64,000 bases of DNA, taken from Elusimicrobiota bacterium (GTDB lineage: Bacteria; Elusimicrobiota; Elusimicrobia; Elusimicrobiales; UBA9959). Numbering within the stretch: the first letter of the stretch is position 1; each line of letters starts with the position of its first letter. A program made the position numbers and the translations under genes. This document shows, piece by piece, positions 1 to 64,000 of this stretch. The notes beneath the pieces were generated by a model. That model was not told the origin of the DNA. It worked only from the letters and a program-made list of their open reading frames with translations, and did no database searches. Location: NCBI GenBank assembly GCA_003450815.1, contig DMES01000077.1, positions 17,681-81,680 on the forward strand. The letters are read 5' to 3'.

Positions 1-408
1 TATTTTGGCTATTTCCGCTCCGCCGAAAGAAGAACTCTGCAGGTAAAACAGAACTTCGTGTTTCTTGCCCGACGCTTCGGAAAATAACGCCGAAAGCGTT
101 TTGGCGCTGTCTGGCGCATCCTTTGTTTTTGAACTAAGCGAAATCAGTTTCAGGCTTAGGATTTGTTTTTTGACCGGGTTTTCAATAAAAAAAGCTCCCT
201 TAAGCTGTGAATCCCTGGTTATGTAGTCACGCACGAAGGAAACCATGTCTGAATCCGCCTCCTGTATGACCGCCTGGAAGTCTTCTTCATCCGACGGCCT
301 GGCTGTGTCGGTAGAAAGCAGCTGTTCACTTAGGTCGTCGTCTTCCATGGCCGCGGAGCCAAGCGCGAACCCCGCCGTCATAAACATCGCTATAACTAAT
401 TTTTTCAT
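1..408 (-). CDS. hypothetical secreted protein, N-terminal part only (continues past window start)
   Basis: Hand translation of the minus frame from ATG 408-406 is open to position 1 (136 codons). It is absent from the ORF track because it has no stop in the window. GGAGG lies 5 nt upstream. The N-terminus MKKLVIAMFMTAGFALGSAA is signal-peptide-like. ATGA overlap with the stop of the kdsC-like ORF. Confidence 0.5.
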   Translation of the reverse strand, partial: MKKLVIAMFMTAGFALGSAAMEDDDLSEQLLSTDTARPSDEEDFQAVIQEADSDMVSFVRDYITRDSQLKGAFFIENPVKKQILSLKLISLSSKTKDAPDSAKTLSALFSEASGKKHEVLFYLQSSSFGGAEIAKI

Positions 409-1076
409 TTTTTCCTCCATTGCATCTCTTTCTTAAGGCATCGGGCCGGAACACTACCGGTCTCCTTTTTAAACTGGAACTTTTTTGAATACAGCACAAC
501 CTTCATTGGCATTTTCGGCGGGCTGGGCCAATGCGCGGTTTCAACATAGCTCATAACCGTTTTCCAGTGCCCCTGGCTTTTAAGGATAAAATCACACACC
601 TCCCGCGCTGCCCCACTACCGCCTTCTTTTGAAGTTACCAGGTCGCAGACTTTTTTTACTTCTTCCAAAGCGTTTTTGGGGGCACATGCAAGCCCAGCCT
701 TCTTAAGCACAGGGATATCGGTAAGGTCGTCGCCTATATAAGCCACATTTTCCTCTTTGAGCCCGGTCTCATGCAGTATTTCAGTCATTGGGGCCAGTTT
801 TGACAGGAACCCCTGATAAGCATAGTCCATTCCCAGCTGGCGGGCCCTTTCTTCCGTTCCCGGCGATTGCCTGCCGGTGATAACGCCGGTCCGAACACCG
901 AACTGGTTTAAAAGACGCAGGCCTATACCGTCCAGAGAATGGAACGCTTTGAACTCCACGATTTTTCCTTTATGGCCCGGAAGAAAATACATCTTGCCGT
1001 CAGTCAGCACGCCGTCAACGTCCATAAGAAGAATTTTTATTTTTTTAGCTTTAGCGATTGTTTTCCTTGAGACCAT
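405..1076 (-). CDS. kdsC: KdsC-like HAD phosphatase (3-deoxy-D-manno-octulosonate-8-phosphate phosphatase family)
   Basis: HAD motifs LLMDVDGVLTDG and GDDLTDIPVLKKAGL. The ORF track gives 405..1115; I prefer ATG 1076 (AGAGGA upstream). A C-terminal tail of about 55 aa beyond the usual KdsC end is unexplained. Confidence 0.8.
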   Translation of the reverse strand: MVSRKTIAKAKKIKILLMDVDGVLTDGKMYFLPGHKGKIVEFKAFHSLDGIGLRLLNQFGVRTGVITGRQSPGTEERARQLGMDYAYQGFLSKLAPMTEILHETGLKEENVAYIGDDLTDIPVLKKAGLACAPKNALEEVKKVCDLVTSKEGGSGAAREVCDFILKSQGHWKTVMSYVETAHWPSPPKMPMKVVLYSKKFQFKKETGSVPARCLKKEMQWRKK

Positions 1077-1145
1077 TTTTTCCTCTTTTCCACTGAATAC
1101 TGAAGCTCTCCGCATATAACTTCATTCCCAAAGGTCCCGAAAAAT

Positions 1146-2153
1146 TCAGTTGGATTTTTCGGGAAGTTTAAGGCGCCATTTCTCGGCCAGTTCCAGCTCC
1201 GCTTTCCTGGCAGAATAATTTTTGGGGTTCGGCCCGCAGTATTTGAACAAAAACCAGTTGATGGTTTCCTCAAGCCACTTATCCATGGGAGTTGACGCCC
1301 AGCTGAAGGTCTTTTCGGCGCTGGTTATGTCCGTCACAAAGTCCCCCCCGCATGAAAACGGTGAAGCGTCAAAATTAAAGCCGTTTTCTTTAAGCCACAA
1401 ATATTGCGGGTAAAGAATATTGGCCTCCCTGTGCAGAATGCGGGCCGAAAGCTTTACAAAATCGTCAAGAGTAAGCTGGAGCGAATCTCCGAAATTAAAG
1501 GCCTGCCCCGCCGCCAGACCGGAATAAACAAGCGTTTCAAAAACCCGGGCCAGGTCTTTGGAGAAAATGTAGCGGCTTGAAAAAGCGGACCCGGGCAGGA
1601 AAAACGGTCCTCCATCCGCGAGACGCAGCCAATAGGAATAGGCTCTGAGCGTGGGGTCGTGCGGGCCGATTACCACAGGCGGTCTTAGAATAACGGCCGG
1701 GAAGGCCTTTTCCAGGAAAGCGGATAGGAACACCCGCTCGGCCTCATATTTGCCAAGGGCGTAGGCGTGCTTTTCCTTCAGCTTGGCCTTGCGGAACAAA
1801 AGCTGAGCCTGGGTTTCCCTGTACGGAGAAGATGCGCCCTCAAGCACCGTATAAATAGAAGCGGAACTTGTAAAAACATAAAGCCCAGTCCGGCCGGAGA
1901 ATACTTTTACCGCCTTAAGCGCGTCCTCGGCGGTGAAACAGATATTATCTATTATGGCATCCCAGGTCTGAGTGGCCATGCGGGAAAGGTCAATTTCCAC
2001 CGAGCGCTCTCCGCGCGCCTGCTTTATGTCAAGGGGTAATCCTTCAACAGGCGCCCGCCTTGAAAACACGGTCACTTCATTGCCTTTGTTAAAAAACAGC
2101 GCAGCCGTTTCCTTTCCGAAAAAGCGTGTTCCGCCCAGTATCAGAATTCTCAT
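1146..2153 (-). CDS. NAD-dependent epimerase/dehydratase family (SDR) protein
   Basis: N-terminal Rossmann motif ILILGGTRFFG; 335 aa. Confidence 0.7.
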   Translation of the reverse strand: MRILILGGTRFFGKETAALFFNKGNEVTVFSRRAPVEGLPLDIKQARGERSVEIDLSRMATQTWDAIIDNICFTAEDALKAVKVFSGRTGLYVFTSSASIYTVLEGASSPYRETQAQLLFRKAKLKEKHAYALGKYEAERVFLSAFLEKAFPAVILRPPVVIGPHDPTLRAYSYWLRLADGGPFFLPGSAFSSRYIFSKDLARVFETLVYSGLAAGQAFNFGDSLQLTLDDFVKLSARILHREANILYPQYLWLKENGFNFDASPFSCGGDFVTDITSAEKTFSWASTPMDKWLEETINWFLFKYCGPNPKNYSARKAELELAEKWRLKLPEKSN

Positions 2154-2170
2154 AGCTAACAGCCTTCAGC

Positions 2171-2602
2171 CTAAATTCCTTTCTGAGTTCCCGTGCTGCC
2201 AAATCCCCCCCCGCCTCTGCGGGAAGCTTCTAGTTCTTCTACCGCTTCAAAACCCTCATAGCGCACCGGCATTACCAGAAGCTGCGCCATTTTCTGGCCC
2301 TTTGCCAGATTTTTAGTTTCTTTCGTGAGATTGAAAAGGCAAACCAGCACTTCGCCTCTGTATCCTTCATCTACCAGTCCGGCGGTTACTATAAGCCCCT
2401 GCGACTCAAGCGAACTTTTGCCCCAGACTATGCCGGCCGTGCCTTCAGGCAAGGCTATGGCAAGCCCGGTTCTGGCTTTTACCGCTGTCTGCGGCGGTAT
2501 TTCCACCGGCTCAAGCGAAAATAGATCGGCGCCGGCGTCGGTAGGGTGCGCCCGCTCAGGCATCAGGGCCGATGTGTGCAACTTTTTTACTTTGACATTC
2601 AT
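2171..2602 (-). CDS. dut: dUTP diphosphatase
   Basis: dUTPase motifs AGADL, GLVDEGYRGEV and FGSTG; 143 aa. Confidence 0.9.
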   Translation of the reverse strand: MNVKVKKLHTSALMPERAHPTDAGADLFSLEPVEIPPQTAVKARTGLAIALPEGTAGIVWGKSSLESQGLIVTAGLVDEGYRGEVLVCLFNLTKETKNLAKGQKMAQLLVMPVRYEGFEAVEELEASRRGGGGFGSTGTQKGI

Positions 2603-2988
2603 TGAATTTCCTTAAGACGTCTTATTATAATCAATAGTATATAAATTTTACGTTTTATTTGCGTTCCTTAAATGCAAAGAGCGGGCCTGTTCCCAAAAGC
2701 TCACGTAAGGCGGAGTGCCCGTCGAGGCATTTTTCATTATTCTGGTGTAGCCCCTGCCGTCACCCCGGCGAAGCTTGCCCCGTACTGTGATACGGGGTCC
2801 GGGGTCCAGTGTCGTAGATATTACCGGATTCCGGCTTTTGCCGGAATGACGATGTGGGCGTATGTGAGCTTTTGGGTGACCTGTTGAAAAACCAAAATCT
2901 TAAAATTATCGGCCAGATTTGTTTAGCGATGCGTTATAAAAGATCCCCTGCGGTTTGTACCGCCTAAACGAGGCTGCCTGATTCTCTT

Positions 2989-3006
2989 GGTTAACATATG
3001 TTAACC
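2989..3006. promoter_or_regulatory. perfect 18-bp palindrome GGTTAACATATGTTAACC (candidate operator)
   Basis: Read directly. A near copy lies 98 bp downstream, next to the HTH gene start. Confidence 0.6.
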
Positions 3007-3090
3007 GTTATTTGCAGTGGCATTAAGGTGTTATAGGCGCCAAGAGCAATTGCCCGAAAATCTTTCTCCTGTTTGGCTGAAGGCATTCTG

Positions 3091-3099
3091 TGGTATAAT
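3091..3099 (+). promoter_or_regulatory. extended -10 promoter element TGGTATAAT
   Basis: TGnTATAAT lies 26 nt upstream of ATG 3125. The -35 is weak (TTGGCT). Confidence 0.5.
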
Positions 3100-3103
3100 T
3101 AAT

Positions 3104-3120
3104 GGTTAACATAGGTTAAC
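3104..3120. promoter_or_regulatory. second GGTTAAC half-site pair, GGTTAACATAGGTTAAC (candidate operator)
   Basis: Lies between the -10 element and the start codon of the HTH gene. It shares the GGTTAACATA..GTTAAC pattern with 2989-3006. Confidence 0.55.
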
Positions 3121-3124
3121 AAAT

Positions 3125-3394
3125 ATGGCAAAAGATTTTTTTTCACTACCGGAAGCGGCGGCAATGCTTGGGATATCCCGCATTGCGGTTTTTAAGAAAG
3201 TGCGCAAAAGCCAGATCGAGGCCATACGCATTGGCCGCAACTGGGCGATAGCGGCTTCAGTTTTGAATTCATATGGGAAAAACCCTCTTCCCCCCCCTGC
3301 CGCAGCCAAACGACCGCCAAAACACCACGAAACAAAAACCGACAATGTTTTTCTTCCGCCCGACAAAGAAATGGACGATATGGGTTGGGATTAA
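3125..3394 (+). CDS. excisionase/MerR-type helix-turn-helix DNA-binding protein
   Basis: LPEAAAMLGISRIAVFKKVRKSQIEAIRIGRNWAI matches the excisionase-family HTH pattern (recalled). The C-terminal half is Pro/Lys-rich and low in complexity. Confidence 0.7.
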   Translation: MAKDFFSLPEAAAMLGISRIAVFKKVRKSQIEAIRIGRNWAIAASVLNSYGKNPLPPPAAAKRPPKHHETKTDNVFLPPDKEMDDMGWD

Positions 3395-4095
3395 CCCCAA
3401 AACCTTGCCAACCCCCAAGCAGGCCAGGTTGAGTACAAACAAAATCAATTCTGGTTGATTTCCAAGAATTCGGTCACCCTGGCATTAGACTGCCATAAAA
3501 CCTATCCACTGGCTCCGACTAACAGATCGGCCATGATGAGGGCATATGCAGAACACAAACCCTCTTACATCCGTCACACAGTCTTTACATCCCAGCAGAT
3601 TAGAAGCGGGCAGGCTATGCGAACCCAATAATAACACATTGCCGCTCTCCTAACCAGAATTTGCGCTATTCTTTCTGTTTATAAATCAAAAGTGACTTAA
3701 AATCGCAGAGAAATTTGAGCGAAGAGAGATTTCCGCGCAGAATGCGATAAAGTTGCTGAAAGAAATGGATGGATATGAGAAAAGTAGCGGATAGCGGCGA
3801 GCGATTGGTTGCTACGTGTGTGTATGGGGGGGGGCGAATAGAACTCTTTTCCACAAACGCACCAGGTGTGCGCCAGTGTTGCAGCATAAAGAACGCCGTG
3901 AACATAGAAATAAGGAATCGATTGAAGCCGGTGAGATAGGTAAAATTGTGGACATAAACGACGGCAAGGGCATAGCTGACGTACATACAGAGCGTAGTTG
4001 CCGCAGCGAATTCGCCTGGATTAACAACAATTTGCCCCGCGCCTTATTGGCGGGGCGAATATATGTGGAAACATGGGCGTCTTTCATACGCCCAT

Positions 4096-4111
4096 GTTTT
4101 CACGTGAAAAC
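4096..4111. promoter_or_regulatory. parS-like palindrome GTTTTCACGTGAAAAC
   Basis: The central 12 nt TTTCACGTGAAA equal the core of the canonical parS TGTTTCACGTGAAACA. Only the outer 2 nt per arm differ. Confidence 0.65.
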
Positions 4112-4414
4112 TCTTAAATTAGGAATAGGAATGGGGGCCGACCAAAACTCCTGGGCAATACCAGCACTTTGCACAGGACCCCTTCGTGCTGGGAGGGCTC
4201 TTGTTCTTGCTGTCCCATTGCATGTATTCGGTTTTTTTGAAGCAAGTAACCAAAAACCCCACATTCTTTCCAAATAGGTTTAAATTCAAACACCCAAATT
4301 CACGGCTCCTCTTGAATTGGTAATTGAAAATATCGTATCATTAGATTGTGAATTTAGCGACAGCTTTGTCACCGAATAGTCACCAAAGAGGACATGCAGG
4401 ATAGGCAGGGGGGA

Positions 4415-4430
4415 GTTTTCACGTGAAAAC
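4415..4430. promoter_or_regulatory. parS-like palindrome GTTTTCACGTGAAAAC (second, identical copy)
   Basis: Identical 16-mer, 65 nt upstream of the parA start. Confidence 0.65.
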
Positions 4431-4494
4431 CTGTCATGGAATAACCGACAGGCAACAACAGTAGAAAAACTAAATAACAATGGAGAACCATGTT

Positions 4495-5334
4495 ATGGCG
4501 GAAATAGTATCCATAGCGAACCAAAAAGGCGGAGTGGGAAAGACCACCACAGCCATAAACCTGGCGGTGGCATTGGCGGCTTTTGATTATGAAACCTTGC
4601 TTATAGATTTTGACCCGCAAAGCAACTCCACCTCCGGGTTAGGCGTAGACATCACAAAGAAGCATAACAACATCTACGACGTGCTTTCGGGCAAGGCCGA
4701 AATAGAAAACGCCATAAAGCAGACCTCTGTGGAATGGCTTGACATAGTGCCAACCAGCCACAATCTGGCCGGCGCTGAAATAGAATTAGTGAACGAATAC
4801 TCAAGAGAAGCCGTTCTTAAAAGGGCTTTGGACAAACTTCGGGGCATGTATAAATTCATTATTATAGACTGCCCGCCCTCGCTCGGCCTTTTAACCGTCA
4901 ACGCCCTGAATGCCTCCGACTCCGTCATAACTCCGGTACAATGCGAGTATTACGCCATGGAGGGGTTGGCTTATTTCATGAATACGGTGGACAAAATACG
5001 CCAGGCCCTTAACCCGAACCTCAAAATAGACGGAGGCGTAGTCACCATGTATGATTCACGCATAAACCTGGCCAACCAGGTAAAGGGTGAGATTTCCAGA
5101 TATTATGGAGATAAACTTTACAAAACGGTTATACCGCGAAATGTACGCCTGGCCGAGGCACCCAGTTTCGGGCAACCCATTTTTGTTTACGATCCCAGTT
5201 CACGCGGCGCGCTGGCATACAAAGACCTGGCGATAGAATTCCTAAGCCGCCGCGGCGTGGCTGTAGACGCGTACAAAAACTCGGCCCTCTATGTGAATGA
5301 GGAAACCGAACTTGAATACGATATGGGCGGATAA
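4495..5334 (+). CDS. parA: chromosome partitioning ATPase ParA/Soj
   Basis: Deviant Walker A in IVSIANQKGGVGKTTTAINLA. The ORF track starts at 4480; ATG 4495 has GGAGAA upstream. Confidence 0.9.
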   Translation: MAEIVSIANQKGGVGKTTTAINLAVALAAFDYETLLIDFDPQSNSTSGLGVDITKKHNNIYDVLSGKAEIENAIKQTSVEWLDIVPTSHNLAGAEIELVNEYSREAVLKRALDKLRGMYKFIIIDCPPSLGLLTVNALNASDSVITPVQCEYYAMEGLAYFMNTVDKIRQALNPNLKIDGGVVTMYDSRINLANQVKGEISRYYGDKLYKTVIPRNVRLAEAPSFGQPIFVYDPSSRGALAYKDLAIEFLSRRGVAVDAYKNSALYVNEETELEYDMGG

Positions 5335-5340
5335 GCGGAG

Positions 5341-5368
5341 GACACAAGTCACAGGTTGCAAGTTACAA
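5341..5368. repeat. 4 tandem heptamers (GACACAA GTCACAG GTTGCAA GTTACAA)
   Basis: Read directly in the parA-parB spacer. GTCACAR family. Confidence 0.8.
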
Positions 5369-5394
5369 TTGAAGAAATTTTTCAGGAGAACAAT

Positions 5395-6264
5395 ATGAGA
5401 AAAGCTTTGGGCAGAGGCATAGATTCATTAATCAATAAAGTGCAGGACAACGACATTTCCGGAGACATGGTGCAGCGCATTCCCATTGACAAAATACGTC
5501 CAAACCGCTTCCAGCCAAGGAAAATTTTTGATGATGAGTCTCTGGCGGGGCTTGCCGACTCAATAAAAGAGGGCGGCCTTCTTCAGCCCATCACCGTGTG
5601 GAAAGATTCAGGCGACGAACACTATGAGCTTATCTCCGGAGAACGACGCTGGCGGGCCTCATGCCTTGCCGGCTTGCCAGAGATAGATGCCATCGTGCGC
5701 AAAGACCTTGACGACGAGCAGAAACTTGGTCTCTCCTTGATAGAGAATATCCAGCGCGAAGATTTAAATGCCATGGATACCGCGCTTGCTTACCGCCAGC
5801 TTATGAACCAGTTCGGCGCTTCACAGACGGAAATAGCAAAAAAAGTGGGAAAATCAAAGGCAGCGGTTTCAAACACCCTGCGGCTGCTTGAACTGGAAGA
5901 GGATATTTTAAGCAGCCTGCAGAGCGGCGCAATAAAAGAAGGTCACGCGCGGGCGCTTCTTTCCATACCCGACAAGGCTCGCCGGCGGGAAGCCTACGGA
6001 AAAATAATTTCCGATAACCTTTCCGTACGCAATGTTGAAGCTTACGCTCAGGGGTTTCACGAGCGCAGACCTCGCGCCGCGTCCAGGACATCCTCAAGAA
6101 TGCAGAAAAGCCCGGAAATAATGGAAATCGAATCTTCCCTCGAAAAAACACTAGGGACCAAAGTGGAAATCCATCCCGGGGCCGGCCCGGAGAATGGTAA
6201 AATTGTTATCCATTACTATTCTCTTGATGATTTTGATAGAGTAACACAGATTTTAAAAAAGTAA
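5395..6264 (+). CDS. parB: chromosome partitioning protein ParB/Spo0J
   Basis: ParB motifs IPIDKIRPNRFQPR, GLLQPITV and ISGERRWRA. The ORF-track TTG start at 5356 lies in the heptamer repeat; ATG 5395 has AGGAG upstream. Confidence 0.9.
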   Translation: MRKALGRGIDSLINKVQDNDISGDMVQRIPIDKIRPNRFQPRKIFDDESLAGLADSIKEGGLLQPITVWKDSGDEHYELISGERRWRASCLAGLPEIDAIVRKDLDDEQKLGLSLIENIQREDLNAMDTALAYRQLMNQFGASQTEIAKKVGKSKAAVSNTLRLLELEEDILSSLQSGAIKEGHARALLSIPDKARRREAYGKIISDNLSVRNVEAYAQGFHERRPRAASRTSSRMQKSPEIMEIESSLEKTLGTKVEIHPGAGPENGKIVIHYYSLDDFDRVTQILKK

Positions 6265-6265
6265 C

Positions 6266-7270
6266 ATGAAATTTTTCCCCGGTTTCGTTCTTATCACGGC
6301 CACCCTCTGTTCCGGCGCTTTCGCCCAGGCTCCGGCTGAAGCTCCGGCCTTTACCTCCAAATCCCCCGTTCCGGTTTACATGGCCACCGAGAAGAATCTC
6401 GGCAATTATTACCTTTACGCCGACGGCGGGTTTCACGCCGACTGGTATATAGGCTACAACAATTGCTGGATAGTAAAACTACCGCCCGCGGCTTCACTGG
6501 GCTATTCCAAAGCGTATATCGGAGCGAAAATAGGCCGCGCCAAAATAAATTCGTGGCCGCACTCCTGGGACAAAACGCCGATCCCCGGCAAGATATATAT
6601 GGCCATAAACCAGTACCCGAAATTCAATTCGGACAATATGTATTTTCTGACCGACAGCCTGGATTTGCCGCTTGAGCCGCTGCCTAACGATTATCTTGAC
6701 GCTGTGGATTCGTCTCGCTGGTTCTGGGCTGAGATCCCGCTTTCAAGAATTTCAACCAAAAGCCCGAATTACCTGGCTGTATGGGCCTCTTCACGGTATT
6801 TCACCTCCGCTTCAAGCTCGCCCATAATCGCCGCCGCTTTCTCTGAAGATAAAGAGGAGGATGCGTGGTTAAACCGTTCAATAATGGGCAACCCGCCCTC
6901 CGGAGCCGATGTCCTTGAAACGCCCATCTCGGGCCTGAAACCCGCGCTTGCTATCAAGCTGGTGCCGCAAAACGAATATAAGGTGTTTGTAAAAGGTTTC
7001 ATGGCCGAAATAGACGCTAAAAAAATAACCGTTTCCTTCGCCGCCATCGGAGAGGACATACGGGCCGCCTGGCTTGAAGTATCGTATGATAAATTTGACT
7101 GGCAGAGAGCGACCCGCCTGTTATTGCGGTCACCATATTTCTGGACCTTCAGGCGCGATGAAGTTTCAAGGGATATGTTTTATCTGCGCGCTGCCGCCAC
7201 CGATAACCTTGAGAACACCGGTTATTCAAAGGAAATAGTAATCCCGGCCATACAGGGCCCGGCGCAGTAG
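6266..7270 (+). CDS. hypothetical secreted protein
   Basis: Signal peptide MKFFPGFVLITATLCSGAFAQA. The ATG lies 1 nt after the parB stop. No family recognised. Confidence 0.6.
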   Translation: MKFFPGFVLITATLCSGAFAQAPAEAPAFTSKSPVPVYMATEKNLGNYYLYADGGFHADWYIGYNNCWIVKLPPAASLGYSKAYIGAKIGRAKINSWPHSWDKTPIPGKIYMAINQYPKFNSDNMYFLTDSLDLPLEPLPNDYLDAVDSSRWFWAEIPLSRISTKSPNYLAVWASSRYFTSASSSPIIAAAFSEDKEEDAWLNRSIMGNPPSGADVLETPISGLKPALAIKLVPQNEYKVFVKGFMAEIDAKKITVSFAAIGEDIRAAWLEVSYDKFDWQRATRLLLRSPYFWTFRRDEVSRDMFYLRAAATDNLENTGYSKEIVIPAIQGPAQ

Positions 7271-7340
7271 ACGGAATAGAGTATTGAGAGCAACATTTTA
7301 TCCTACCCGGCACTGGGTTTTAGCCATAGCCGTACCGGAG

Positions 7341-7377
7341 TGGTAAAAATTTTTGCGGCAAAAATTTTTAATGAAAC
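7341..7377. promoter_or_regulatory. AT-rich palindrome element TGGTAAAAATTTTTGCGGCAAAAATTTTTAATGAAAC (copy 1)
   Basis: 36/37 nt identical to 23449-23485. Arms AAAAATTTTTGC / GCAAAAATTTTT. Includes the asd ATG. Confidence 0.75.
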
Positions 7378-8384
7378 TTTATAATGTAGCCGTGGTGGGA
7401 GCATCGGGAATGGTGGGGGGGGAACTTCTCGGCCTGCTTGAGAACCGGCGTTTCCCGGTTGGTGAATTTTATCCTTTTAACTCCGGCAAAAAGCCGGCTT
7501 CAGTGTTTTTTAAAGGCAAAAAATACTCCTGCCTGAAACCGTCTTTCAAGCATCTGAAAAAAGCCGACATTGTTTTTTTTGTTTCCACGGACGAGGTTTC
7601 CGGAAATTTCGCCCCGCGCCTGGCTGCGTCCGGAGTATGGTGCGTGGATGATTCCGCCCGTTTCCGCCTTACTCCCGGTGTGCCGCTGGTAATACCGGAA
7701 GTTAACGGCGAAGAACTTACCCCGTCAAAAAAATTGATAGCCGGCCCGAATTGCACTCTTACGGGAGCCGCTGTGGCTCTTTTTGAGCTGCATAAAAGAT
7801 TTAAAATAACAGAACTGCGGCTGGCTACCTATCAGGCGGTCTCCGGGGCAGGCAGAGGCGCCATGCTTCAGCTTGAAACCGAACTGAGGGAATACCTCAA
7901 AAAAGGCCGGGCTCCTGAAGTTAAAGGCGGCGGGTTCCCGCACCCCATAGCCTTCAATTTATTCCCGCAGGTGGGCGGCTTTGATAAAAACGGTCATTCC
8001 GGCGAAGAAAACAAGGTTGAAGCCGAACTGAAAAAGATATGGCGTTCGCCCTCGATCAAAATCAGTTCAACGGCGGTGCGCGTGCCGGTTTTGCGGGGGC
8101 ATTCTTTAAGCGTCTGGGCAAAAACCGAACGGCCCTGGACGCTTGCGGCGCTTCAAAGCGTTCTTAAAAAAACCCAGGGGCTTAAATTCTCCTCCGATCC
8201 CTGTAAATATCCCGTGCCGTTAAAGCAGGGACATAAAACTTTTGAGGTTTACGCGGGGCGCCTAAGAAAAGCGAAAACCTCACACAACGAATTTCAGCTC
8301 TGGATTGTATCTGACAATCTTTATAAGGGCGCGGCGCTGAATTCCATACAGATAGCGGAGCATATAACCCGGAAACTTCAGTAA
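7371..8384 (+). CDS. asd: aspartate-semialdehyde dehydrogenase
   Basis: VAVVGASGMVGGE NAD-binding site and active-site context GPNCT. The ORF-track N-terminus MRQKFL is read-through of the upstream palindrome. Confidence 0.9.
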   Translation: MKLYNVAVVGASGMVGGELLGLLENRRFPVGEFYPFNSGKKPASVFFKGKKYSCLKPSFKHLKKADIVFFVSTDEVSGNFAPRLAASGVWCVDDSARFRLTPGVPLVIPEVNGEELTPSKKLIAGPNCTLTGAAVALFELHKRFKITELRLATYQAVSGAGRGAMLQLETELREYLKKGRAPEVKGGGFPHPIAFNLFPQVGGFDKNGHSGEENKVEAELKKIWRSPSIKISSTAVRVPVLRGHSLSVWAKTERPWTLAALQSVLKKTQGLKFSSDPCKYPVPLKQGHKTFEVYAGRLRKAKTSHNEFQLWIVSDNLYKGAALNSIQIAEHITRKLQ

Positions 8385-8413
8385 GCCCTCCCTGAAATTG
8401 CCGCGATTTAAGG

Positions 8414-8713
8414 TTAATTCAGCTGAACATTCGCAAACCTCAGTTTATTCACCCACATAGCAATTTCCACCAAATCCAGATCTGAAATTTCCGGATAAGC
8501 TGCCGCGGAATTAAACGCTTTTACAGTGGCGCCTCTTCTTTCAAAATAAATACAAGCAATGGTACAGCCTTTATAGCGCACATCGTAACCGGGGTTTTTC
8601 TGCTTCAGATAAAACCCGGCCCACAAAGCGCTTTTGTAAATATAGGCTTTCAGACCATTGTCTTTTTCCGCTTTATAGCTTTCATACAGCCACTCTTTTA
8701 CCTGCCATTTCAT
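8414..8713 (-). CDS. hypothetical protein
   Basis: 99-aa ORF with AGGAGG 6 nt upstream of the ATG. No motif recognised. Confidence 0.5.
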   Translation of the reverse strand: MKWQVKEWLYESYKAEKDNGLKAYIYKSALWAGFYLKQKNPGYDVRYKGCTIACIYFERRGATVKAFNSAAAYPEISDLDLVEIAMWVNKLRFANVQLN

Positions 8714-8727
8714 AAGGCCTCCTTTGG

Positions 8728-8895
8728 TAAGTCACAAGTCTCAAGGCCATTTGTCGGCCATAGGCCTTGGTACGGCACTGCCATAGGCTTGTCACAGGTC
8801 ACAGGTTCAGGTAACAAAACACTGCTTCTATTCTCTAGCAAACCTTTTTGCCTACAGCCTAAAACATAAAACTTACTGCTTGTGACCTGTGACTC
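8728..8895. repeat. GTCACAR heptamer blocks in inverted orientation
   Basis: Forward units at 8728-8745 and 8791-8817; reverse units (CTTGTGA CCTGTGA) at 8872-8895. Confidence 0.75.
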
Positions 8896-9043
8896 GAGGC
8901 TTGCAACCGCTTTGTATAGCCTAGCACATCAACACGACAACCTCTTGTCGCGGTGTTTTTCCAAATTTTGTTCGTCTGGAAAAAATTTTGCCCTGCCGGC
9001 CGCATAAGAAAATACTCGTCCGCATATTTTCTGGGCCTGGGCC

Positions 9044-9072
9044 TTGACAAGTCAACGAACCTCTGCTATACT
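9044..9072 (+). promoter_or_regulatory. near-consensus sigma70-type promoter TTGACA-N17-TATACT (TGc extended -10)
   Basis: TTGACA 9044-9049 and TATACT 9067-9072. The same CTTGACAAGTCAA..TATACT layout recurs at 38421. Confidence 0.7.
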
Positions 9073-9078
9073 CGATAT

Positions 9079-9328
9079 GTAGTAAAGATTTATCCTGGAT
9101 GCGCCGGTTCGGTGTCAGTGTTTCGGAAGTCGAAGTGGTTGGGTTGGGGGGTGCCCCGCCCCCGGCGCGAGTCCCCCGGTCCGCAGTGGTTTCCGGTCTC
9201 CGGCGGTTCCCCGGGTGGGTGGTTCGGGCCTAGTGCGCGTGTTTCTCCGGTCCCGCGAGCCGCCCCTTAGAGCAGTCTGGCGTTAGCCAAGTGATAGCCC
9301 CCCCAATCTTGGGGGGGCTCTCATTTTT
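9079..9328 (+). ncRNA. candidate structured GC-rich small RNA of unknown family
   Basis: Bounded by the strong promoter and an intrinsic terminator. Visibly GC-rich, with many G-run/C-run complementarities. The only ORF here (8953..9270) has no RBS and a Gly/Pro/Arg-rich translation. Confidence 0.5.
9296..9328 (+). terminator. intrinsic terminator
   Basis: AGCCCCCCC-aatctt-GGGGGGGCT (9-bp GC stem), followed a few nt later by TTTTT. Confidence 0.8.
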
Positions 9329-9454
9329 ACGTCTTTTGCTGTTTTTCTGCGCTCTTTCCTGCAAGACAAATTCCACGCCATGGAAATTCGCGGAAATAAC
9401 CATGACAACGGACCCGTATTTTTAATTTAATATAGCCGGAGGCTTTCTTTTACC

Positions 9455-10783
9455 ATGGACAAATTCTTCTTTTTGTTTTCCGGCGCGGCCCTTGGCGCCG
9501 TTGCCGCTTACTTCTTTGCCAGGTACCGGGGCGCGTCCGGAAAAGAAGTTGAGAGCATGAAGGCCCGCCTGGAATCCCTTAACGCCGATAACGCAAAGCT
9601 GCAGGAGCGTTCCTCGCAGCTCGGCAACGAAACAGTGAAACTTAACGGCGAACTTAAAAGCGAACGGGGCCTGTGCCAGCAGCTGAACGCCGACTACGCC
9701 AAAACCCGCCGTGAACTGGAACTGCTTTCCGGAGAGCTGGACAATCAGAAGCGGGAGATGCTCGCGCAGTTTAAAAATATCGCCAGTGAAATACTAGAGG
9801 ATAAGAGCAGAAGCTTCACCGATATAAATAAACAGAAAATCGACGAAATACTTGTTCCGCTAAAGGAGCGGCTGACCAATTTTGAGGGGGAGGTGCGTAA
9901 ACTTAATATTGACGGCGCGAGCCGCGCGGCGGACCTTAAATCCGAACTCTTGAATTTAAAGACCCTGAATCAGCAGATCACCGAAGACGCGGAGAACCTC
10001 ACCAAAGCGCTGAAAGGCGAATCAAAGGTGCAGGGGAACTGGGGAGAAATACTGCTGGATAAGATACTTGAGCGCTCCGGCCTGGTTGAAGGCGAGCATT
10101 ATATGCGTCAGGAAAAGCATACGCGCGAAGAAGAGGGGGAGAAGAAAAGATACTTTCCTGATGTTGTGGTATATCTTCCAGAGGGCCGGCAAGTGGTTGT
10201 TGACTCCAAAGTGTCGCTCACGGCCTATGTGGAATATTCCTCGGCTAAGGACGAAGAGACCGCGGCCAAAGCTCTTAAGGCCCATTTTTTATCCATTAAG
10301 AGCCATATAGATGAACTGTCAGACAAAGATTACGGCTCTATGCCCGGTTTGAAGTCTCCGGACCAGGTGCTTATGTATGTTCCGGTGGAGCCAGCGTTCT
10401 ATCTGGCCATGAAGAGCGATGCGGAGCTTTGGGAGTACGCTCTTGAAAAAAAGGTCATTCTGGTAACCAATTCAACACTTCTCGCCACGCTGCGCCTGAT
10501 AGAAAGCATCTGGCGGCAGGACAAGCAGGGGCGGAATGCCGTTGAGATCGCCAAAAAAGCCGGAGAGCTTTACGATAAGATAGTGTCTTTCGTTGAAGTG
10601 ATGAACGAGATAGGTTCCCGCCTGGGCCAGCTAAACCGGTCTTATGACGACGCCATGAAAAAAATGAAGGACGGCCGCGACAACATGCTGGTTAAAGCCG
10701 AAAAAATACGGGAGCTGGGCGCCAAAGCCTCAAAAGAGCTGCCGCGCGAAATTAAAGACCTTATAGAAAAAGACCCCGCTTGA
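9455..10783 (+). CDS. rmuC: DNA recombination protein RmuC
   Basis: N-terminal TM segment, a long coiled-coil region and the conserved RmuC core GNWGEILLDKILERSGL. Confidence 0.85.
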   Translation: MDKFFFLFSGAALGAVAAYFFARYRGASGKEVESMKARLESLNADNAKLQERSSQLGNETVKLNGELKSERGLCQQLNADYAKTRRELELLSGELDNQKREMLAQFKNIASEILEDKSRSFTDINKQKIDEILVPLKERLTNFEGEVRKLNIDGASRAADLKSELLNLKTLNQQITEDAENLTKALKGESKVQGNWGEILLDKILERSGLVEGEHYMRQEKHTREEEGEKKRYFPDVVVYLPEGRQVVVDSKVSLTAYVEYSSAKDEETAAKALKAHFLSIKSHIDELSDKDYGSMPGLKSPDQVLMYVPVEPAFYLAMKSDAELWEYALEKKVILVTNSTLLATLRLIESIWRQDKQGRNAVEIAKKAGELYDKIVSFVEVMNEIGSRLGQLNRSYDDAMKKMKDGRDNMLVKAEKIRELGAKASKELPREIKDLIEKDPA

Positions 10784-10873
10784 AGAAAAAGCTCAGGATT
10801 CTCATACAGCCCGAGATAAACAGTCTGGTGTTCCAGGTGGTTAAATCCGATATGCCGCGAAGCCGGCAGAAAT

Positions 10874-10882
10874 TGGTAGAAT
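10874..10882 (+). promoter_or_regulatory. extended -10 element TGGTAGAAT
   Basis: About 80 nt upstream of the small Cys/Thr-rich ORF. Confidence 0.4.
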
Positions 10883-10963
10883 ATGCGAACTGTGAAAGCG
10901 GCTTCGCGCCGCTGATACTATCGCGTCAGGCACACATAGAACTGACCGGGGGAGACTAAAAGA

Positions 10964-11164
10964 ATGACAACCTACTACTGCACGAAGAATACGAACTGTC
11001 CCACAAAGACAGTAAATACTACGCCTGTGAATGTACCTACCTGCTGCAACACGCCGATGACAACAACAAAGAACACTACGACCTGCTGCAACGGCACAAA
11101 CACAACTGTTACTCCAAATACGAAGACGAACACCACCCCGAAAAAGAATTGCTGCTGCTCTTAA
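10964..11164 (+). CDS. small Thr/Asn/Cys-rich protein (66 aa)
   Basis: GGGGGAG RBS-like stretch upstream and its own terminator downstream. Nine Cys, mostly as CC/CCC clusters, and a very high Thr and Asn content. Confidence 0.55.
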   Translation: MTTYYCTKNTNCPTKTVNTTPVNVPTCCNTPMTTTKNTTTCCNGTNTTVTPNTKTNTTPKKNCCCS

Positions 11165-11195
11165 TTACGCGGCATTATCTTTTAAAAAGATAAAG

Positions 11196-11229
11196 CAGCC
11201 CTGCCGTCAAAAAGCGGGGCTGTTTTTTT
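11196..11229 (+). terminator. intrinsic terminator
   Basis: CAGCCCTGC..GCGGGGCTG stem (1 mismatch) followed by TTTTTTT. Confidence 0.75.
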
Positions 11230-11266
11230 AGCTTAATTGCAATTTTCGGGTTTATTTATCTATATT

Positions 11267-14200
11267 ATGGATATGCCAGCCTCCGGCAATAATAAAACCG
11301 CCGCCCCGGCGCTTAAAAGCGACACGGAACTTGAATTTCCGCACGCTCTTTTAATAAGCGCCTCGGCCGGCTCGGGCAAAACATACACTCTCGCTCAGCG
11401 TTATGTCCAGTTTCTGCTTTCCGAAAATATCCCCGGCCACAACCTTGAAAATATTCTTGCTGTTACATTCACGAATAACGCCGCCAAAGAAATGAAAACC
11501 CGCATTTTGGAGTGGCTGAAAGAACTAGCACTAAACCCCGATTCCCCTAAAATGAACGAGACACTGCAGCTGGTGAACATAAGCCGCCCAGAGGCCCAAA
11601 AGAAAGCAACCGCGCTGGTAGAGAGCATAATAGACAATTATTCAGACTTTCATGTACAGACCATAGACAGTTTCATGACGCGCGTGATGACCGCCTCTGT
11701 GAACGAATTGGACCTTCCGCTGAACCCGGAAATCACCATGGCCTACAACGACCTTATTGAACTGGCCCTGTATTCCATGTTCTCGCACCTGGGGCATGAC
11801 GCTAACCTTAAAATCAATATAGATACTTTCCTTAATATTCTGCCGGAAAAAGGCGCGTATCCCTGGAATCCGGTCCTGCGCATAAGGGACCATTTTGCGG
11901 CTTTTCTTAACGAGGAAGGAAAAACCAAGGGCGGGATACTTTCCGATAACTCTGGCGCTCCCGGCAAGGCGCGAGAGAAACTCTGGGTGGATATCCTTAA
12001 ATCCTGCGGTGAGCTTAAGAAGCAAATCAAGCCCGAGCTTATGAAAGGCAGCCTGGCCGCCGCTATTGAAAATAAAGATATCAACGCCTTTATTTCAAAT
12101 TACAACTTTGAAAACTGGCTCCTAAACGGCCAGAAAAAGAGCCGCAAAACCGGCGAATTTCCCATCACACCGGAAACAAAAAAAGACTTGGAATATTTAA
12201 GCGAACTGGTGCGGCAATTGCTTATGGCGGACGCGTTAAGCTGGTTTCACCCGTATACTTTCATTTATTCCCGCTTCAAGGCCGAACTTGAGCGCGTAAA
12301 ACGCGGCAAAACAGACATCATCCACATAAACGATGTGAATAAAAAGCTTTCCACATACATAAACGCCAATGTCGCGCCTGACATTTACCTTAAACTGGGA
12401 GAACGGATAAACCATTACCTTATAGATGAGTTCCAGGACACCAATAAACTTCAGTGGGACAATTTCAAACCGCTCATAGAAGAATCCCTTGCCGGCGCTG
12501 GCTCGCTTTTTATGGTGGGCGATATCAAGCAGGCTATTTTCATGTTCCGCAACGCCGACTATAAGATAATGCGGGATCTGCTTACCTATGCCGAGGGCAA
12601 AAAGGATCATTGTGATAATTTAGAGCTTGCTTCGGTGGGCGGCAGGCTTGAACTTGTGAATCTGCCCGTTAACTACCGCAGCGGCGGAAAAATACTGGAG
12701 TATGTGAACGCCGTCTTCAAACATGACCTTAAAAACCGCAAAGAACTTATAGGAGAGGATATAACCGAACTTACCTCCTACGAGCAGGCCCCGCGAAAAG
12801 AGCGCGCAGCCGCCGGTTTTGTCCGGACTATTTCCCTTGAAGCCGATAATATAACCGAAGACCAGGTGGAGCGCGCTGAACTGCTGAAGATAATAGAAAG
12901 CGCCCGAAAACGCTATCCTTTAAATGAAATAGCCATTCTGGCCGCCAAAAACAAGCGCATAAAGCCTGTGGTGGAATGGCTTACCGCAGCAAATATTCCC
13001 GTGGCCTCGCTCAGCTCTCTGGACATACGGGAACGCCGGGTAACTGCAGAGCTGCTGGCGCTGTTAAAATTCCTGGAAACCCCGGCTGACGATTCCGCCT
13101 TTGTCGCTTTTATAACCGGCGAGATCTTCGGCAAGGCCGCAGGCGTTGCGCGCACGGAACTGCTGGAATTCATCTTTCAGGCACATACAGGTCACAAGTC
13201 ACAAGTCACAAGTCACAAGTTGCAGGGAATCTCTACCTCCTGCCAAAACATTTTATATACACAGTTCAAGGATCACCCTAAATATTCCGGATATTGGGAT
13301 CAATATTTTGACGAGCTTTTCCGCAAAACGGGATACTTGCCGCTATACGAGCTGTGCGCGCTTATTTATTCAAAGTTCGGGCTGTTTAAAAACTTTCCGG
13401 ATGAAGCCGCTTTTTTGTCTAAGTTCCTTAACATAGTTTCCAAAGCCCAGACGGACGGGATAACCGGCGTGCGAGATTTCCTGGACTTCGCCGAAGGGGA
13501 CGACGAAACCCGCGGAGCTGCTTTCTCCATAATCCTGCCGGATTATCTTGACGCGGCGCGTATTATGACTTTCCACAAAGCCAAGGGTCTCGGGTTCTCG
13601 GTGGTGATAAACCTAATCTATGAAGACCGGGACGCGGATGACTCCATGTACTTTGATGAAACTCCTGAAGGGATAAAGGTATATAAAATAACAAAGAGCG
13701 CTGCCGCCCAGCTTCCGGTGTTGGGCCGGATCTACAACAATAAAAAAACCGATGAGAGCGTGCAGAACCTCAACCTGTTGTATGTTATTGAAACCCGCGC
13801 CAAAGAAGAGCTTTACAACCTGGTAATCCGCAAAAAACGCAAGGAACCGTCCAAAACCGTCAAGTCCACCGACCTTTTTGACAATTACCAGTCCTCTGAA
13901 AAGGTGGCAACCACCTTTTCAGAGTCAACTACCACCGTCAAAAAGGTAGCTGATACCTTTTTGAAGCCGCTGGAGCCGGAACCGGTTTATAGCGCCAATT
14001 ATGATATCGCTACCGCTATTCCTACGCTTAACGCTTATGCCGGAGCAAAAGAAGGCGAGCTTTGCCACGATATTTTGGCCCGGATAGTGACAAGTCACAA
14101 GTCGGACACTTCTTCTGACTCTACACTCTCAACTTTACACTCTACACTATCATCACTCTATGCAGCTTGCGCCGCTTCGTATCCAATCAGATTTAATGAG

Positions 14201-14518
14201 GCTAAAATAATTAAAACCCTGTTCGCTTTCCTGACCATGCCGGAAGTTAAGCCCTGGTTTGAGCCCAAAGAAGGCCGCGTTATTAAAACAGAGGCTGAAT
14301 TTGCGGATAAAACTGGCAATATCTCCCGCGTGGACCGGCTTATAATAGACAAAGACACCGTCACAATAATAGATTTCAAAACCGGCGCGGAAGCCACGGA
14401 AAAATACGCCAAGCAGCTAAAACGCTATCTGGCGCTCGCCGCAGAAATATATAAACTGCCCGCAAAAGGCGTTATAGCGTATGTGGATTTGAGGAAGATT
14501 ATAGATATTCGCGCTTGA
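11267..14518 (+). CDS. UvrD/Rep-type helicase with C-terminal PD-(D/E)xK nuclease (AddA-like)
   Basis: Motif I SASAGSGKTYTL, motif II YLIDEFQDTN, and C-terminal nuclease RVDRLIID..IIDFKTG. The ORF track starts at TTG 11237; ATG 11267 is preferred. Confidence 0.85.
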   Translation: MDMPASGNNKTAAPALKSDTELEFPHALLISASAGSGKTYTLAQRYVQFLLSENIPGHNLENILAVTFTNNAAKEMKTRILEWLKELALNPDSPKMNETLQLVNISRPEAQKKATALVESIIDNYSDFHVQTIDSFMTRVMTASVNELDLPLNPEITMAYNDLIELALYSMFSHLGHDANLKINIDTFLNILPEKGAYPWNPVLRIRDHFAAFLNEEGKTKGGILSDNSGAPGKAREKLWVDILKSCGELKKQIKPELMKGSLAAAIENKDINAFISNYNFENWLLNGQKKSRKTGEFPITPETKKDLEYLSELVRQLLMADALSWFHPYTFIYSRFKAELERVKRGKTDIIHINDVNKKLSTYINANVAPDIYLKLGERINHYLIDEFQDTNKLQWDNFKPLIEESLAGAGSLFMVGDIKQAIFMFRNADYKIMRDLLTYAEGKKDHCDNLELASVGGRLELVNLPVNYRSGGKILEYVNAVFKHDLKNRKELIGEDITELTSYEQAPRKERAAAGFVRTISLEADNITEDQVERAELLKIIESARKRYPLNEIAILAAKNKRIKPVVEWLTAANIPVASLSSLDIRERRVTAELLALLKFLETPADDSAFVAFITGEIFGKAAGVARTELLEFIFQAHTGHKSQVTSHKLQGISTSCQNILYTQFKDHPKYSGYWDQYFDELFRKTGYLPLYELCALIYSKFGLFKNFPDEAAFLSKFLNIVSKAQTDGITGVRDFLDFAEGDDETRGAAFSIILPDYLDAARIMTFHKAKGLGFSVVINLIYEDRDADDSMYFDETPEGIKVYKITKSAAAQLPVLGRIYNNKKTDESVQNLNLLYVIETRAKEELYNLVIRKKRKEPSKTVKSTDLFDNYQSSEKVATTFSESTTTVKKVADTFLKPLEPEPVYSANYDIATAIPTLNAYAGAKEGELCHDILARIVTSHKSDTSSDSTLSTLHSTLSSLYAACAASYPIRFNEAKIIKTLFAFLTMPEVKPWFEPKEGRVIKTEAEFADKTGNISRVDRLIIDKDTVTIIDFKTGAEATEKYAKQLKRYLALAAEIYKLPAKGVIAYVDLRKIIDIRA
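13184..13225. repeat. 6 tandem heptamers (4 perfect GTCACAA) in frame inside the addA-like CDS
   Basis: 42 nt = 14 codons, encoding HTGHKSQVTSHKLQ. Confidence 0.85.
14088..14157. repeat. 7-nt-period block (GTGACAA GTCACAA ... TACACTC TCAACTT TACACTC TACACTA) inside the addA-like CDS
   Basis: Read directly. Encodes the low-complexity VTSHKSDTSSDSTLSTLHSTLSSL. Confidence 0.75.
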
Positions 14519-14571
14519 GCGGCTATCAGCAGGGAAAGAAAAAGTGACAAGTTTCGGCTGAATCTAATGAG

Positions 14572-14604
14572 CGACAATACGCTGTCGTGATCATCTGCTA
14601 TACT
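14572..14604 (+). promoter_or_regulatory. palindrome CGACAATACGCTGTCG + N11 + TATACT (operator/promoter, copy 1)
   Basis: The same layout occurs at 19637 and 20657. Confidence 0.65.
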
Positions 14605-14628
14605 TTTTATATAAAAAAAGCAAATATT

Positions 14629-14725
14629 CGGTAAACTCGTGTATCTTCACTGATAATCATCTTCCGGTGTGTAGTGGCAGAGTTTACTCTGCCCGCAGAA
14701 GAGGCAAAGCAAGCTTTGCTACTAC
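14629..14725 (+). repeat. structured repeat family, copy 1 (5' module CGTGTATCTTCACTGATAA + hairpin core GTAGTGGCA...GGCAAAGCAAGCTTTGCTACTAC)
   Basis: Aligns by eye with 60221-60346 (reverse) and with the core at 37303-37434. Confidence 0.75.
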
Positions 14726-14824
14726 AAAAGCAACTGACGAAATCACCAAATATTTACTAAAAAAATAAAACATAAAATTGCCTTCTACTGAGCTTTTCAG
14801 GCTAAAGGGTGAACTTAGGCAAAG

Positions 14825-14833
14825 TGTTATAAT
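14825..14833 (+). promoter_or_regulatory. extended -10 element TGTTATAAT
   Basis: 29 nt upstream of the helicase ATG 14862. Confidence 0.45.
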
Positions 14834-14861
14834 TTAAAAGGGATTTCTATTTGGAATAATC

Positions 14862-17800
14862 ATGCCAAAGCATTCGGGGTCTGCAAAGTTTACAGCAACA
14901 GGGGTTTTCAACGGCCTGAAAAGTTTTAGCGAACTTGAGGCCAGGATTTCCGCTCTGCCCTCCGAAAAAGAGCGTGGGGACGCTTTTGAGGTTTTTGCGG
15001 AGGCTTACCTAGCCACACAGCCTATATGCCAGGCGAAGGAAGTTTGGCCCCAGACCAGTGCCCCAAGCGGGCTGTTAAAACGCCTTGGCCTGCCGGTTTC
15101 CCGCGACATGGGGACGGACGGGCTTGTTGTACTAAAAGACGGTCGCATTGCTTCATACCAGGCTAAATTCTATACCAGCCGCCCAAGCCTTACCTGGGGT
15201 TTGCTGTCAACCTTTTTTGCCATCTCCGACCGGGTTTCACACACCATAATTTTCACAAATTCCGACAGCCTTGCTTCTACTATAGAGCAGAGGCAGAACT
15301 TTATCGCTATTCGCGGGATTGATTTAGACCGGCTTGCCCCCACTGACTTTTCGGTGATTGAAGAATGGATGAAAGGTGAGCCGGTAGCCAGGGTAATCCC
15401 AAAGCCGCGCCCGCACCAGGAGAAGGCTTTAAATGAACTGCTGCCAGCTTTGAAATCCTCTGACCGGGCCACTGTAATAATGGCCTGCGGCACCGGCAAA
15501 ACTCTTTTATCCCTCTGGGCTGCTGAGCGGCTGAAAGCTAAAAACGTTCTGGTGTTAGTGCCATCGCTCGCACTTATACAGCAGACCCTACACGGCTGGC
15601 TGGCCGCTACGGGCTGGGACAACCTTGCTTACCTCTGCGTCTGCTCGGACCTAACAATAACGGATGGTGTGGACGAACTGGTCGTTAAAAAGTCCGACCT
15701 TGATTTTGAGGTTACAACCGCCCCTGCCGAGGTTAAACGCTTTCTTGACAGTGTATTTGATGGGGTTAAAGTGGTTTTCTCAACCTATATGTCTGCCAGC
15801 GTGGTCGGTAAGGCACTTGAGGGCCGAAACATCTTTGACTTGGGCATATTCGACGAGGCACATAAAACCGCTGGCCGCGAGGGCAAAACCTATGCGTTCG
15901 CCCTCTCTGATAAAAATCTCCCGCTAAAAAAACGCGTATTCATGACCGCCACCCCCAGGCATTACAATGTTTTAAAGCGGGACAAAGAAGGTGACGCGAA
16001 ACTGGTCTATTCCATGGACGTGCCGGAATCTTATGGTACCGTAGTCCATAAACTCCCCTTTGCTGAGGCGGCCCGCGCCGGAATTATCTGTCGTTACAAG
16101 GTAATAATTTCCGTAGTAACCTCCGAGATGGTCGGGCAGGAACTTTTAAGGCGGGGCAAAGTCCTTGTAGCGGGTGACGAAATTCACGCCCAGCAGGTGG
16201 CAAACCAGCTGGCACTCGCCGCCGCCGTGGAGAAGCACGGAGTCGGCAAAATAATCACCTTCCATAAAAACATCAAATCCGCGCAGTCCTTTACCGACGC
16301 CGGTCCGGAAGGCATAGCCAATCATCTAAAAGATTTCTCCGTCTTCCACGTAAACGGCTCAATGCCCTCCGCCGAACGCGAAAAGCTGATGGGAGAATTT
16401 AAAACCTCCAAGCACGGCCTTGTCTCCAACGCCAAATGTCTGACCGAAGGCGTAGACGTTCCGGCAGTGGATATGGTCGCCTTCCTAAGCCCCAAACGCA
16501 GCACGGTGGACATCGTACAGGCAACCGGCCGCGCCATGCGTAAAGCCCCCAAAAAAGAATTCGGTTACATCTTGGTTCCGCTCTATCTGGAAATTAAAAA
16601 TAATGAAGCCATAGAAGAAGCCGTCCGCCGAGGCAACTTTGAAGAAGTCTGGGACGTCCTAGCCGCCCTACAGGAACAGGACGAAGTCCTAGCCGACATA
16701 ATCCGCCAAATGCGTCAGGAAAAAGGCCGCACCAAAGGCTACAACGACGTCCCCTTCCGTGAACAAATAGAAATCCTCGGCCCACAAATTTTACTAGAAG
16801 ACTTAAAAAAATCAATCATAATCTCCTGTGTTGACAGGCTTGCCGCTAATTGGGACGAGCGCTTCGGAGAATTGGTCGCATATAAAGCCAAATATAGCGA
16901 TTGTAATGTGCCAAGGGGATGGCCTAAAAATCCGAGTTTGGCTAGATGGGTTGCAATGCAGCGAAGTCTTAAGATTAAAGGACGACTATTAAAGGAGCGA
17001 GTAAATCAGCTAACTGCGATTGGGTTTGACTGGGATCCGCAAGCGTCAGCTTGGGAAGATAGCTTTCGCGCCCTTGAGCAGTATAAGGCTAAACATGGTG
17101 ATTGCGATGTGCCAAATAGATGGATTGAAAATCCGAGTTTGGCTAGATGGGTTGGAATGCAGCGAAGTCTTAAGATTAAAGGACGACTATTAAAGGAGCG
17201 AGTAAATCAGCTAACTGCGATTGGGTTTAACTGGGATCCGCAAGCGTCAGCTTGGGAAGAAGGCTTTTGTGCCCTTGAGCAGTATAAAGCTAAACATGGT
17301 GATTGTAATGTTTCACATGCGTGGCCCCAAAATTTAGGTTTAGCCACGTGGGTTTCAACGCAGCGAACAGCCAAGATTAAGGAGCAATTATCCAAAGATA
17401 GAGAAAATCGTCTGACAAAGATTGGTTTTGAATGGAACAGGTTGGTGTCAGCCTGGGAAGAAAATTTTCATGCCCTCGAAGACTATCAAGGTACGTATGG
17501 CGATTGTAATGTACCAAAGATGTGGCCTGAGAATCCGAATTTGGCCACCTGGGTTGTAATGCAACGAAGTCTTAAAATTAAAGGGCAACTATCAAAGGAG
17601 CGAGTAAATCGGTTAACTGCGATTAAGTTTGATTGGGATCCGCTAGGGTCAGTTTGGGAAGAAAGTTTCCGCGTCCTTGAGCAGTATCAGGCTAAACATG
17701 GTGATTGCAATGTGTCACAGGAATGGCCTGAAAATCCAAGTTTGGGTAGGTGGGTTTCAAGACAACGAGAAGCCAAGATTAATGGGCAGCTATCAAAGGA

Positions 17801-18323
17801 GCGAGTAAATCGGTTAACTGCGCTTAGGTTTGACTGGGATCCGCAGGTGTCAACCTGGGAAAACAGTTTTTGCGCTCTTGAGAAGTATAAAAATAAACAT
17901 GGTGATTGCAATGTGCCACAGGGATGGACTGAACCTCCGGGTTTGGGTAGGTGGGTTTCGAATCAACGACGCTATAAGATTAAAGGGAAAATATCAAAGG
18001 AACGAGTAAATCGGCTAATCGCGATTGGATTTGACTGGGATCCGATGCTCTCGGCCTGGGAAAAAAGTTTTCGCGCCCTTGCACAGTATAAAGCTACACA
18101 TGGTGATTGCAATGTGCCACAGGATCGGCCTGAAGATCCGAGTTTGGGTAGATGGGTTGCAACGCAACGAAAAGTTAAGATTAAAGGGCAAATATCAAAG
18201 GAACGAGTAAGCCGGCTAACTGCGCTTGGGTTTGAATGGCATAGGACGAAGGAACGCCTGCCCCGCAACAGGAGTATAGGTGACAAAAACCAAGCAAAGC
18301 TGCTAAAAACGGATGAACATTAA
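14862..18323 (+). CDS. fusion protein: restriction-endonuclease-like N-terminus + SF2 (DEAH, Res-subunit-like) helicase + 7 helicase-associated (HA) repeats
   Basis: N-terminus GDAFEVFAEAYL..GTDGLV..YQAKF (PD-(D/E)xK-like). Helicase motifs MACGTGKT, DEAH, TATP and QATGRAMR. C-terminal 7 x 67-aa W(E)xxF..YK..HGDCNVP..W..NP.L..WV..QR repeats. Confidence 0.85.
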   Translation: MPKHSGSAKFTATGVFNGLKSFSELEARISALPSEKERGDAFEVFAEAYLATQPICQAKEVWPQTSAPSGLLKRLGLPVSRDMGTDGLVVLKDGRIASYQAKFYTSRPSLTWGLLSTFFAISDRVSHTIIFTNSDSLASTIEQRQNFIAIRGIDLDRLAPTDFSVIEEWMKGEPVARVIPKPRPHQEKALNELLPALKSSDRATVIMACGTGKTLLSLWAAERLKAKNVLVLVPSLALIQQTLHGWLAATGWDNLAYLCVCSDLTITDGVDELVVKKSDLDFEVTTAPAEVKRFLDSVFDGVKVVFSTYMSASVVGKALEGRNIFDLGIFDEAHKTAGREGKTYAFALSDKNLPLKKRVFMTATPRHYNVLKRDKEGDAKLVYSMDVPESYGTVVHKLPFAEAARAGIICRYKVIISVVTSEMVGQELLRRGKVLVAGDEIHAQQVANQLALAAAVEKHGVGKIITFHKNIKSAQSFTDAGPEGIANHLKDFSVFHVNGSMPSAEREKLMGEFKTSKHGLVSNAKCLTEGVDVPAVDMVAFLSPKRSTVDIVQATGRAMRKAPKKEFGYILVPLYLEIKNNEAIEEAVRRGNFEEVWDVLAALQEQDEVLADIIRQMRQEKGRTKGYNDVPFREQIEILGPQILLEDLKKSIIISCVDRLAANWDERFGELVAYKAKYSDCNVPRGWPKNPSLARWVAMQRSLKIKGRLLKERVNQLTAIGFDWDPQASAWEDSFRALEQYKAKHGDCDVPNRWIENPSLARWVGMQRSLKIKGRLLKERVNQLTAIGFNWDPQASAWEEGFCALEQYKAKHGDCNVSHAWPQNLGLATWVSTQRTAKIKEQLSKDRENRLTKIGFEWNRLVSAWEENFHALEDYQGTYGDCNVPKMWPENPNLATWVVMQRSLKIKGQLSKERVNRLTAIKFDWDPLGSVWEESFRVLEQYQAKHGDCNVSQEWPENPSLGRWVSRQREAKINGQLSKERVNRLTALRFDWDPQVSTWENSFCALEKYKNKHGDCNVPQGWTEPPGLGRWVSNQRRYKIKGKISKERVNRLIAIGFDWDPMLSAWEKSFRALAQYKATHGDCNVPQDRPEDPSLGRWVATQRKVKIKGQISKERVSRLTALGFEWHRTKERLPRNRSIGDKNQAKLLKTDEH
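16851..18257 (+). repeat. 7 tandem 201-nt coding repeats (HA domains)
   Basis: The conserved Trp codons are spaced exactly 201 nt apart. 16927-17059 vs 17128-17260 differ at only 2 of 133 nt. Confidence 0.9.
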
Positions 18324-19011
18324 AGAAGAAGAATTAGGACACTGGTGGGGAGAGTTTCTTGTTTCCTCACGTAGGTACGATATTTTAATTCGCAATTTAT
18401 ATGTTGCCGGGAAGAATAAACAGATAAATGAATTTGATGGGGTCGGGATTAAATTTCTAGGCGTAAAACTTGGAGACAATGTCTTATTAGAAGATATCGA
18501 ATATAAATATGCTAAAACAGGGAAAGAAGATCGGGCAGAGAAGGCGTTGGGAAAGCAAATAGAAAAAATAAAAATGTTTAGTGGGTTTAATTCAATAATC
18601 GGGGCATCAAATTCTGTACTTGCTGTTAAAGGATTACCACATTGTTTTGGTGCTCTTAAAGTGGGCGCCCCGAATGAAAACTGTTGTAGTGGTTTTTTTG
18701 TTAGAGAGCCTACTAAGTTTATATATAACTCAACACACCGTGATAATATCCTGAAGGTCACTCGGCAGGTTTATGGGACAGCTGAGGTTATAGGCATGCC
18801 ATGCGTATTTATTAAATGTAAAGATAAGAATTGTCGAACCTATTATGGGTTTTCAGCGAGAGTGCCACTCCCAATCTCATTTTATGAAAATGGACACTCG
18901 GAGTATTGTCCTGAGTCAAAAAGCAAAAGTAATAGGTATGTTTTTGTAAGCAAAGGATTCTCATACAATAACAGAACTTACTACACTGCGCGAGCAAATA
19001 AGTTTATTTAA
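18313..19011 (+). CDS. hypothetical protein (232 aa), start overlaps the helicase stop
   Basis: ATG 18313 lies 11 nt inside the end of the helicase ORF. AT-rich. No motif recognised; several Cys (CC, C..C). Confidence 0.6.
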   Translation: MNIKEEELGHWWGEFLVSSRRYDILIRNLYVAGKNKQINEFDGVGIKFLGVKLGDNVLLEDIEYKYAKTGKEDRAEKALGKQIEKIKMFSGFNSIIGASNSVLAVKGLPHCFGALKVGAPNENCCSGFFVREPTKFIYNSTHRDNILKVTRQVYGTAEVIGMPCVFIKCKDKNCRTYYGFSARVPLPISFYENGHSEYCPESKSKSNRYVFVSKGFSYNNRTYYTARANKFI

Positions 19012-19120
19012 GTGTGGCAAATCAGATGTCGGAACGGTTCTTAATGATTGTGTGGGGAGGCCCAGGCGACGTTGTTGAAAGATTGAAATTTTGTTTTAGA
19101 TCGTTTAAACTTTTGATGCT

Positions 19121-19618
19121 ATGAAATATCGTGATTTATCAAAAGAAGAGTTTGACGCTATTGTAACTGGAGAACTTACTCACCATGCGATATGGTTGGA
19201 AAGTGAACTGGTGGAAATTATTTCCAACTATTTTCTTGGTGACTCGTATAAAAAAGCGGATTTTAACAGATTGTTATTTAGGCGGGATGGTTTAACCTTT
19301 CAGGATAAAATTGAAATAGTTAGGGGAATGCTCCCGCTATTTAAAAAGTCTGCTGTTGTTGAGCATCTTAAAAAGTTACTACTTAAGATTGAGGAGTTGA
19401 AAGATTTTCGTAATGCATTTGCGCACGGAATTGATGCTCAATCGGATAAAAACGACAAGCTTTGTTTAAAAATTGAACTTATTAGTCGGTCTGGTAAAAC
19501 TAAGACCATAGAGGTTACTCCGGAAACTCATGAAAAACACATGGAAAGCCTTGATAAGCTTTTTAATGAGGTTCACCAGGTTTGCCTTGAACTTAAACAT
19601 ATGGGGGGAGGGGCTTAA
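19121..19618 (+). CDS. hypothetical protein with Rx4H motif (candidate HEPN-like)
   Basis: FRNAFAHG = R-N-x3-H, in a residue composition compatible with an all-helical 165-aa protein (not predicted). The assignment rests on this motif alone. Confidence 0.5.
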   Translation: MKYRDLSKEEFDAIVTGELTHHAIWLESELVEIISNYFLGDSYKKADFNRLLFRRDGLTFQDKIEIVRGMLPLFKKSAVVEHLKKLLLKIEELKDFRNAFAHGIDAQSDKNDKLCLKIELISRSGKTKTIEVTPETHEKHMESLDKLFNEVHQVCLELKHMGGGA

Positions 19619-19636
19619 ATTTTGGCGTTTTCAACG

Positions 19637-19669
19637 TGACAGACGGTTGTCGCTTTGGTCTGCTATACT
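19637..19669 (+). promoter_or_regulatory. palindrome TGACAGACGGTTGTCG + N11 + TATACT (copy 2)
   Basis: About 85 nt upstream of dinD. Confidence 0.65.
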
Positions 19670-19752
19670 GTTTTCAAAGCAAAAAACGGCGGGAGCTTTT
19701 ACATTATGACGGTTCTTGAGGTCGGCTTGGAGAAAAACGGAGGGAAGAAATC

Positions 19753-20613
19753 ATGGCCAAGGAAATAGCGAAAACAACCGGCTGGCATATATCGCCTTTT
19801 GAGTGGATCAAACGCACAAATGAAGCGAATAATGAATATTGGGAGAGCCGCGACCTGGCGGAGATTTTGGAATACACGCAATACCGGAACTTCGAGGCTG
19901 TAATCCAGAAGGCTAAGCTGGCGTGTTTCAATAGCGGGCATCGTATTGAGGATCATTTTGCTGATGTCAGCAAAATGATCGAGATTGGGAAAGGCGGCAG
20001 GCGCGAGATCGATGTCATATTGTTATCTCGATACGCCTGTTACCTGGTTATTCAAAACGCCGATCCCAAAAAAGAAATAGTGGCGCAGGGTCAAACCTAC
20101 TTTGCCGTCCAGACACGGCGGCAAGAAATTGCGGACGAACATATTGAGGAAAATCGACGCCTGATATTGCGCGACGAAATACGTCACCACAACGCGCAAC
20201 TGGCCGATGCGGCCAAGGGCGCGGGCGTCATCGAACCCATAGACTACGCTATCTTTCAAAATCATGGGTATATGGGGCTTTATGGCGGGTTGAAACAGGA
20301 AGACATTCACCGTCGTAAAGGCTTGAAAGAAAGCCAAAAGATTTTGGACCACATGGGCAGCACGGAACTGGCGGCGAACCTGTTTCGCGCAACTCAGGCG
20401 GAGGAGAAGCTGCGCCGGGACGAGGTCAAGGGGAAAGACGCCGCGAACCGGACACATCGTGAGGTCGGCGCGAAGGTGCGGCAGACCATCAAGGAGTTGG
20501 GTGGCACGATGCCCGAAGAATTACCGGTGGCGGAAAGCATCAAAAGAATTGAGTCCGAACAGCGCAAACAACTCGGCAAGGCTGAGCCGCCCGCAAAACA
20601 GAAGGACGAGTAA
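19753..20613 (+). CDS. dinD: DNA-damage-inducible protein D family
   Basis: Extended similarity to remembered E. coli DinD: FE.IKR.NE...E.W.ARDLA..L.Y...RNF..VI.KA..AC.NSGH...DHF......I..G.G..RE.....LSRYACYL..QN.DP.K...A..QTYFAVQTR. Confidence 0.85.
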   Translation: MAKEIAKTTGWHISPFEWIKRTNEANNEYWESRDLAEILEYTQYRNFEAVIQKAKLACFNSGHRIEDHFADVSKMIEIGKGGRREIDVILLSRYACYLVIQNADPKKEIVAQGQTYFAVQTRRQEIADEHIEENRRLILRDEIRHHNAQLADAAKGAGVIEPIDYAIFQNHGYMGLYGGLKQEDIHRRKGLKESQKILDHMGSTELAANLFRATQAEEKLRRDEVKGKDAANRTHREVGAKVRQTIKELGGTMPEELPVAESIKRIESEQRKQLGKAEPPAKQKDE

Positions 20614-20656
20614 AGGGTGGGGGAAAAGCAGGAGCCTTTTAAAAACCGTTTTTTAA

Positions 20657-20688
20657 CGACAAGACGCTGTCGGGATGGTGTGTATACT
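20657..20688 (+). promoter_or_regulatory. palindrome CGACAAGACGCTGTCG + N10 + TATACT (copy 3)
   Basis: One nucleotide different from copy 1. 55 nt upstream of the Bro-N gene. Confidence 0.65.
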
Positions 20689-20742
20689 ATTTTCAGGTGT
20701 TAAGAATTAATAGCAGGAAATACCGCTTTTTGGGAGGTACTT

Positions 20743-21585
20743 ATGGATAAATCTCTGGCTGTTTTTGAGGGGAATAGAATACGCAGGCATTACGACGAAA
20801 AGACGGAAAACTGGTATTTCTCCGTGGTGGATATATTGCAGGTGTTGATTCAACAGCCGTATTACCAGGCGGCCAGAAATTACTGGAAGGTCTTGAAAAA
20901 CAGGTTGAATAAGGAAGGGAGTGAGTCGGTTACAAAATGTAACCGACTGAAATTGCAAGCGGCAGACGGCAAATACTATTTAACAGATGTCGCAAATCCT
21001 GAAACGCTGTTTCGCCTTATACAATCCGTGCCAAGTCCAAAGGCTGAACCGATAAAACTCTGGCTGGCGAAAGTGGGACATGAGCGCTTGCAGGACATGG
21101 CGGATCCCGCAAAGTCGCTGGACAGGGCCCGCCAGTACTGGCAGCAGCACGGCAGGAGCCAGAAATGGATCCAACAGCGCATGATGGGGCAGGAAACCCG
21201 GAACAAACTGACCGACTACTGGAAAAACCACGAAATTAAAAAAGAAGAAGAATACGCGATATTAACCAACATTATCCATCAGGAATGGTCTGATATAACG
21301 GTAAAGGAACACAAAAACATTAAAGGTTTAAAGACCCAGAACCTGCGCGACCACATGAGCGAAGCGGAACTGATTTTTACCGCTTTGGCCGAGCTATCCA
21401 CCCGCCAGATAGCCGAAACCATGTCGGCCACCGGCATGGCTGAAAATACCATCGCCGGAAAAAAAGGCGGCGGCATTGCCAAAAAAGCGCGGCTGGACCT
21501 GGAAGAAAAAACCGGGAAAAAAGTGGTGAGCGGGAATAATTATTTGCCGCCCAAGAACAATAAACAAATAGAAAAGAAACAATGA
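20743..21585 (+). CDS. Bro-N domain protein (phage antirepressor-like N-terminus)
   Basis: LAVFEGNRIRRHYDEKTENWYFSVVDILQVL fits the Bro-N pattern (recalled). Confidence 0.7.
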   Translation: MDKSLAVFEGNRIRRHYDEKTENWYFSVVDILQVLIQQPYYQAARNYWKVLKNRLNKEGSESVTKCNRLKLQAADGKYYLTDVANPETLFRLIQSVPSPKAEPIKLWLAKVGHERLQDMADPAKSLDRARQYWQQHGRSQKWIQQRMMGQETRNKLTDYWKNHEIKKEEEYAILTNIIHQEWSDITVKEHKNIKGLKTQNLRDHMSEAELIFTALAELSTRQIAETMSATGMAENTIAGKKGGGIAKKARLDLEEKTGKKVVSGNNYLPPKNNKQIEKKQ

Positions 21586-22322
21586 ATGATACAGAAGAAT
21601 CTCTTTTCGGCCCGGATTGGGATACTGAGCGCGCCGGACGGCTTTGCCCGGCCGGGGTGGAGATACGCGCCGATTCCTCCGAGCGGGCTTCCGGCGTGCC
21701 CGAGCTGCTGGCGGAGCTGGGGGCTTCCGTGGTAAACGGCCCTCTGGCGGCCGGGGACTATCTGGTTTGCGGCAGAACACTTGTTGAAAGAAAAACCGTG
21801 GCTGATTTCACGCAATCGCTTTACGCGGGCCGTCTCTTTGACCAGATAAAAAGGATGAAAGACTCCTCAGAGGAGGTTTTGCTTGTTATAGAGGGTGGGA
21901 AATGGTATTTCTCTCAAGTGCGGCCAAAAGCGGTGCGCATGGCTTTTCTCTCTGTGCTGGTTTCATGGAAAGTGCCCGTGGTATTTACCAAAGATTGCGC
22001 GGGCACAGCCGCGTTGCTTGTAGAGCTTGGAGAGAAAGCGCTGCGGTGCAAAAAGATTTTTTACACCAATAGGCTGTTTCACAGAAACAGGGCAAAAAGC
22101 CTTTGTTCTATAGAGGATTCCAGGATGAGGCTTTTATCCGAAATCCCCGGAGTCGGCCCGAAGCTGGCTGTCAAACTTATGGAGCGGTTCCAGACGGTGC
22201 GCGCTCTTGCCGAAGCTTCCGAAGGCGACATATCCTCCGTTTATGGCGTAGGAAAACAAAAAGCTGCCAAAATATTGTGGACCCTGAGGGAGCAAGTGAC
22301 ATTGTACAAGAGCGCTGGCTGA
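21582..22322 (+). CDS. ERCC4 (XPF/Mus81-type) nuclease with C-terminal helix-hairpin-helix
   Basis: GDYLV..ERKTVADF signature, then IPGVGPKLA and VYGVGKQKA HhH motifs. ATGA overlap with the Bro-N gene. Confidence 0.8.
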   Translation: MNDTEESLFGPDWDTERAGRLCPAGVEIRADSSERASGVPELLAELGASVVNGPLAAGDYLVCGRTLVERKTVADFTQSLYAGRLFDQIKRMKDSSEEVLLVIEGGKWYFSQVRPKAVRMAFLSVLVSWKVPVVFTKDCAGTAALLVELGEKALRCKKIFYTNRLFHRNRAKSLCSIEDSRMRLLSEIPGVGPKLAVKLMERFQTVRALAEASEGDISSVYGVGKQKAAKILWTLREQVTLYKSAG

Positions 22323-22391
22323 TGTCATATAATATTAACAATGCTTTCTATTGAAACAGCGGGAACAGTCTGATATTATTGAAATATACAT

Positions 22392-23444
22392 ATGAAGATA
22401 GTGAAATTTGATGTTTTGTCCGCGACGGAAGAAAATTGGGATAGTTACTTCCGTCATCTTGACGAAATCCGTCAGGAGTGTGGCCAGCAAGACCCGCAAT
22501 TGCCGCGGGAACAAAGAAAAGCCATAACCGTTTCATCCCATTCGGACCCGAATGTGCGCTTATATGTTTTTTTAATGTTTCCCGAGGAAACCTCCGGCTG
22601 CGCGGCCGGCTATGCGGAGGCAATTGTGGAGACTCCGCAGTCACCCACATATAATCTCAATAAGCATACAGGCAAGCTAAGCCTCTCCGTTTCCCAAAAA
22701 CACAGGAGACAGGGACTGGCAACCTTATTGCTGAAGCATGTTATTGAAGAACTGGCCGCAAAAGAACCGGCGGTAACCGAGCTGCTCACTTCTGCAATTC
22801 TGGAATCGGGAAAATATTTCATGAACCTGCTGACAGGGAACTTCTCGCTTGAGAAGCCTGAAAACAGGCTTTACATCAAAGATGTGGACTGGGACATGAT
22901 CAATTTCTGGGTAGAGGACGGCATGCACAAAAATCCCGGCACAACGATAAAAACGGTGGAGATTATGCCGCAGGAAGATATTGAGGAGTACAGTTTGGTT
23001 TACAACGAAACCGCAAACCAGCAGACTTTCGGGAACATGAAGGTGGATATAAACTATACCCCGGATGAAATAAGGTGCGACGAGCGGAAAGCGCTGGAAC
23101 AGGGAATTTCGCATATCACAATATTTTTAAAGGAAAACAACGGCGCGATAAGCGGGCTGACTGAATTTTTTCATATTAAGGAACCTGGGCAAAAAGTGAC
23201 GCAGAACCTGACCGGCGTAAGGGAACAATACCGGGGGAGGGGGCTGGGAAAACTGCTTAGGGCCTGTATGCTGCTGCATATAAGAAAGTTTCCGGGCGTG
23301 GAATATGTGGTAACGGGTAACTCCGACACTAACGCGCCGATGCACGCCATAAATCTGAAACTCGGTTTTAAAAAGCATCTGCCTGTAAAACTGTACAAAT
23401 TGAAAATCCGGGGGCAACAGGGGCCTCGGCTATTTCCGGTCTAA
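22392..23444 (+). CDS. tandem GNAT-family N-acetyltransferase
   Basis: Two acetyl-CoA-site motifs: RRQGLATLLLKH and YRGRGLGKLLRA. Confidence 0.7.
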   Translation: MKIVKFDVLSATEENWDSYFRHLDEIRQECGQQDPQLPREQRKAITVSSHSDPNVRLYVFLMFPEETSGCAAGYAEAIVETPQSPTYNLNKHTGKLSLSVSQKHRRQGLATLLLKHVIEELAAKEPAVTELLTSAILESGKYFMNLLTGNFSLEKPENRLYIKDVDWDMINFWVEDGMHKNPGTTIKTVEIMPQEDIEEYSLVYNETANQQTFGNMKVDINYTPDEIRCDERKALEQGISHITIFLKENNGAISGLTEFFHIKEPGQKVTQNLTGVREQYRGRGLGKLLRACMLLHIRKFPGVEYVVTGNSDTNAPMHAINLKLGFKKHLPVKLYKLKIRGQQGPRLFPV

Positions 23445-23448
23445 AATC

Positions 23449-23485
23449 TGGTAAAAATTTTTGCGCCAAAAATTTTTAATGAAAC
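23449..23485. promoter_or_regulatory. AT-rich palindrome element (copy 2), TGGTAAAAATTTTTGCGCCAAAAATTTTTAATGAAAC
   Basis: 36/37 identical to 7341-7377. Includes the recQ ATG. Confidence 0.75.
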
Positions 23486-25401
23486 CCGAAGAAATTTTAA
23501 AAAAACAGTGGGGATATGACTCTTTCAAGCCGCTTCAGAAAGAGGCTATTGAAGCCGCTTTGGCCGGGCGCGACAGTCTTGTGGTTCTGCCTACAGGCGG
23601 CGGCAAAAGCCTGTGCTACCAGCTTCCGGCCGCCATGGGCGGCAAGGGACTGGTGCTGGTTGTGTCGCCGCTTATAGCCCTTATGGACGATCAGGTTGCG
23701 GCGGCGCGCGAGGCGGGCCTGATGGCCGATGCCGTACACTCAAACCTTCAGGCCGACAAGCGCGACGACACCTACTGGCGTTTGTCCGAGGGGGTAACCG
23801 AGCTGCTCTATGTCAGCCCGGAGCGGCTGCTCGCGGGCGACCTGCTTAAGTATATTTCCGGCCGCGTTATACTTGCCGCCGTGGATGAGGCCCACTGCGT
23901 TTCGCACTGGGGCCACGAATTCAGGCCGGAGTACCGCAGGCTTACTGAAGTTCTGGACCAGTTTCCCAAAGCCGCCCGTATGGCTTTAACCGCCACCGCC
24001 ACACCCGAAGTGCAGGAAGACATCTGCGCACAGCTGGGCCTGCGCTCACCGTTACGGCTAATAGGCCACCCCGACCGGCCCAACCTTGTTTACCGCGCGC
24101 TCCCTCGCCGCGACCAGCTCGCGCAGGTGCTTGAAATAGCGCGCCGCTATGCCGGTTCGGGGGGTATTGTGTACGCGCAAACCCGCAAAGATGTGGAACG
24201 CCTGGCGGAGGGACTTAAAAAAGAGGGTATTTCATGCGCGCCATACCACGCCGGGCTTAACGCCGGCGACAGGCGGCGCGCACAGGACGACTTTGTAAAC
24301 GAAAGGCTGGACGTTATTGTGGCCACTATCGCCTTCGGCATGGGCATAGACCGCTCCAATGTGCGCTATGTCGCGCACGCCAACACCCCGCGCTCAGTGG
24401 AACACTATCAGCAGGAATCGGGCCGGGCGGGCCGCGACGGCCTTCCAGCCGAGTGCCTGCTTCTGTTCGCGGCTTCGGATCTGGCGCTGCACCGCTACCT
24501 GGCTAAAAAAGACGTTGATCTGCCGCCCGAAAGGGAACGCGCCCTTGAACGCCAGCTGCGCGAAATAGGCCGCTACGCCGTATCTCCCGTGTGCCGCCAC
24601 CGCTTGCTCACCGAACATTTTGGCGCGCCGTATCCTCCGGCTGAAACCGTCTTGAAAGAATGTGTTTTTGAAGAGGCTTTCTGTAAAGAGGGTGATGGGG
24701 ATATTTACCAGGAGCCCGATAGGGCGCAGGGGTGCGGCGCCTGCGATGTCTGCCTTGGCGAGACAAAAAGTCTGCCGGCCGAAGAGGCCCTTCTGACCGC
24801 GAAAAAAGCTTTAAGCGCGGCCTGGCGCGCCGAAGGCCGCTATGGCACCGGCTATGTGGTAAATTTACTGCTTGGCCGAGTAAACGACCGCATGACCGCC
24901 AATGGCCATGACCAGCTGAAAGTTTTCGGCCTGCTCAAAGATTCCGGCGAAGCCGCCGTCCGCTCCTGGATAGACCAGCTTATAGTGCAGGATTTTCTTG
25001 AGGTTACGGAAGAGGGAGAATATCCCCTGCTGCGCATCACGGAAGCCGGACGGGGCCTTTGTAACGGCCGGGGCGCGGTACGGCTGGGCATGCCCGTCCC
25101 AGCGAGAGTCAAAGGCAGGAAGAAGGCCAAAGCCCTGAAAGGTAAAGCCGCCTGCGGCCTTGGCGTAGACCAGGAACTTTTTGAGCGCCTGCGCTCTTTG
25201 CGCCGCGCGCTTGCCGACAAGGCGGGCATACCGCCCTATGTTATCTTCCACGACAGCGTGCTTATAGAAATGTCCGCCTCAAAGCCTGAAACACTGGACG
25301 ATTTGCGCGGCATAAAAGGCATAGGCGAGAAAAAATTGGAAAAATACGGCCGCCTGTTCCTTGACGCCATATCCGGCCGCCTGAAGCAGCCGCAGGTTTA
25401 A
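23479..25401 (+). CDS. recQ: ATP-dependent DNA helicase RecQ
   Basis: PTGGGKSLCYQLPA, DEAHCVSHWGHEFRPEY, a Zn-binding Cys cluster and a C-terminal HRDC-like region. Confidence 0.95.
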   Translation: MKPEEILKKQWGYDSFKPLQKEAIEAALAGRDSLVVLPTGGGKSLCYQLPAAMGGKGLVLVVSPLIALMDDQVAAAREAGLMADAVHSNLQADKRDDTYWRLSEGVTELLYVSPERLLAGDLLKYISGRVILAAVDEAHCVSHWGHEFRPEYRRLTEVLDQFPKAARMALTATATPEVQEDICAQLGLRSPLRLIGHPDRPNLVYRALPRRDQLAQVLEIARRYAGSGGIVYAQTRKDVERLAEGLKKEGISCAPYHAGLNAGDRRRAQDDFVNERLDVIVATIAFGMGIDRSNVRYVAHANTPRSVEHYQQESGRAGRDGLPAECLLLFAASDLALHRYLAKKDVDLPPERERALERQLREIGRYAVSPVCRHRLLTEHFGAPYPPAETVLKECVFEEAFCKEGDGDIYQEPDRAQGCGACDVCLGETKSLPAEEALLTAKKALSAAWRAEGRYGTGYVVNLLLGRVNDRMTANGHDQLKVFGLLKDSGEAAVRSWIDQLIVQDFLEVTEEGEYPLLRITEAGRGLCNGRGAVRLGMPVPARVKGRKKAKALKGKAACGLGVDQELFERLRSLRRALADKAGIPPYVIFHDSVLIEMSASKPETLDDLRGIKGIGEKKLEKYGRLFLDAISGRLKQPQV

Positions 25402-25491
25402 CCGCAAAGGGACCCTTTTGACGCATTTTTATATAGAATAAGGGCTTCGCATGATAACTGTAGAAGCGCAAAATACATAAGGGGGACATTA

Positions 25492-25854
25492 ATGAAATCC
25501 GGATATCGCAGCATAGCTGAAGGCATGATATTTACGCTGATTACCTGCGGCATTTATAATATATTCTGGAACATCCACCAGATGGAAACATGCAACGAAC
25601 TTGCTGGCCGCCAGGAATTCTCGCCGGGTAAAATTATCCTTCTGTCGCTGGTCACCTGCGGAATATATTTTGTGTATTATCAATACTGCATGGGAGAGAT
25701 AATAGTGGAGATACAGCGTAACCGTTCGGTGACGCCCTACGAAAATCTGCCGCTGATAAGCCTGGTTTTGTCGCTATGCGGCCTGAGCATTATTGTGGAC
25801 GCAATTCACCAGCATGAGCTCAATAAATTCTATCCCAAACAGCCTGCGGCTTAA
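25492..25854 (+). CDS. DUF4234-like small membrane protein
   Basis: Repeated TCGIY motif in TM helices (LITCGIYNIFW, LVTCGIYFVYY). Confidence 0.6.
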   Translation: MKSGYRSIAEGMIFTLITCGIYNIFWNIHQMETCNELAGRQEFSPGKIILLSLVTCGIYFVYYQYCMGEIIVEIQRNRSVTPYENLPLISLVLSLCGLSIIVDAIHQHELNKFYPKQPAA

Positions 25855-26218
25855 AACGGACCCTTTGCGTGTTGCGGCGTGGGCTGTATTGGCGGCCGCC
25901 ATGCTGAGCGGCTTCCTTCGCCTGGCCGGATACAGCCTGCTGTCGGCGCTGCCGAATGCGATATTGTGCCCGTTCAAAGCGCTGACGGGGCTGCCGTGCC
26001 CCGGCTGCGGCATAACGCACGCCTTCCTGTTGCTGGGCAGGCTGGACCTGACAGGCGCATACGCGGCAAATCCCCTTGTGTTTCCGCTGGCCGCGCTGAC
26101 AGCGCTGTATGCCGCCGGTCGTATTCCGCGGGCGGTCCGTTCCGGGGCGGTGATAAATTCGGCCCTGCTGGGCGTGCTGGCCTTCTGGGGCGGCCGCCTG
26201 CTGCATAACATACACTGA
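25814..26218 (+). CDS. DUF2752-like membrane protein
   Basis: CPFKALTGLPCPGCGITHAF motif. The start is uncertain (ORF-track TTG 25793, ATG 25814 or ATG 25901). Confidence 0.6.
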   Translation: MSSINSIPNSLRLKTDPLRVAAWAVLAAAMLSGFLRLAGYSLLSALPNAILCPFKALTGLPCPGCGITHAFLLLGRLDLTGAYAANPLVFPLAALTALYAAGRIPRAVRSGAVINSALLGVLAFWGGRLLHNIH

Positions 26219-26381
26219 CATGCCCGTGGCTCTGGCCTGTCGTTGGCTTATGCCGCTGTCCACAACTATGACGCATGGTGGCATATGGTTATTAAGCGGC
26301 CAGGCAGAATTTTAATTCCGACAACCCATGGGATGAAAAGGACGCCGCAGTTTTGAATGTATTATCATCAAGGAATTGAAC

Positions 26382-27068
26382 ATGAATATAATCGAAATCA
26401 AAGAACTTAAAAAGGATTATCCGCTGGGCAATACCATAGTGCCCGCGCTGCGCGGGGTGGATCTGGCCGTCGCGGAGGGTGATTTTATAAGCATAATAGG
26501 CCCATCCGGCAGCGGCAAGACCACGCTGCTGAATGTCATCGGCTGCATAGATTTCGCCACTTCCGGCAGCGTTAAAGTGGGCGGCCGGGAGATAACCGCG
26601 CTTGATGACCGCCAGATAACCGCCATCCGCCTTAACAAGATAGGCTTTATCTTCCAAACTTTCAACCTTATTCCCGTGCTGAATGTTATAGAGAACATAG
26701 AATTTCCGCTGCTTCTTATGAAAAAATCCGCGGCCGAGGCTCGCAAGCGCGCCGAAAAACTGGTGGAGGAAGTGGGGCTTAAAGAATTCACCGCCCACCG
26801 CCCGGCCGAACTTTCCGGCGGGCAGCGCCAGCGCGTAGCCATAGCGCGCGCCCTTGTCACCAACCCGGATATAGTTCTTGCGGACGAACCCACCGCCAAC
26901 CTGGACTCCGTAACCGGAGCTTCCATACTTGAGCTTATGCGGCGGATGAACGAGCTGGAAAAAACCACCTTCATATTCTCCACGCATGACGCGAACGTAC
27001 TTAAATACGCCCGGCGCATTGTAAAGATAAAAGACGGCGGTATTGAGCGGGAGCCTGTAGCCGCATGA
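26382..27068 (+). CDS. ABC transporter ATP-binding protein (MacB/LolD-type)
   Basis: Walker A GPSGSGKTT, signature LSGGQRQR and Walker B VLADEPT. Confidence 0.9.
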   Translation: MNIIEIKELKKDYPLGNTIVPALRGVDLAVAEGDFISIIGPSGSGKTTLLNVIGCIDFATSGSVKVGGREITALDDRQITAIRLNKIGFIFQTFNLIPVLNVIENIEFPLLLMKKSAAEARKRAEKLVEEVGLKEFTAHRPAELSGGQRQRVAIARALVTNPDIVLADEPTANLDSVTGASILELMRRMNELEKTTFIFSTHDANVLKYARRIVKIKDGGIEREPVAA

Positions 27069-28579
27069 AGCTTATTCTAACCATCGCCTGGCGCAATATT
27101 CTGCGCCATAAGGGAAAAAGCCTTGTGATAGGGGTAATACTCTTCACCGGAGCGTTCCTTATGACGGTGGGAAACGGCGTTATTTCCGGCATGGCCGCAG
27201 GTATAGAAAAGAACATAATAAACGGCTTCATGGGCGATATTGTCCTTATTAGCGACGCACAGAAGAGCGACAACATCCTGCTGAACATGATGGGCTCAAG
27301 TATTGAGCCTATTACCACTTACAAAAAGATAAAAGAGATACTGGACGCGCAGCCTTACGTGCGGCGTTTCCTGCCAGTGGGCAAAAATCTCGCAATGCTC
27401 CTTGATGAAAACTCCGCCACCCCGGGCTATGCCTACCTGCTGGGAGTTGATTTTGAGCAGTACAGGAAAATGTTCCCCGATAATTTCAAGGTGATAGAGG
27501 GCGGCTATCCGGCGCCGGGCCGGAGGGCGCTGCTTGTGCCCACTTTTGCGCGTGACGAATTTTATAACTTTTATAACATATGGTTCCTGCCGGAGGGGGG
27601 GACCGTGATAAAGGCGAACCTAAAAAAAGAGGCGCTGGCGGATATTAAGAGCCTTGTGGTAAGCACAAGCGTGATTATGATGGGTATGACCAGCGGCATA
27701 AACACCTCAACCGACATCCGTTTTCCGGTGCGCGGCATCATAAAATACGGGGCGCTGAACCAGATATTCGGCCATTTCTGCCTGGTGGACATAGAATCCT
27801 ACCGGGAATGCCTGGGGTATTTTACCGCCGCCGACATGGCCGCGCAGGTACCCAAAGAGGAAAAGAAGCTGCTGGAGCTTGATGGCTCCAGTCTGGACGC
27901 GATGTTCGGCGGCACGGACATGATGGTGTCCGATTCCAGTAAAGCGCCAAGAACTATCCGGACCGATAAAACCGCGGCGAAAACCGCGGAGGACGGTGTT
28001 TATAACGCGGTTTTCATAAAGCTTAACTACGGCGTGGCCTATAAAGACGCGCTGGCGCGCCTTAACCGCGCCCTTTCCGACGGCAAAACCAAAACGCGGG
28101 CAGTCCCCTGGAACAAGGCATCAGGTCCGATGGGCGGCATGGCATTGATAATAAAGAGCGCGCTATTCCTGTTCGTTATGCTGCTTTTCTGCGTGGCGGT
28201 GATAATTATAGTGAACACGCTTACGATGTCGGCGCTTGAGCGGGCCTCGGAACTGGGGATGATGCGGGCCATAGGCGCGCACAAGACATTCATAGCCGGC
28301 ATGTTTCTGGGCGAGACCGCCATACTTTCCGCTGTTTTCGGCGGCGGCGGGATAATTGCGGGTATTGCGGCGGTGCGCTTTATCCCGCTTTTGCGGATAA
28401 CCACCGCCAACGACATGCTGCAACTGCTTTACGGAGGGAGTTTTTTCAACCCGCTGCTGAGTTTATCTGACATCGGATTGACCGCTTTACAATTAGCGGT
28501 GGTTACCATAATAGCCGCGCTTTATCCGATGCGGGTGGCAGTGCAGATAACCCCGCTGGACGCTATATCAAGGGACTAA
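27065..28579 (+). CDS. FtsX/MacB-type ABC permease
   Basis: N-terminal TM, a large extracytoplasmic domain, and a C-terminal FtsX module with ERASELGMMRAIGA. ATGA overlap with the ATPase gene. Confidence 0.8.
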   Translation: MKLILTIAWRNILRHKGKSLVIGVILFTGAFLMTVGNGVISGMAAGIEKNIINGFMGDIVLISDAQKSDNILLNMMGSSIEPITTYKKIKEILDAQPYVRRFLPVGKNLAMLLDENSATPGYAYLLGVDFEQYRKMFPDNFKVIEGGYPAPGRRALLVPTFARDEFYNFYNIWFLPEGGTVIKANLKKEALADIKSLVVSTSVIMMGMTSGINTSTDIRFPVRGIIKYGALNQIFGHFCLVDIESYRECLGYFTAADMAAQVPKEEKKLLELDGSSLDAMFGGTDMMVSDSSKAPRTIRTDKTAAKTAEDGVYNAVFIKLNYGVAYKDALARLNRALSDGKTKTRAVPWNKASGPMGGMALIIKSALFLFVMLLFCVAVIIIVNTLTMSALERASELGMMRAIGAHKTFIAGMFLGETAILSAVFGGGGIIAGIAAVRFIPLLRITTANDMLQLLYGGSFFNPLLSLSDIGLTALQLAVVTIIAALYPMRVAVQITPLDAISRD

Positions 28580-28600
28580 ACGTCCGCCTGAGGCGGACGG

Positions 28601-28668
28601 GAGTTATGAGTTTTAAGTTATGAGTTCTAAATTTTCCCTGACTCATAACTTATAATTCATAACTCAAA
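28601..28668. repeat. inverted array of rAGTTnT heptamers
   Basis: GAGTTAT GAGTTTT AAGTTAT GAGTTCT AAATTTT / ACTCATA ACTTATA ATTCATA ACTCAAA. Preceded by the small hairpin CGTCCGCC-tga-GGCGGACG (28581-28599). Confidence 0.85.
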
Positions 28669-28683
28669 ACTGTTAAGGAACAT

Positions 28684-30441
28684 ATGCTTCTAATACGCTT
28701 AAGTCTGCGAAACCTACTGCGCCAGAAGCGCCGCAATATACTGCTTGGCTCCGCCATGGCTATAGGCGTGGCAATACTAGTGACAGCCAATTCGTTTTCG
28801 CACGGCATTTCCGACATAATGTTCAACAAGATAATGCGCTATGTAACCGGACACGTGGCTGTGCGCTTTAACGAGCGCGGCGGAGTGATGCGCGAGATAT
28901 TCCGAGATAAGGAGCGCGTGCTAGCGGCAATAAAGAACGAGCCGGTAATAGAAGAAGCGGATGAATCTATAGGGATGTTCGCGCGCGCTATAGGCAACGG
29001 GCGGTCCGACAATATAGTGCTGGTGGGTATAGATACTAAAAAAGGCATAAGCAAAAAAGCGCTGAAAGAAATGGAAGCATCCTTCCGCCTGGTGGAGGGG
29101 CAATGGAAGGATGTTGAGAACGCCTCCATAGAGAATCCGGTGATAATATCGGAGGAAAAAGCCCGCTATCTTAATGTGAAAAAAAACGATATTGTGCGGG
29201 TGCGCTTCCGCAATATGTTCGGGCAGGACCAGGCCGCCAGGCTTACCGTGGCCGGAATAACCAGGAACGACAATATCTTCATGCAGGCGGTGACTTTTCT
29301 GGAGCTGGCCCGCGCAAAAGAGTTACTGGGCTACCGGCCGTATGAAACCGGCAGCCTGAGCCTTACCATAAAAGACCCGCAGAAGAACGCCTTCGCCCTG
29401 GCCGGCCGCATACATGAAAGACTGAAGCCCGGCGCCGCCGTAATTTACGCCTCGGCGGCGGGCCGCGCCGGGCGCAACCCAGTAATGTTGCTTGGTTACA
29501 AGAGCGATAACGAGGCAAAAAAGAAAATATCGGGAATACTGAAGCTTACCGCCGGAAGTTTTGAAAAGGCCTTCAAAAAAGACGGGGTTATTGTCCCGTC
29601 CGGGCTTGCCCGGACTCTGGGCGTATCAGCCGGGGACGCCATAAATATCCGTTACGACAGGAAGTTCGAAAAAACACCCAAAGAGGCGTCTTACCACATA
29701 AGCGCGGTCTGCTCCGCCACGGGATATCCAGATGAGAATGTGATACTAATGAACGACTCCGGCTTTTACGATCTTTATTACGAAGATCTGCCCGCCGGTC
29801 CCGGGCCGGAAGTGAAGCCTTACTCCGCGGCCCGCGGCGCCTGGGACGGACTTGTGGCGCCGGAATGGATACTGCTTAAGCGCACCTTCAACACCGAAGA
29901 ATACAAAAGAAAGTATCAGGAGATATCCCGCAACAAGTGGAAAGGCACCACCATAGACGTGTCCACTATGTACGAGACTGCAAGCGACATACTTAAACTG
30001 GAATCCGTGCTGAACATCATAACTATTTCGGCCGTGCTGATACTTTTTTTCATAATACTGCTGGGAGTGGTGAATACCCTGCGCATGACCATACGCGAGC
30101 GTACCCGCGAGATCGGCACCATGCGCGCCATTGGCATGCAGCGCGCAGACGTGCGAAACATGTTTATATTGGAAACTTTTTTCCTGACACTGTTCTCGGC
30201 GGTTATAGGGATAATTACAGGGTTTATCGTAATGCGGCTGCTGTCCCTGATAAACTTCCAGCCGCAGGATAATCCGCTCGGCATGCTGCTTGTGAACAGG
30301 CATTTGTATTTTCTGCCAACTTTTCCCGGCATCGCCGGCAGCGTGCTTTTGATAATAGCCATAGCCGTAGTCACTGCCTGGTTCCCGGCGCGCCGTGGCG
30401 CAAACCTGCCTCCCGCGAAGGCTTTACGATATTTCGGCTGA
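28684..30441 (+). CDS. FtsX/MacB-type ABC permease (second)
   Basis: Same architecture as the first permease. FtsX module with ERTREIGTMRAIGM. Confidence 0.8.
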   Translation: MLLIRLSLRNLLRQKRRNILLGSAMAIGVAILVTANSFSHGISDIMFNKIMRYVTGHVAVRFNERGGVMREIFRDKERVLAAIKNEPVIEEADESIGMFARAIGNGRSDNIVLVGIDTKKGISKKALKEMEASFRLVEGQWKDVENASIENPVIISEEKARYLNVKKNDIVRVRFRNMFGQDQAARLTVAGITRNDNIFMQAVTFLELARAKELLGYRPYETGSLSLTIKDPQKNAFALAGRIHERLKPGAAVIYASAAGRAGRNPVMLLGYKSDNEAKKKISGILKLTAGSFEKAFKKDGVIVPSGLARTLGVSAGDAINIRYDRKFEKTPKEASYHISAVCSATGYPDENVILMNDSGFYDLYYEDLPAGPGPEVKPYSAARGAWDGLVAPEWILLKRTFNTEEYKRKYQEISRNKWKGTTIDVSTMYETASDILKLESVLNIITISAVLILFFIILLGVVNTLRMTIRERTREIGTMRAIGMQRADVRNMFILETFFLTLFSAVIGIITGFIVMRLLSLINFQPQDNPLGMLLVNRHLYFLPTFPGIAGSVLLIIAIAVVTAWFPARRGANLPPAKALRYFG

Positions 30442-30478
30442 AAGACAGCCGGGCGGCTTTGAAAAAAGGAAGAATAGC

Positions 30479-31264
30479 ATGAGATTGGATAAAACCATGT
30501 ATAAAATGACATTCGCTGTGTTTGCAATCGGTTTTGCTTTTGTGCCCGGCTTTTGCGCCGAAAGCAGGGTGGCGCCCATACTCAGGGCCATAGACGACAA
30601 TTACAAGATGAAAAAGGATCTCAGGGCCGATGTCACGCTCACGCAGCAGCGCGCGGAGCAGGGGACAAAGATCATAGATATGTCATATTTCCGCCGTGAT
30701 GCCGACGACGCTTTTCTTATAGTGATGAACGCGCCCGAAAACGAGAAGGGCAACGGCTACCTGCGCGTGGGAGACAATTTCTGGATGTACCGCAGGAACA
30801 CCAGGACCTTCCAGCATATCAACCGCGACGAGAGCATAGGCGGCTCCGACGCACATAGCGCGGATTTTGAAACCCGCAAGCTGGATGAGCTTTACGGGCC
30901 GGTAACAGATTCGTCCGGCACGGAAAAATTCTCGCAGGAGCTGCTCGGCAAAGTGCCGGTAAATAAGTTTGAGGTAAAAGCCAAAGTCAACGATGTGGAC
31001 TATCCAAGGCAGATCTTCTGGACGCGCCGTGACAACAACCTGCTGCTCAAACAGGAGTCATATTCGCTTTCCGGCACGCTGATGCAAACCGCTTATTTTC
31101 TTAAATTCGCAGAGGTAGAGGGGCGCTATGTGCCGGTTAAGCAGCTGTTCATAGACGAGTTTGAAAAAGGCAACAAAACCATAGTGGAAATATCCAATAT
31201 CGTTCCCGGCAGGCTGGAAGATAAGATATTTACTAAAGCATACCTTGAGAATCTCAGTAAATAG
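30479..31264 (+). CDS. LolA-like outer-membrane lipoprotein-sorting family protein
   Basis: Signal peptide MRLDKTMYKMTFAVFAIGFAFVPGFCA. YLRVGDNFWMYRRNTRTFQHI resembles this family (recalled). The ORF-track start at 30395 overlaps the permease. Confidence 0.6.
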   Translation: MRLDKTMYKMTFAVFAIGFAFVPGFCAESRVAPILRAIDDNYKMKKDLRADVTLTQQRAEQGTKIIDMSYFRRDADDAFLIVMNAPENEKGNGYLRVGDNFWMYRRNTRTFQHINRDESIGGSDAHSADFETRKLDELYGPVTDSSGTEKFSQELLGKVPVNKFEVKAKVNDVDYPRQIFWTRRDNNLLLKQESYSLSGTLMQTAYFLKFAEVEGRYVPVKQLFIDEFEKGNKTIVEISNIVPGRLEDKIFTKAYLENLSK

Positions 31265-31268
31265 GAAC

Positions 31269-31309
31269 GGTGTCAGGCTACTTTTTGTTTCAAAAAGTAG
31301 CCTGACACC
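31269..31309. other. perfect 18-bp stem / 5-nt loop hairpin
   Basis: GGTGTCAGGCTACTTTTT-gtttc-AAAAAGTAGCCTGACACC. No U-tract on either strand. Confidence 0.85.
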
Positions 31310-31330
31310 GCGCTCAAGCGGGAGTAATTT

Positions 31331-32614
31331 ATGGAAAAGCTTTTTATGTTTGCTGTTTTAGTATTAGCGTCATGCTCCACATCTTTTGCGGAAGATGCTG
31401 TTGATGAGTCGGAAATGTTCTCTACCCCGGAGATCGTGACCCAGGCCACATCCGCCGCCCCAGCCGCCAAAGAAAAGAAAACACTGGGTTTCTCCGGAGA
31501 GGCCATAAGTGTGTTGGCAGATGTGGTTTACAGCAGTTCTACCAGCAACCCGCTCAATTCATATGTGGTGGGCAATATAATGCTGGATGCGCGCCTGAAA
31601 AACGGCGTCAAAGCTTTTGCTAATATGGAAACTGGGTATTATTCCAGAACACGGGAAACAACTTCTGTGCTGCGCGAGGCTTTTCTGGACTTTAATATAA
31701 ACGACCGCGTCTATTTTCGCACTGGTAAACAGGTCCTGCAATGGGGCAGATGCGTTTTGTGGAACCCCACGGACCTTGTAAATGTTGAGAAAAAGCCCTT
31801 CATCCGTAAAATAGGCTACCGCGACGGCGCTTACGGGGTAAAATTCCATGTGCCGTTCGGCACCGACTACAATATTTATGGTTTTCTGGATACCGGCAAT
31901 GCGCTTGAAGACCGGGATTTAGGCGGCGCCCTGAAATTTGAGCTGCTTACCGGCAGGACCGAAATGGCTTTTTCCGGCTGGGCAAAGCGCAACCGATACC
32001 CGGTTTTCGGCTACGACCTTTCAAGCCGCCTGGGGCAAGTGGATATAGCCAGCGAAGTAAGCGTGGCGCGCCGGGATAATACCCGGTTCATCCGGAACAC
32101 CGGCGGAGCGCTTGAGGCATACCGGAAAAAAGACGACTGGGTTTCCAGGGCCGCAATAAACCTCAGCAGGGGTTTCAGACTGGGAAATTTCAACGACAGA
32201 CTTACCGTGGCGACCGAATTCTTTTATAACCAGACCGGCTATACTAAAAGCCCGTTCAGGGACGGGACTGTTTACCCCTTCTCCGGGCCACTGGCGCTGC
32301 TATGCCCGACCGGCACAAAAGGTCAATTTCTGTTGGGGAATGGCCTTTATGACCCCAACTACCTGTCACGGTACTACGGAGCGGTGTTTACAAGCATTAG
32401 CCGGTTCATAATAACGGATATGACACTGAATCTTAACTATGTGCGCAACCTCAACGATAATTCCGGGGTGCTTTCCACGGGTGTTACATACAAAAATCTC
32501 AACGACTTCTCAGCCGGCTGTCTTGTGAACGCCTACCTTGGCCCGGCCGACAGCGAATATACATTCTCAGGCGCAAAGCTGACAGTGCAGTTCACAGCCG
32601 GCGTCTCTTTCTAA
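31331..32614 (+). CDS. putative outer-membrane beta-barrel protein
   Basis: Signal peptide MEKLFMFAVLVLASCSTSFA, a Tyr/Gly/Asn-rich sequence with short alternating stretches, and a C-terminal ...FTAGVSF. Confidence 0.5.
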   Translation: MEKLFMFAVLVLASCSTSFAEDAVDESEMFSTPEIVTQATSAAPAAKEKKTLGFSGEAISVLADVVYSSSTSNPLNSYVVGNIMLDARLKNGVKAFANMETGYYSRTRETTSVLREAFLDFNINDRVYFRTGKQVLQWGRCVLWNPTDLVNVEKKPFIRKIGYRDGAYGVKFHVPFGTDYNIYGFLDTGNALEDRDLGGALKFELLTGRTEMAFSGWAKRNRYPVFGYDLSSRLGQVDIASEVSVARRDNTRFIRNTGGALEAYRKKDDWVSRAAINLSRGFRLGNFNDRLTVATEFFYNQTGYTKSPFRDGTVYPFSGPLALLCPTGTKGQFLLGNGLYDPNYLSRYYGAVFTSISRFIITDMTLNLNYVRNLNDNSGVLSTGVTYKNLNDFSAGCLVNAYLGPADSEYTFSGAKLTVQFTAGVSF

Positions 32615-32740
32615 TCGGCAAAAGGCAGCAGGAGCCTTTTTTGAGATTAAAAAAATGCTTATACCCCATGGGCAATTTGTCGGAGGAGTACCCACGAAAA
32701 GGCAGCAGGAGCCTATTTTTTAAAAAAAGCGAATGGAACA

Positions 32741-33156
32741 TGGAAATAAGGCGCATTAATGATAATGAGAAAGGCCTGAAGAGCTGGATTAAAGAATTGA
32801 CCGGCAAGCCGGCCGATCTCCTTGTACCTACCGCTAAATTTCAGCACGCATATTTTGGGGCGTTTATGGACGGGAAAATGATAGGATTTTCCGTTGTTCT
32901 TACATCCGGCAAGTGGATACTGGATGCTTTATTCGTTCATCCGGATCACAGGGGCAAAGGGATAGCCGGGAAATTGACCGAGGTCAGGATAGATTTCGCT
33001 AAACAAAACGGAGCCAGAGAAATATGGTACTGCTGTAGCGACCGTAATACCGCCAGCCTGCTCTCGCATAAAGGTTATAAATTCGCTAAAGTAAAAAAAG
33101 CCGCGCCCGAAGAGGCGCCTGAACCGTCACATTGGCATAAAATGGATATAACGTGA
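32741..33156 (+). CDS. GNAT-family N-acetyltransferase
   Basis: HPDHRGKGIAGKL acetyl-CoA site. The ORF-track N-terminal extension (32641-32740) runs across terminator-like repeats. Confidence 0.7.
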
Positions 33157-36122
33157 AGATGGAAATAATCGCTCCAAGTGACAATCTGATTGAAAAAACA
33201 GGAAAGATTCTGCTTGATTCTGGGAATCTGGCGGATTATATTGTTGTCTTCCCGGGCAAGCGGCCGGCGCATTTTCTGCGTAAATATTTGGCCGACAAGC
33301 TCAACGCCGCCTTTGAACCGCCCCTTATTCTTTCCATGGACGGATTCATAAACCACCTGGCGGAATCGGTGGACATAAAAGGCGCGGAACTTTCGAACCT
33401 TGACGCCGTCGGCATACTCTACGATCATATGCTCAACGACCTTGCCGGCGTTATAGGCAAAACCGGCGATATCTCATTGGACACATTCCTTCCCTGGGGA
33501 TTTAAGATATTTTCTGATTTTGAAGAGCTCAAGATAGAGCTTAAAGCGCCAAAGGAACTGAAAGACTTCGATTCCATTCTGCCGGGCGAAATTAAAGGTT
33601 CGAATGAGTTCATTAAAAAGCTAAAAAACTTCTCAGGAGTGTATGAACGCTTCTATACCCATCTTGAGCATAAAAACCTGCTGAGCCGGTCACGTAAATA
33701 CGCCCTGGCAGCTGAAAAGACACAGGACATGGACCTTAATGGCAAGAAAATAATTCTTGCCGGTTTCTTTGCTCTGACCGCATCTGAAAAGAAAATTTTT
33801 ACAGCCCTGTCCAAACTGCCCGGCTCTGTTATACTACTACAGGAAGGACCGGGCCTTCAGGAGCAATTCCAGTTCCTGGAATCGCGGTCACAAGTCACAG
33901 GTCACAAGTCACAGGATACAAGTCTCAGGTCACAGGTCACAAGTCACAAGCCAGAAAACACAGGTCCCAGAGCGGAAACCGCGCTGCATTTTTATAAAGC
34001 GCCGGATTTACACGGTGAGATATTTAAACTTGCGGAGATTTTAAAAGGCCGGACGCTGACCTCAAAAGACGTTGTGGTCCTGCCTTCTTCGGACGCGCTG
34101 TTTCCGGCGCTGTTCAATGTGCTGGGAGAGGTGAAAGAATATAACATTTCAATGGGCTACCCGATAACCGCCACCCCTGTCTATTCGCTTATAGATTCCC
34201 TCGGCGATCTGCTGGAAAAACGCTCTGATGACCAATATTTTACGCCCAATTACCTCAAATTTGTTTTTCATCCATATGTAAAGAATATCCACATGCAAGT
34301 CACATGTCACAATCCTCTGGAGGTGCCGTCTCAAATGGCCTCTGGCCCACAAACGGCCAAGTCACAGGTCACAAGTGAGAAGGCACAGGAGATAAATCAT
34401 AAATCAGAAACCGCGGGCGGCAGATCAAGCGAACCGACACGTATTATTTTTCAGACCATTGAAACTGAACTTGCCTCAAAAATAAACAAATTCCTCACTC
34501 TTGAAGATCTGGAAAACGATACCGCCTTGTTTGAGCGCTGTTCCGTCCTGCTAAAAAATCACGCCAATCTGCCGCACACCGCGGACAACATACAGACGCA
34601 TATTAAAAACATCCACAATAAGCTCATCCGCCCGTTTGAGGCGGTGGAGAAACTCACGATAAAGACTTTCGCCGATAAACTTATCGCCATGGTTTCGTTT
34701 ATTTCTGAGCACAGCACCGCGAACCTCCACCCCTATTCCGCGCCATTCATCGAACAACTTTACGAAGAACTGCACGCCTTCTCAAACTCAACGCTTTCCG
34801 GACGCTGTCTTGAAAACATTTCCTCCTACTTCAAATTGCTCAAGTCCTATATAAAAGGCTCCGCATACCCGTTTGCAGGCACGCCGCTGTCCGGCCTGCA
34901 GGTGCTGGGCTTTCTTGAAACCCGCAACCTTAAATTTGAACGCGTATATTTTCTGGACGCCAACGCCGACATCCTGCCCGGCTCAAAAAAGGAAGACACC
35001 ATACTTTCACACTTTATCCGCCGGGGCCTCGGCCTGCCCACTTATAAAATACGCGACTCGGTGGCAAAATATTACTTCAACCTGCTTCTCTCCCAGGCTG
35101 ACGAGGCACATATTTTCTACAAAGACGCGCCGGAGCTTGAAAAAAGCCCGTTCGTTCAGAAATTTATCTGGAACCTGGAGGCCGCCGGGCAAAAACCAAA
35201 AGAAGAAGAGGTGCATTTCCGGCTTAACTTTGTGCAGCCGGAGCCGGGCCCTATCGCCAAAACAAAAGACACGCTGGCATACCTTGGCAATTTCACCTTC
35301 TCTCCGTCAAACCTTGATGCCTATCTCGTCTGCGGCCTGAAATTCTACTACCAGTATGTGCTACGCATACAGGAAAAAGATGAGGTGGGCGATGAAATAG
35401 GCCAGGCTGAAATAGGCGCCATAGTGCATGAGATCCTGGAGCGCCTGTTCATGGAACACAAACCGGGAATAGATCTGACGCTTGAGCGCGCGAATGAAAT
35501 AGCCGCGGGAATATTTGACGCCGGACTTAAAAACCACGATTCAGGCTATGAGTACCTTATAAAAAAGCAGATACTGCGCCGCCTGCGCGACATCCTGCTG
35601 TATCACAAGGAAAGCGTAGGGAAAGTGCGGATAAAAAGCTGTGAAAAAAAATTCAGTCTTACGCTGGATGGTGTTAAATTCAGCGGCAGGGCTGACCGCA
35701 TAGACCTCCGCCCGGACGCGAAAGGCCTCAACACCCATGTGATAGTAGATTATAAAACCGGTTCAACCGCCGCAACGCCCAATCTAAAGAAATTCGACCT
35801 TGAAGACCGCGAGGCCTGGCCCAAAACCCTTAAGTCGGTGCAGTTACCCCTGTATGTAATGTTTTATTTGGCTGAAAACCCGGAAATTGCCCTTGAGACC
35901 GTGGATGCCTGTCTTATGCTGTTGGGTTCCCATAAAATCAGCGAAAAATTTCTGTTTGAAATTAGCGAAGATAAAGCCGCAGACCTTGCCAAACTGCGCA
36001 AGGCCGTTTCTTATCTGGTTTACGAAATCCGCTCCCCGGAACTGGATTTTGAACCCGCCTCCGATACAAAAACCTGCGAACTCTGCCACTTCAAAACAAT
36101 GTGCGGCCGCCAGTGGGTGTAA
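33153..36122 (+). CDS. PD-(D/E)xK nuclease family protein with C-terminal Fe-S Cys pattern (AddB-like)
   Basis: RADRIDL..VIVDYKTGS nuclease motif. Cys at CGLKFYY plus CELCHFKTMC matches the AddB-type iron-staple pattern. No Walker A seen. Confidence 0.75.
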   Translation: MKMEIIAPSDNLIEKTGKILLDSGNLADYIVVFPGKRPAHFLRKYLADKLNAAFEPPLILSMDGFINHLAESVDIKGAELSNLDAVGILYDHMLNDLAGVIGKTGDISLDTFLPWGFKIFSDFEELKIELKAPKELKDFDSILPGEIKGSNEFIKKLKNFSGVYERFYTHLEHKNLLSRSRKYALAAEKTQDMDLNGKKIILAGFFALTASEKKIFTALSKLPGSVILLQEGPGLQEQFQFLESRSQVTGHKSQDTSLRSQVTSHKPENTGPRAETALHFYKAPDLHGEIFKLAEILKGRTLTSKDVVVLPSSDALFPALFNVLGEVKEYNISMGYPITATPVYSLIDSLGDLLEKRSDDQYFTPNYLKFVFHPYVKNIHMQVTCHNPLEVPSQMASGPQTAKSQVTSEKAQEINHKSETAGGRSSEPTRIIFQTIETELASKINKFLTLEDLENDTALFERCSVLLKNHANLPHTADNIQTHIKNIHNKLIRPFEAVEKLTIKTFADKLIAMVSFISEHSTANLHPYSAPFIEQLYEELHAFSNSTLSGRCLENISSYFKLLKSYIKGSAYPFAGTPLSGLQVLGFLETRNLKFERVYFLDANADILPGSKKEDTILSHFIRRGLGLPTYKIRDSVAKYYFNLLLSQADEAHIFYKDAPELEKSPFVQKFIWNLEAAGQKPKEEEVHFRLNFVQPEPGPIAKTKDTLAYLGNFTFSPSNLDAYLVCGLKFYYQYVLRIQEKDEVGDEIGQAEIGAIVHEILERLFMEHKPGIDLTLERANEIAAGIFDAGLKNHDSGYEYLIKKQILRRLRDILLYHKESVGKVRIKSCEKKFSLTLDGVKFSGRADRIDLRPDAKGLNTHVIVDYKTGSTAATPNLKKFDLEDREAWPKTLKSVQLPLYVMFYLAENPEIALETVDACLMLLGSHKISEKFLFEISEDKAADLAKLRKAVSYLVYEIRSPELDFEPASDTKTCELCHFKTMCGRQWV
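33887..33949. repeat. 9 tandem GTCACAR-type heptamers in frame inside the addB-like CDS
   Basis: 63 nt = 21 codons, encoding SQVTGHKSQDTSLRSQVTSHK. Confidence 0.85.
34292..34409. repeat. two further heptamer blocks inside the addB-like CDS
   Basis: CATGCAA GTCACAT GTCACAA (34292-34312) and GTCACAG GTCACAA GTGAGAA GGCACAG GAGATAA ATCATAA ATCAGAA (34361-34409). Confidence 0.75.
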
Positions 36123-36190
36123 AACAGAAGCGGCACTTCAAAGCCTGATACTTGCGCTTCTTGTGCCGCTTTCCGATGCTTAAGTTTCAG

Positions 36191-36221
36191 AACGGAACTA
36201 TTTCCGTTTTGAAGTTTTTTT
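36191..36221 (+). terminator. weak intrinsic terminator downstream of the addB-like gene
   Basis: AACGGAA-ctat-TTCCGTT, then a T-rich tract. Confidence 0.35.
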
Positions 36222-36453
36222 CGCTATTTTCTTTACTGCTTTTTTAGCGACTTTCTTTTTAGCTTTAGGCATTTTTTCTCCTAGCGTTTATTTTACGCTT
36301 ATTGATTCTATCTATTGTTTAAATAAAAAGCAACAGGTATTTCCGAAAATTTCTAAAATATTTACGGAAATGTTTTCTAAAAGCGCCGGGAAATTTGCAT
36401 TTCGCCACAAATATTGGCAAGATTATCAGCGTCAGTTAATTGTTCAATAGAAA

Positions 36454-37221
36454 ATGGTGAAATTTTTTGACGCGCATAATCACCTGCAGGATTACCCCGG
36501 CCCGGCGGAGACGGAGGAAGCTTTGCGCGAGGCTGATGCTGAGGGCGTGGAATTTATGCTCTGCAGCAGTGCTTCGCCTTCGGATTGGCAAAAAGTTCTG
36601 GCGCTTGCCGCCGCTCATAAAAATATTGTGCCGTGTTTTGGCCTGCACCCATGGTTCGTCAGGCGGTCGGCGCCGGACTGGCTTCAAAACCTTGAAGAAT
36701 TTTTGCGGCGCGCGCCGGCCTGCGTGGGGGAAATAGGCCTGGACGGAGAAAAAGAAACCGACACCACCTTGCAGGAAGAGGTTTTTACAGCCCAGTTGAA
36801 GCTGGCCAAAAAGCTGCGCCGACCGGCCTGTGTGCATTGTGTAAATTCCTGGGGAAGGATTCTGGAGATAATTAAAAAGGAGAATCCCGGAACTTTCATG
36901 CTCCATTCCTACGGCGGCCCGGCAGAAATGATTGAAGAGTTCTCCTCGTTGGGCGCATATTTTTCCTTCAGCGGCGCCGTCATGGACGCGAAAAGGAAAA
37001 AACTACGGGAGGCCCTTCTGGCCGCGCCGTCCGAACGCCTGCTTTTTGAAAGCGAGTCGCCCAAACCGGACGCCAAAGGCCGCCGCACAGGACCCGGGTT
37101 TCTGCCGGAAGTCGTTTCCGCCGCCGCGGACATACTGTGCCGCTCTACGGAAAGCCTTGCCGCTCTTTCCCACGCTAACGGAATTAAATTCTTAGGAGAG
37201 ATAGTTTCTGAACGCAAATAA
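36454..37221 (+). CDS. tatD: TatD-family metal-dependent hydrolase
   Basis: N-terminal FFDAHNHL plus later His/Asp-containing segments; 255 aa. Confidence 0.8.
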   Translation: MVKFFDAHNHLQDYPGPAETEEALREADAEGVEFMLCSSASPSDWQKVLALAAAHKNIVPCFGLHPWFVRRSAPDWLQNLEEFLRRAPACVGEIGLDGEKETDTTLQEEVFTAQLKLAKKLRRPACVHCVNSWGRILEIIKKENPGTFMLHSYGGPAEMIEEFSSLGAYFSFSGAVMDAKRKKLREALLAAPSERLLFESESPKPDAKGRRTGPGFLPEVVSAAADILCRSTESLAALSHANGIKFLGEIVSERK

Positions 37222-37302
37222 GGAAATTCCGCAACTACTATTATCATGACAAATTAGTTATGTAACAAATATTGTGTTGTGCATCGCTGTTTAAAAAGTA
37301 GC

Positions 37303-37434
37303 GTAGTCGCAGAGCTTGCTCTGCCCAAAAAATCCAGCTGCAGGGATCTGCCATGCTGTTTGGCGGACACTCTGCCGGACAGGCCTATCTATGCGTTCCG
37401 CACGCAAATTAGGCAAAGCAAGCTTTGCGACTAC
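37303..37434 (+). repeat. structured repeat family, copy 2 (core only, longer insert)
   Basis: GTAGTCGCAGAGCTTGCTCTGCCC ... GGCAAAGCAAGCTTTGCGACTAC. The outer stem carries a C-G where the other copies have G-C or G-T. Confidence 0.75.
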
Positions 37435-37507
37435 ATACAGCTGGAAAACTGAATAAGCACTATGTCGCATAATTAGTTTGTTACGATATTATTAGCTTTT
37501 TTATACT

Positions 37508-38266
37508 ATGCCTGAAGACAGACTCGCGCGCATAAGGTTGATGGTGGGAGAGGCCGGGATTGACCGCCTTAAAAACTCTTTTGTTGTGGTGGCGGGACTC
37601 GGCGCGGTGGGCAGTTATGCCGTGGAAGGCCTGGCCCGGGCTGGCATAGGCCGCCTGCGGCTTGTGGACTTTGACATCATAAAGGCCAGTAATATAAACC
37701 GCCAGCTTTACGCCTTGGGCTCTACCATAGGCAGGCATAAGGCCGACATAGCCGCCGCCCGGGTGCTGGACATTAATCCGGATTGCCGCGTGGAGCCGCT
37801 CAAGATTTTCGCCGCAGCCGAAAGTTTTGACGCTATACTCGCAGACGCTCCCGACATGGTGATAGACGCCATAGACGCCCTGGGCCCCAAAACCGAACTT
37901 ATAGCGGAAACGCAAAAAAGAGGGCTGAGGCTTATCTCCTGCATGGGCGCGGCCCTGCGCACAGACCCCTCCGCCATACGCGTAGGCCCCTTTTCAGAAG
38001 CGCGCGGCTGCCCCCTCGCCACCCGGCTGAGGTATTGGCTCAGGAAAAAGAACTCGCCGGCACAGTTCACCTGTATTTACTCCATCGAGCCTTTGGGCCG
38101 ACTGCGCCTGGAGGCACGGCAGACCGCAGAACCTGAAAAAGATTATTATGACCGAGGCCGCCGGAGGGCGGCTTTGGGCAGTCTGCCCACAGTTACGGGG
38201 ATTTTTGGCCTTACAATAGCCAATACTGTGATACAAACGCTGCTTGCAGACAGGCTTAAGGCTTAA
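37508..38266 (+). CDS. tcdA: tRNA threonylcarbamoyladenosine dehydratase (ThiF/TcdA family)
   Basis: VVVAGLGAVGSYAVEGLARAGIGRLRLVDFD..NINRQ. Confidence 0.8.
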   Translation: MPEDRLARIRLMVGEAGIDRLKNSFVVVAGLGAVGSYAVEGLARAGIGRLRLVDFDIIKASNINRQLYALGSTIGRHKADIAAARVLDINPDCRVEPLKIFAAAESFDAILADAPDMVIDAIDALGPKTELIAETQKRGLRLISCMGAALRTDPSAIRVGPFSEARGCPLATRLRYWLRKKNSPAQFTCIYSIEPLGRLRLEARQTAEPEKDYYDRGRRRAALGSLPTVTGIFGLTIANTVIQTLLADRLKA

Positions 38267-38421
38267 TGCTGAAGAATGCAAGTCGGATCAGGAATAGAGC
38301 TGCACCAACAGATTGTCTCCAGCTTATGGTTTTCCGCCTTTTAGCACCCAACCGCTTTTTACGACTCACCCGGTATCCTTCAGCCCGCAGTCTTCAGCCT
38401 TAAGTCTTTTTTAGCCGCCCC

Positions 38422-38449
38422 TTGACAAGTCAAGATACAGTGGTATACT
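38422..38449 (+). promoter_or_regulatory. near-consensus promoter TTGACA-N16-TATACT (TGg extended -10)
   Basis: TTGACA 38422-38427 and TATACT 38444-38449. Same CTTGACAAGTCAA context as 9043. Confidence 0.7.
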
Positions 38450-38475
38450 ATGTTAGAAGATTGCAACTACTCAGA

Positions 38476-38604
38476 CAGCCAGGAGTCGGGAGTTAGAAGT
38501 CAGTAGTCGGAATTTAGGAGCCAGGAATCCGATAGATATCATAGACTTATCCGCATCCGCTATTCTGGATTCTGACTACTGAATTCCGACTTCCAGCTAT
38601 GTGG
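38476..38604. repeat. inverted array of 7-nt units (CAGTAGT/CGGAATT family)
   Basis: Left arm 38476-38530, right arm 38561-38604. Lies in the predicted 5' leader of the C11 peptidase gene. Confidence 0.8.
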
Positions 38605-38714
38605 CCCGCGACTAATTCCGCCTCAAACCCTTAGGTCCAAGGGCCTATTGCCACATGGGACTTAGGACCATTGATAAAAGTCAAACCATGAACAAGAATA
38701 TCTTAGAGGCAGTT

Positions 38715-40094
38715 ATGAAAAAGACTATCCTTTTAGCGACGGCGGTAATGGCGGCTCTGGCTTTGGGCCTCAGGGCGCAGGATATTTCTTTTGACAATCT
38801 TTACAGCAACGGAGCCGGTTTAAGCGCGGCCTCTGTGGCAGTGCCGGCTCCCGTGCCGGCGGTCTCCGCTAAAGCCGCTGCTCACGCCGCCCCAGCGGAG
38901 CGGGAATGGCTGGTAATGGTTTTTCTAAACGGTCGCAATGATCTGGCGCCTTCTGCGATCAAAGATATAAACGAAATGGAGATGGTAGGCTCCAACGACA
39001 AAGTGGCCATAACCGCCGAACTTGGCCTGATTAACGACAGAGGAACTTCCACTAGGTTTCTAGTTCGCAAGGACACACGGTTTCCTGTCATGGATCCGGT
39101 AAAAGGGGATGCAGAACTGGCGCACATTATATCCAACGGGATCAAAGTGCCGAACGCTGACATGGGAAGCTGGAAGCATTTTGCGGATTTCGCAAAGTGG
39201 TCTATAAGAAAATACCCGGCCAAAAAGGTTGCGGTCGTGCTTTGGAACCACGGTTCTGGCCGCACTGATATAGGCGGCGCCGACAATACCGGCTCGGAAC
39301 TGGGCATAGCCTATGACGATACTACCAGAAATTTTATCCGCAATAAGCAGATAGCCATGGCCCTGGCCGAGATAGCCCGTTCTACCGGCAGGAAAGTGGA
39401 CCTCTACGCTTCCGATGCCTGTTTTATGCAGATGGCAAGCGTGGTCTATGAGCTTAAAGATAAGACCGATGTGGTGGTGGGAAGCGAAGAAATAATTCCC
39501 TATCAGGGTTTCCCTTATGACACTGTTCTGGAGAAGCTTAACTCAAATCCGGGCACGAACGCGGAGGGCCTTGGCCGGATAATCGTCAAAGAATTCCACG
39601 ACTATTACGAAGCCAACAAAAGCTCCATTCTCAGCTTTCTCACAGGCACAACCATTTCCGCCATACGCACCTCGCAGCTGGACGGTTTTGTTCAGGTCCT
39701 GAACGCCTGGGTGAACGAGGCTCAAAAGAGGGAAAACGCCGGCATCTTCAAACCGTCTATCGAAAACACACTTTCTTTTGGGTTCGGTGGCACTGATAAC
39801 GGCTTCAGCCCGCTCTCAAAAGATCTTTCAGACTTTATTTTCCGGGTTAATTCCAACCCTAAAGTTTCCCCGGCGCTCAAAGCCAAAGGCTTGGCCCTGC
39901 AGAAATTTATTTCAAACAGACTTATTGTCACTAATGCCACCACGGGCCCAAACCGCGATTACACCCGCGCAACGGGACTCGCCGTATACTTTCCGCAGAT
40001 GATATATGACCAGAGTTATGATGAAACCAAATTCGCCGCCGACAGCCTTTGGGACGATTTTATAAAGCTGAAGCTCACAAGGGAGCAGAAGTGA
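38715..40094 (+). CDS. clostripain-family (C11) cysteine peptidase, secreted
   Basis: Signal peptide MKKTILLATAVMAALALGLRA. WLVMVFLNGRNDL, VVLWNHGSG (His) and YASDACFMQ (Cys). Confidence 0.75.
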   Translation: MKKTILLATAVMAALALGLRAQDISFDNLYSNGAGLSAASVAVPAPVPAVSAKAAAHAAPAEREWLVMVFLNGRNDLAPSAIKDINEMEMVGSNDKVAITAELGLINDRGTSTRFLVRKDTRFPVMDPVKGDAELAHIISNGIKVPNADMGSWKHFADFAKWSIRKYPAKKVAVVLWNHGSGRTDIGGADNTGSELGIAYDDTTRNFIRNKQIAMALAEIARSTGRKVDLYASDACFMQMASVVYELKDKTDVVVGSEEIIPYQGFPYDTVLEKLNSNPGTNAEGLGRIIVKEFHDYYEANKSSILSFLTGTTISAIRTSQLDGFVQVLNAWVNEAQKRENAGIFKPSIENTLSFGFGGTDNGFSPLSKDLSDFIFRVNSNPKVSPALKAKGLALQKFISNRLIVTNATTGPNRDYTRATGLAVYFPQMIYDQSYDETKFAADSLWDDFIKLKLTREQK

Positions 40095-40095
40095 T

Positions 40096-41985
40096 ATGAG
40101 CTGGATAACGCCGAAAATATCCCGGATATTTATGCTGACCGCTCTGGCCGCGTCGGCGGTTTGCGGCCTGAGCGCCCAGGAACTGACCAAAGAGGAAACT
40201 TACAGACTTAAGAATTATGAGACGCGGATAACTTCAGCCGACCCGGAAGCCTCAAATGGATTTCTTAAAGACTCCACCCTGCTGGATAAGCTGCTTATTT
40301 CCGACCCCGGCAAAGCCGTCGGCTTAAAGTCAAAAGCCGGAGCTGTGGCGGAATACGAAAAGCTGCTGGACAAGAACTGGACGGCTTCCCAAGAGCGGAA
40401 CCTGAGCGAGGCCATGTCCTCCCGCCTTTTAGACCAGTCGCCTCTGTCTAAAGTCGGCCTTGCCCCGAAGCCTGAGAAGACTCTTGACTGGGCAGCCAGA
40501 TACAAGAACTATCCCCCCGGTAAAACCGCTCTGCTTGAAAGATCACTCAGAAAGTGGGAGTCTGTATTCAACGGGTGCAGCTTCATTCTGTCCTCCGGCC
40601 GAAGCGAAAACCTATGGTATGTGAAAGATTCCGCCGGCAGAGCTTTCATGAAAATCACCAAAGATGACGCGATTTTCAAAGACACTGAAGCCGGCATGAA
40701 GTCTCTCTGGGAAACGATGACACTGAAGGAACGGAACAATTATCTTAATTTCAAGGCGGGCGGGCTTCTTGACGACCTTATCGACAAATCTATCAGCGAC
40801 AACTCCGTCCGCGCCGCTGATTCCCCCATTGTCGGCGATAATCCGCTTCTAAATTACCTTGACGGCCCTGGCAACGGCCGCCTGCAAAAGTATATAGCCA
40901 AGATGAACGCCGTGGAGCTGGCTAAAGCCAGGCTGAACCCGGCCCAACTGGCGAAACTTGACGGCCAGCCCATAGAACAGCAGCTTTATCTGCTGGGCAA
41001 CGCCTTTGACAAGAGCGAAATAAAAGGCCCTGTCACGTTGGAAAGAAAGATAGACATTTTAAGGCAGTCTAAACCCGGCGAAACCCTGTCACCCCAAAAC
41101 AACGCATTGCTGGCAAAAATGCTCGGATCCTCAATGCTCGCGGAGGTTAAAGGGACCGTGGCCGGCGACAAGGTGGCCAAATTTTACGCTTCGGGCGCAA
41201 AGCTTGATGTGGCCATAGAGTCCTGCCAGGGCTGCTATGCAAAATATGAACCGTCTTCCGGCAGAATAATATTTGATTCCGAACTTATCCAGCAGTATCT
41301 GCGGGCCAATAACACCAGCTCCGATAAAATGGTCGGCAGCAAGGAGCAGCTTGCGGGCCTGGGCAAATACCTTTCCCCCATGCTGGCGCATGAGGGCACA
41401 CATCAGATGCAGCATGCCTGGGCCGATAAAGCCGGCGTTTATAAACCTTATGTGCAGGAAGATGAGGAGGAGGCTAATTCCATGGAGGCGCTCTACACCA
41501 TGGAAAAGCTTAAAAAAGACCCTAAATTTAAAAGCATGCTGATAAAAATGCGCAATTCTTCCAGCAGCTATGCGGGTAAGCGGCTGGAGCTGGAGCGGAC
41601 ATTCAAAAAGAACACCGACGAGTTCGGCGACAAGGTCAGCCAGGTATATTATCCCGGCCTGCCCTCGTTCGGCGCCGCCTCTTCCCAGACACTCTCGGCT
41701 ATATCCGGCGAACTGGGACGGAGAAGCGCTCTAGCGGCGGCAGAACAGGCTGAAATAGAGAAAACAGGCACAAACCTGGAAGAAGCCAGGGCTATGACCA
41801 CCCAGGAGCTGTCCGGTTATGTGGGTGAGATAAGAACCTCAGCGCTTAAAAAGATACAGGATGACCTGCTGCATAAAAGCATCTATGAAGACCACTATCG
41901 GAATGCCGGCGACTGGACCGGCTCCATGCGTCAGGTGGTAAAAACGACAGCGGCCGCGCCAAAGAGTAAAGTGCCCGCTATGTGA
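40096..41985 (+). CDS. secreted protein with HExxH zinc-metalloprotease motif
   Basis: N-terminal signal-like segment IFMLTALAASAVCGLSA. LAHEGTHQMQH motif. No family recognised. Confidence 0.5.
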   Translation: MSWITPKISRIFMLTALAASAVCGLSAQELTKEETYRLKNYETRITSADPEASNGFLKDSTLLDKLLISDPGKAVGLKSKAGAVAEYEKLLDKNWTASQERNLSEAMSSRLLDQSPLSKVGLAPKPEKTLDWAARYKNYPPGKTALLERSLRKWESVFNGCSFILSSGRSENLWYVKDSAGRAFMKITKDDAIFKDTEAGMKSLWETMTLKERNNYLNFKAGGLLDDLIDKSISDNSVRAADSPIVGDNPLLNYLDGPGNGRLQKYIAKMNAVELAKARLNPAQLAKLDGQPIEQQLYLLGNAFDKSEIKGPVTLERKIDILRQSKPGETLSPQNNALLAKMLGSSMLAEVKGTVAGDKVAKFYASGAKLDVAIESCQGCYAKYEPSSGRIIFDSELIQQYLRANNTSSDKMVGSKEQLAGLGKYLSPMLAHEGTHQMQHAWADKAGVYKPYVQEDEEEANSMEALYTMEKLKKDPKFKSMLIKMRNSSSSYAGKRLELERTFKKNTDEFGDKVSQVYYPGLPSFGAASSQTLSAISGELGRRSALAAAEQAEIEKTGTNLEEARAMTTQELSGYVGEIRTSALKKIQDDLLHKSIYEDHYRNAGDWTGSMRQVVKTTAAAPKSKVPAM

Positions 41986-41995
41986 GGACCGTTAT

Positions 41996-42565
41996 ATGTT
42001 AAAGCTTGTCCTGATTCTGCTTATGACCGGAGCCCCGCTTTGGGCCGCTAAACCGGCCTCAGGCGCCCAGGGAAAAGAGTTTAAAACTTTCTCAATGGAC
42101 GGCTATTTTTCATGCGAGGTGCCGCTGAAATGGCAGCTGGAAAAGAAGGCCGAACAGGAGAGGATGGGGGTTTTTAAGATAGCGCTTGCAGCCCCTGGCG
42201 GGGAGAAGTCCCCTGTAACCGTATATGTTTCCTACTTTTCAAAAGGCAACAAATATTTCAAAGATTATAAGGATTATGTGGACAGCAATTCACAGGATGA
42301 CATGGCCGCCGCAACGGACAAATACAGCCCGGTAACGAACAAGGCTCTGAACAAAAGGAAAGCGCTCGAATTTGACCGCGAGGAAAAGCGGTACCTGCAT
42401 CCCGAGAGCAAGTCGGACGAGAGCGTTACTCTCAAGGAAAAGTTCTATGTTCTGCCGGCTAAAGACGGTTTTTTTGTGATGCACTTCTCGGCCCCAAAAG
42501 CCGTTTATTTGAAGCATCTTCCGGTATTCGAGCATGTGGCCCGCACCTTCAAGGGCCGCCCCTGA
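41996..42565 (+). CDS. hypothetical secreted protein
   Basis: Signal peptide MLKLVLILLMTGAPLWA; 189 aa. Confidence 0.5.
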   Translation: MLKLVLILLMTGAPLWAAKPASGAQGKEFKTFSMDGYFSCEVPLKWQLEKKAEQERMGVFKIALAAPGGEKSPVTVYVSYFSKGNKYFKDYKDYVDSNSQDDMAAATDKYSPVTNKALNKRKALEFDREEKRYLHPESKSDESVTLKEKFYVLPAKDGFFVMHFSAPKAVYLKHLPVFEHVARTFKGRP

Positions 42566-42571
42566 ACGAGG

Positions 42572-42949
42572 CTAAAGCTTTACCAGCGTGATTAGTTTGA
42601 GTATATTGGCCAGACGCTCAAGGCCGGGGGGTTTAATTACAAAATCCAAAGCGCCCTCTTTAAGGGCTTTCGCTGCCAGGTCCGTGTTGTCTATGCCGGT
42701 TATCAGTATTACACACGCGTCCTTATTGGCCTTTCTGGCCTTATAAAGCAGCTCCAATCCTGAGACTCCCTCTATATAAATATCGGTTATGATAATATCA
42801 AAAGGCCCTTCTTCAAGAAGGGCTTTCGCATCTTTGGCTTTATCGGTCCTTATTATTTCAAATTGCGGAAATTTTCCAAGTATTTCATCAACCCTGGCTA
42901 TCACATAACCTTCGTCTTCTATAAATAGCAATCGTTTAGGATTGTCCAT
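42572..42949 (-). CDS. single-domain response regulator (CheY-like receiver)
   Basis: Acidic pocket IEDEG, phospho-acceptor context IIITDIYIEG, ILITG and FVIKP. Confidence 0.8.
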   Translation of the reverse strand: MDNPKRLLFIEDEGYVIARVDEILGKFPQFEIIRTDKAKDAKALLEEGPFDIIITDIYIEGVSGLELLYKARKANKDACVILITGIDNTDLAAKALKEGALDFVIKPPGLERLANILKLITLVKL

Positions 42950-42950
42950 A

Positions 42951-42995
42951 GTTTAAGGGTATAGGGTAGAGGGAATAGGGGCTAGGGTTAAGGAG
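42951..42995. repeat. tandem nnAGGGn heptamers
   Basis: TAAGGGT ATAGGGT AGAGGGA ATAGGGG CTAGGGT TAAGGAG. Confidence 0.8.
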
Positions 42996-43030
42996 ATCCT
43001 TAATATCCGCATCCACAACCTTAAGGCGGG

Positions 43031-44239
43031 TCAGCGCACCAGAGTGCGGGGCTTGCGTTTTAACACCTTTTTGGCGCAATCCTCAAAAATATTAAGCGCG
43101 CGGTCAAGTTGGGCGCGCGTGTGAGTGGCCGTGACGGCTACGCGTATAAGAGAGCGCTTTGGCGGCACAGCCGGGCTGATCACCGGATTGGTGAAGAGAC
43201 CGTTTTCGTACAGCGCCTTCCAGAGCGAGAAGGTCTTTATATCGTCGCCTATAATTATGGGGATGATAGGCGTTTTTGTTTCGCCGGTGTTGAACCCCAG
43301 CGCCTTAAAGCGCTCAAGCAGATACTTGGAATTGTCCCAAAGGTGTTTTATGCGTTCCGGCTCCGTTTCTATTATGTCTATGGCCTTGATAATGGAGGCC
43401 GTGGACGACGGCGGCAGGGCCGCGGAGAACATCATAGAGCGTGAAATATGCTGGATATAATGCAGGACATCTTTTGCGCCAACCACAAAACCGCCTATTG
43501 AGGCGAAGGATTTGGAGCAGGTTCCCACCACCAGGTCCACCTCGCCGTGTTCAAGGCCAAAATATTCGCAGGTGCCCCTTCCTGTTTTGCCAAGAACACC
43601 GGTGGCATGGGCATCGTCCACCATAAAGCGCGCACCGTATTTTTTGCAGACCTTGGCTATTTCGGGAATCGGGGCGATATCCCCTTCCATGGAAAAAACA
43701 CCGTCCACTATAACAAGCCGCCCGCGTTTGGGGCCGACATCTTTAAGCACCCGTTCCAGATCCTGGACATTATTGTGCCTGAAACGGCGTATCTCTCCGT
43801 TTGAAAGTTTGCAGCCGTCAAAGATGCTGGCGTGGTCAAGCTTATCCACCACAGCCACATCACCCTTCCCGACCAAAGCCGAGACTACTCCCAAATTCAT
43901 CTGATAACCGGTGGAATAAATGAGTGCCGCTTCCCTTCCCTTAAACGCGGCAAGACGATTTTCAAGTTCAGTATGCAGTACGGTGTTGCCGTTAAGGAAC
44001 CGCGATCCGGCCATGCCGGTGCCGAATTTTTTCACGGCGTCTATGGCGGCCTGCTTCATTCTGGGATCATTTGCCAGGCCCAGGTAGTTGTTTGAGCCGA
44101 ACATTATGAATTTTTTTCCCTCTATCTCAACTTCAGGAGCCTGTTCGGAGGCCATTTCCTTGAAATAGGGGTAGATCCCGGCTTCCGTCAATTCCTTAAC
44201 AATAGTAAAATCTCGGCATTTTTCAAATAAGTCGTTCAT
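43031..44239 (-). CDS. PLP-dependent alpha-oxoamine synthase (Spt/Kbl/BioF family; motifs closest to serine palmitoyltransferase)
   Basis: GSNNYLGL, GSRFLNGNT, RFRHNNVQDLERVL, DDAHATGVLG and the PLP-Lys context GTCSKSF. Confidence 0.8.
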   Translation of the reverse strand: MNDLFEKCRDFTIVKELTEAGIYPYFKEMASEQAPEVEIEGKKFIMFGSNNYLGLANDPRMKQAAIDAVKKFGTGMAGSRFLNGNTVLHTELENRLAAFKGREAALIYSTGYQMNLGVVSALVGKGDVAVVDKLDHASIFDGCKLSNGEIRRFRHNNVQDLERVLKDVGPKRGRLVIVDGVFSMEGDIAPIPEIAKVCKKYGARFMVDDAHATGVLGKTGRGTCEYFGLEHGEVDLVVGTCSKSFASIGGFVVGAKDVLHYIQHISRSMMFSAALPPSSTASIIKAIDIIETEPERIKHLWDNSKYLLERFKALGFNTGETKTPIIPIIIGDDIKTFSLWKALYENGLFTNPVISPAVPPKRSLIRVAVTATHTRAQLDRALNIFEDCAKKVLKRKPRTLVR

Positions 44240-44306
44240 GGATTCCTCATACTACTATTGTAGTAAATTGACCGCCGTTCTTCAATGCGGCGCGGAGCGC
44301 GCCGCA

Positions 44307-44437
44307 GTCACAAGTTGCAAGTCACAGGTCACAAGTAAGAAAAACTGAGGATTTTGAATTATTGCGGCCGGAACCGACAAGCGGCCCGTCTTTTGTCTTA
44401 CCTCTTCACTTGTGACCTGTGACCTGTGACTTGTGAC
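44307..44437. repeat. inverted GTCACAR heptamer arrays
   Basis: Left arm 44307-44341, right arm 44404-44437 (CTTCACT TGTGACC TGTGACC TGTGACT TGTGACT). The right arm is the 3' end of the rfaE2 CDS. Adjacent GC hairpin GCGGCGCG-gag-CGCGCCGC (44287-44305). Confidence 0.85.
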
Positions 44438-44912
44438 TAGAAAGATGGCCTTTAGCCAGCTTTCGAATAATGCCCGTGGTGGAACGGCCTTCCACAAGCG
44501 GTATTCTTACTGTTCGCCCTGCGAACCCGGCACCGACTATTTCGGAGGCTTTATAGTCGGCTCCTTTAACCAGGATGTCCGGTTTAAGTGTTTTAATCAG
44601 TGCAAAAGGGGTATCGGAGCTGAAAATAACCACAGCGTCAACGGCGGCAAGCGCCGCAAGCACTCTTGCGCGGTCTTTTTGACAGTTTACCGGGCGGCTG
44701 GAGCCCTTAAGACGCTTAACGGAGGAATCGGAATTAACACCAAGAAACAAAAAATCACCCAGAGAGCGGGCTTTTTCCAACAGGGCTATATGCCCCGCGT
44801 GCAGTATATCAAAACAGCCGTTGGTGAAAACGGCTGTTTTACCCTTTTGAGAGAGCGCGCGGCGCAACACCAAAGCTTTTTTGAGCGAAACCAGCTTGTT
44901 GTTTGTGTCCAT
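44406..44912 (-). CDS. rfaE2: D-glycero-beta-D-manno-heptose 1-phosphate adenylyltransferase (RfaE domain II)
   Basis: Cytidylyltransferase motif FTNGCFDILHAGH. The C-terminal tail HLSSHKSQVTGHK is encoded by the heptamer repeat. Confidence 0.85.
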   Translation of the reverse strand: MDTNNKLVSLKKALVLRRALSQKGKTAVFTNGCFDILHAGHIALLEKARSLGDFLFLGVNSDSSVKRLKGSSRPVNCQKDRARVLAALAAVDAVVIFSSDTPFALIKTLKPDILVKGADYKASEIVGAGFAGRTVRIPLVEGRSTTGIIRKLAKGHLSSHKSQVTGHK

Positions 44913-44918
44913 AAACGA

Positions 44919-45016
44919 CAGTAGACAGAATACAGTAGTTAGAATTCAGAAGTAAGATTTAAACTGTTTTCCGACTTCTGAATTCTGGCTTCTGACTTCT
45001 GTATTCCGACTTCAGG
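44919..45016. repeat. inverted array, AGTAGAC AGAATWC AGTAGTY AGAATTC family
   Basis: Left arm 44919-44956, right arm 44971-45016. The left arm is about 85-90 percent identical to those at 48207 and 56075 (by eye). Confidence 0.85.
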
Positions 45017-45036
45017 CTATCTAAATAGCTACCACC

Positions 45037-46398
45037 CTAAACCTGAACCTTTTCCTTAGCCGGAGCTAACAGTCTTTCCATAAAGCCGGTATCGGTACGA
45101 CCCGCGCGAAAATCCTTGTTCGCAACTATAAGCCTGTGCGCATCCAGCGTGGTTTTTATACCGCCCACACGGAATTCGTCCAGGGCTCTGGCGGAGCGGG
45201 CTACGGCGGCATTTCTATCACTGCCCCAGACTATCAGTTTCGCCAGCATACTGTCGTAATAAACAGGCAAACTATAACCCTGATAGACATGAGTGTCAAC
45301 CCTTACCCCGGGGCCTCCCGGCAGCAGCCATTCCTCAACGCGGCCGACCGAAGGGGCAAAATTGCGGGTGAAGTCCTCTGCGTTTACGCGATGCTCTATG
45401 GAATGGCCGGTGAACGGGACGCTGCATCCGTTGGTGAAAGAAATTTTTTCTCCGGCGGCCGCGAGCAGCTGCTCGCGCACCAGATCGGCGCCGGTAATAA
45501 ATTCCGTTACAGGGTGCTCCACCTGCAGACGGGTGTTTACTTCCATGAAATAAAAATTACCTTCTTTGTCCAGCAGGAACTCCACCGTGCCTACGCCCGT
45601 ATAGTCGGCGGCCTCGGCCAGTTTTAGAGCGGCTTCTTCCAGCTTTTTCCTTAAACTCCGTGGAACCGCCGGAGAGGGGGATTCTTCCAGCAGTTTCTGG
45701 TGTCGGCGCTGTATGCTGCAGTCGCGCTCCGGAAAAGCCGCCGCGGAACCGTGGGAGTCGCGCACAAACTGCACTTCTATGTGGCGGGGGTTTTCTATAT
45801 ATTTCTCAAGATAAACTTCGTCGTTACCAAAGGCCGCTTTGGCCTCCGACTGGGCCATCTGCAATTCGTGGGCCAGCTGGGACTTTTCACGCACTATCCT
45901 TATACCTTTTCCTCCGCCTCCGGCGGCCGCCTTTATCATAACAGGATAGCCTATTTTTTGGGCTTCGGGACCGCAGTTTTTTGAGACGCAGTCCTTCGTG
46001 CCCGGCGTTATCGGGATGCCGGCCTTAACGGCCATTTTACGGGCGGCCGCTTTGTGGCCCAGAAGACGTATGGAGTTTGGCGATGGGCCGATGAACACCA
46101 GGCCGTTTGCGGCGCAGGCTTCGGAAAAATCCGCGTTTTCGGCCAAGAACCCGTAGCCGGGGTGAATGGCTTCGGCTCCTGTCAATTTAGCGGCTGAAAT
46201 GACAGCCGCGATGTTAAGGTAGCTCTCACGGGCCATAGCGGGACCTATACAAACAGCCATGTCCGCCGTACGCACATGAAAACAGGAACGGTCGGCCTCG
46301 GAATAAACGGCCGCAGATTGCACACCCATTTCCCTGAGGGTGCGTATAACGCGTACAGCTATTTCACCGCGGTTTGCTATGAGGACTTTTTTAAACAT
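45037..46398 (-). CDS. accC: acetyl-CoA carboxylase biotin carboxylase subunit
   Basis: KVLIANRGEIAVR, GYPVMIKAAAGGGGKGIR and MEVNTRLQVEHPVTE. ATG 46398 has GGAGGG upstream. Confidence 0.95.
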   Translation of the reverse strand: MFKKVLIANRGEIAVRVIRTLREMGVQSAAVYSEADRSCFHVRTADMAVCIGPAMARESYLNIAAVISAAKLTGAEAIHPGYGFLAENADFSEACAANGLVFIGPSPNSIRLLGHKAAARKMAVKAGIPITPGTKDCVSKNCGPEAQKIGYPVMIKAAAGGGGKGIRIVREKSQLAHELQMAQSEAKAAFGNDEVYLEKYIENPRHIEVQFVRDSHGSAAAFPERDCSIQRRHQKLLEESPSPAVPRSLRKKLEEAALKLAEAADYTGVGTVEFLLDKEGNFYFMEVNTRLQVEHPVTEFITGADLVREQLLAAAGEKISFTNGCSVPFTGHSIEHRVNAEDFTRNFAPSVGRVEEWLLPGGPGVRVDTHVYQGYSLPVYYDSMLAKLIVWGSDRNAAVARSARALDEFRVGGIKTTLDAHRLIVANKDFRAGRTDTGFMERLLAPAKEKVQV

Positions 46399-46414
46399 TG
46401 AACCCTCCAAAATT

Positions 46415-46521
46415 AAGTTGAGAGTTAAAGAGTTTGGGAGTTTTAGCGTTTAGAATTATGAGTTTAAGAGTCGGTGCTCTTCAAACTCCTTAACTCCCAA
46501 ACTCTCAACTCCTAAACTCCC
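46415..46521. repeat. inverted array of GAGTTnnn units (period 7-8)
   Basis: Left arm 46415-46470, right arm 46478-46521 (AACTCC repeats). Confidence 0.8.
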
Positions 46522-48188
46522 TACTTCTGCTCGTCCGAACCGGGAACCGGCTGCCGGCTTTTTTCAATCTTTGCGCTCGCGGTCCAAAGATTCACATTGA
46601 AAACCATAATATCCCTGATCTCCTTGGTTTTAGTTCCCGGTTTAAGGGATTCTTCCCTTAAAACAACCCTGTACTCGGGCCCGGAGATATGCGCGGCGAG
46701 CCAGGAATCCTTCGGCAGAAATTTAGCTTTTTGGTGGCCGAGCTTGGCTGTTAAAGCCGACAACGCGCGCCAGCGCGACTCAATAATCGAGGTTTGGTTG
46801 GGGGACAGGCGCAAGTGCTGCGCAAAAGCTATGGCCTCCGGCTTCGCGTCGCCGTTTAAAAACCGCAGACGCACCGCTGTTTCCTTTTTATTCCCTTCTC
46901 CTTCGCATACCATTCCCGCCTTCATGGCGTCGTCCAGAGCATTTTCGTATTTTTTCAACCTTACAAAGGCGTCGGCGCGGCTTATGTATATGGGGCATTG
47001 CTCTTTTGGTAAAAGCCGGGTATCGTCAAGCAGAGCGTCATATTCCTTTATGGCCGGCTCAAGTTTATCAAGAAAGCGCAGGCTTTCTGCGTAGTAGAAC
47101 CTGTACCAGAAAATTTCCGCCGGCGAAAAACCGACCGGATAAGTTTTTGCCGTGGCTAAAGTCTCCCCGCAGGATTCCTCCGATTTATCATAAATTTTCA
47201 TAAAAAACTCGGAAACGCATAAATAACCCGAGGCCCTGGGGTCAATAGGGTCTGTAAGGTAAAGCTTTTGCGCCAGAAACAGCGCCAGGGGATAGTCCTG
47301 CCGGGCCAGGGCCGAGTCTATAGGCTCAAAAAGCGTCCAGATATAGGGCCTGGCCCATTTGCCGTTTTCCCTAACAAAGGAAATATAATCAGGCTGACAG
47401 GCCGTGCCATTTTCACACAGCTGGTATTTCACCATGGCGCCGGTCTTGCCTATCGAAAACACTTCTATGTCCTTAAACTCCCAACGCGGAGATTGCGCAT
47501 AATATTCCTTGCTGCGCTTTACATATTCTTCCGCAGAACAGACCACTTTGGAATTTGTAGACAGCAGATCATAGGCCTCGCGGTAGCGGCCATTTGAAAG
47601 CTTTTCAAGATATCCGGCGGCCGCACGCTTGAGCATGAAGCCGGGAAGGCCTGGTGCCAGCAGCAAATAGGCCGCCATAAATGCGACCAGGGTAATTATA
47701 AGCCCAAGCATGACGGGTTGATATTTTTTAACAAGCGGGGGAACTTCCACGGAGACTGTCCGTGCAGTTTTATCCTCCGGCGCTGGTGGAGCGGCGGGGT
47801 GCGTTTTGGAGATTTCGGCTTTTTTAAGGTTTCTGTAGGAGATATCCCTTTCGTTTACCGTGTCCTGTATGGGCTGTATTTCCAGCTGCTGGCCGGCGGA
47901 GAATCGCGGATTATTGCGGTCTTCTTTAGCTCGTATGTTCTTCTGCTCCGTGAAAAAAAGTTTTTTCGCTTCTGGCGCTGCACCGTCTTCAGACTCTTGC
48001 GCGGCCGCCGGTTTCATCACAAAAAGACCGCCGCACTGATCGCAGTAATTCTTTTCAACCGCATTGGAAAAACCGCAGATCCCGCAAAGCTTTTCAAGCT
48101 TCGTATTGCATTGAATGCAGGTGTCGGTAAGTATATTGGGTTCGAAACCACACCGGGGGCACCGTATAACAGAGAGGTTTGGAGGCAT
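46521..48188 (-). CDS. membrane protein with N-terminal double zinc-ribbon
   Basis: CPRCG..CIQCN..CGICG..CDQCG, then one TM segment (VMLGLIITLVAFMAAYLLL) and a large C-terminal domain. ATG 48188 preferred over the ORF-track TTG 48206. Confidence 0.6.
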   Translation of the reverse strand: MPPNLSVIRCPRCGFEPNILTDTCIQCNTKLEKLCGICGFSNAVEKNYCDQCGGLFVMKPAAAQESEDGAAPEAKKLFFTEQKNIRAKEDRNNPRFSAGQQLEIQPIQDTVNERDISYRNLKKAEISKTHPAAPPAPEDKTARTVSVEVPPLVKKYQPVMLGLIITLVAFMAAYLLLAPGLPGFMLKRAAAGYLEKLSNGRYREAYDLLSTNSKVVCSAEEYVKRSKEYYAQSPRWEFKDIEVFSIGKTGAMVKYQLCENGTACQPDYISFVRENGKWARPYIWTLFEPIDSALARQDYPLALFLAQKLYLTDPIDPRASGYLCVSEFFMKIYDKSEESCGETLATAKTYPVGFSPAEIFWYRFYYAESLRFLDKLEPAIKEYDALLDDTRLLPKEQCPIYISRADAFVRLKKYENALDDAMKAGMVCEGEGNKKETAVRLRFLNGDAKPEAIAFAQHLRLSPNQTSIIESRWRALSALTAKLGHQKAKFLPKDSWLAAHISGPEYRVVLREESLKPGTKTKEIRDIMVFNVNLWTASAKIEKSRQPVPGSDEQK

Positions 48189-48206
48189 ATCTAAGTTACT
48201 GCCCAA

Positions 48207-48341
48207 GTAGACAGAATTCAGTAGTCAGAATTCTGAACTGGTGGTTACCTGCATTACCCTTCTTCAGCCTTCAAGGTCCTTGGCGAGATTAAATGTGTCT
48301 TGGTTTTTCTACTGACTTCTGAATTCTGACTCCTGGCTTCT
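48207..48341. repeat. inverted array, AGTAGAC AGAATTC AGTAGTC AGAATTC family
   Basis: Left arm 48207-48240, right arm 48310-48341. Confidence 0.85.
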
Positions 48342-48371
48342 TAAGTGGTTATATCAATTGTAATTTTCGGT

Positions 48372-48749
48372 TTATCTCGGCTCTATAAAAAATAAGGGTT
48401 GCCCGTATTCCACTGGCTTGCCTTCTTCCACGGAAACTATTTTTAAAAAACCGTCCACCGGGGCTGTTACCGCTTTGTGATCTTTACCCACTTCCACCGC
48501 ACCCAGTTCCTGTCCCTTTTTAACGGAGGCGCCCTCTTTAAGCGTATTGGTTTTGCCAGGGCCGGCAAAGTGAAAAATGCCTATGGAAGGCGAAGATGCC
48601 GGAACAAGCGTGGAGGAGAGGGCAACATGGTGTTCCGGCTGGTTATTCAGTTTAAGGCTGATTTTTTCCTCGCCATCTTTCCAGGTTATTTCCTCAAGGT
48701 CGGTGGTTTCCATCCATTTGGTAAGCTGACTGAGCGTTTTCATATCCAT
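48372..48749 (-). CDS. biotin/lipoyl-attachment-domain carrier protein (AccB-like, atypical motif)
   Basis: The C-terminal domain aligns with the AccB biotinyl domain, but EAMKM is replaced by EVGKD. Confidence 0.6.
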   Translation of the reverse strand: MDMKTLSQLTKWMETTDLEEITWKDGEEKISLKLNNQPEHHVALSSTLVPASSPSIGIFHFAGPGKTNTLKEGASVKKGQELGAVEVGKDHKAVTAPVDGFLKIVSVEEGKPVEYGQPLFFIEPR

Positions 48750-48763
48750 TATACCTCCATAAA

Positions 48764-48844
48764 CCAGGGTGTAGGGTATAGGGTTCAGGGTTTAGGGGAA
48801 GGAATAACTTGAATCCTATACCCTATACCCTGTTACCCTTCTCC
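48764..48844. repeat. inverted array of AGGGTnn heptamers
   Basis: AGGGTGT AGGGTAT AGGGTTC AGGGTTT / CCTATAC CCTATAC CCTGTTA. Confidence 0.85.
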
Positions 48845-49296
48845 TAAAGCCCCGCTTCCGAAGGGTTGAAGGGCTTGGGCAGCAGTCTGGCGGCTTTCGT
48901 ATAGGTTATCTTCTCTTTCTTTTCAAGCGGCTGCCAATCAACAAAAATCATTTCCGCGTCCTTGCACGCGAATTCAATTATCACCTGCCGGCAGGCTCCG
49001 CAAGGTTTGGCCGATTTAGCTACCAGGGCAAGCGCCCTGATCTTTTTTTCTCCGTGGCTGACCGCGTTGAAAATAGCGGTCCGCTCTGCGCAGCAGGCCA
49101 AGCCGAAAGAAGCATTTTCCACATTGCAGCCGGTGTACGTTCTCCCCGATTCCATGAGCACCGCGGCGCCGACCGGATAGCGGGAATAAGGGCAATAGGC
49201 GTTTTTTTGCGCGGTTTTGGCGGCGGCTACCAGTTTTTTCCTCACGGCGACAAGCCAGGTTTTGCGGGCCGGTTTTTTGTGCGCAACTCTTTTCAT
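48844..49296 (-). CDS. cdd: cytidine deaminase
   Basis: Zinc ligand motifs CAERTAI and PCGACRQ. Confidence 0.9.
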   Translation of the reverse strand: MKRVAHKKPARKTWLVAVRKKLVAAAKTAQKNAYCPYSRYPVGAAVLMESGRTYTGCNVENASFGLACCAERTAIFNAVSHGEKKIRALALVAKSAKPCGACRQVIIEFACKDAEMIFVDWQPLEKKEKITYTKAARLLPKPFNPSEAGL

Positions 49297-49299
49297 ATT

Positions 49300-50160
49300 C
49301 TACCCAAGGATAAAGCTAAGGCGCTTGCAGGCCGCGGCCGTAATGTTCTCTTTTGCGGTCAGAAGCGAGGTTTTAGTGAAATCGGGGCAGTTGGTACGGC
49401 ATTTTACGCCGGCGACAAGCGGAACAGCCTTAACCAGCAGCCGCCGGATGTTCTCTATATTCTTATGAAGAGTTTCGCTTACCTTATTCTGGTCCACTTC
49501 CTCGCCCTCTTTCCAGCAGTCGTAATCCGTTACCAGGGATACCGGGGCGTAGTGAAAGCCGGCTTCACGGGCAAGCTTCGCTTCAGTGGCCACAGTCATC
49601 CCTATTATGTCATAGCCCATTTTGCGGTGGTAGAATGATTCGGCTTTGGTGGAAAACCCGGGGCCCTCCATGCAGACATAAATTCCTCCGCTGTGGGATT
49701 TTATGCCCAGCTTTCTCGCCGAACCGCACAGCATGGCTGAAACAGCTCCGCAAAACGGTTCCGCCATTGGCACATGTCCCACCGCTCCGCCGCCAAAAAA
49801 TGTTGAAATTCTGCCCTTGGTCTCATCCACAAACTGGTCCGGGAAAACAAAATGGGCGGGTGCAAGTCCTGCTTTCAGCGAACCCACGGCGCTTGCCGAG
49901 ATGATGGTTTTTACGCCCAGGAACTTCAGCGCCCACATATTGGCTCTTTGCGGTATTTCGCCCGGCAGTATGGTATGTCTTCGCCCGTGACGGGGCAGGA
50001 AGGCCACGGGTATGCCGGAAATTTTGCCTGTGATTATCACATCCGAAGGATTGCCGAAGGGGGTTTTGACCTTTAGTTCCTTTTTATCCTTAAGTTCATC
50101 CATCCGATAAAGCCCGCTGCCGCCTATAACGGCTATTTCAAATTTATACTTAATCGCCAT
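49300..50160 (-). CDS. mtnP: S-methyl-5'-thioadenosine phosphorylase / PNP family
   Basis: IGGSGLY and FLPRHGRRH phosphate site; 286 aa. Confidence 0.8.
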   Translation of the reverse strand: MAIKYKFEIAVIGGSGLYRMDELKDKKELKVKTPFGNPSDVIITGKISGIPVAFLPRHGRRHTILPGEIPQRANMWALKFLGVKTIISASAVGSLKAGLAPAHFVFPDQFVDETKGRISTFFGGGAVGHVPMAEPFCGAVSAMLCGSARKLGIKSHSGGIYVCMEGPGFSTKAESFYHRKMGYDIIGMTVATEAKLAREAGFHYAPVSLVTDYDCWKEGEEVDQNKVSETLHKNIENIRRLLVKAVPLVAGVKCRTNCPDFTKTSLLTAKENITAAACKRLSFILG

Positions 50161-50221
50161 TCCGATCTCCTAATATAGAGCGCTGAATGAATTTTATAAT
50201 AATTTAAGGTCTTTGGGACAC

Positions 50222-51472
50222 TTAAATCTTAAAATCGGGGTATATCGGGAACTTATCGCATAGCCCTTTTACTTTTTCAGCTATGCCTTTCAGGGCCTTA
50301 TCGGAGCCTTTGTTCGTTATGGCTTCATCGATATAGCCGGCTATAGCCGCCATGTCCCGGTCTTTCATTCCCCTGGTAGTGATGGCAGGGGTGCCTATCC
50401 TTATACCACTTGTCACCATTGGAGGCTGCGGGTCGTAAGGTATAGTGTTCTTGTTCACTGTGATGCCCGCCTTATCCAGGGCTATTTCAGCGTCTTTGCC
50501 GGTGATGTCCTTGGCCCGAAGGTCAACGCTCATCAGATGGCAATCCGTCCCGCCGGACACTATACGGTAACCCCTGGCCTGCAGCTCGCGGGCCAGTTTG
50601 CGCGCGTTCTTCAGCACCTGTTTCTGATATTCCGTAAACGCGGGGGAAAGCGCTTCTTTGAAACAGACAGCTTTAGCCGCGATGGCGTGCATAAGCGGGC
50701 CGCCCTGGTTGCCGGGGAAGTTGGTGCGGTCTATGGTTTTAGCGTACACGGCTTTTGAAAGAATAAGGCCGCCGCGCGGGCCGCGCAGTGTTTTATGGGT
50801 GGTGGAGGTGACTATGTCGGCGTATTCCACCGGAGAGGGGTATATTCCCGCGGCTATAAGGCCCGCGTAATGCGCCACATCCGTTACCAGATAGGCCTTC
50901 CAGGCGTCCGCTATTTTTTTAAGGCGTGCCCAGTTCCAGACACGGGAATAGTTGGAGGCGCCGGCCATGATCAGCCGGGGACGCTCTTTTTCTATGGTCT
51001 TTTCCGCTTCCTCATAGTCTAAAAGCTCGGTTTCCTTGCTCACGTTCATGGTGACTATTTTAAAATAGCGGCCCGAGAAGTTAAGCGGGTGGCCGTGGGA
51101 AAGATGGCCGCCGTGGGAAAGATTAAGCCCTAAAACGGTGTCGCCAGGCTTGATAAGCGAGAGATAGGCCGTAATGTTCGCCTGTGTGCCTGAATGCGGC
51201 TGCACATTGGCGTGCTGGGCCCCGAACAGCTTTTTGGCGCGTTCAATGGCCAGTTGCTCGGCCACGTCCACAAATTCGCAGCCGCCGTAATAGCGTTTGC
51301 CGGGATAGCCCTCGGCGTACTTATTGGTAAGCACCGAGCCCAGGGCTTCAAGCACGGCTTTTGAAGTGTAATTCTCTGAAGCGATCAGTTCAAGCTTATT
51401 CTGCTGGCGGGCGAGTTCACCAATGACGGCTTTGTGAAGCTGCGGGTCGGTTTTTTTTATCTCTTCGTACAT
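50222..51472 (-). CDS. glyA: serine hydroxymethyltransferase
   Basis: PLP site [14 protein letters not shown]; full-length 416 aa. Confidence 0.97.
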
Positions 51473-51520
51473 TTGATTCTCCTCATTTGTTTCTGTATGG
51501 AAATTATAAGTTTCTTTATT

Positions 51521-52015
51521 TTACATTTTTTTTAGCTTTTCAAACGCCGCTTTTATGGCGGACTTTATCAGCGTGAAAACTTCAAGGTAAAAGAGGTTGT
51601 CACGGCCATAGGGGTCGGGGAGGTCTTCAGCGCCGAAACCGGCATATTCCATAAGCGTCATGGTTTTGGCTGCGGCTTCGGGAAAAAGCCTGATTACCGC
51701 CTCCTTATGTTCTTTTGTCATAGACAATATAAGGCCAGCGCTTTCGGCTATTTCAGCGGAAATCTGTTCAGGCTTATGACTGAAGTGTTTGATGCCTTCC
51801 TTTTTAAGGAGTTCAGACACTATGGCAGGTTGTAATATGTCTTTTGCCACAACAAGCCCCGCCGAAAAGAACTCCAATGCCAGCGGGGCTTTTGCGGACT
51901 GCGGGAATGCGTCCGCGGCCAGCCTGGACGCATAATATTGGGCTAAAACACTGCGGCAGGTATTGCCGGTACATACAAAAAGGATCTTCCTATTCTCCAT
52001 AGCCTTCGGGCTCAT
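51521..52015 (-). CDS. low-molecular-weight protein tyrosine/arginine phosphatase
   Basis: P-loop CTGNTCRS. An alternative start at 52000 (MENRK) is possible. Confidence 0.85.
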   Translation of the reverse strand: MSPKAMENRKILFVCTGNTCRSVLAQYYASRLAADAFPQSAKAPLALEFFSAGLVVAKDILQPAIVSELLKKEGIKHFSHKPEQISAEIAESAGLILSMTKEHKEAVIRLFPEAAAKTMTLMEYAGFGAEDLPDPYGRDNLFYLEVFTLIKSAIKAAFEKLKKM

Positions 52016-52709
52016 CCGCCTCTTCTTCGGGTTTCTCTTCCACTTCCGGCGGCCTTAGTAGTACCACAAACTCGCCTTTAAGCACGGCTTTGGCTTCCAG
52101 ATCCTTTAAAACACTTTGCGCCGTGCCGGAAAGCCATTCTTCGTATACTTTCGTGAGTTCACGGGCCAGCACGGTCCTGGTTTCCGCGCCGAACTCCGAT
52201 ACCACCATAGCCAGAAATTTCCGTATCCTGTAAGGGGACTCGTAAAGGATAACGGTTTTGCCGGTTTGAAAGGCGCTGTCAAGGGACTTTTTGATTTTAC
52301 CAGATGAGCGCGGCAGAAAACCCAGAAAAACGAAGGAATCCACCGGCAGGCCCGAACCGGCCGCCGCTGTTATCAGGGCCGAGGGACCGGGCAAAACTTC
52401 TATTTTTATGGCTTTTTCCCTGGCAAGCGCCACCAGCTTTCTGCCCGGGTCTGAAATGCAGGGCGTTCCGCCATCGGTCACCAGCGCTACTTTTTTACCC
52501 AGTGTCAGCCAGCTCATGGCTTCGGCAATTGAGCGTTCGCTGTGCTCGTTGTAGCGGAAAAGTTTTTTCGTCACTCCGTAATGGTTCATCAGCGCCAGTG
52601 TGCGGCGGGTATCCTCGCAAAACACGGCGTCGGCTTCCTTAAGCGCGTCAAGCGCCCGAAAGGTAAGGTCTTTGAGGTTTCCTATAGGGGTTGGAACGAT
52701 ATAGAGCAC
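51990..52709 (-). CDS. rsmI: 16S rRNA (cytidine1402-2'-O)-methyltransferase
   Basis: LYIVPTPIGNLKDLTFRAL and CEDTRRT. Confidence 0.9.
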   Translation of the reverse strand: MLYIVPTPIGNLKDLTFRALDALKEADAVFCEDTRRTLALMNHYGVTKKLFRYNEHSERSIAEAMSWLTLGKKVALVTDGGTPCISDPGRKLVALAREKAIKIEVLPGPSALITAAAGSGLPVDSFVFLGFLPRSSGKIKKSLDSAFQTGKTVILYESPYRIRKFLAMVVSEFGAETRTVLARELTKVYEEWLSGTAQSVLKDLEAKAVLKGEFVVLLRPPEVEEKPEEEADEPEGYGE

Positions 52710-52804
52710 GGTGGTTTTTGCCTTGGGGAGAATTTTCGGAAAAAAACTTCAACTTGTGACCTTCGGGTTAAATCAATCCGCTAAACTGCTGCTCATCTAA
52801 ATTG

Positions 52805-54037
52805 CTAGGTTGCTTTGTCACCCTGCCATTGGCCGTTTTCCAGAAGCATAAAGGTCTCCACCACCTTCGGGTCAAACTGCCGGCCCGCGCCTTTGGTAAG
52901 CTCGCCCTCGGCCTGCTCGCGCGAAAGGGCCTTGCGGTAGGGGCGGTCGCTCATCATGGCGTCCCAGGCGTCAATGGTGGCCACTATCCTTGCGCCCAGC
53001 GGTATTTCTTCGCCTTTCAGCCCCTCTGGATAGCCCATGCCGTTGTACCACTCCTGGTGATACAGCACCATCTGGGCAACAGGCCCCAGAAAATGTATGG
53101 GTGAAAGTATCTGGTAGCCGATGGAGGGATGTTTTTTTATCTCGTTATATTCCTCGGGCGTAAGGCGCCCGGGCTTAGCAAGAATCGCGCCGTCTATGCC
53201 TATCTTGCCTATGTCATGCAGGAGCGCCGCGTATTCCACATAGCGGATCATCTGCTCCGGCATATTAAGCATTTCGGCGAGCTTTCTGGCTTTCTGGCGG
53301 GCCCGGCCCGCGTGGTCGCCGGTGTAGGCGTCTTTGGCGTCTATCACACGGGCCAGCGTCTGCACCATTTCCAGATAAAAATTCTCAATGCTCTCATAAA
53401 GTTTTATGTTTTCAAGCGTAACCGCCGACTCACCGGCCAGCAGGGTGAGAAATTTAAGGTCATAGTCCGTAAATGATTCTTTTTCGCGGGAAAGGTGCAG
53501 GTTCAGCACGCCGAAGGGCTTGTCTTTGACTTTCAGCGGTACGGCTATAAAAGGATCTTTTTGTTCTTCTTTGCCGAGGAAATTCTTATACTGCGTGTTT
53601 TGCTGCGGGTCGGTGACGAAAATGGTTTCCCCGGTCTGGAAGGCGCGGCCAGCGATGCCTTCACCTGGTTTTATAACCGTAGATTCAATAACTTCGCGGG
53701 AGATATTTTTTGAGGCCACTATTTTCAGGTTGCCCGCGGCCTGGTCAAAAACCATCAGCGAGCCGCGGGGTGAATGTATGAGGTCTCCTGCGCATTCAAG
53801 CACGGTCTGGTAAAACTCCTCTTTCTTTATGCTGCCGGCGTTTACCGTGCCGATTTCGTGTATTGTGAGCAGGCTTGTAAGCAATTCGTCAAATTTGGAC
53901 CAGGTGATTTTCAGTGCAGCGCCGCTGTCGCCGCTTTCTTTAGCCGGGGTTTCCAAACGCGCTGCGTAGAGTTTCTTGAGAAGCAAAGACATAACGATAA
54001 GCAAAGCCACTATCACAGCCGACAGGATATAGGTCAT
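52805..54037 (-). CDS. membrane-anchored GAF + HD-GYP domain protein
   Basis: One N-terminal TM, a GAF-like middle region, HDIGKIGI and GMGYPEGL. Confidence 0.85.
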   Translation of the reverse strand: MTYILSAVIVALLIVMSLLLKKLYAARLETPAKESGDSGAALKITWSKFDELLTSLLTIHEIGTVNAGSIKKEEFYQTVLECAGDLIHSPRGSLMVFDQAAGNLKIVASKNISREVIESTVIKPGEGIAGRAFQTGETIFVTDPQQNTQYKNFLGKEEQKDPFIAVPLKVKDKPFGVLNLHLSREKESFTDYDLKFLTLLAGESAVTLENIKLYESIENFYLEMVQTLARVIDAKDAYTGDHAGRARQKARKLAEMLNMPEQMIRYVEYAALLHDIGKIGIDGAILAKPGRLTPEEYNEIKKHPSIGYQILSPIHFLGPVAQMVLYHQEWYNGMGYPEGLKGEEIPLGARIVATIDAWDAMMSDRPYRKALSREQAEGELTKGAGRQFDPKVVETFMLLENGQWQGDKAT

Positions 54038-54171
54038 TTTTCAAGGATAGCAAAAACAATTCAGGAAGGGCAACTCCGAAAATCGTGAACGGATAAAATA
54101 TCCGTTCGCGATTTTCGGATCAACGTCTGTCGTGTTTGTCAAAAAGGCTTTATAATGAATATAATCAAGTA

Positions 54172-54894
54172 ATGGACAACGGTTCCCTGAAAGTTGTGGT
54201 GCTTGGCGCCGCCGGCCGCATGGGCTCCGAAGTGCGGGCCCGGCTTGCGCTTTCAAAAAACCTCGCTTTTTTTGCCGGAGTGGACACTTCAGGGGGACCG
54301 GATATAAAACCGCCCTCAGATTTCCCATCTTTGATAAAATTGGCGGACCTGGCGGTGGATTTTTCCGCCCCGGCGGCTTCGCTTGAATTCGCCCGGACCT
54401 GCGCCGGCGCGCGAAAAGCGGTTGTAATAGGCGTAACAGGCTTCAGCGCCGCGCAGATGACGGAACTGAAAACTCTTTCCCTAAATACTGCTGTTTTTTA
54501 CTCTCCCAACATGAGCCCCGCAGTCAACCTTACTTTTGCGGTGGCGGCCCTAATGGCCGGAAAACTTCCCGATTTCGACCGCTGCATCATTGAAACCCAC
54601 CACGCGGCAAAAAAAGACGCCCCCAGCGGCACCGCGCTTAAATACGCCGAGCGTATGGAAAAAGCCTGCGGCTCCAAAACACCGATCTCTAGCGTTCGCG
54701 CGGGGGACATAGTGGGCGAACACACCGTGCTTTATGCCGGCCCCCACGAGCGGGTGGAGCTTACTCACAGGGCGCATTCCCGCGCGGTATTCGCGGCGGG
54801 GGCGCTTAGCGCCGCGCTCTGGCTTTACGGGCAAAAACCCGGTTTCTATGACTTCTTAGACTTGCTCGGCCTGAAGGAGTTGGAATTAATATGA
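54172..54894 (+). CDS. dapB: 4-hydroxy-tetrahydrodipicolinate reductase
   Basis: VVVLGAAGRMGSEV and ETHHAAKKDAPSGTA. ATG 54172 preferred over the ORF-track start 54136. Confidence 0.9.
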   Translation: MDNGSLKVVVLGAAGRMGSEVRARLALSKNLAFFAGVDTSGGPDIKPPSDFPSLIKLADLAVDFSAPAASLEFARTCAGARKAVVIGVTGFSAAQMTELKTLSLNTAVFYSPNMSPAVNLTFAVAALMAGKLPDFDRCIIETHHAAKKDAPSGTALKYAERMEKACGSKTPISSVRAGDIVGEHTVLYAGPHERVELTHRAHSRAVFAAGALSAALWLYGQKPGFYDFLDLLGLKELELI

Positions 54895-56057
54895 TCGGCC
54901 CCTCTTTAAGCTCCAATATGAACGCTTTTCCTCCATATCTTTTCAAGGAACTGGACAAGCGGAAGCAGGAGGAGTTAAAAAAAGGAAAGGATGTCATTTC
55001 GCTCGCGGTAGGCGACCCCGATCTGCCCACACCGCGGCCTATAGCCGATTTTGCCGCGCGCGAAGTTAAAATGTCCTCCAATCACAGATATCCTTACGGC
55101 TGCGGCTCAGCCCGCCTGCGCAAGGCCATAACGGCCTGGCATTACAAAAGACACGGCCTTAAGCTTGATTATGAAACAGAGGTGACGGTTTTGATAGGTT
55201 CAAAGGAGGGGCTTGCGCATTTGCCTTTTGCCCTTCTTGACAGGGGAGACTCCGCCCTTATACCCGATCCCGCTTATCCGGCCTACAAAACAGGCGTTCT
55301 GCTTTCGGGAGCGCGTGTGGAGCGCCTGCCACTGAAAGAGGAAAACGGTTTCCTTCCTGATTTTGGGGCGGTAAGCCGCTCAGCCATGCGCCGCGCTAAA
55401 ATGCTTTTCCTCAATTATCCCAACAACCCCACGGGGGCCTGTGCCGACGCGGCCTTTTATAAGGAAGCGGTGGCCTTCGCGAAGAAAAACAATCTCTGGC
55501 TGGCGCATGACGCGGCATACAGCGAAATTTATTTTAAAAAACCCTCGCCCAGCATCCTGTCCGCCTCGGGCGCGCGCGATGTGGCTGTTGAATTTTATTC
55601 GCTTTCTAAAACCTATTGCATGACCGGCTGGCGCCTGGGCTGGCTTATAGGCAATGCCCGGGCCGTGCAGGCGCTTGCCAAGCTGAAAGAGAATATAGAC
55701 TCCGGGCAGTTTAACGCCATACAGGAAACCGCGGCTTTCTGCCTTGAGAACCACGCCGGCCTGGTAAAACCTATAAGGGAAACTTTCAAACACCGCACCG
55801 AATTTTTTGCCGGCGAACTTAAAAAAGCCGGCTGGAACCTTATTGAACCGGAAGCAGCCTTCTTCGTATGGGCGCGTCCGCCCGCAGCGCGAAGCTCGCT
55901 TGCCGCTGTTTATGAAATTCTGGAAAAGACCTCGGTGCTTGCCACTCCCGGCAGCGGGTTTGGCGATTCAGGAAAGGGTTTCGTGCGGTTCTCGCTCTGC
56001 GCCCCTGACGCCCGCATTAAAGAGGCGGCCCGGCGCCTGGCAGGGATAAAATGGTAA
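54891..56057 (+). CDS. dapL: class I aminotransferase, probable LL-diaminopimelate aminotransferase
   Basis: The N-terminus FPPYLF..LAVGDPDLPTP and the PLP-Lys context YSLSKTYCMTGWRLG fit DapL (recalled). ATGA overlap with dapB. Confidence 0.7.
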   Translation: MIGPSLSSNMNAFPPYLFKELDKRKQEELKKGKDVISLAVGDPDLPTPRPIADFAAREVKMSSNHRYPYGCGSARLRKAITAWHYKRHGLKLDYETEVTVLIGSKEGLAHLPFALLDRGDSALIPDPAYPAYKTGVLLSGARVERLPLKEENGFLPDFGAVSRSAMRRAKMLFLNYPNNPTGACADAAFYKEAVAFAKKNNLWLAHDAAYSEIYFKKPSPSILSASGARDVAVEFYSLSKTYCMTGWRLGWLIGNARAVQALAKLKENIDSGQFNAIQETAAFCLENHAGLVKPIRETFKHRTEFFAGELKKAGWNLIEPEAAFFVWARPPAARSSLAAVYEILEKTSVLATPGSGFGDSGKGFVRFSLCAPDARIKEAARRLAGIKW

Positions 56058-56074
56058 TTATGGTACTATAATAA

Positions 56075-56215
56075 GTAGATAGAATTCAGCAGTCAGAATT
56101 CAGAATAGCGGAGTTTTTATCGTTGCCGGCATTTTCATTCTGACTAGCCTATGGCTGTGCCGTAACAAACGCTATGCGTATAAGACGGCCTCCTGAATTC
56201 TGACTTCTGACTACC
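56075..56215. repeat. inverted array, AGTAGAT AGAATTC AGCAGTC AGAATTC family
   Basis: Left arm 56075-56112, right arm 56192-56215. Confidence 0.85.
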
Positions 56216-56232
56216 TGGGCGGCAACTAAATT

Positions 56233-57162
56233 ATGACTAAAATTGAAATCATCAACTGGCTTATATTCGCCCTGGCGCTTCTTTCGGCGGGGGCGGTAGT
56301 GGCGGCTTACTTTAAAAGTTATTCCATAATACGGCCGCCCAAGCGGCGCACGCCGGTGGTTTTCTCGCCCGATCAGTTCGGGTTGGCTTTTGAAACCATT
56401 GATTTCACCACCGTTGACGGCCTGCAATTGAAAGGCTGGTTTATACCGGCAGTCGGAGGCGAAACTGAAAAAACCATCGTCCTCTGCCACGGCTGGGGGT
56501 CAAATCGCGGCGAGCTGATGCGCGACACGCATTTCCTTGCTGAAAAAGGCTTCAACCTTTTTTATTTTGATTTCAGGGCCTCCGGCGAAAGCAGGGGCGT
56601 GATCTCAAGCGTGGGCTATCTTGAAACCAGGGATTTTGACGCCGCTTACGCGTTCCTTAAAACCCACAGGCCCATGGCATCCGAAGAAACCGGGGTTTTC
56701 GGAACTTCAATGGGCGGTTCGGTGGCCATTTACGCGGCCGCCAAGTACCCTGAAATAAAGTGCCTGCTGTCGGAAAACACCTTTCTCTCTTATACCGGGG
56801 TGGTGGCCAATTGGAGCTGGCTGCGCATGAAAATTCCCTATTGGCCGATGCTTGCAATGACGCTTTTTTTTGTGCGATTGAAGCTTGGAGTAGACCCCGA
56901 GCCTTACAGCCCGGTTCATAATATAGGCCGGGTTAAGCTGCCGGCACTGTTCATAAACGGCGACCATGACGACCTGGTGCCGCTGGCAGACGCCGAAAAA
57001 CTTTACGGCCTGTGCCCGTCTGCAAAAAAGCGGATGTGGGTGATAGCCGGAGCCTCCCACGGCAAATGCGCCGAAGTGGGGGGGGAAATATACAAAGGCA
57101 AGGTAGGCGAGTTCTTTATGGAGAACCTGGCCGAAGCCCCGGAACCGGCGCAGAAAGCGTAA
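56233..57162 (+). CDS. alpha/beta hydrolase with N-terminal TM anchor
   Basis: HGWGSN and the nucleophile elbow GTSMGGS. Confidence 0.75.
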   Translation: MTKIEIINWLIFALALLSAGAVVAAYFKSYSIIRPPKRRTPVVFSPDQFGLAFETIDFTTVDGLQLKGWFIPAVGGETEKTIVLCHGWGSNRGELMRDTHFLAEKGFNLFYFDFRASGESRGVISSVGYLETRDFDAAYAFLKTHRPMASEETGVFGTSMGGSVAIYAAAKYPEIKCLLSENTFLSYTGVVANWSWLRMKIPYWPMLAMTLFFVRLKLGVDPEPYSPVHNIGRVKLPALFINGDHDDLVPLADAEKLYGLCPSAKKRMWVIAGASHGKCAEVGGEIYKGKVGEFFMENLAEAPEPAQKA

Positions 57163-57193
57163 TTAAAATTTTAGCCGCAAAAATTTTAGTAAC
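57161..57193. promoter_or_regulatory. AT-rich palindrome element (copy 3, degenerate)
   Basis: AAAATTTTAGCCGCAAAAATTTT. Its reverse complement aligns with AAAATTTTTGCGGCAAAAATTTT of copies 1 and 2. Confidence 0.6.
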
Positions 57194-57203
57194 CAAAGTC
57201 ACA

Positions 57204-57233
57204 TTGACAGGTTCGCTTGGACATTTGTAAGAT
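57204..57233 (+). promoter_or_regulatory. promoter TTGACA-N18-TAAGAT
   Basis: 55 nt upstream of ATG 57289, which has AAGGAGG. Confidence 0.55.
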
Positions 57234-57288
57234 AGCATACGGTTGCCAGAAGTTTTTTGCATTGGCAGCCGACCATTAAGGAGGAAGA

Positions 57289-58536
57289 ATGAAAAGAGTA
57301 TTAGCAGCGATTGCTTTGCTGGGGGGGCTTTCTCTATCGGCAAGCTCGGCGTTTGCCTGGGATTATTTTTACACCGGAGCCCAACACGGGAATGTTTTTG
57401 GAACATACAAGGTTAATGTAAATCTTGATGACTACCTTCCCTTACAGTCCGGCGGCTCGGCCAAGGCCATGGGCATGGGCGGCGCTTATACCGCTATTGC
57501 CAGCGATCTGGGCGCGGTGGAATATAACCCAGCCGGTCTGGCCCGTATCAGCCATGTTAATGTTTCAGCGCTGGCCACTGCCAATCGCACAACAACGATA
57601 GGCGCGCAGGGAGAAAAAACCTCCAGTTGGAAAATAATCCCCACTTATGCCGGCGCGGCCCTGAAAATAGGACCGATAGCTGTCGGTCTCAGCAAAGAAG
57701 TTCCGCAGTCAAAAAGCACATATATCAAGTTTGCTTCAACTCAGCGCAATATCCGTGCGCCGGACGGCTGGGTTATGTCCTATGACACTTTGAGCGATAA
57801 AATGGACACTAGCGCCCTTGATACTTATGTCCTTACCGGCGCCATTAAACTGGGGCGGTTATCTGTCGGCGCTAACTATAATTCTATTAATGGTGAGATT
57901 AAGCGCGAATTCAGCGGCAGGGTCACCACTCCCCAGAGATATTACTGGTGGAATACCGGCGGCGTTATGAACAATCAGTTCCAAGCTACCAACACCGTGG
58001 GGCTTAAAGGATATACAATAGATGTCGGCGCTTTGATTGATATGGGTATAATCCGCTTGGGTGCCACCGCCAAAAACTTCAAGGGCAAAGTGGATGTGAC
58101 GCAGAAGATGCACTGGAAAGACAACTTTGATATGGGCAGCAACAACTTCTTCGTGTGGAACCCCGCCCAGACCAAGAACACCATGACCGAGTTCGCGCCT
58201 ACCTATTCAGCCGGCGCGGCTCTTCTTCTAGGGAAATTCATCACGGTTGACCTGGACTATGTCACCATAAACCTGCAGGATTCCAATAAAGCCCTTGGCC
58301 GACTTGGAGCCGAGGTCGCTGTTATCCCCGGATTCCTGTTCGCGCGCGGCGGCGTGAAATCCGACTTCAAGAGCGTTGTTCAGGGTCAGAACAACAAGAC
58401 CAATGAATACTTCCTCGGCGCTGGGCTCAAACTGGTTGCCCTGACCGTGGACGCTTCCGCCTCGCTCACGCAGGCGCAGGCCGGCTCAAGCGGCGGCGAT
58501 ATGACCGGCGCAGTTAGCGCCTCATTGAAGTTCTAA
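57289..58536 (+). CDS. outer-membrane beta-barrel protein (PorV/FadL-like N-terminal motif)
   Basis: Signal peptide ending SAFA. GMGGAYTAIASDLGAVEYNPAGLA motif. C-terminal SLKF. Confidence 0.55.
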   Translation: MKRVLAAIALLGGLSLSASSAFAWDYFYTGAQHGNVFGTYKVNVNLDDYLPLQSGGSAKAMGMGGAYTAIASDLGAVEYNPAGLARISHVNVSALATANRTTTIGAQGEKTSSWKIIPTYAGAALKIGPIAVGLSKEVPQSKSTYIKFASTQRNIRAPDGWVMSYDTLSDKMDTSALDTYVLTGAIKLGRLSVGANYNSINGEIKREFSGRVTTPQRYYWWNTGGVMNNQFQATNTVGLKGYTIDVGALIDMGIIRLGATAKNFKGKVDVTQKMHWKDNFDMGSNNFFVWNPAQTKNTMTEFAPTYSAGAALLLGKFITVDLDYVTINLQDSNKALGRLGAEVAVIPGFLFARGGVKSDFKSVVQGQNNKTNEYFLGAGLKLVALTVDASASLTQAQAGSSGGDMTGAVSASLKF

Positions 58537-58573
58537 TCTGTAGCCGTCGGACGGCCTAAAGCTGCCGCGGCAA

Positions 58574-58609
58574 TTAACCCGGAAAATTCAACTGAATTTT
58601 CCGGGTTAA
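58574..58609 (+). terminator. 16-bp stem / 4-nt loop hairpin downstream of the OMP gene
   Basis: TTAACCCGGAAAATTC-aact-GAATTTTCCGGGTTAA. No clear U-tract. Confidence 0.5.
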
Positions 58610-58621
58610 CAATTTACCACA

Positions 58622-59281
58622 ATGGAAACCCAGAAATTTGAGATTTACGCCCCGGTGCGAAACACCATAAATAGCGCTTTGGGTGTGGTTGTAAAAACCG
58701 CCGGTGAGAACATCACCATACAGCCACAGTCTGGCGAGCGCATAACCTTTCGCGCCCAGTACCTGGCGCCGGCCTCCGCAACCGAAGCAGCCACCCTGGC
58801 GCCGCTTATAGCCCTCCTAAAACGCGAAGAAGAGGAACGCAACAAGCCCAAAGCCCCGCCGGACCCTGCAATTATCCGCGCCGAGTTCGATAAATTCCTG
58901 CATCACATAACCGTGCGCTACCCGGCCTCGGGCGAAGCCTTCAAAACCTTCTGGCTGGATGTGCTGGCCGCCGCCGGCGACCTGCCCGGCCAGACCTGGG
59001 AAATGAAACCCAACACGGCAAAACACCCCGGCCCGGTGCTTAAGGTTTACAATACCCCCACAGGGAAATGGGTATACTGTCTTACTTTTATGGCCGGCTG
59101 GGGCCTGCGCATGGAGATAAAAAAGGAATTCCTACCGACCGGCTACGAACATCTTTTTCCAATAGACCACGCCATGTTCGGCGCAGGCCGCGCGGTGGAG
59201 CTGGTTTATTCAAAACTCCCCGCCGAAAAGCAGAAGCTATACCTGGACTGCGTGAAAGCCATATACAAAAAAACAACATAG
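58622..59281 (+). CDS. hypothetical protein
   Basis: 219-aa ORF; no motif recognised. Confidence 0.5.
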   Translation: METQKFEIYAPVRNTINSALGVVVKTAGENITIQPQSGERITFRAQYLAPASATEAATLAPLIALLKREEEERNKPKAPPDPAIIRAEFDKFLHHITVRYPASGEAFKTFWLDVLAAAGDLPGQTWEMKPNTAKHPGPVLKVYNTPTGKWVYCLTFMAGWGLRMEIKKEFLPTGYEHLFPIDHAMFGAGRAVELVYSKLPAEKQKLYLDCVKAIYKKTT

Positions 59282-59353
59282 GTGGAACTGCTGGGCCGCA
59301 ACAATCCCAACATACTGCTTCTTAAACTGCGGTAACCGATATTAGGGGGATAA

Positions 59354-60178
59354 ATGAAAATAATTAATCGCTGCATAAAATATGACCGTGCCGCCATTAT
59401 GGCAACAACTTCGGGATTCATACTTAACCCGCAATCCCTTGATTACCTGCTGAAGCATGTGGAAAGCCACCCCATACCGCAATTCACCAAATTTAGAAAA
59501 AAACTTCTGTCTCTCTTGAAGCATAAATCCCGTCCGGCCACTGATTCGAAAAAGCTAACCAGGATACTTTCTGCGCTGCCAACCCTAAAAAAAGACCCGG
59601 AATTGGGTATAGCTGCGATTTCAAAACTGACAGAGCTTCTCAGTCTACACATCATACCCGCTCAAAACAAAAAAATCCGCATTAAATGCGAAGATTACTA
59701 CAAGTGCTGTGTACTCCAGTGTCTTATCCTTAAAGCGTTGATCTCAGTTATGCCACGCAAAAAAGCTATCGAGTATTTCGGAAAATTCATAACAAAGCAT
59801 AACTCTACTTTTAAACTTATGAAACTTAAATATGTCGTGGAAAAGCTTAATCTCCATGTCTCCGTAAAAAAGGGGCCGCTTAAGAACGGGGCGGTTTTCC
59901 TCCAGGCAGTGACTGGAGACGGTCGCGCAGTAATGAAAATTACCCGCTGCCGTCCGGCCGAGGTAGTGTTGAAAGAGGTGAAGGATCCGCAGATAGTGCA
60001 TGCGGTTATTTGCCAACCGGATTTTGCTATGACAAAATTAAGTAACCCCGCCTTTGAACTAACCCGTGAGAAATCCCTTGTCCTCGGTATGCCCTATTGC
60101 GGTCATGTTTGGCATGACCGGCGCCTTCACAAGGCAATAAAACACCCATCGCACAAATTCTGGCAAGAATTGAACTGA
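59354..60178 (+). CDS. hypothetical protein (C-terminal Cys pattern reminiscent of the ATC-hydrolase family)
   Basis: AT-rich 274-aa ORF. The C..(DP)..C..D....L.R..SL..G...C pattern is recalled only, not searched. Confidence 0.45.
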   Translation: MKIINRCIKYDRAAIMATTSGFILNPQSLDYLLKHVESHPIPQFTKFRKKLLSLLKHKSRPATDSKKLTRILSALPTLKKDPELGIAAISKLTELLSLHIIPAQNKKIRIKCEDYYKCCVLQCLILKALISVMPRKKAIEYFGKFITKHNSTFKLMKLKYVVEKLNLHVSVKKGPLKNGAVFLQAVTGDGRAVMKITRCRPAEVVLKEVKDPQIVHAVICQPDFAMTKLSNPAFELTREKSLVLGMPYCGHVWHDRRLHKAIKHPSHKFWQELN

Positions 60179-60220
60179 CCAGATGTATCTTACTTAATTC
60201 TACAGCCGCATTTTGCTCCT

Positions 60221-60346
60221 GTAGTGGCAAAGCTTGCTTTGCCCTTTTACGCAGTCGCGGACAGCGCCAGAGGCCCGCGACAGGCCAGTGTCACTGCCAC
60301 TACGCACCGAACGAGGGTTATCAGTGAAAGATACACGGGTTCACCG
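60221..60346 (-). repeat. structured repeat family, copy 3 (inverted relative to copy 1)
   Basis: The reverse complement reads CGGTGAACCCGTGTATCTTTCACTGATAACC..GTAGTGGCAG...GGGCAAAGCAAGCTTTGCCACTAC. Confidence 0.75.
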
Positions 60347-60530
60347 GCTATTTACGGAAAATCGCCTTTAAAAGCGATTACAGGGACAAAGTACCCATGA
60401 GTGAATGGGTCCAAATACCCTGGATACCGCAGGCCCTGCCGGATATACTATATTCACAATCCTACTGTAATTTGGCGGATTTTTCAGGCGCCAAAGTATC
60501 TACGACCCGGCCTTAACCGGGTGTATCCAG

Positions 60531-60563
60531 GGGAAGCGGAATCAAAAACGCTTTCCCTTTTTT
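60531..60563 (+). terminator. intrinsic terminator-like hairpin
   Basis: GGGAAGCG..CGCTTTCCC followed by TTTTTT. Confidence 0.55.
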
Positions 60564-60616
60564 GTTTGAAAAGCAGTTCTCAAAATGGCAGAATATAAAT
60601 ATATTAGGAGAGTAAC

Positions 60617-60823
60617 ATGAAACTCAATGACAAAGTGTTGGTGTTTTTTTTGGTTTCGGTGGGTATTTTTTCTGCAACACAAGCAAAGCAGTATATAGCA
60701 TCCTTGTCAACAAAGGGGAAGAACACTATTTTGTCGGTTGCCAAAAAGGCTAATTCTCAACATATTTTGTTATGCAGTGGAGTGACGAATTTATCCGCCG
60801 CTGATACTGGAGAAGGTGGATAG
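60617..60823 (+). CDS. small secreted/hydrophobic-N-terminus peptide (68 aa)
   Basis: AGGAGA 6 nt upstream. N-terminus VLVFFLVSVGIFSATQA. The C-terminal 45 aa are Ser/Thr/Lys-rich with a single Cys and end in GEGG. Confidence 0.6.
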   Translation: MKLNDKVLVFFLVSVGIFSATQAKQYIASLSTKGKNTILSVAKKANSQHILLCSGVTNLSAADTGEGG

Positions 60824-61020
60824 TCAGTGCTACGGTCTTCTTTTATTGTGCCGCCTCCATCAACAGATTCCCATCAGGTGATAAAAGCAGTTCGTTGAAA
60901 GGATGCCAGGTTTTCTTGTAGTCCTAAAGCAGTCCCCGGCTCCCGTCGGGAACGTTCCGGTTGTGGGGGCAGTTGCAACTATTTCCTATCAGCGCAATAA
61001 CAGGGCGCTTTTCTTAAACG

Positions 61021-61878
61021 GTGGCAAATAAAATAACCGAGTTGGGCGTTTTGGTAGGATATGCGTGCAATTTTGCATGTGCGCATTGTATCACAGCGCG
61101 AGAAAAGAGAGAAAAACTCACTTCCGCAGAGATCAGACTGCTAATTTCCCAAATAAACAAACATACGGTTAAATCGCTACTGTTTGTCGGTGGCGAAACC
61201 AGTCTATATGTACGAGACATTAACACTATCTTGTTAGGCATACGCAAATTGGATGCGACTAAGGTAAAAATTACCACGAACGGGCATTTCGCGATTACCA
61301 AAACGGCTGCAAAAGAAAAGATATTGTCTTTTCACAGACTAAACTCGGTACAACTTTCTTATGATAAGTTTCATGCGGAATTTCTGCCGTTTCGAAATGT
61401 GAGGAATCTTTATGCCGCATGCAAGGATTTGGGATTAGAATTTAGCGTAATTCTGACCATCGAATCCCCACTGGATATTGTATATGCCAAAAGATTATGG
61501 GGTGTAGGAAAATTCCCCATAGGAATACAAAAGGTATTGCAGATCGGAAAAGCTGTCTCAAATAAGAACGCGTATGTTTTTCCTAGTTTTGATAAAAAGG
61601 TTTTAAAAAGATCCTGCCCGAATCTCAATAGAATTAAGTATCTTCCAGGCCAAGGGTTCAGTATATGCTGCTCGTTGCTTGCTTATAAACATGCTGACAA
61701 CTTCACGCACACTTCTCTTTCTAAACACTTGCGCAGCAGGTTTTATGGACTTGTTTCCAAGTATTCATTCGGCGAAATTGCTCACCTATTAAACATTAAT
61801 GTCAAAAATCTAGAACCACGTTATTCGCACGAATGTAATTTGTGCGAGTATATTTTTAAGAAAGGGCGGCAATCATGA
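61021..61878 (+). CDS. radical SAM enzyme with C-terminal SPASM/twitch-like Cys motifs
   Basis: CNFACAHC (CX3CX2C) at residues 16-23. C-terminal CPNLNRIKYLPGQGFSICC and CNLC. GTG start. Confidence 0.7.
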   Translation: MANKITELGVLVGYACNFACAHCITAREKREKLTSAEIRLLISQINKHTVKSLLFVGGETSLYVRDINTILLGIRKLDATKVKITTNGHFAITKTAAKEKILSFHRLNSVQLSYDKFHAEFLPFRNVRNLYAACKDLGLEFSVILTIESPLDIVYAKRLWGVGKFPIGIQKVLQIGKAVSNKNAYVFPSFDKKVLKRSCPNLNRIKYLPGQGFSICCSLLAYKHADNFTHTSLSKHLRSRFYGLVSKYSFGEIAHLLNINVKNLEPRYSHECNLCEYIFKKGRQS

Positions 61879-62564
61879 AAATGCGTCTTATTCGCAAAAC
61901 CAATAGTCGGGCGGTTTATAAGTTAAAAGATTTCCGAAAAATCAACAACAAGTTTTTCCGGGAAATCCCGTGGCCTGACAATCTTCGCGGCATGATTTTT
62001 TCTTTTGAAAAAAAGATAAAAGACGAACAAAAGGTTATCAAGGCTATTTCCAGTAAATATTGGGTCTCAGTTGGGTATTCAGTAGAAAGCCGTAAACTCG
62101 TAAACTGCGGAAATATGCTCCCTAACCACATAAGACCGTCAAAACCAACTAATACTGAATTACATAAACTGTTTTGCAAAACCCAGAGCATGTTTTACAA
62201 GACCTGGCGTAATAATCTGGGCCCCGCTTATCTAAAAGAAGTCCGCATGGTAGCTGACAATATGCTGAATTCAGCGAAGGTTACATGCCTGAAAAAAAAT
62301 GGGAAGGCCGTAGGATTGCTGATTGTTGTAAAATGGAAGAATCATATGGATATCCCCGTTAACTGGGTGGTTTGGGTGTGGATCGACAGAAACCTCCCAG
62401 TTGAGGAGAGAACAGCAGTAAGAGATTATTTTACCGGATGGATGAAAAAGCATATACGTGGGTGTATCCAATGTGTGATTAATTCGTTTAATATAAAATC
62501 TCACAGGTTTTTTAAAAAAATGGGGTTTTTCCCGGAATGTGTACATTATATTCGCACAAAATAA
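61875..62564 (+). CDS. hypothetical protein with GNAT-like C-terminal half
   Basis: ATGA overlap with the radical SAM gene. C-terminal ..NIKSHRFFKKMGFFP resembles the GNAT alpha4 motif. Confidence 0.45.
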   Translation: MKMRLIRKTNSRAVYKLKDFRKINNKFFREIPWPDNLRGMIFSFEKKIKDEQKVIKAISSKYWVSVGYSVESRKLVNCGNMLPNHIRPSKPTNTELHKLFCKTQSMFYKTWRNNLGPAYLKEVRMVADNMLNSAKVTCLKKNGKAVGLLIVVKWKNHMDIPVNWVVWVWIDRNLPVEERTAVRDYFTGWMKKHIRGCIQCVINSFNIKSHRFFKKMGFFPECVHYIRTK

Positions 62565-63943
62565 ACAGGTCCTTGCTTGCGCTTTTTTTGTTTTTTGTTT
62601 GTTTGGGTTATTCCCATGCAAATCAGTGGGGGGTTATGGCTACAGGCTTGCCAGACCAGGTAACAACAAAACAAGCACGCGGCAATGTATCTTATTACAT
62701 TTTAAAGCAAACACATGAACCGATTCTCCGCAGAGATGACGGGCAAAATTACACCTCACGCATTCTTAGCGGGTGGAGTAGAAGTGTGGATTATACGCGG
62801 TACACTTTATGCCCGGATACTTCATTGCGTTTTAGCAGCAATATCCCATTTTCAATAGAAGTCTTTAGACGCCATCTCGATGTTATTACGAAGCAATTTG
62901 ACCCTATCTTTTCTTTAAAACAAGAAGACAAGTGTTTTATCATTAAGTTTGAAAAGACACGAAAAAGCTATGCCGACTTTCTTACACTATATGAAAATGC
63001 TCCCACACAAAAAGAGTCGGACAAAGTGGAGAGCGGTTTGGGCCCGTTCTTTGTAAAAACAATTAGCGCTGAAAAAATAGCTCTGTCTCGTAAAAAACCC
63101 TTGCGAAATGCGTACAATGAAATCGTGTTGTATGAATACCACGGGACATCAGATCCCAACCTTGCCAATCGAAACATAAAAGATTTCAATCTCATCCCTG
63201 ATTTTGATGTTCCCAAATGGGTCCCCTTGGAATATGTGGGTTTTAGAAATGTAGAGCTTAAAAGCGTGGCATTAATAATCAATCACCCTGACCCGGATAT
63301 CCGCAAAACGATATATAACTGCGCAGATGTTCAAACATTGCGCAAAGCATATTTCCCGCAAAAAAGCGGTTATTATAATATCCAGAATATTCTTCCTATT
63401 GGTATCGCCGAGGCAAAAGCCGGATTACCGGCTCAAACATGTCAGAAAAGATCCACGCCACCATCCGTTAAAACACCGATTGTCCTCGCTAATTGGATGC
63501 ATGGGAATAGTGAGGGACTGAATAAGTTTACACGGCAGTTTAATCTCAAAACAAACCTTCGATTGAAAGTGGTTGATTTTAGCCCACATGAGCTTGTAAA
63601 AGTTTTTAATAAAAAACCTCGCCCATACAATCTTTTAGTGCTTGTGTTCGATGCTGTGCGTGCCGATCCAAATGCTTTTTTTGACTCTTTTGCGAAAAGT
63701 GATGGTTTTCATGACTTTGAAATACCTGTAATAAAGAAATTGTATACAGAATTGAATCGAGAAGATAATGACGGGAAAAGAAAAGTCATAGCCGCACGCA
63801 TTGCAAATGAAATTTTAGATCAGAGCCTGGCCTTACCTCTTTATCAAAGTTTAAGAACCCTTTACTATCCTAAAGAGATTAAAAATCTTACCGTGGGAAC
63901 AGGCTTTCTTGAATATCCAGAAGTGGGGGATCTCAAATGGTGA
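62537..63943 (+). CDS. ABC transporter substrate-binding protein, family 5 (peptide/nickel/opine type)
   Basis: Signal-like LLALFLFFVCLGYSHA. YYILKQTHEPILRRDDGQNYTSRILSGWSRSVDYTRYTLCPDTSLRF fits the family 5 N-terminal pattern (recalled). Confidence 0.65.
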   Translation: MCTLYSHKINRSLLALFLFFVCLGYSHANQWGVMATGLPDQVTTKQARGNVSYYILKQTHEPILRRDDGQNYTSRILSGWSRSVDYTRYTLCPDTSLRFSSNIPFSIEVFRRHLDVITKQFDPIFSLKQEDKCFIIKFEKTRKSYADFLTLYENAPTQKESDKVESGLGPFFVKTISAEKIALSRKKPLRNAYNEIVLYEYHGTSDPNLANRNIKDFNLIPDFDVPKWVPLEYVGFRNVELKSVALIINHPDPDIRKTIYNCADVQTLRKAYFPQKSGYYNIQNILPIGIAEAKAGLPAQTCQKRSTPPSVKTPIVLANWMHGNSEGLNKFTRQFNLKTNLRLKVVDFSPHELVKVFNKKPRPYNLLVLVFDAVRADPNAFFDSFAKSDGFHDFEIPVIKKLYTELNREDNDGKRKVIAARIANEILDQSLALPLYQSLRTLYYPKEIKNLTVGTGFLEYPEVGDLKW

Positions 63944-64000
63944 AACTATTCAGCAGGATACTGGCGTATAACTGGAAATATTACGTTTTAGCGGTGGTAG
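63937..64000 (+). CDS. start of a probable ABC permease (truncated by window end)
   Basis: The ATG overlaps the SBP stop. MVKLFSRILAYNWKYYVLAVV is hydrophobic. Confidence 0.4.
   Translation, partial: MVKLFSRILAYNWKYYVLAVV

Follow-up and report, generated by a model that had tools for sequence, protein, structure and literature searches.

A restriction-type nuclease-helicase with seven HA repeats, a predicted nuclease and a HEPN-like protein in an Elusimicrobia genome

Organization of the locus

The stretch of DNA analyzed here (64 kb from an Elusimicrobia MAG, hereafter the window) contains three consecutive genes, designated HEL, ORF2 and ORF3, which are followed by a pair of Bro-N genes. 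All features lie on the + strand:

14759..14861, +, upstream leader and promoter region travelling with the HEL gene, from the limits of DNA homology
14862-18323, +, HEL, nuclease-helicase of 1153 aa, ATG start
14925..15356, +, Mrr-family nuclease domain of HEL, aa ~22-165 (Mrr_cat_2 at aa 60-159; LlaBIII alignment from aa 22)
15402..16724, +, SF2 helicase-like motor of HEL, aa 181-621 (ResIII/DEAD at aa 181-366; Helicase_C at aa 453-561)
16851..18257, +, seven tandem HA repeats of 67 aa, aa 664-1132 of HEL (Pfam PF03457 x7, Tandem Repeats Finder)
18243..19700, +, low-GC segment (about 0.37-0.38) with the last ~27 HEL codons, ORF2 and ORF3
18313-19011, +, ORF2, 232 aa, ATG start
19121-19618, +, ORF3, 165 aa, ATG start
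19753..21585, +, two tandem Bro-N proteins of 286 and 280 aa (Pfam Bro-N, PADLOC PDC-S13)

The three reading frames and every motif quoted for them in the original prediction were recovered at their positions, as were the overlap of the HEL stop codon (TAA, 18321-18323) with the ORF2 start (ATG at 18313), which amounts to 11 nt, and the gap between ORF2 and ORF3, which measures 109 nt and contains a promoter-like site. Another promoter-like site precedes HEL at 14833-14860 (TTTAAA-16-AATAAT with TG; a consensus match only). The AT-richness of the 18.3-19.7 kb part, noticed earlier by eye, was borne out by computation: the GC content of 18250-19750 is 0.382, essentially the lowest of the window, in which 0.16% of 1500-nt stretches are lower. 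ORF2 and ORF3 have GC contents of 0.366 and 0.365, compared with a window mean of 0.497, and the low-GC block begins about 80 nt ahead of the HEL stop. Neither direct or inverted repeats bordering this segment nor a target-site duplication were found. The segment probably represents foreign DNA carried as cargo in a variable slot.

The next genes downstream encode the two Bro-N proteins, both of which match the PADLOC defence candidate PDC-S13 over their full length (2.7e-116 and 1.6e-117) and also match PHROG families of unknown function. Repair-type genes flank HEL in the window, namely RmuC and a UvrD/PD-(D/E)xK helicase-nuclease upstream, and an ERCC4-HhH nuclease and RecQ downstream; no conjugation or telomere genes were found in this context. 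The neighbourhood of the three genes looks like a defence island.

Domains and conserved residues of the three proteins

Profile and PDB matches agree with the assignment of HEL as a nuclease-helicase. Pfam recognizes seven HA domains (PF03457, 1e-139) together with ResIII, DEAD, Helicase_C and Mrr_cat_2, the PADLOC profile REase_MTase_IIG matches residues 33-620 (1.6e-85), and the PDB matches are LlaBIII (4xqk, E 9.5e-64, continuous over residues 22-621) and LlaGI (5ffj, 3.1e-53). The nuclease part carries the motifs GDAFE (39-43), GTDG (84-87) and YQAKF (99-103), and all Mrr catalytic residues are kept: E43, D82, D86, Q100 and K102 correspond to E38, D74, D78, Q92 and K94 of LlaGI, counterparts that are essential or important according to mutagenesis, D74, D78 and K94 being essential for cleavage (PMC2790908). 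SF2 motifs I, II, III and VI are intact, and the motor includes MACGTGKT (207-214), DEAH (331-334), TATP (362-365) and QATGRAMR (553-560). The previously counted seven HA repeats, which share 52-76% pairwise identity, were also retrieved by Tandem Repeats Finder (201-nt period, 6.8 copies, 76% matches, 16881-18239). Judged from its sequence, HEL is a Type ISP-like enzyme lacking the methylase and the target-recognition domain (TRD), with the HA array in their place. Its nearest characterised relatives are anti-phage restriction enzymes and not a housekeeping family, membership of which the original prediction had regarded as fatal to its proposal.

No motif had at first been recognized in ORF2, but it contains a D..ExK nuclease core and a C-terminal CCHC motif. 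The family is very rare: a set of 1.84 billion cluster representatives contains 8 members, and a second search added one 65%-identical homologue. Residues D42, E63, Q82, C169, C174, H195 and C199 are invariant, and K65 is present in 8 of 9. The AF2 model (pLDDT 81) displays an alpha-beta-beta-beta-alpha-beta core, for which Foldseek returns 3dnx (E 2.6e-4), PaqCI, Cas4, R2 RLE, Card1/Can2 and BamHI and, among the weak matches, a Hachiman chain (rank 33, E 0.35). These data predict that ORF2 is a nuclease of the PD-(D/E)xK fold carrying a zinc-type CCHC motif.

The ORF3 family comprises 258 clusters. ORF3 contains the sequence FRNAFAHG (residues 96-103; RNxxxHG at nt 19409-19429), in which R97, N98, H102 and G103 do not vary across the 58 homologues aligned, placing the motif far beyond a chance match. 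Sub-threshold matches to the Pfam family HEPN_RiboL-PSP (PF18735) were obtained for 37 of these 58 sequences (best 7.8e-5), with scores of at most about 21 bits against a gathering score of 28.4 bits; five other HEPN families are matched too, always centred on the motif helix, and no Pfam HEPN family reached its gathering score in the ORF3 family. In the AF2 model (pLDDT 90) the motif ends a long helix (77-102), in agreement with the HEPN review that puts it where helix-3 ends, and the predicted secondary structure is compatible with HEPN. Foldseek with this model found no HEPN structure in the PDB (best E about 1), and hhalign comparison of ORF3 with other RNxxxH proteins yielded matches at the motif level only. 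The family moreover possesses an invariant N-terminal FD..TGELTH block of its own, and residues 104-132 form a beta insertion. The invariant RNxxxHG and the HEPN family matches, both features of the sequence, uphold the earlier proposal, so that ORF3 is most likely a small HEPN-type protein.

The variable slot at the 3' end of the HEL gene

HEL is a member of a large, uncharacterised family present at 467 or more metagenome loci; in addition, 806 plasmid records match it, 417 of them from Streptomyces. The number of HA copies per protein ranges from 1 to 13 among the 80 relatives examined, whose 72 non-redundant loci reveal no conserved neighbour and, in particular, no conserved methylase. Since HEL itself has neither methyltransferase nor TRD, it cannot be a classical restriction-modification enzyme. 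A UvrC-like gene, read by eye, adjoins one relative (L065).

Close relatives share 71-89% amino acid identity with HEL over the nuclease-helicase part, and DNA homology extends across the HEL gene only. Indeed, for 8 of them it is confined to 14759-18242, beginning at 14759 (L038), at 14815-14820 (L039, L043, L001) or at 14853 (L036/L041), never further upstream, and ending in all at about 18242. Relatives 85-89% identical over residues 1-673 lie in unrelated contexts and have different genes at the downstream position; the 3' end of the HEL gene is a variable slot. Its occupants include an OLD-family nuclease gene with ATPase (AAA_15) and TOPRIM domains followed by a serine recombinase (L039), a HEPN_RiboL-PSP gene that scores 53 bits with PF18735, above the gathering score (L040, helicase 85% identical), a pEK499_p136 HEPN gene followed by Schlafen (L042), and DUF2971 (L047). 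In the three relatives measured, the GC content of the downstream gene is 0.39 vs 0.52 for the helicase (L039, L040) and 0.40 vs 0.45 (L042), to be compared with 0.37 vs 0.52 in the window.

Open reading frames with an RNxxxH motif are enriched just downstream of the helicases: among same-strand ORFs at positions +1 to +3 they number 10 of 77 and are present at 9 of 53 loci, compared with a count of 7 of 424 for ORFs elsewhere (Fisher p = 3.4e-5). Shuffled sequences averaged 1.0 and never exceeded 5. The succession of a nuclease-helicase and a HEPN-like protein is thus a gene grammar that recurs statistically in the helicase family, although only about one in five helicase loci (about 19%) has such a gene downstream. 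An insertion hotspot used by defence genes, rather than functional coupling, could account for this enrichment.

The original prediction had accepted that absence of conserved synteny would refute its three-gene module, and the three genes were found together nowhere else. HEL and ORF2 are paired in one other lineage only (L001-L003), L001 having neither ORF3 nor a same-strand HEPN gene, and it is the only locus with ORF2 among the 80 HEL relatives, none of which has ORF3. Other ORF2 homologues follow an HEPN-like 318-aa gene at a distance of 41 nt (L023-L025; HEPN_Cthe2314-like in L023) or lie behind a SMODS and S_4TM pair. ORF3-family members adjoin TIR_2 and DUF2971, HNH, NERD, AAA_15 and DUF3696, Abi_C, integrases and Phd/ParE; neither HEL nor ORF2 was found beside them in about 20 other contexts. 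What stands of the proposed defence module is the nuclease-helicase itself, the probable HEPN nature of ORF3, the island context with its two PDC-S13 genes and the nuclease-helicase/HEPN grammar, not the trio as a conserved unit.

Interpretation and comparison with known systems

The common strand, the close spacing, the 11-nt overlap and the equal, unusual GC of ORF2 and ORF3, which suggests their joint arrival, would suit a dedicated defence system working only jointly, with HEL as sensor or translocase, ORF2 as obligate partner and ORF3 as HEPN effector; the ORF2 homologue directly behind the HEPN_Cthe2314-like gene of L023 points the same way. We consider such a system very improbable, as it is contradicted by the synteny results for L001, for the ORF3 contexts and for the HEL relatives, the 85-89% identical ones included. 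The shared low GC, the start of the block before the HEL stop, the arrangement in L023-L025 and the ORF2 homologues behind unrelated systems could also mean that ORF2 and ORF3 form a HEL-independent unit of their own (nuclease and HEPN, or toxin-antitoxin-like) inserted at the HEL 3' end. This is unlikely, given that no ORF3-family locus has an ORF2 homologue, that ORF2 occurs in L001 without a same-strand HEPN gene, that the spacer between both genes bears a promoter-like site and that terminal repeats and a target-site duplication were not found.

A repair, recombination or DNA-transfer role of HEL (TtrA-like or RecQ/AddA-associated) within the surrounding repair cluster, with ORF2 and ORF3 as passengers, draws on its RmuC, UvrD, ERCC4-HhH and RecQ neighbours, the UvrC-like gene of L065, and the tandem HA domains that are a hallmark of TtrA, together with the Streptomyces plasmid matches. 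It nevertheless seems rather unlikely, because the repair neighbours are not conserved even around the closest relatives, among characterised relatives restriction enzymes score best and the Mrr nuclease of HEL is intact, and the recurring neighbours are of the defence type (OLD, HEPN, Schlafen, DUF2971, serine recombinase, PDC-S13).

We favour, with moderate confidence, a piece of a defence island made of separately mobile genes, HEL being the anchor and its 3' side a variable effector slot, and not one conserved three-gene system. HEL would then be a self-contained restriction-type enzyme with the nuclease and motor half of LlaGI/LlaBIII; by homology, it would bind DNA, consume ATP, translocate on double-stranded DNA and cut through its Mrr nuclease. 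The HA repeats, in place of the methyltransferase/TRD half, presumably serve in DNA binding, as suggested by published NMR work on HA domains and by TtrA. Self and non-self might be told apart through DNA modification (as in Mrr), DNA ends or DNA structure, all of which are speculative; a methylase-free nuclease needs some such way of sparing its own DNA, a point against our reading. ORF2 seems coupled to HEL at the level of translation and is probably an accessory DNase, and ORF3, a putative toxin, is probably a metal-independent RNase that may act as a second line, cutting RNA and arresting growth once the enzyme that targets DNA has been blocked or overwhelmed. The RNxxxH enrichment makes this PrrC/EcoprrI logic the most likely one. 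On the other hand, ORF2 and the promoter-bearing spacer part ORF3 from HEL, so that a functional link between them is putative, and the repair-type flanks and the HA arrays of TtrA also speak against the favoured reading. On that reading, the locus is a patchwork of anti-virus genes, and the effectors downstream of a restriction-like motor look swappable.

Among known systems, TtrA of Streptomyces linear replicons, a putative conjugation and telomere helicase, resembles HEL in having tandem HA domains behind a DEAD/DEAH helicase, and many Streptomyces plasmid records match HEL; TtrA is, however, subtelomeric and tied to conjugal transfer, unlike the window context. In Hachiman, the helicase HamB controls a separate PD-(D/E)xK nuclease, HamA (PMC12278908), a pairing reminiscent of HEL and ORF2; neither the protein families nor the gene order is the same, HEL carries its own nuclease, and PADLOC gave no Hachiman match. 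Type ISP enzymes, whose motor translocates on dsDNA and which cut the DNA once two of them have collided (PMC3553950), share with HEL the Mrr nuclease and the SF2 motor, but continue with a methyltransferase and a TRD where HEL has its HA array. HEPN proteins of at least 16 clades are tied to restriction-modification operons, PrrC being the paradigm, and always to a nuclease, helicase or ATPase, never a methylase (PMC3710099, Anantharaman et al. 2013). PrrC/EcoprrI offers the same placement of a small HEPN-type gene beside a restriction-type nuclease or helicase, whereas PrrC has an ABC-ATPase regulatory domain absent from ORF3, and the HEL-HEPN linkage is facultative, involving HEPN genes without detectable sequence similarity to one another. 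The RiboL-PSP-HEPN (PF18735) and related Abi-type HEPN proteins differ from ORF3, with its sub-gathering scores, its own N-terminal block and beta insertion and no Foldseek match to a solved HEPN; they share with it a long helix that ends in the RNxxxH motif, and a genuine PF18735 protein occupies the equivalent slot in L040.

The three genes and their neighbours

The locus lies in an Elusimicrobia metagenome-assembled genome and comprises three genes, found at exactly the coordinates of the original prediction and all on the plus strand. Their products (HAH32703–HAH32705) are all annotated as hypothetical.

14862–18323, +, HEL, 1153 aa
18313–19011, +, ORF2, 232 aa
19121–19618, +, ORF3, 165 aa

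The ATG of ORF2 does overlap the stop codon of HEL, by 11 nt, and a gap of 109 nt separates ORF2 from ORF3. All the nuclease and helicase motifs that had been quoted for HEL were found (residues 39–43, 84–87, 99–103, 207–214, 331–334, 362–365 and 553–560), and the count of seven helicase-associated (HA) repeats is borne out by Pfam (7 HA domains, 1e-139) and by a 201-nt tandem repeat of 6.8 copies in the DNA. The AT-richness of the downstream part, previously judged by eye, is real and extreme, with a GC content of 0.366 in ORF2 and 0.365 in ORF3 against a window mean of 0.497; in the computed GC profile, positions 18250–19750 are essentially the lowest-GC 1.5-kb stretch within the window. A transposon-like insertion of this low-GC block was considered and rejected, neither a target-site duplication nor terminal inverted repeats being present around 18150–19850. 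Rfam gave no match to an RNA partner (type III antitoxin, riboswitch) between 8 and 27 kb of the window, and there is no tRNA in the window to serve as an integration site.

These sequence features are real; the dedicated three-gene system that had been proposed from them is refuted by the criterion of conserved synteny which the original prediction itself had named. The 80 HEL loci, some 20 loci of the ORF3 family and 6 contexts of the ORF2 family include no further instance of HEL, ORF2 and ORF3 together. When the HMMs of the ORF2 and ORF3 families were run on the helicase loci, ORF2 was detected only in the window and in L001, a locus with a close HEL relative, and ORF3 only in the window. 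Neither HEL nor ORF2 is present at the ORF3-family loci of 13 species-representative genomes and several metagenome contigs (the genomes including Acidithiobacillus, Paraburkholderia, Acidobacteria, Nitrospirae, Bacteroidota and a Nanoarchaeote), and no neighbour is conserved among these loci.

HEL itself belongs to a large family. With residues 1–673 as query, at least 467 loci with relatives were confirmed in JGI metagenome contigs, and the best 80 relatives are 49–90% identical to HEL across the whole nuclease-helicase part. The plasmid collection contributes 806 matching records, chiefly Streptomyces and Pseudomonas aeruginosa plasmids, whose annotation reads simply 'DEAD/DEAH box helicase'. 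Clustering of all neighbouring ORFs in 72 non-redundant helicase loci revealed no conserved neighbour on either side, and no HEL relative fused to a HEPN domain (a Rosetta-stone link) was found. In the window, the three genes are surrounded by the following features:

9455–10783, RmuC, upstream of HEL
11237–14518, 1093-aa UvrD-helicase + PD-(D/E)xK (AddA-like) protein, after RmuC and upstream of HEL
19753–20613 and 20743–21585, two tandem diverged Bro-N proteins (one annotated DinD), directly downstream of ORF3
21582–22322, ERCC4 + HhH (XPF/Mus81-type) nuclease, overlapping the end of the second Bro-N gene by 4 nt
22392–23444, double-GNAT protein, following the ERCC4-HhH gene
23461–25401, complete RecQ (RQC, HRDC), following the double-GNAT gene

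The case for HEL as a repair protein relies chiefly on these repair-type neighbours, and they are not conserved around any HEL relative. No AddB-like partner is visible among the ORFs inspected from 7.3 to 25.9 kb of the window, and the RecQ region has a GC content of 0.59–0.63, well above the window mean of 0.50. The PADLOC matches of RmuC (RTasRmuC) and RecQ (DpdF) were taken to be generic to the families and were not counted as evidence for DRT or Dpd systems; by appearance the RTasHel/GajB matches at the RmuC/UvrD region are also generic. Both Bro-N proteins are matched along their entire lengths by PDC-S13, which PADLOC lists as a single-gene defence candidate (2.7e-116 and 1.6e-117), and they also match PHROG families of unknown function. 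The literature search turned up no paper that mentions PDC-S13.

HEL and the Type ISP restriction enzymes

Pfam assigns to HEL an Mrr_cat_2 domain (24 bits vs. a gathering score of 22), ResIII/DEAD and Helicase_C domains, and the seven HA domains. The Mrr catalytic residues are intact in motif I (E43), motif II (D82-M-G-T-D86) and motif III (Q100-A-K102), and the motor possesses the SF2 motifs I, II, III and VI. The best solved structures are those of the Type ISP restriction enzymes LlaBIII (4xqk, 9.5e-64), aligned over residues 22–621 of HEL with the Mrr domain inside the alignment, and LlaGI (5ffj, 3.1e-53). In LlaGI, residues E38, D74, D78, Q92 and K94 have been targeted by mutagenesis, and cleavage needs D74, D78 and K94 (PMC2790908); all five have counterparts in HEL (E43, D82, D86, Q100 and K102, respectively). 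From the structural matches and the retention of these five residues it follows that HEL is homologous to the half of a translocating restriction enzyme that comprises nuclease and motor; judged by its residues, it looks catalytically competent. In PADLOC the best match is to Type IIG/Type I REase-MTase models, of which only about the first 650 positions are covered (1.6e-85; model positions 17–653 of 1646). No methyltransferase family was recognized in HEL by Pfam or NCBIfam, nor a target-recognition domain, only HA repeats being found past residue 664. PADLOC v2 has no model dedicated to this architecture, and no paper characterizing it was found in the searchable literature. HEL is a methylase-less, HA-armed relative of the Type ISP enzymes, and the effector slot that follows it is swappable.

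The HA array of HEL consists of seven 67-residue repeats from residue 664 on, with 52–76% mutual identity. An NMR structure of the HA domain has been published under a title that indicates DNA binding (Mills et al. 2013). Arrays of 1–13 copies follow the nuclease-helicase part in almost all of the best 80 relatives, copy numbers from short-read assemblies being uncertain because assembly likely breaks at the 201-nt repeats. At three loci with near-identical helicases (L036, L038 and L041) the gene is broken off by the contig end at or just past the first HA repeat, the called proteins having 664–733 residues; assembly breakage at the 201-nt repeats is the most likely cause. Two helicase relatives (L097, 988–4335, and L103, 6995–11089) possess one HA repeat followed by 6–11 copies of another tandem repeat of ~56 residues, with the consensus ..GLL.E..F.K.SGL..I..YRKKGLIKPVGYA...AGV..YYHP.QI.ELKKKLGITLE.T. 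The presence of a different repeat in these two sequences suggests that the C-terminal array is an exchangeable module of the helicase family. Repeat-variable residues of the TALE kind were also looked for and are not supported: entropy over 452 HA repeats is scattered across many surface columns and not focused on one diresidue.

The variable slot 3' of the helicase gene

The DNA of the window is homologous to that of eight close relatives (L001, L036 and L038–L043) from an onset at 14759–14853, a region forming a ~100-nt leader with a promoter-like site, up to ~18242, about 80 nt before the HEL stop codon. The flanks never align, mobility being at the level of the gene, and the drop in GC content starts where the homology stops. 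The downstream slot is variable, as seen in five relatives whose identities to HEL were computed over residues 1–673:

Genes downstream of the helicase in relatives of HEL (locus, identity, content)
L039, 88%: OLD-family AAA_15 + TOPRIM nuclease, 32-nt overlap, then large serine recombinase
L040, 85%: true HEPN_RiboL-PSP protein (53 bits vs. gathering score 28.4)
L001, 83%: ORF2 homologue
L042, 71%: pEK499_p136-type HEPN (24.9 bits vs. gathering score 26.6), then Schlafen/AlbA_2 protein
L047, 56%: DUF2971 protein

In the three relatives measured, the downstream genes have a lower GC content than their own helicase (0.39 vs. 0.52 in L039 and L040, 0.40 vs. 0.45 in L042). L039 (region 3775–8150) carries the closest full-length helicase relative (8 HA repeats), whose stop codon is the one overlapped by the OLD-type gene; the serine recombinase after that gene points to carriage on a mobile element. 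In the window the slot is filled by a rare PD-(D/E)xK protein, ORF2, and a HEPN-like protein, ORF3.

ORF2 gave no match in the sequence-profile libraries. HMMER, run exhaustively over 1.84 billion cluster representatives, recovered only 8 relatives, one further sequence (65% identity) coming from the first search. Residues W12, R27, E40, D42, E63, Q82, F92, F166, C169, C174, G179, P187, H195, S196 and C199 are invariant and K65 is shared by all but one of the 9 sequences, which corresponds to the signature of a D..ExK nuclease together with a C-x4-C-x20-H-x3-C motif. The AlphaFold (AF2) model (pLDDT 81, pTM 0.81) displays the canonical αβββαβ core (H3–20, E24–32, E38–48, E57–65, H72–89, E94–99), with D42 on the second strand (38–48), and E63 and K65 on the third (57–65). 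Foldseek matches the model to SPO1766 (3dnx; E 2.6e-4, probability 1.0), whose deposition assigns it no function, and the known PD-(D/E)xK nuclease PaqCI (8em1) is matched with a probability of 0.98; weaker matches include Cas4, the R2 RLE (restriction-like endonuclease) domain, Card1/Can2, BamHI and MspJI. The ORF2 model thus displays both the core topology of PD-(D/E)xK proteins and structural similarity to known members. Its homologues occur in four settings:

Contexts of ORF2 homologues
After the helicase: window, L001–L003
After a SMODS + S_4TM pair: L027/L028
After a 318-aa HEPN_Cthe2314-like protein: L023–L025
Before a GmrSD_N gene: L022

At L023 the HEPN_Cthe2314-like gene (5110–6066; RNLLVH, 24 bits vs. 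a gathering score of 27.1) is directly followed by the ORF2 homologue (6108–6803), and at L027 (809–3323) the homologue comes straight after a CBASS-like pair made up of a SMODS nucleotidyltransferase and an S_4TM effector. Family size, fold and contexts together characterize ORF2 as a rare predicted DNase among varied defence genes. ORF2 had no match in viral and JGI metagenome contigs, nor did ORF2 and ORF3 in the phage and plasmid collections; the nuclease domain searched alone against plasmids had none either.

ORF3 belongs to ~258 clusters of proteins of ~160 residues that have no Pfam annotation and are patchily distributed across phyla. Its invariant positions are R97, N98, H102, G103, an N-terminal FD..TGELTH block, K63, E65, E91, G125, P134 and H137; R97-N98-x3-H102, an Rx4-6H motif whose arginine precedes a polar residue, is invariant in 58 homologues. 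Scanned singly against Pfam, 37 of these 58 members match HEPN_RiboL-PSP (PF18735) below the gathering score, the best E-value being 7.8e-5, or ~0.005 after correction for 58 tests. Other sub-gathering matches involve five further HEPN families, named MAE_28990, LA2681, pEK499_p136, Swt1 and Cthe2314; the Pfam accessions concerned are PF18737, PF18733, PF18736, PF18731 and PF18730. In every case the HEPN match has its centre on the motif helix. In the AF2 model (pLDDT 90) helices span residues 8–39, 45–53, 60–69, 77–102 and 134–160, and the motif forms the end of helix 77–102, followed by a three-stranded insertion and the final helix. The HEPN core is described as an up-down arrangement of four helices, the third of which ends in the motif (PMC3710099), and the helices and motif position predicted for ORF3 fit this description. 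Foldseek against the PDB gave nothing significant and no solved HEPN structure, and against BFVD a single unnamed viral protein of 159 residues (A0A4Y5TZQ9; TM 0.63, probability 1.0, E 0.09). The ORF3 profile retrieved only noise from PDB sequences, and re-searching a 5.8-billion-protein database with the ORF3 alignment returned only close members among the matches listed, so that there is no bridge to annotated HEPN families. ORF3 is therefore described as HEPN-like, its HEPN membership falling short of formal proof, and is probably an RNase, an activity that in the HEPN superfamily is metal-independent and depends on the R and H of the motif.

Near ORF3 homologues are found TIR_2 + DUF2971, HNH, Gp49/HTH, NERD, AAA_15 + DUF3696, Abi_C, tyrosine integrases and Phd/ParE; these surroundings are defence islands and mobile elements. 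At L031 (Paraburkholderia sp. IW21, 485–9211) the homologue is one of a series of small ORFs, more than 20 in number and all on one strand; most have no family, two are Abi_C (HEPN) proteins, and the series adjoins an imuB/dnaE2-type mutagenesis cassette. Integron cassettes were considered for the small same-strand gene runs in which ORF3 homologues often lie, and rejected: a crude scan found 28 attC-like RYYYAAC..GTTRRRY pairs against ~29 expected by chance, none at gene ends. A viral contig (L037, IMG/VR UViG_3300048848_000254) encodes a 55%-identical homologue at 514–972; together with the BFVD neighbour, this places the ORF3 family occasionally in (pro)phages.

The slot is enriched in HEPN motifs. 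Same-strand ORFs at +1 to +3 of the helicase in non-redundant loci were compared with the other ORFs of the same loci, and in this count, made after many small downstream proteins had been seen by eye to carry the motif, RNxxxH occurs in 10 of 77 ORFs (9 of the 53 loci having any downstream ORF) against 7 of 424 elsewhere (Fisher p = 3.4e-5; residue-shuffled controls, mean 1.0 and maximum 5 in 500 trials). The certified HEPN protein of L040 has the motif RGDVVH; when it is counted, about one fifth of the loci have a HEPN-like gene just downstream. No homology is detectable among the downstream RNxxxH proteins or between them and ORF3, and hhalign of the ORF3 profile against the others gave motif-level matches only (probability ≤15%), so that the association holds at the superfamily level. 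It could reflect either functional coupling with the helicase or a hotspot for defence cargo.

Possible mechanism and relation to known systems

By analogy with the Type ISP enzymes, the HA array of HEL would bind DNA, the motor would translocate at the expense of ATP and the Mrr nuclease would cut, with no methylation-based self-marking. ORF2 may be an accessory DNase co-produced with HEL, and ORF3 an RNase that would arrest growth as a second line, much as PrrC does beside EcoprrI. A more far-reaching reading, which we regard as quite unlikely, would see in the HA array (1–13 copies, replaced by another repeat in some relatives) a modular DNA-recognition device standing in for the half of a Type ISP enzyme that contains methylase and TRD, HEL being a methylation-independent translocating restriction enzyme; the 3' slot would then hold interchangeable fail-safe effectors (HEPN RNases, OLD or PD-(D/E)xK nucleases), silenced by the helicase until a phage inhibits it. 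If true, this would amount to a widespread, undescribed two-layer defence architecture.

The nuclease-helicase-HA family matters as a large one without a dedicated PADLOC v2 model. If HEL is a methylase-less Type ISP relative, it becomes testable how a translocating restriction nuclease spares its own DNA and what HA arrays recognize. The variable slot is a ready natural experiment in effector swapping and adds one more case to the restriction-plus-HEPN theme, and the ORF2 and ORF3 families bring two more small uncharacterized families of predicted nucleases to the defence-gene catalogues. Current concepts are extended and not changed, and the locus is a candidate for experimental defence screens.

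Among known systems, tandem HA arrays are typical of TtrA, a putative conjugation helicase of Streptomyces, and HEL too is an SF2 helicase with tandem HA domains. TtrA is subtelomeric on linear actinomycete replicons and linked to conjugal transfer, whereas HEL comes from an Elusimicrobia genome, and no telomere or conjugation genes lie near it in the window. With the Type ISP enzymes HEL shares the N-terminal Mrr nuclease and the SF2 helicase-like ATPase motor; it differs from them in having neither the γ-class adenine methyltransferase nor the target-recognition domain in the same polypeptide, HA repeats filling its C-terminal half. At least 16 HEPN clades adjoin R-M nucleases and helicases, PrrC with EcoprrI being the paradigm (PMC3710099). 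PrrC possesses an N-terminal ABC-ATPase regulatory domain and is inhibited by the R-M complex, whereas ORF3 is a single domain of 165 residues with no ATPase; the likeness to PrrC resides in a HEPN gene embedded beside a restriction nuclease/helicase gene, as reflected in the enrichment at +1 to +3 of the HEL family and in the certified HEPN gene of L040.

Follow-up and report, generated by a model that had tools for sequence, protein, structure and literature searches.

The window, which is the whole 64,000-nt stretch of DNA analysed here, comes from an uncultured Elusimicrobiota bacterium and contains dispersed arrays of tandem 7-nt units. These arrays belong to several families; set opposite each other in inverted orientation, they fold into long imperfect hairpins where genes meet. 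Arms of the same kind enclose the genes of a PF05635/TIGR02436 protein, the small four-helix-bundle "23S rRNA intervening-sequence protein" (IVP). The window elements are probably gene-less members of the palindromic cassette class to which the widespread, selfish IVP cassettes belong. A sequence-only reading had described the dispersed, multi-family, STRR-like hairpins, and our analysis confirmed them. Their association with PF05635 cassettes goes beyond that reading, as do the arrays found in frame inside coding sequence (addA, addB) and one further hairpin at 38258-38408.

Heptamer arrays in the window and in the genome

Tandem Repeats Finder (TRF) gave a period of 7 (or 14/21) at every site named in the sequence-only reading. 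The claim of at least 11 two-armed sites stood in part: 9 of the 11 are true hairpins, and the sites at 5341 and 42951-42995 are single-armed, with fold z scores about 0. The former (5340..5363) is a GTCACAR array of about three units with no inverted partner (z -0.4). The latter (42951..43003) joins a single AGGGTnn arm and the apical palindrome TTAAGGAGATCCTTAA to a degenerate opposite arm (z 0.2).

The hairpins differ in family, loop and stability. The GTCACAA-family hairpin at 8728..8895 has a nested 42-nt module (8746-8787) interrupting one arm; this composite of arm and module is more than 90% identical at six loci where the loops are unalignable: arms are conserved and loops drift. At 28601..28668, a GAGTTAT-family hairpin (-32.6 kcal/mol, z -8.2 over 28596-28675) has the unit found in the arms of a PF05635 cassette on contig C17. 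An AGTCGGA/AGTCAGA-family hairpin lies at 38476..38604 (-57.2 kcal/mol, z -5.7 over 38470-38610) and has a 386-nt spacer in common with the additional hairpin at 38258..38408, of the AGGCTTA / CTTCAGC type, which TRF and a spacer scan detected. An insertion of about 152 nt at 44288..44439 consists of a GC-rich mini-hairpin (44287-44305) and a GTCACAA-family hairpin (44306-44438), with -63.3 kcal/mol and z -7.8 over 44300-44445. Further along, an AGTCAGA/AGAATTC-family hairpin separates rfaE2 from accC (44919..45016; z -5.0 over 44915-45020), and a GAGTTnT hairpin, for which TRF bore out the period of 7-8 proposed at one locus, separates accC from a double-zinc-ribbon gene (46415..46521; -41.6 kcal/mol, z -5.4 over 46411-46524). 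Two more are an AGTCAGA/AGAATTC-family hairpin whose loop is long and unique (48207..48341, folded over 48204-48345) and an AGGGTnn-family hairpin between accB and cdd (48764..48844, folded over 48760-48846); their z scores are only about -1.8 to -2.0 although the arms pair. In the AGTCAGA-family hairpin at 56075..56215 (z -3.3 over 56070-56218), the loop contains a nested module of 43 nt (56148-56190). As the earlier reading had it, hairpins stand on both sides of each of rfaE2, accC and accB. Arrays are also read in frame within genes on the forward strand: a GTCACAA array at 13184..13225 in an AddA-like helicase-nuclease gene (11237-14518) and a 9-unit GTCACAR array at 33887..33950 in an AddB-like gene (33153-36122).

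The period of 7 seen in the window is also in excess across the whole 2.79-Mb genome. With identical thresholds, a lag-p score counted 6, 22, 328, 68, 26, 12 and 17 arrays at periods 5 to 11, respectively, which places period 7 about 5 to 50 times above any other period tested, and TRF agrees. A reverse-complement partner lies within 450 nt of 182 of the 328 period-7 arrays (55%), yielding about 130 hairpins, against 9 partners with a reversed, non-complemented control; among intergenic arrays the paired share is 68%. The genome is 88% coding, and 174 of the arrays are fully intergenic. Of the roughly 10 hairpins in the window, the strict hairpin detector recovers only 4, and genome totals are therefore lower bounds; a spacer-based scan found 126 period-7/8 hairpins. 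The lag-p census distinguished more than 10 unit families, GTCACAA being the most abundant with 78 arrays, and runs of GGG occur only in the AGGGTnn/AGGGGAT families, GTCACAA, AGTCAGA and GAGTTAT having none. Arms have a median length of 4.3 units. Long loops are each unique within the genome; family members have no loop sequence in common beyond short apical palindromes and a separate nested 42-46-nt module. No Rfam family matched the hairpins, and the genome holds no near-identical copies that would indicate recent transposition. The arrays are not assembly artefacts confined to this contig, because many contigs carry these same families, as do six related genomes and finished cyanobacterial plasmids.

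Heptamer arms around IVP genes

Each of the seven IVP genes in this genome is enclosed by inverted arms of tandem words. The window itself contains no PF05635 gene, all seven copies being on other contigs. Four of the seven cassettes have arms of window families: ATAGGGT, AGTCAGA and GAGTTAT, and also GGTTCAC. No cognate IVP gene for the GTCACAA family was found in this 94%-complete assembly; a gene-bearing copy of that family exists in the sister genome G002.

The layout recurs well beyond this genome. Across the phylum, inverted flanks were found at 23 of 29 PF05635 loci, against 2/29 and 3/55 in controls, and across many bacterial and archaeal lineages at 50 of 64 loci, against 3/64, counts that are not independent since the compared genomes are related. 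The period was 7 in 33 of the 35 periodic arms of the 64-locus set, and 10 of 12 IVP gene copies on cyanobacterial plasmids also had inverted arms. In 100-kb samples, genomes with IVP genes yielded 13, 12, 0, 7, 11 and 12 period-7 arrays, the zero being that of G076; four genomes without IVP genes yielded none. With dN/dS at 0.06-0.07, the IVP is functional.

By sequence comparison, heptamer and IVP subfamily stay matched even between phyla. Unit similarity tracks IVP similarity (Mantel test, Spearman -0.36, with 0 of 2000 permutations as strong). For the IVP on contig C54 of this genome, whose arms are AGTCAGA, identity reaches 68-69% with the three Nostocales IVPs that have AGTCAGA/AGTCAGG arms; with the remaining IVPs it does not exceed 49%. 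This co-variation could reflect co-inheritance and another constraint on the arms, not direct recognition.

The window elements are regarded only as gene-less relatives of the cassettes because their loops hold no PF05635 gene, and no IVP remnant was detected in any of 37 long elements (two intact cassettes excluded). Only shared units, shared topology and, in the AGGGT family, the shared apical palindrome TAAGGAnnTCCTTA suggest descent by internal deletion. In this class, the full form comprises 3-8 tandem heptamers, a small TIGR02436/PF05635 gene and the same heptamers inverted, and the short form has both arms with a short loop between them that evolves fast. Each IVP may recognise, in DNA or RNA, the tandem heptamers that are its own (about 4-5 in each arm), and would thereby maintain or spread its own cassette together with matching gene-less hairpins in trans. 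Homologue crystals suggest a pentamer: structures 2GSC and 2RLD have five chains each, and the pentameric XCC0516 of Xanthomonas campestris (PDB 2GSC) matches an IVP of this genome with an E value of 2e-22. Once transcribed within operon mRNA, the long stem might be cut by RNase III by analogy with 23S intervening sequences (IVSs), which would make the insert tolerable and could turn it into an incidental processing or stability element. In-frame single arms within genes would be tolerated leftovers in linkers. An RNase III gene is present in the genome; the assembly has no 23S rRNA gene.

Gene context, turnover and competing explanations

Elements occupy the space from the stop codon to the next ribosome-binding site, inside operons. 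Hairpins start at a median of +4 nt past the stop and end at a median of 18 nt ahead of the next start, filling 82% of the spacer. The census of unit families relative to stop codons that the earlier reading had suggested placed 60 of the 328 arrays at stops, and some elements span the stop codon, so that the upstream protein gains a repeat-encoded tail. At 44288..44439, the insertion replaces the final codons and stop of rfaE2. This site is empty in G001 and in outgroups, and the insertion is common to the genome studied here (G000) and G002. A target-site duplication was not clear at this one resolved empty site, with a weak CGCA hint in G002.

Comparison of orthologous spacers, also proposed earlier, revealed both this empty site and swapped unit families. 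Between G000 and G001, seven spacers hold different families and three differ by presence or absence. The spacer of the 28601..28668 hairpin contains an AGCGAAT-type element in G001, and the addB array site (33887..33950) a CCAGCCT-type array. Between rfaE2 and accC, different families occur in G001, G002 and G004, and none in G011 and G006. Elements are thus gained, lost and replaced fast between sister genomes.

It is unlikely, in our estimation, that these are ordinary simple-sequence repeats, in which slippage favours 7-nt units grown in place in spacers, the host keeps inverted pairs as REP-like mRNA stabilisers or translation-coupling hairpins, and PF05635 genes merely land or stay there. 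Works to which the relevant passages of PMC4692102 and PMC4679880 refer ascribe a widespread excess of heptamer repeats to slippage, and unit order is indeed shuffled within orthologous arms of G000 and G002. Selection for some hairpin would also fit the occupation of the same spacers by different sequences in most relatives, and the way the elements fit closely between stop codon and ribosome-binding site recalls functional REPs. However, at rfaE2 about 152 nt came in as a single block, the 75-nt non-repeat loop included, with sharp borders against the empty site. Arms are imperfect arrays of variant units, unlike pure microsatellites, and topology is constant, the purine-rich arm being 5' with one exception in 37 pairs. 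Dozens of loci carry the same families, whose units are also those of the arms around PF05635 genes, local slippage would not predict a unit kept with a protein subfamily across phyla, and the sampled genomes lacking IVP genes had no period-7 arrays. The earlier reading had named terminators as one possible role; we consider it improbable that the elements are rho-independent terminators or attenuators bounding transcription units. Very stable stems do stand right past stop codons, and a conserved promoter-like TTGAAG-17-TACAAT follows closely downstream of the hairpin at 44306-44438; intrinsic terminators, however, pair a GC-rich stem with a U-tract, and a U-tract (at least 6 T in 10 nt past the stem) follows only 8 of 96 hairpins on the sense side versus 14 of 96 on the antisense side. 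Surrounding genes are co-directional in 75% of cases versus a 74% background, with no excess of convergent pairs, and no hairpin overlaps a terminator-like scan hit. Because U-tracts and a convergent-pair bias are absent, these are not classical terminators. Most hairpins moreover fall within conserved operon-like runs such as cdd-accB-DZR-accC-rfaE2, where relatives have hairpin-free spacers of 16-27 nt. A role in RNA processing or stability is possible. The G-U strand asymmetry of folding expected of an RNA-level role was not significant (51 sense vs 42 antisense, p=0.11), so nothing yet favours RNA over DNA as the working form.

Mobilisation as REP/REPIN-type elements by IS200-like (RAYT-like) Y1 transposases, or as classical MITEs by DDE enzymes, appears the most remote of these readings. 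The genome does contain six Y1_Tnp genes, and the elements resemble REPINs, Correia elements and MITEs in being short palindromes at gene ends. Yet no heptamer array or hairpin comes within 600 nt of any Y1 gene, whereas in REP/REPIN-RAYT systems the same repeat flanks the cognate Y1 (RAYT) gene; five of the six have another hairpin, ACGACA-N-TGTCGT, at their flanks. The conserved interior and the target-site duplication that define MITEs are likewise missing: internal sequences are not conserved among copies, loops are unique, and the one resolved empty site has no consistent duplication. Many unrelated arm sequences, yet with a constant period, also argue against it. We further rejected retro-mobility, only one reverse-transcriptase fragment being present, at a contig end, and integron attC sites, since syntenic housekeeping genes lie on either side and an attC-like core is missing.

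Relation to known heptamer repeats

STRR heptamer repeats were first described around 1990 and have served as typing markers. The elements of this study resemble those of Calothrix, Anabaena and Nostoc in their tandem 7-nt units, several families per genome and dispersed, mostly intergenic location. Some units are literally common to both, AGTCAGA/AGTCAGG and AGGGTGT arms flanking IVP genes on Nostocales/Calothrix plasmids. They differ in that the host is not a heterocystous cyanobacterium, as in the original STRR definition, and in the high share of intergenic arrays paired as inverted arms. Short palindromes that sit in operons just past stops and are co-transcribed are also known as REP/BIME, Correia (CREE) and Rickettsia palindromic elements; RNase III cleaves the Correia elements, and those of Rickettsia occur in frame inside genes too. 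These have a conserved full-length consensus, REP with a RAYT partner in addition, whereas here only the periodic arms are common, loops are unique and the associated gene encodes a four-helix-bundle protein.

The inverted, multi-family layout, which was not known to the sequence-only reading, is not new. Inverted heptamer arrays are already published for Xanthomonas (PMC4692102) and for cyanobacterial STRRs, which can form hairpins between co-transcribed genes such as hupS and hupL and have no known function (PMC2670836), and the original STRR description included multiple families. To judge from its title, cited in PMC2858038, Vioque 1997 places STRR inside the RNase P RNA gene. Rehm et al. 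2015 found 70-75 pairs of GGGAATC arrays in convergent orientation in each Xanthomonas genome, the repeats being 89-93% intergenic, nearer the upstream ORF, mostly of about 4 units, and different in length and sequence between close species (PMC4692102). Our elements share the convergent pairs and their place near the upstream ORF's 3' end, and X. campestris too encodes a PF05635 homologue, XCC0516. In contrast, one dominant G-rich unit, read as G-quadruplex-forming, prevails there, and many families, most of them not G-rich, occur here. The 23S IVSs that carry an S23p/PF05635 ORF in Coxiella and Leptospira are regarded as selfish and are excised by RNase III; in Coxiella, the stem contains GACAGAT heptamers, varying in number between strains, and is cut at the first repeat (PMC4990558). 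Terminal inverted repeats and a long stem around an insert are found here too. Unlike our elements, which reside in mRNA spacers, gene ends and coding sequence, this IVS lies in helix 45 of 23S rRNA (helix 9/25/45 for the class), and its stem encloses the PF05635 ORF that the window copies lack.

A broader reading, which we hold to be somewhat short of probable, would unite these cases. The STRR-type heptamers found in cyanobacteria, in Xanthomonas, in Elusimicrobiota and in many further lineages of bacteria and archaea would be footprints of one ancient class of selfish elements. An oligomeric four-helix-bundle PF05635/TIGR02436 protein, related to Avd, the accessory protein of DGRs, would recognise the tandem heptamers in the arms around its own gene, with one heptamer "code" per subfamily. 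Gene-less hairpins would be non-autonomous satellites, and the classical 23S rRNA intervening sequences would be copies that landed in rRNA hairpins.

The literature searched contained no published link between STRR and PF05635. To our knowledge, the IVS protein has a solved structure and no known function. The association of repeat and IVP, controlled and reproducible, offers a testable hypothesis for both, that of a sequence-specific protein-repeat pair. For the host, these hairpins fill operon spacers, rewrite C-termini, as in RfaE2, and add peptide linkers within AddA and AddB. Assemblies of such genomes are probably fragmented by them as well.

Heptamer hairpins in the window and the genome

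The window spans C58:17681-81680 of the source genome G000, a 2.79-Mb assembly of 86 contigs over which 59 N-runs of 44-314 nt, many of them short, are scattered. Within region 44287-45016, an rfaE2-like cytidylyltransferase gene (44406-44912, minus strand, 168 aa) is flanked by an element at either end, in agreement with the sequence-only reading. The one at 44306-44438 has a 75-nt loop between four to five GTCACAR units and their inverted counterparts, and adjoins a GC-rich mini-hairpin (44287-44305); the other, at 44919-45016, is built from AGTCAGA/AGAATTC-type units. TRF recovered period-7 arrays at every site named by that reading, and the two-armed layout it described held, with pairing arms, apart from 5341 and 42951-42995, which have one arm only. 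In-frame arrays with the same units as the hairpins occur at 13184-13225 in an AddA-like gene and at 33887-33950 in an AddB-like one.

When folding energies were compared with those of composition-matched shuffles, six window sites formed very stable stems whose energy no shuffle reached: 44300-44445 (-63.3 kcal/mol, z -7.8), 28596-28675 (-32.6 kcal/mol, z -8.2), 38470-38610 (-57.2 kcal/mol, z -5.7), 46411-46524 (-41.6 kcal/mol, z -5.4), 44915-45020 (-33.6 kcal/mol, z -5.0) and 56070-56218 (z -3.3). At 48204-48345 and 48760-48846 there is pairing between the arms as well, less strong relative to such shuffles.

The lag-7 check proposed from the sequence alone revealed a period-7 excess throughout the assembly, one scoring rule giving 328 arrays at lag 7 against 6-68 at lags 5-11 over the whole genome. 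The largest unit families are GTCACAA (78), ATAGGGT (51), AAGGCTG (25), AGTCAGA (19) and AGGGGAT (12). A reverse-complement partner lies within 450 nt of 182 arrays, against 9 in a reversed, non-complemented control, and these pairs make 134 hairpins with a median length of 92 nt; the median arm has 4.3 units. An independent scan of spacers returned 99 period-7 and 27 period-8 hairpins, with every other period at three or fewer. Pairing is seen for 68% of intergenic arrays versus 17% of mid-gene arrays. Where hairpins lie between co-directional genes (n = 100), the stem begins a median of 4 nt past the stop codon, which falls within the hairpin in 28%, and ends a median of 18 nt ahead of the next start, 82% of the spacer being filled by the element; start positions are approximate since genes were called as a crude longest-ORF map.

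The hairpins are intercistronic elements rather than classical terminators. The earlier suggestion that they may act as terminators was not borne out: a T-run follows the stem in only 8 of 96 hairpins, flanking genes are oriented as in the background (co-directional 75% vs 74%) and no hairpin matches any terminator-like site. With sense and antisense strands folding equally well (51 vs 42, p=0.11), neither an RNA role nor one as DNA is favoured so far, and no Rfam family matches the hairpins. As to their origin, of 37 strict pairs 36 have the purine-rich array as their 5' arm, a constant topology that independent local slippage would not predict.

The inverted layout had also been taken for an unfamiliar version of tandem heptamers. 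Inverted heptamer pairs are in fact published for Xanthomonas, at 70-75 per genome, where the heptamer repeats overall are 89-93% intergenic, close to the upstream ORF and mostly of about four units (PMC4692102), as are hairpins of the short tandemly repeated repetitive heptanucleotides (STRRs) of cyanobacteria, whose function is unknown (PMC2670836); the inverted multi-family arrays of Elusimicrobiota are therefore a known kind of repeat in a new host lineage and not a new kind. Beggiatoaceae carry TAACTGA arrays in direct orientation (PMC4679880). Going by its title, a 1997 paper cited in PMC2858038 places STRRs in the gene for RNase P RNA in heterocystous cyanobacteria, which would parallel the insertion of intervening sequences (IVSs) in rRNA genes. 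Our search of the available literature found no paper on heptamer repeats in Elusimicrobia and none connecting STRR-type repeats with PF05635 proteins.

Turnover between relatives

Elements of this anatomy and placement turn over between relatives. The block cdd-accB-DZR-accC-rfaE2-aminotransferase (DZR, a double-zinc-ribbon gene) is syntenic in five of them. At the rfaE2 end, the site is empty in the sister genome G001 (...TTTCCAAACCG|CATTGAAGAAC...), G000 and the second sister G002 carry an insert of ~150-170 nt in place of the last RfaE2 codons, and three outgroups lack it. The element is an insertion that brought along its own loop. Just downstream of it, a promoter-like TTGAAG-17-TACAAT (44257-44285, minus strand), which includes the ancestral rfaE2 stop codon (cat-TGA-ag), is kept in G001 and G002.

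In orthologous spacers, one position can hold different unit families in different genomes. The cdd-accB spacer has AGGGTAT, AGGGGCT, GGTAACC, none and AAGGATG across five genomes; between G000 and G001 the family differs in seven spacers and presence or absence in three, and the in-frame addB site carries nine GTCACAA units in G000 versus a CCAGCCT-type array in G001. Matches to a threefold GTCACAA pattern number 45 in G000, 24 in G002 and 2 in G001, all congeners. The arms are conserved and the loops are not: six GTCACAA hairpins share a right arm more than 90% identical, with a nested 42-46-nt module at constant position, their loops cannot be aligned, and long loops are unique within the genome. 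A separate observation concerns the aminotransferase/response-regulator spacer of G002 (contig C13), where an additional ~1.1 kb gene, absent from G000 and G001, lies between a CCATAGG-type and an AGGGT-type hairpin.

Association with PF05635 genes

In the genomes compared, which are related to one another and mostly MAGs, heptamer elements are associated with genes for the '23S rRNA intervening-sequence protein' (IVP, PF05635). G000 has seven, each on a contig other than that of the window; all seven are enclosed by inverted arms of tandem words, and each has a unit of its own. The arm units include ATAGGGT (C26), AGTCAGA (C54) and GAGTTAT (C17), all window unit families, as well as GGTTCAC (C28). 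Across the phylum, inverted flanks were found at 23 of 29 loci (29 genomes), against 2/29 in reversed and 3/55 in displaced controls. The 80 best relatives of one IVP, drawn from species-representative genomes, gave 64 loci with full flanks, 50 of them inverted (control, 3/64), and 33 of 35 clearly periodic arms had period 7; the hosts include Bacteroidota, Chloroflexota, Acidobacteriota, Planctomycetota, Verrucomicrobiota, CPR and methanogen-related archaea. Samples of 100 kb, picked irrespective of IVP genes, held 13, 12, 0, 7, 11 and 12 period-7 arrays where IVP genes are present (six genomes) and none in any of the four genomes lacking them, a weak comparison because these four come from a single family.

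In a collection of 72,556 plasmid records, 32 bear IVP homologues, 28 of them cyanobacterial and 14 of these Nostoc by listed organism names. Inverted heptamer arrays flank 10 of 12 cyanobacterial copies inspected, and direct arrays one. The Calothrix arm unit is AGGGTGT; other cyanobacterial arms have GGGAGTA, GGGAACA, AGGGAAG, GGTGACA and AGTCAGA/AGTCAGG. In two cases, on the mutually unrelated cyanobacterial plasmids pANA02 (Anabaena sp. 90) and pPg_01 (Pseudanabaena galeata), a PF05635 gene flanked by heptamer arrays is placed within a CRISPR-Cas locus, with cas6 to one side and cas4 to the other; the Pseudanabaena arrays, (AAAGCTA)n / (AAAGCCA)n, are long and direct, not inverted.

The heptamer unit co-varies with the IVP subfamily: over 33 cassettes, Spearman correlation between protein identity and unit distance was -0.36, a strength reached in 0 of 2000 permutations. 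The C54 protein of G000, with AGTCAGA arms, is 68-69% identical to three Nostocales proteins with AGTCAGA/AGTCAGG arms; its identity to cyanobacterial proteins that have different arms does not exceed 49%. Because we judge that unconstrained non-coding DNA would be randomised at such protein divergence, the unit is probably under a constraint tied to the IVP subfamily. The IVP genes are under purifying selection (dN/dS 0.06-0.07). NCBIfam describes the protein as TIGR02436 'four helix bundle protein', weakly similar to Avd, the accessory protein of DGR systems, and crystals of homologues (2GSC, X. campestris; 2RLD) have five chains each.

We infer that the gene-less hairpins would derive from, or depend on, such cassettes, and that the IVP would recognise tandem heptamers. 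Against this reading, no IVP remnants were found in loops, and there is no clear target-site duplication and no recent identical copies; moreover, the G000 assembly (94% complete) contains no cognate IVP gene for the GTCACAA family, which is an orphan there. The sister genome G002 has a PF05635 gene enclosed exactly by GTCACAA arms. By analogy with the IVS of Coxiella, whose stem has GACAGAT heptamers and is cut by RNase III at the first repeat (PMC4990558), transcribed stems would be processed by RNase III, a gene for which is present in G000.

Other repeats and features

A separate 42-46 nt repeat family (consensus CCTATGGC[ACT]GTGCCGTA..GGSCTATGSCC..CAGACGGCC) has 35 copies at two mismatches or fewer, at 8746-8787 and 56148-56190 in the window, at C58:150159-150297 beyond it and at ~30 other sites. 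It sometimes forms tandems (3 copies) and frequently lies nested in GTCACAA arms, at constant position, or in hairpin loops. The window also carries a REP-like hairpin at 8928-8955 (CAACACGACAACCTCTTGTCGCGGTG) of the type ACGACA-N-TGTCGT; such hairpins flank five of the six IS200/RAYT-like Y1 transposase genes of the genome and are a second palindromic repeat system, not related to the first. A 2dG-II purine riboswitch aptamer (RF03165) was detected at 60460-60535 (plus strand) with 61.7 bits, barely over the gathering score. Finally, a 201-nt tandem repeat at 16881-18239 (6.8 copies, 76% matches) lies inside a 1153-aa ORF (14862-18323), where it corresponds to protein repeats of ~67 aa.

Follow-up and report, generated by a model that had tools for sequence, protein, structure and literature searches.

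The AT-rich block that closes the window (the whole 64,000-nucleotide stretch of Elusimicrobiota DNA analysed here) is best explained as a single operon that makes and senses a modified peptide, and that extends past the window into a sensor kinase gene. On this reading, to which we give a probability of roughly 55%, a riboswitch licenses production of a peptide that is modified and exported, and that is sensed by the binding protein and kinase encoded with it. The operon is conserved, occurring chiefly in Elusimicrobiota, and looks like a peptide-signalling circuit rather than an uptake locus. Its elements are as follows.

60421–60449, + strand: sigma-70-like promoter, TGGATA-17-TATACT, from a consensus scan, directly 5' of the aptamer
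60460–60535, + strand: 2'-dG-II-type purine-clan riboswitch aptamer, a three-way junction (P1–P3), matching RF03165
60530–60563, + strand: expression platform with intrinsic terminator, from folds (stem 60530–60538/60549–60557, U6 at 60558–60563)
60583–60597, + strand: conserved 15-mer AAATGGCAGAATATA, 3' of the terminator and 5' of the start codon
60617–60823, + strand: 68-aa precursor-like small protein (ORF and homologues)
61021–61878, + strand: 285-aa YydG/EpeE-like radical SAM (rSAM) enzyme, matching PF04055, TIGR04078 and PDB 8ai1
61875–62564, + strand: 229-aa GNAT-superfamily (tandem-GNAT-like) accessory enzyme, from an AF2 model and Foldseek, in a variable cassette slot
62537–63943, + strand: 468-aa periplasmic, divergent family-5 (NikA/OppA-type) substrate-binding-like protein (SBP), from a family profile against the PDB
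63937–64000, + strand: first 21 codons of a sensor histidine kinase; the gene runs off the window and encodes 741 aa on the parent contig

A conserved cassette of unusual composition

The four complete reading frames of the initial annotation all lie where it had placed them, on the plus strand, and the partial overlaps it described are real (ATGA at 61875–61878, 28 nt at 62537–62564 and 7 nt at 63937–63943). The same order of riboswitch, 68-aa peptide, rSAM, variable accessory enzyme, family-5-like binding protein and kinase is found in about 60 distinct loci, and the core order of peptide, rSAM, SBP and kinase recurs, Bdellovibrionota-type and fusion loci included. The 42-aa ORF is not conserved. 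The "repeat copy 3" (~60213–60353) that had been taken to mark the edge of the locus is a genome-specific dispersed repeat that is missing from homologous loci.

Computed GC agrees with the AT-richer composition noted initially, dropping to 0.39–0.40 at 61–64 kb from 0.46 at 59–61 kb, with values of ~0.46–0.56 over most of the window. In most loci examined the block from rSAM to SBP lies 5–15 GC points below its flanks while the kinase gene is host-like, the pattern expected of a specificity module that evolves fast or is swapped. Staphylococcal agrBDCA and streptococcal comCDE are peptide pheromone loci with hypervariable specificity modules. As in the cassette, precursor, processing enzyme and receptor are encoded together, the core is hypervariable, several divergent versions exist, and the specificity genes are set apart from the more conserved kinase by their composition and rate. 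The cassette differs from these loci in its chemistry (rSAM plus GNAT), in a receptor that is split into binding protein and kinase, in its Gram-negative hosts, and in being gated by a riboswitch, with autoinduction at most in addition.

A 2'-dG-II-type riboswitch precedes the operon

The initial annotation missed a riboswitch of the rare 2'-deoxyguanosine type upstream of the operon (RF03165, 60460–60535). The window aptamer matches the Rfam model over positions 1–71 of 71 with 61.7 bits (E ~1e-15), a narrow margin over the gathering score of 60 bits; aptamers of relatives, in the same position, score 82–85 bits, and our own covariance model, which has 54 matches in total, gives the window copy 84 bits. 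In isolation the window aptamer folds into a three-way junction (−25.6 kcal/mol). Family-wide, pairing in P2 and P3 is 99%; 7 of the 13 pairs in these two helices show compensatory changes (8 of 21 when the entire structure is counted), and covariation is 0.266 compared with 0.113 in shuffles, none of 500 shuffles reaching the observed value. Of the 57 distinct loci with enough upstream sequence, 37 have an aptamer 5' of the rSAM gene, and the peptide ORF comes after 42 of 43 aptamer matches. L001, the closest relative of the window locus, has lost the aptamer.

The window copy shares with the 2'-dG-II class (env1) the three-way-junction purine fold, U22 (U in column 9), C74/78 (C in column 69), an enlarged J3/1 (5 nt, GUAUC), a G-C junction-proximal P1 pair (G8-C70) and a transcription-terminator platform. 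It differs from that class in a 5-nt insertion that enlarges L2 and in carrying U instead of C at the ligand-contact position 51 (J2/3 is GUAUCUACG), so that the "UCC" signature is absent from this copy; position 51 is C in 31 of 33 distinct relatives. C51 is a first-shell nucleotide of that signature and selects nucleoside over nucleobase (PMC6847200), and in env1 the C51U mutation weakens 2'-dG binding 18-fold (PMC6847200, Table 2). The predicted ligand is a guanine nucleoside; for the U51 copy it may be another guanine compound or one that binds more weakly. That the window aptamer is an outlier, with U51, the L2 insertion and a near-threshold score, counts against our preferred reading, as does the loss of the aptamer from L001.

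The sigma-70-like promoter at 60421–60449 is conserved in an alignment of homologous leaders and is the putative start of the riboswitch-controlled transcript. The 5' arm of the terminator is the P1 3' strand, with 6 nt common to both, making P1 and terminator mutually exclusive, and this overlap, the architecture of an ON switch, is present in 44 of 44 distinct expression platforms. The hairpin initially noted at ~60530–60563 is therefore real; as a boundary terminator at ~60530, marking the left edge of the locus, it is ruled out by the folds and by these platforms, in which it forms the riboswitch expression platform. Further downstream, the 15-mer pattern occurs exactly once per locus, always in the same position, in 35 loci, and has a single occurrence in the window, where a promoter scan places a second promoter-like site (TTGAAA-17-TGg-CAGAAT, 60566–60594) overlapping it. 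As a conserved promoter-like element 3' of the terminator, this site could bypass the riboswitch, which is a further point against the preferred reading.

A precursor-like peptide and its radical SAM enzyme

The 68-aa ORF is preceded by the Shine-Dalgarno sequence AGGAGAG (60606–60612) and begins with a hydrophobic, signal-like segment (residues 7–21) that ends in TQA, confirming the good ribosome-binding site and hydrophobic N-terminus described initially. A conserved leader, YIASLS..K..ILSVAK, is followed by the variable C-terminal core ILLCSGVTNLSAADTGEGG; among 53 distinct homologues, entropy is 1.62 bits in the N-terminal part versus 3.01 bits in the C-terminal part. The peptide ORF adjoins the rSAM gene in nearly all loci, the co-occurrence that the initial annotation had proposed to check. 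A conserved leader, a hypervariable core and a gene beside that of a modifying enzyme are the marks of a RiPP precursor, and leader and core together support the peptide as the likely substrate of the rSAM enzyme.

The GTG start of the rSAM gene at 61021 is backed by the N-termini of homologues, whereas the database gene call begins at 61051. The protein matches Pfam PF04055 (E = 2.8e-8), and the CNFACAHC and C-terminal Cys motifs pointed out initially are conserved. Invariant across the family are C16, C20 and C23 of the CxxxCxxC cluster motif (C16-x3-C20-x2-C23), as well as C134, C199, C216, C217, C272 and C275. C199, C216-C217 and C272/C275 correspond to HCPG, PCCS and CGVC of YydG (PDB 8ai1), an extended twitch (T-SPASM) arrangement. 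The single sequence finds 8ai1 with E = 8e-10 and the family profile finds it over its full length with E = 5.8e-24, while all other rSAM matches of the profile cover the N-terminal core only. By this profile match the enzyme groups with the peptide-modifying family YydG/EpeE; with a small ORF conserved next to it and the GC shift computed, none of the three outcomes named initially as speaking against the RiPP-like proposal (a non-peptide rSAM family, no conserved small ORF, an unsupported GC shift) was found. The enzyme scores 56.5 bits against TIGR04078, below the equivalog cutoff of 300 bits, and is only ~25% identical to YydG; judged by sequence, it is a distinct sister family of YydG/EpeE and not an equivalog. 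Cys223 of YydG is the H-atom donor (PMC13012085), and from the N-terminal tag offset of the chain it would lie within the PCCS doublet.

The YydG/EpeE–YydF (EpeX) system of B. subtilis, yydFGHIJ, likewise has a small precursor gene immediately 5' of the gene for its radical SAM enzyme. Homology between the two enzymes extends from end to end and includes CxxxCxxC, the extended twitch with its C-terminal Cys motifs and the CC doublet of PCCS, and the cores of both systems are rich in Val, Ile and Leu. However, the cassette and its flanks lack the YydH membrane protease and the YydIJ ABC transporter, and in their place the cassette has an accessory enzyme (GNAT-fold or peptidase), a periplasmic binding protein and a histidine kinase; its hosts are diderm (Elusimicrobiota, Bdellovibrionota), its leader is signal-peptide-like and its operon is under riboswitch control. 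Both the large distance below the YydG equivalog cutoff and the missing yydHIJ-type protease and ABC exporter weigh against the preferred reading.

Homology to YydG raises the question of whether the product is an antimicrobial epipeptide, a membrane-active toxin like YydF whose synthesis follows the opening of the riboswitch and which has a self-sensing stress kinase. SBP and kinase would then detect the toxin or its envelope damage and bring about immunity, much as YydF* triggers LiaRS in Bacillus. The hydrophobic, aliphatic core motifs fit this idea, as do the several divergent cassettes per genome with hypervariable cores, which are typical of bacteriocins, and the fact that YydF induces a cell-envelope stress response (PMC7026026). 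We nevertheless consider it unlikely: many peptide cores are of a polar, acidic or Pro-rich composition unlike that of membrane-active peptides, the cassette has no immunity ABC transporter or exporter, and each peptide/rSAM pair, also in distant lineages, comes with its own dedicated SBP and kinase, a strict 1:1 coupling that fits a ligand and its receptor better than it fits a general damage sensor.

Given an operon under a guanine-nucleoside riboswitch, the rSAM enzyme could also have as its substrate a nucleoside, or some other small molecule akin to the riboswitch ligand, with the small ORF being incidental. Its N-terminal core does resemble the nucleotide-modifying rSAMs MoaA, viperin and QueE, but these matches are to the generic core only, whereas YydG matches end to end, H-donor Cys included. 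Since, in addition, the small ORF is conserved with its leader/core pattern in ~60 loci and peptidases fill the accessory slot, this explanation is very improbable.

The accessory slot

For the 229-aa protein, an AF2 model of good quality (pLDDT 87.3, pTM 0.83) has 3frm, VipF, MshD, FemX, NMT and PamZ among its Foldseek matches (E ~1e-8); the matches listed all have a GNAT or tandem-GNAT fold (probability 1.0, TM ~0.5). The GNAT-like character proposed initially is thereby upheld at the level of the fold. Against Pfam Acetyltransf_1 the protein scores 13.5 bits, below the cutoff of 20.7, and no Q/R-x-x-G-x-G/A acyl-CoA pyrophosphate-binding motif is visible after the WVWI strand in an alignment of its family. 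A GNAT domain is fused to the rSAM in proteins of ~500 aa (hhalign probability 98.65%, E = 4.8e-16), and the GNAT gene goes with Cys-containing cores (23/27 vs. 3/10, p = 0.003, uncorrected).

In other loci the slot is occupied by Transglut_core plus TPR, by a beta-lactamase-fold protein or by TldD/PmbA. The best match of the beta-lactamase-fold protein is D-aminopeptidase, at 157 bits and under the 443-bit cutoff. All of these slot proteins are peptide-processing enzymes, one of them of a D-stereospecific family, and the D-aminopeptidase-like gene present in some loci is an indirect hint that the rSAM enzyme may carry out L-to-D epimerisation. TldD/E processes the leader of microcin B17, a precedent for TldD/PmbA as a RiPP peptidase; TldD/PmbA pairs are also found inside some cassettes, but not in the window's own. 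The accessory enzymes have no signal peptides, and leader removal by them in the cytoplasm would be hard to reconcile with Sec export of the core via that same N-terminus, another point against the preferred reading.

A putative binding protein translationally coupled to a sensor kinase

The 468-aa protein on its own has no match in Pfam or NCBIfam. Its family profile matches NikA/OppA in the PDB in two segments (E = 3.4e-7) and its homologues give "faint" or "weak" PF00496 signals, so that the family-5 assignment made initially finds some support at profile level. The 468-aa protein has a signal-type N-terminus, and the SBP-like proteins as a group have signal or lipobox N-termini. What had been called the start of a permease at 63937 is TM1 of a sensor kinase, as the parent contig (L009 12887–15112, 741 aa) makes clear: TM1 is followed by a periplasmic loop of ~110 aa, TM2, HisKA, HATPase_c and two REC-like C-terminal repeats. 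In Pfam, HATPase_c is matched with 4.8e-22 and HisKA with 7e-5 (23.2 bits, just under the 26.9-bit cutoff).

The SBP gene always precedes the kinase gene, overlapping or abutting it, and the two are translationally coupled in nearly every locus, which points to sensing and not to import. By its genetic context, the binding protein is probably the partner of the kinase and not of a transporter. This bears directly on the initial proposal of a locus for RiPP or small-molecule production combined with ABC-type uptake for recycling or import. Its RiPP-like part stands, but its uptake part does not, and as a whole it is now scarcely credible: although the 468-aa protein is related to importer binding proteins of the NikA/OppA type, the gene next to it encodes a histidine kinase, the cassette contains no permease or ABC ATPase, nor does the parent contig have one within 10 kb, and in none of the loci examined is the binding protein followed by a BPD_transp or ABC_tran gene. 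LuxP-LuxQ and TorT-TorS are binding-protein-dependent sensor kinases in which, likewise, the SBP gene lies beside that of a two-TM kinase with a small periplasmic domain, on which the SBP presumably acts. Here, a family-5-type (peptide/nickel) SBP would have the co-encoded modified peptide as its ligand.

Instead of being released as a signal, the 68-aa protein could stay uncleaved in the membrane as an anchored modulator of the kinase (compare MgrB and SafA), tuned post-translationally by the rSAM enzyme. The strongly hydrophobic N-terminal segment of 15 residues and the lack of a dedicated exporter or leader peptidase in the window's cassette are compatible with this, and a riboswitch that sets the amount of a kinase modulator would be a simple, cell-autonomous relay. 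On the other hand, a conserved small-residue −3/−1 pattern (xQA) follows the hydrophobic segment, distant small ORFs have classical Sec or lipoprotein signals, with a separate classical signal peptide preceding an amphipathic version of the region, and a dedicated soluble or lipoprotein SBP argues for a soluble ligand. We therefore regard a membrane-anchored modulator as quite improbable.

Proposed mechanism and implications

In the preferred reading of a modified, exported and self-sensed peptide, transcription would begin near 60450 and enter the 2'-dG-II-type riboswitch. Without ligand the terminator would form; with ligand P1 would form, the terminator would be blocked and the operon would be read. 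The 68-aa product would be the precursor, composed of the hydrophobic signal-like N-terminus, the conserved leader and the hypervariable C-terminal core. While still in the cytoplasm, the core would be modified by the YydG-like rSAM enzyme, the likeliest reaction being L-to-D epimerisation of aliphatic residues around the ILLC motif, and the GNAT-fold protein may add or enable a second, Cys-linked modification. Anaerobic sulfatase-maturating enzymes set a precedent as cytoplasmic rSAMs that work on a substrate with a signal peptide ahead of its export; in their case the substrate is an enzyme, in ours a small dedicated peptide. The modified peptide would then be exported, probably via Sec, as the signals of distant small ORFs suggest, and in the periplasm the dedicated family-5-like binding protein would bind it and activate the adjacent two-TM histidine kinase. 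In many related loci a sigma-54-type response regulator is encoded nearby and would receive the kinase's signal; the contig of the window has no response regulator near the cassette, which speaks against the preferred reading. Since a mature peptide of ~45 aa could not pass the outer membrane via porins, signalling from cell to cell is uncertain.

We found no publication that ties these parts together. The published 2'-dG-II class consists of 12 metagenomic reads with no assigned host (PMC5473149), and the class has been linked to phosphate transport, according to a secondary source (PMC12342879). Here, this riboswitch class is tied to a peptide/rSAM/kinase operon in Elusimicrobiota.

Gene content of the AT-rich operon and the identity of its last gene

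An ORF search of the right end of the window returned four complete genes, with the coordinates and strand that the initial annotation had given them, and the start of a fifth.

60617-60823, + strand: 68-aa precursor-like small ORF
61021-61878, + strand: 285-aa radical SAM (rSAM) protein, radical SAM domain by Pfam
61875-62564, + strand: 229-aa protein
62537-63943, + strand: 468-aa protein
63937, + strand: start of a fifth gene, which continues past the window end

From the rSAM gene on, successive ORFs overlap by 4, 28 and 7 nt. The AT-rich shift noted by eye is also borne out: GC content, ~0.46-0.56 across most of the window, is 0.46 between 59 and 61 kb and 0.39-0.40 between 61 and 64 kb. 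A Pfam search of the 68-, 229- and 468-aa products gave no significant match.

The fifth gene had been read as the permease of an ABC importer. On the parent contig of the window, L009, which is 199 kb long and comes from a groundwater metagenome, it is instead a histidine kinase gene.

L009 12887-15112: 741-aa sensor histidine kinase with HisKA and HATPase_c domains

The kinase has two transmembrane helices around a ~110-residue loop. Its C-terminus (residues ~500-741) carries two repeats, opening ...VVILDDDE... and ...VLLDDDA..., that look like degenerate receiver domains; Pfam detects nothing in them, and they are present in the 707-741-aa versions of the kinase and missing from the ~560-aa versions. 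The 468-aa protein belongs to a family of substrate-binding-like proteins (SBPs). A profile built on 40 members aligns with NikA/OppA-type proteins over two segments (E=3.4e-7). The N-termini resemble signals or lipoboxes, and in nearly all loci the SBP gene overlaps or abuts the kinase gene. Downstream of the kinase gene on L009 lie serine-pathway genes on the opposite strand, and no ABC permease or ATPase was found within 10 kb on that contig. An uptake locus, as first proposed from the binding protein and the supposed permease, is therefore effectively excluded. For annotation, a 'family-5 binding protein' beside a hydrophobic N-terminus need not mark an importer.

Distribution and composition of the cassette

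We surveyed gene neighbourhoods and scanned genomes (44 related loci) and metagenomes (80 loci kept) for the ~285-aa rSAM homologues. Most complete loci share one gene order: small ORF, rSAM, a variable slot, the ~470-aa SBP and the histidine kinase. About 35 of the 44 genome loci are from Elusimicrobiota MAGs and a few from Bdellovibrionota or Oligoflexia (including Halobacteriovorax marinus) or 'Deltaproteobacteria'; several single genomes hold two or three divergent copies. The family is small, since an exhaustive profile search of 1.84 billion proteins yielded only 131 rSAM representatives at E<=1e-30; as a sister family of the YydG/EpeE epimerases it comprises ~110 clusters at 50% identity. 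In L001 (1-7142), the cassette most closely related to that of the window is part of a RiPP-rich island with a second 68-aa ORF and a 415-aa rSAM, an MFS transporter and a canonical GNAT, and, farther upstream, a 454-aa rSAM, three 35-41-aa ORFs and an ABC ATPase.

In most of the 25 loci compared for base composition, the block from rSAM to SBP lies 5-15 GC points under its flanks, and the kinase gene is host-like; the values on the window's contig came to 0.396, 0.499 and 0.521. Because this low-GC block recurs, AT-richness is a property of the module, consistent with fast diversification or exchange of a specificity module beside a steadier kinase. The window has a second AT-rich stretch (14862-21585; GC 0.41 at 18-20 kb, GC skew strongly positive at 0.16-0.26 over 17-21 kb), which looks like a defence or mobile-element island. 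Its first product is a 1153-aa protein that combines Mrr-like nuclease, ResIII and Helicase_C domains with seven HA (helicase-associated) repeats; the genes for two Bro-N proteins come next.

Two further elements that the initial annotation had mentioned with the operon were rejected as parts of it. The 42-aa ORF at 60903-61031, offered as an alternative precursor, is not conserved, and the peptide-rSAM spacer elsewhere measures only 6-140 nt. The 'repeat copy 3' (60213-60353) belongs to a dispersed intergenic repeat (also at 14622-14733 on the - strand, ~37303-37435 and 26226-26267; pieces 83-96% identical over 24-60 nt) that is particular to this genome and missing from all homologous loci. 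Directly upstream of the operon, in a moderately AT-rich zone, lies the gene for a 274-aa ATC_hydrolase-like protein (59354-60178), which is not kept beside the cassette in other loci; 5' of it is a 415-aa PorV/BamG-like outer-membrane beta-barrel (57289-58536), which indicates a diderm host.

About a dozen loci adjoin a sigma-54-dependent response regulator, often with a short Sigma54_DBD-only protein that may be a dedicated sigma-54-like factor; in many related loci (for example L003 46-2726, L011 14457-16855 and L013 4847-7434) the regulator is accompanied by a co-directional 57-63-aa ORF and a divergent 346-356-aa Sigma54_DBD-only protein. None of these lies near the cassette on the window's contig. 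As these regulators adjoin many loci, we searched upstream of the peptide gene for sigma-54 promoters (TGG-N9-TGC and looser forms) and found only one irrelevant site, in locus L007. The 197-nt peptide-rSAM spacer of the window gave no signal of a structured attenuator (z = 0.27).

A YydG-like enzyme and its candidate substrate

The best NCBIfam match of the rSAM protein is the YydG peptide epimerase, and its PDB sequence matches are YydG structures only. The family profile matches YydG end to end (E=5.8e-24), and the next matches (MoaA, viperins and SPASM maturases) cover the N-terminal core only. The YydG/EpeE score (TIGR04078) of the 285-aa protein is 56.5 bits, well under the equivalog cutoff of 300. 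Nine cysteines are invariant in the family; the C216-C217 doublet aligns with the YydG PCCS motif, and C199 and C272/C275 with the remaining twitch-domain motifs. Cys223 of YydG is the H-atom donor (PMC13012085), and we infer from the N-terminal tag offset of the chain that it lies in the PCCS doublet. Likeness to YydG also raises the question whether the locus makes an antimicrobial like YydF and senses it through its own kinase, a reading that we favour less than a signalling circuit.

The co-occurrence of rSAM and an adjoining small ORF, proposed from the window only, holds in other loci, where the peptide family numbers 53 distinct homologues. A non-peptide substrate of the enzyme is likewise less favoured. 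The homologues share the pattern M..KDK.IAAFLVS.G.FS..QA.QYV..LS...K..L, followed by a tail of 20-25 residues; alignment columns average 1.62 bits of entropy in the N-part and 3.01 bits in the C-part. Cysteine occurs in 36 of the 53 tails, as a rule within the aliphatic motif (I/V)(L/V)(L/V)C(S/E)G, and the remaining tails are Cys-less and often Pro-rich. Peptides of L038, L040, L041 and L043 form a subclass with two cysteines in a conserved AG(D/E)AC...GSCDE motif, which suggests a different cross-link or disulfide. The N-terminal 15 residues of the peptide are strongly hydrophobic, end in a small -3/-1 pattern and look like a signal peptide. Remote relatives have an amphipathic stretch in its place, and a classical Sec or lipoprotein signal of its own stands in front of that stretch. 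Taken together, these features predict export of the small protein across the family, with the Elusimicrobiota N-terminus acting as a cleaved signal or an anchor. A membrane-anchored modulator of the kinase would fit an anchor, and is again favoured less than a released peptide.

The variable accessory slot

In the window the slot holds the 229-aa protein, for which AlphaFold2 gave a confident model (pLDDT 87) despite a shallow alignment (4 homologues by single-sequence and 11 by profile search). Foldseek matches of the model include VipF, MshD, FemX, NMT and PamZ (tandem-GNAT; peptide or amine substrates); a canonical acyl-CoA motif is not evident in the 229-aa family. In a subgroup of ~500-aa proteins the domain of this 229-aa family is fused to the rSAM domain (hhalign probability 98.65%, E=4.8e-16), and the neighbouring genes again encode a small ORF, an SBP and a kinase. 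Elsewhere the slot is empty or holds a Transglut_core+TPR protein or a beta-lactamase-fold protein (best match D-aminopeptidase), and two loci have a TldD/PmbA pair between the SBP and kinase genes. The GNAT-fold gene goes with Cys-containing cores (23/27 GNAT-type loci versus 3/10 loci without an accessory gene; Fisher p = 0.003, kinship ignored), an association that is only suggestive because it lacks phylogenetic correction.

A 2'-dG-II riboswitch precedes the peptide gene

Upstream of the peptide gene we found the following elements.

60421-60449: sigma-70-like promoter (consensus scan)
60460-60535, + strand: 2'-dG-II purine-clan aptamer (RF03165; Rfam 61.7 bits versus gathering 60, E ~1e-15)
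60583-60597: conserved 15-mer AARTGGYARAATATA, overlapping an extended -10-type promoter-like site at 60566-60594

Relatives carry RF03165 at the equivalent position with 82-85 bits. Our own covariance model, built from five aptamer copies, found 54 matches in 877 kb of related loci, on the coding strand in every case. In an alignment of 33 distinct sequences, stems P2 and P3 are 99% paired and compensatory changes occur at 8 pairs of the whole structure, 7 of them in P2 and P3; none of 500 shuffles reached the observed covariation. The aptamer lies 345-561 nt before the rSAM start in 37 of the 57 distinct loci with at least 480 nt of upstream sequence, and no other Rfam family was found in the aptamer-less loci. 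Within the 877 kb, a peptide-family ORF follows 42 of 43 distinct matches within 420 nt; in the sole exception, L031, an ISL3-type transposase (L031 2303-3524) separates the riboswitch and its terminator from the peptide gene and so uncouples them. Loci L031 and L028 have a 229-aa-type gene upstream of the riboswitch.

The hairpin that had been called a terminator at the left edge of the locus is real (stem 60530-60538/60549-60557, then U6; its 10-nt loop made a simple terminator scan miss it), but its role is a different one, since it takes six nt of the 3' strand of aptamer stem P1. This overlap is common to 44/44 distinct platforms and predicts an ON switch, in which ligand-stabilised P1 should block termination. 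Each of 35 loci has a single copy of the 15-mer, in every case 3' of the riboswitch terminator and 5' of the peptide start codon; it might serve as a promoter for bypass or feedback, or as a site for a regulator.

The signatures of the 2'-dG-II class are U22, C51, C74/78, a 2-nt J3/1 insertion and a G-C junction-proximal P1 pair (PMC6847200). The window aptamer has all of these except C51, which is present in 31/33 relatives; it has U51, and a unique 5-nt insertion in L2. In the env1 aptamer a C51U mutation weakens 2'-dG binding 18-fold (PMC6847200), and in the xpt guanine riboswitch U51C moves the preference from guanine to 2'-dG. The window aptamer folds into the junction with a stability equal to that of a consensus copy; the only other U51 copy, in L023, does not. 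In L001, the closest cassette relative (69% rSAM identity), the aptamer is reduced to a remnant. Thus, in this sub-lineage, either the ligand specificity is changing or control by the riboswitch is being lost.

A proposed riboswitch-licensed peptide circuit

Of the models considered, a peptide circuit licensed by a riboswitch has the best support. The riboswitch would respond to a guanine nucleoside inside the cell, as a report on DNA breakdown or nucleoside supply for example, and would license a precursor that the YydG-like enzyme would modify, probably by epimerisation to give D-amino acids, and that the GNAT-fold enzyme would modify too. The product would leave the cytoplasm via its signal-peptide-like leader and be sensed in the periplasm by the dedicated SBP/kinase pair. 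Peptide, rSAM, accessory enzyme and SBP would diversify and be exchanged between Elusimicrobiota genomes; the orphan 2'-dG-II class would gain a host phylum and its main regulon, and the U51 aptamer of the window would represent a naturally occurring switch in specificity, possibly towards guanine. That all these parts hold jointly, as a circuit of an undescribed kind, remains tentative (probability about 0.3). The accessory peptidases, being cytoplasmic, fit poorly with export through Sec, and the outer membrane would stop a peptide of the predicted size. The atypical window aptamer is a further weakness, and the promoter-like 15-mer 3' of the terminator could let transcription bypass the riboswitch.

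Within the searchable literature, to which our claim of novelty is limited, we found nothing pairing 2'-dG-II with radical SAM, nothing joining Elusimicrobia, radical SAM and riboswitch, and no description of a YydG-like enzyme accompanied by either a kinase or a binding protein. The description of the 2'-dG-II class rested on 12 metagenomic reads, none with an assigned host (PMC5473149), and a later paper sums up its regulon as 'phosphate transport' (PMC12342879); in contrast to those host-less reads, the aptamers described here sit in Elusimicrobiota peptide/rSAM/kinase operons. A class that is structurally well studied and biologically orphan is thus linked to a host and a defined operon, which makes its physiological role testable. 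The data also define, in diderm bacteria, a sister family of the YydG/EpeE epimerases, along with a family of candidate substrates and a set of tailoring enzymes that can stand in for one another (GNAT-fold, transglutaminase-like, D-aminopeptidase-like and TldD/PmbA). Finally, the operon suggests a RiPP encoded together with its receptor, which would be a rare, genetically self-contained ligand-receptor pair with which to study peptide signalling in uncultured Gram-negative phyla.
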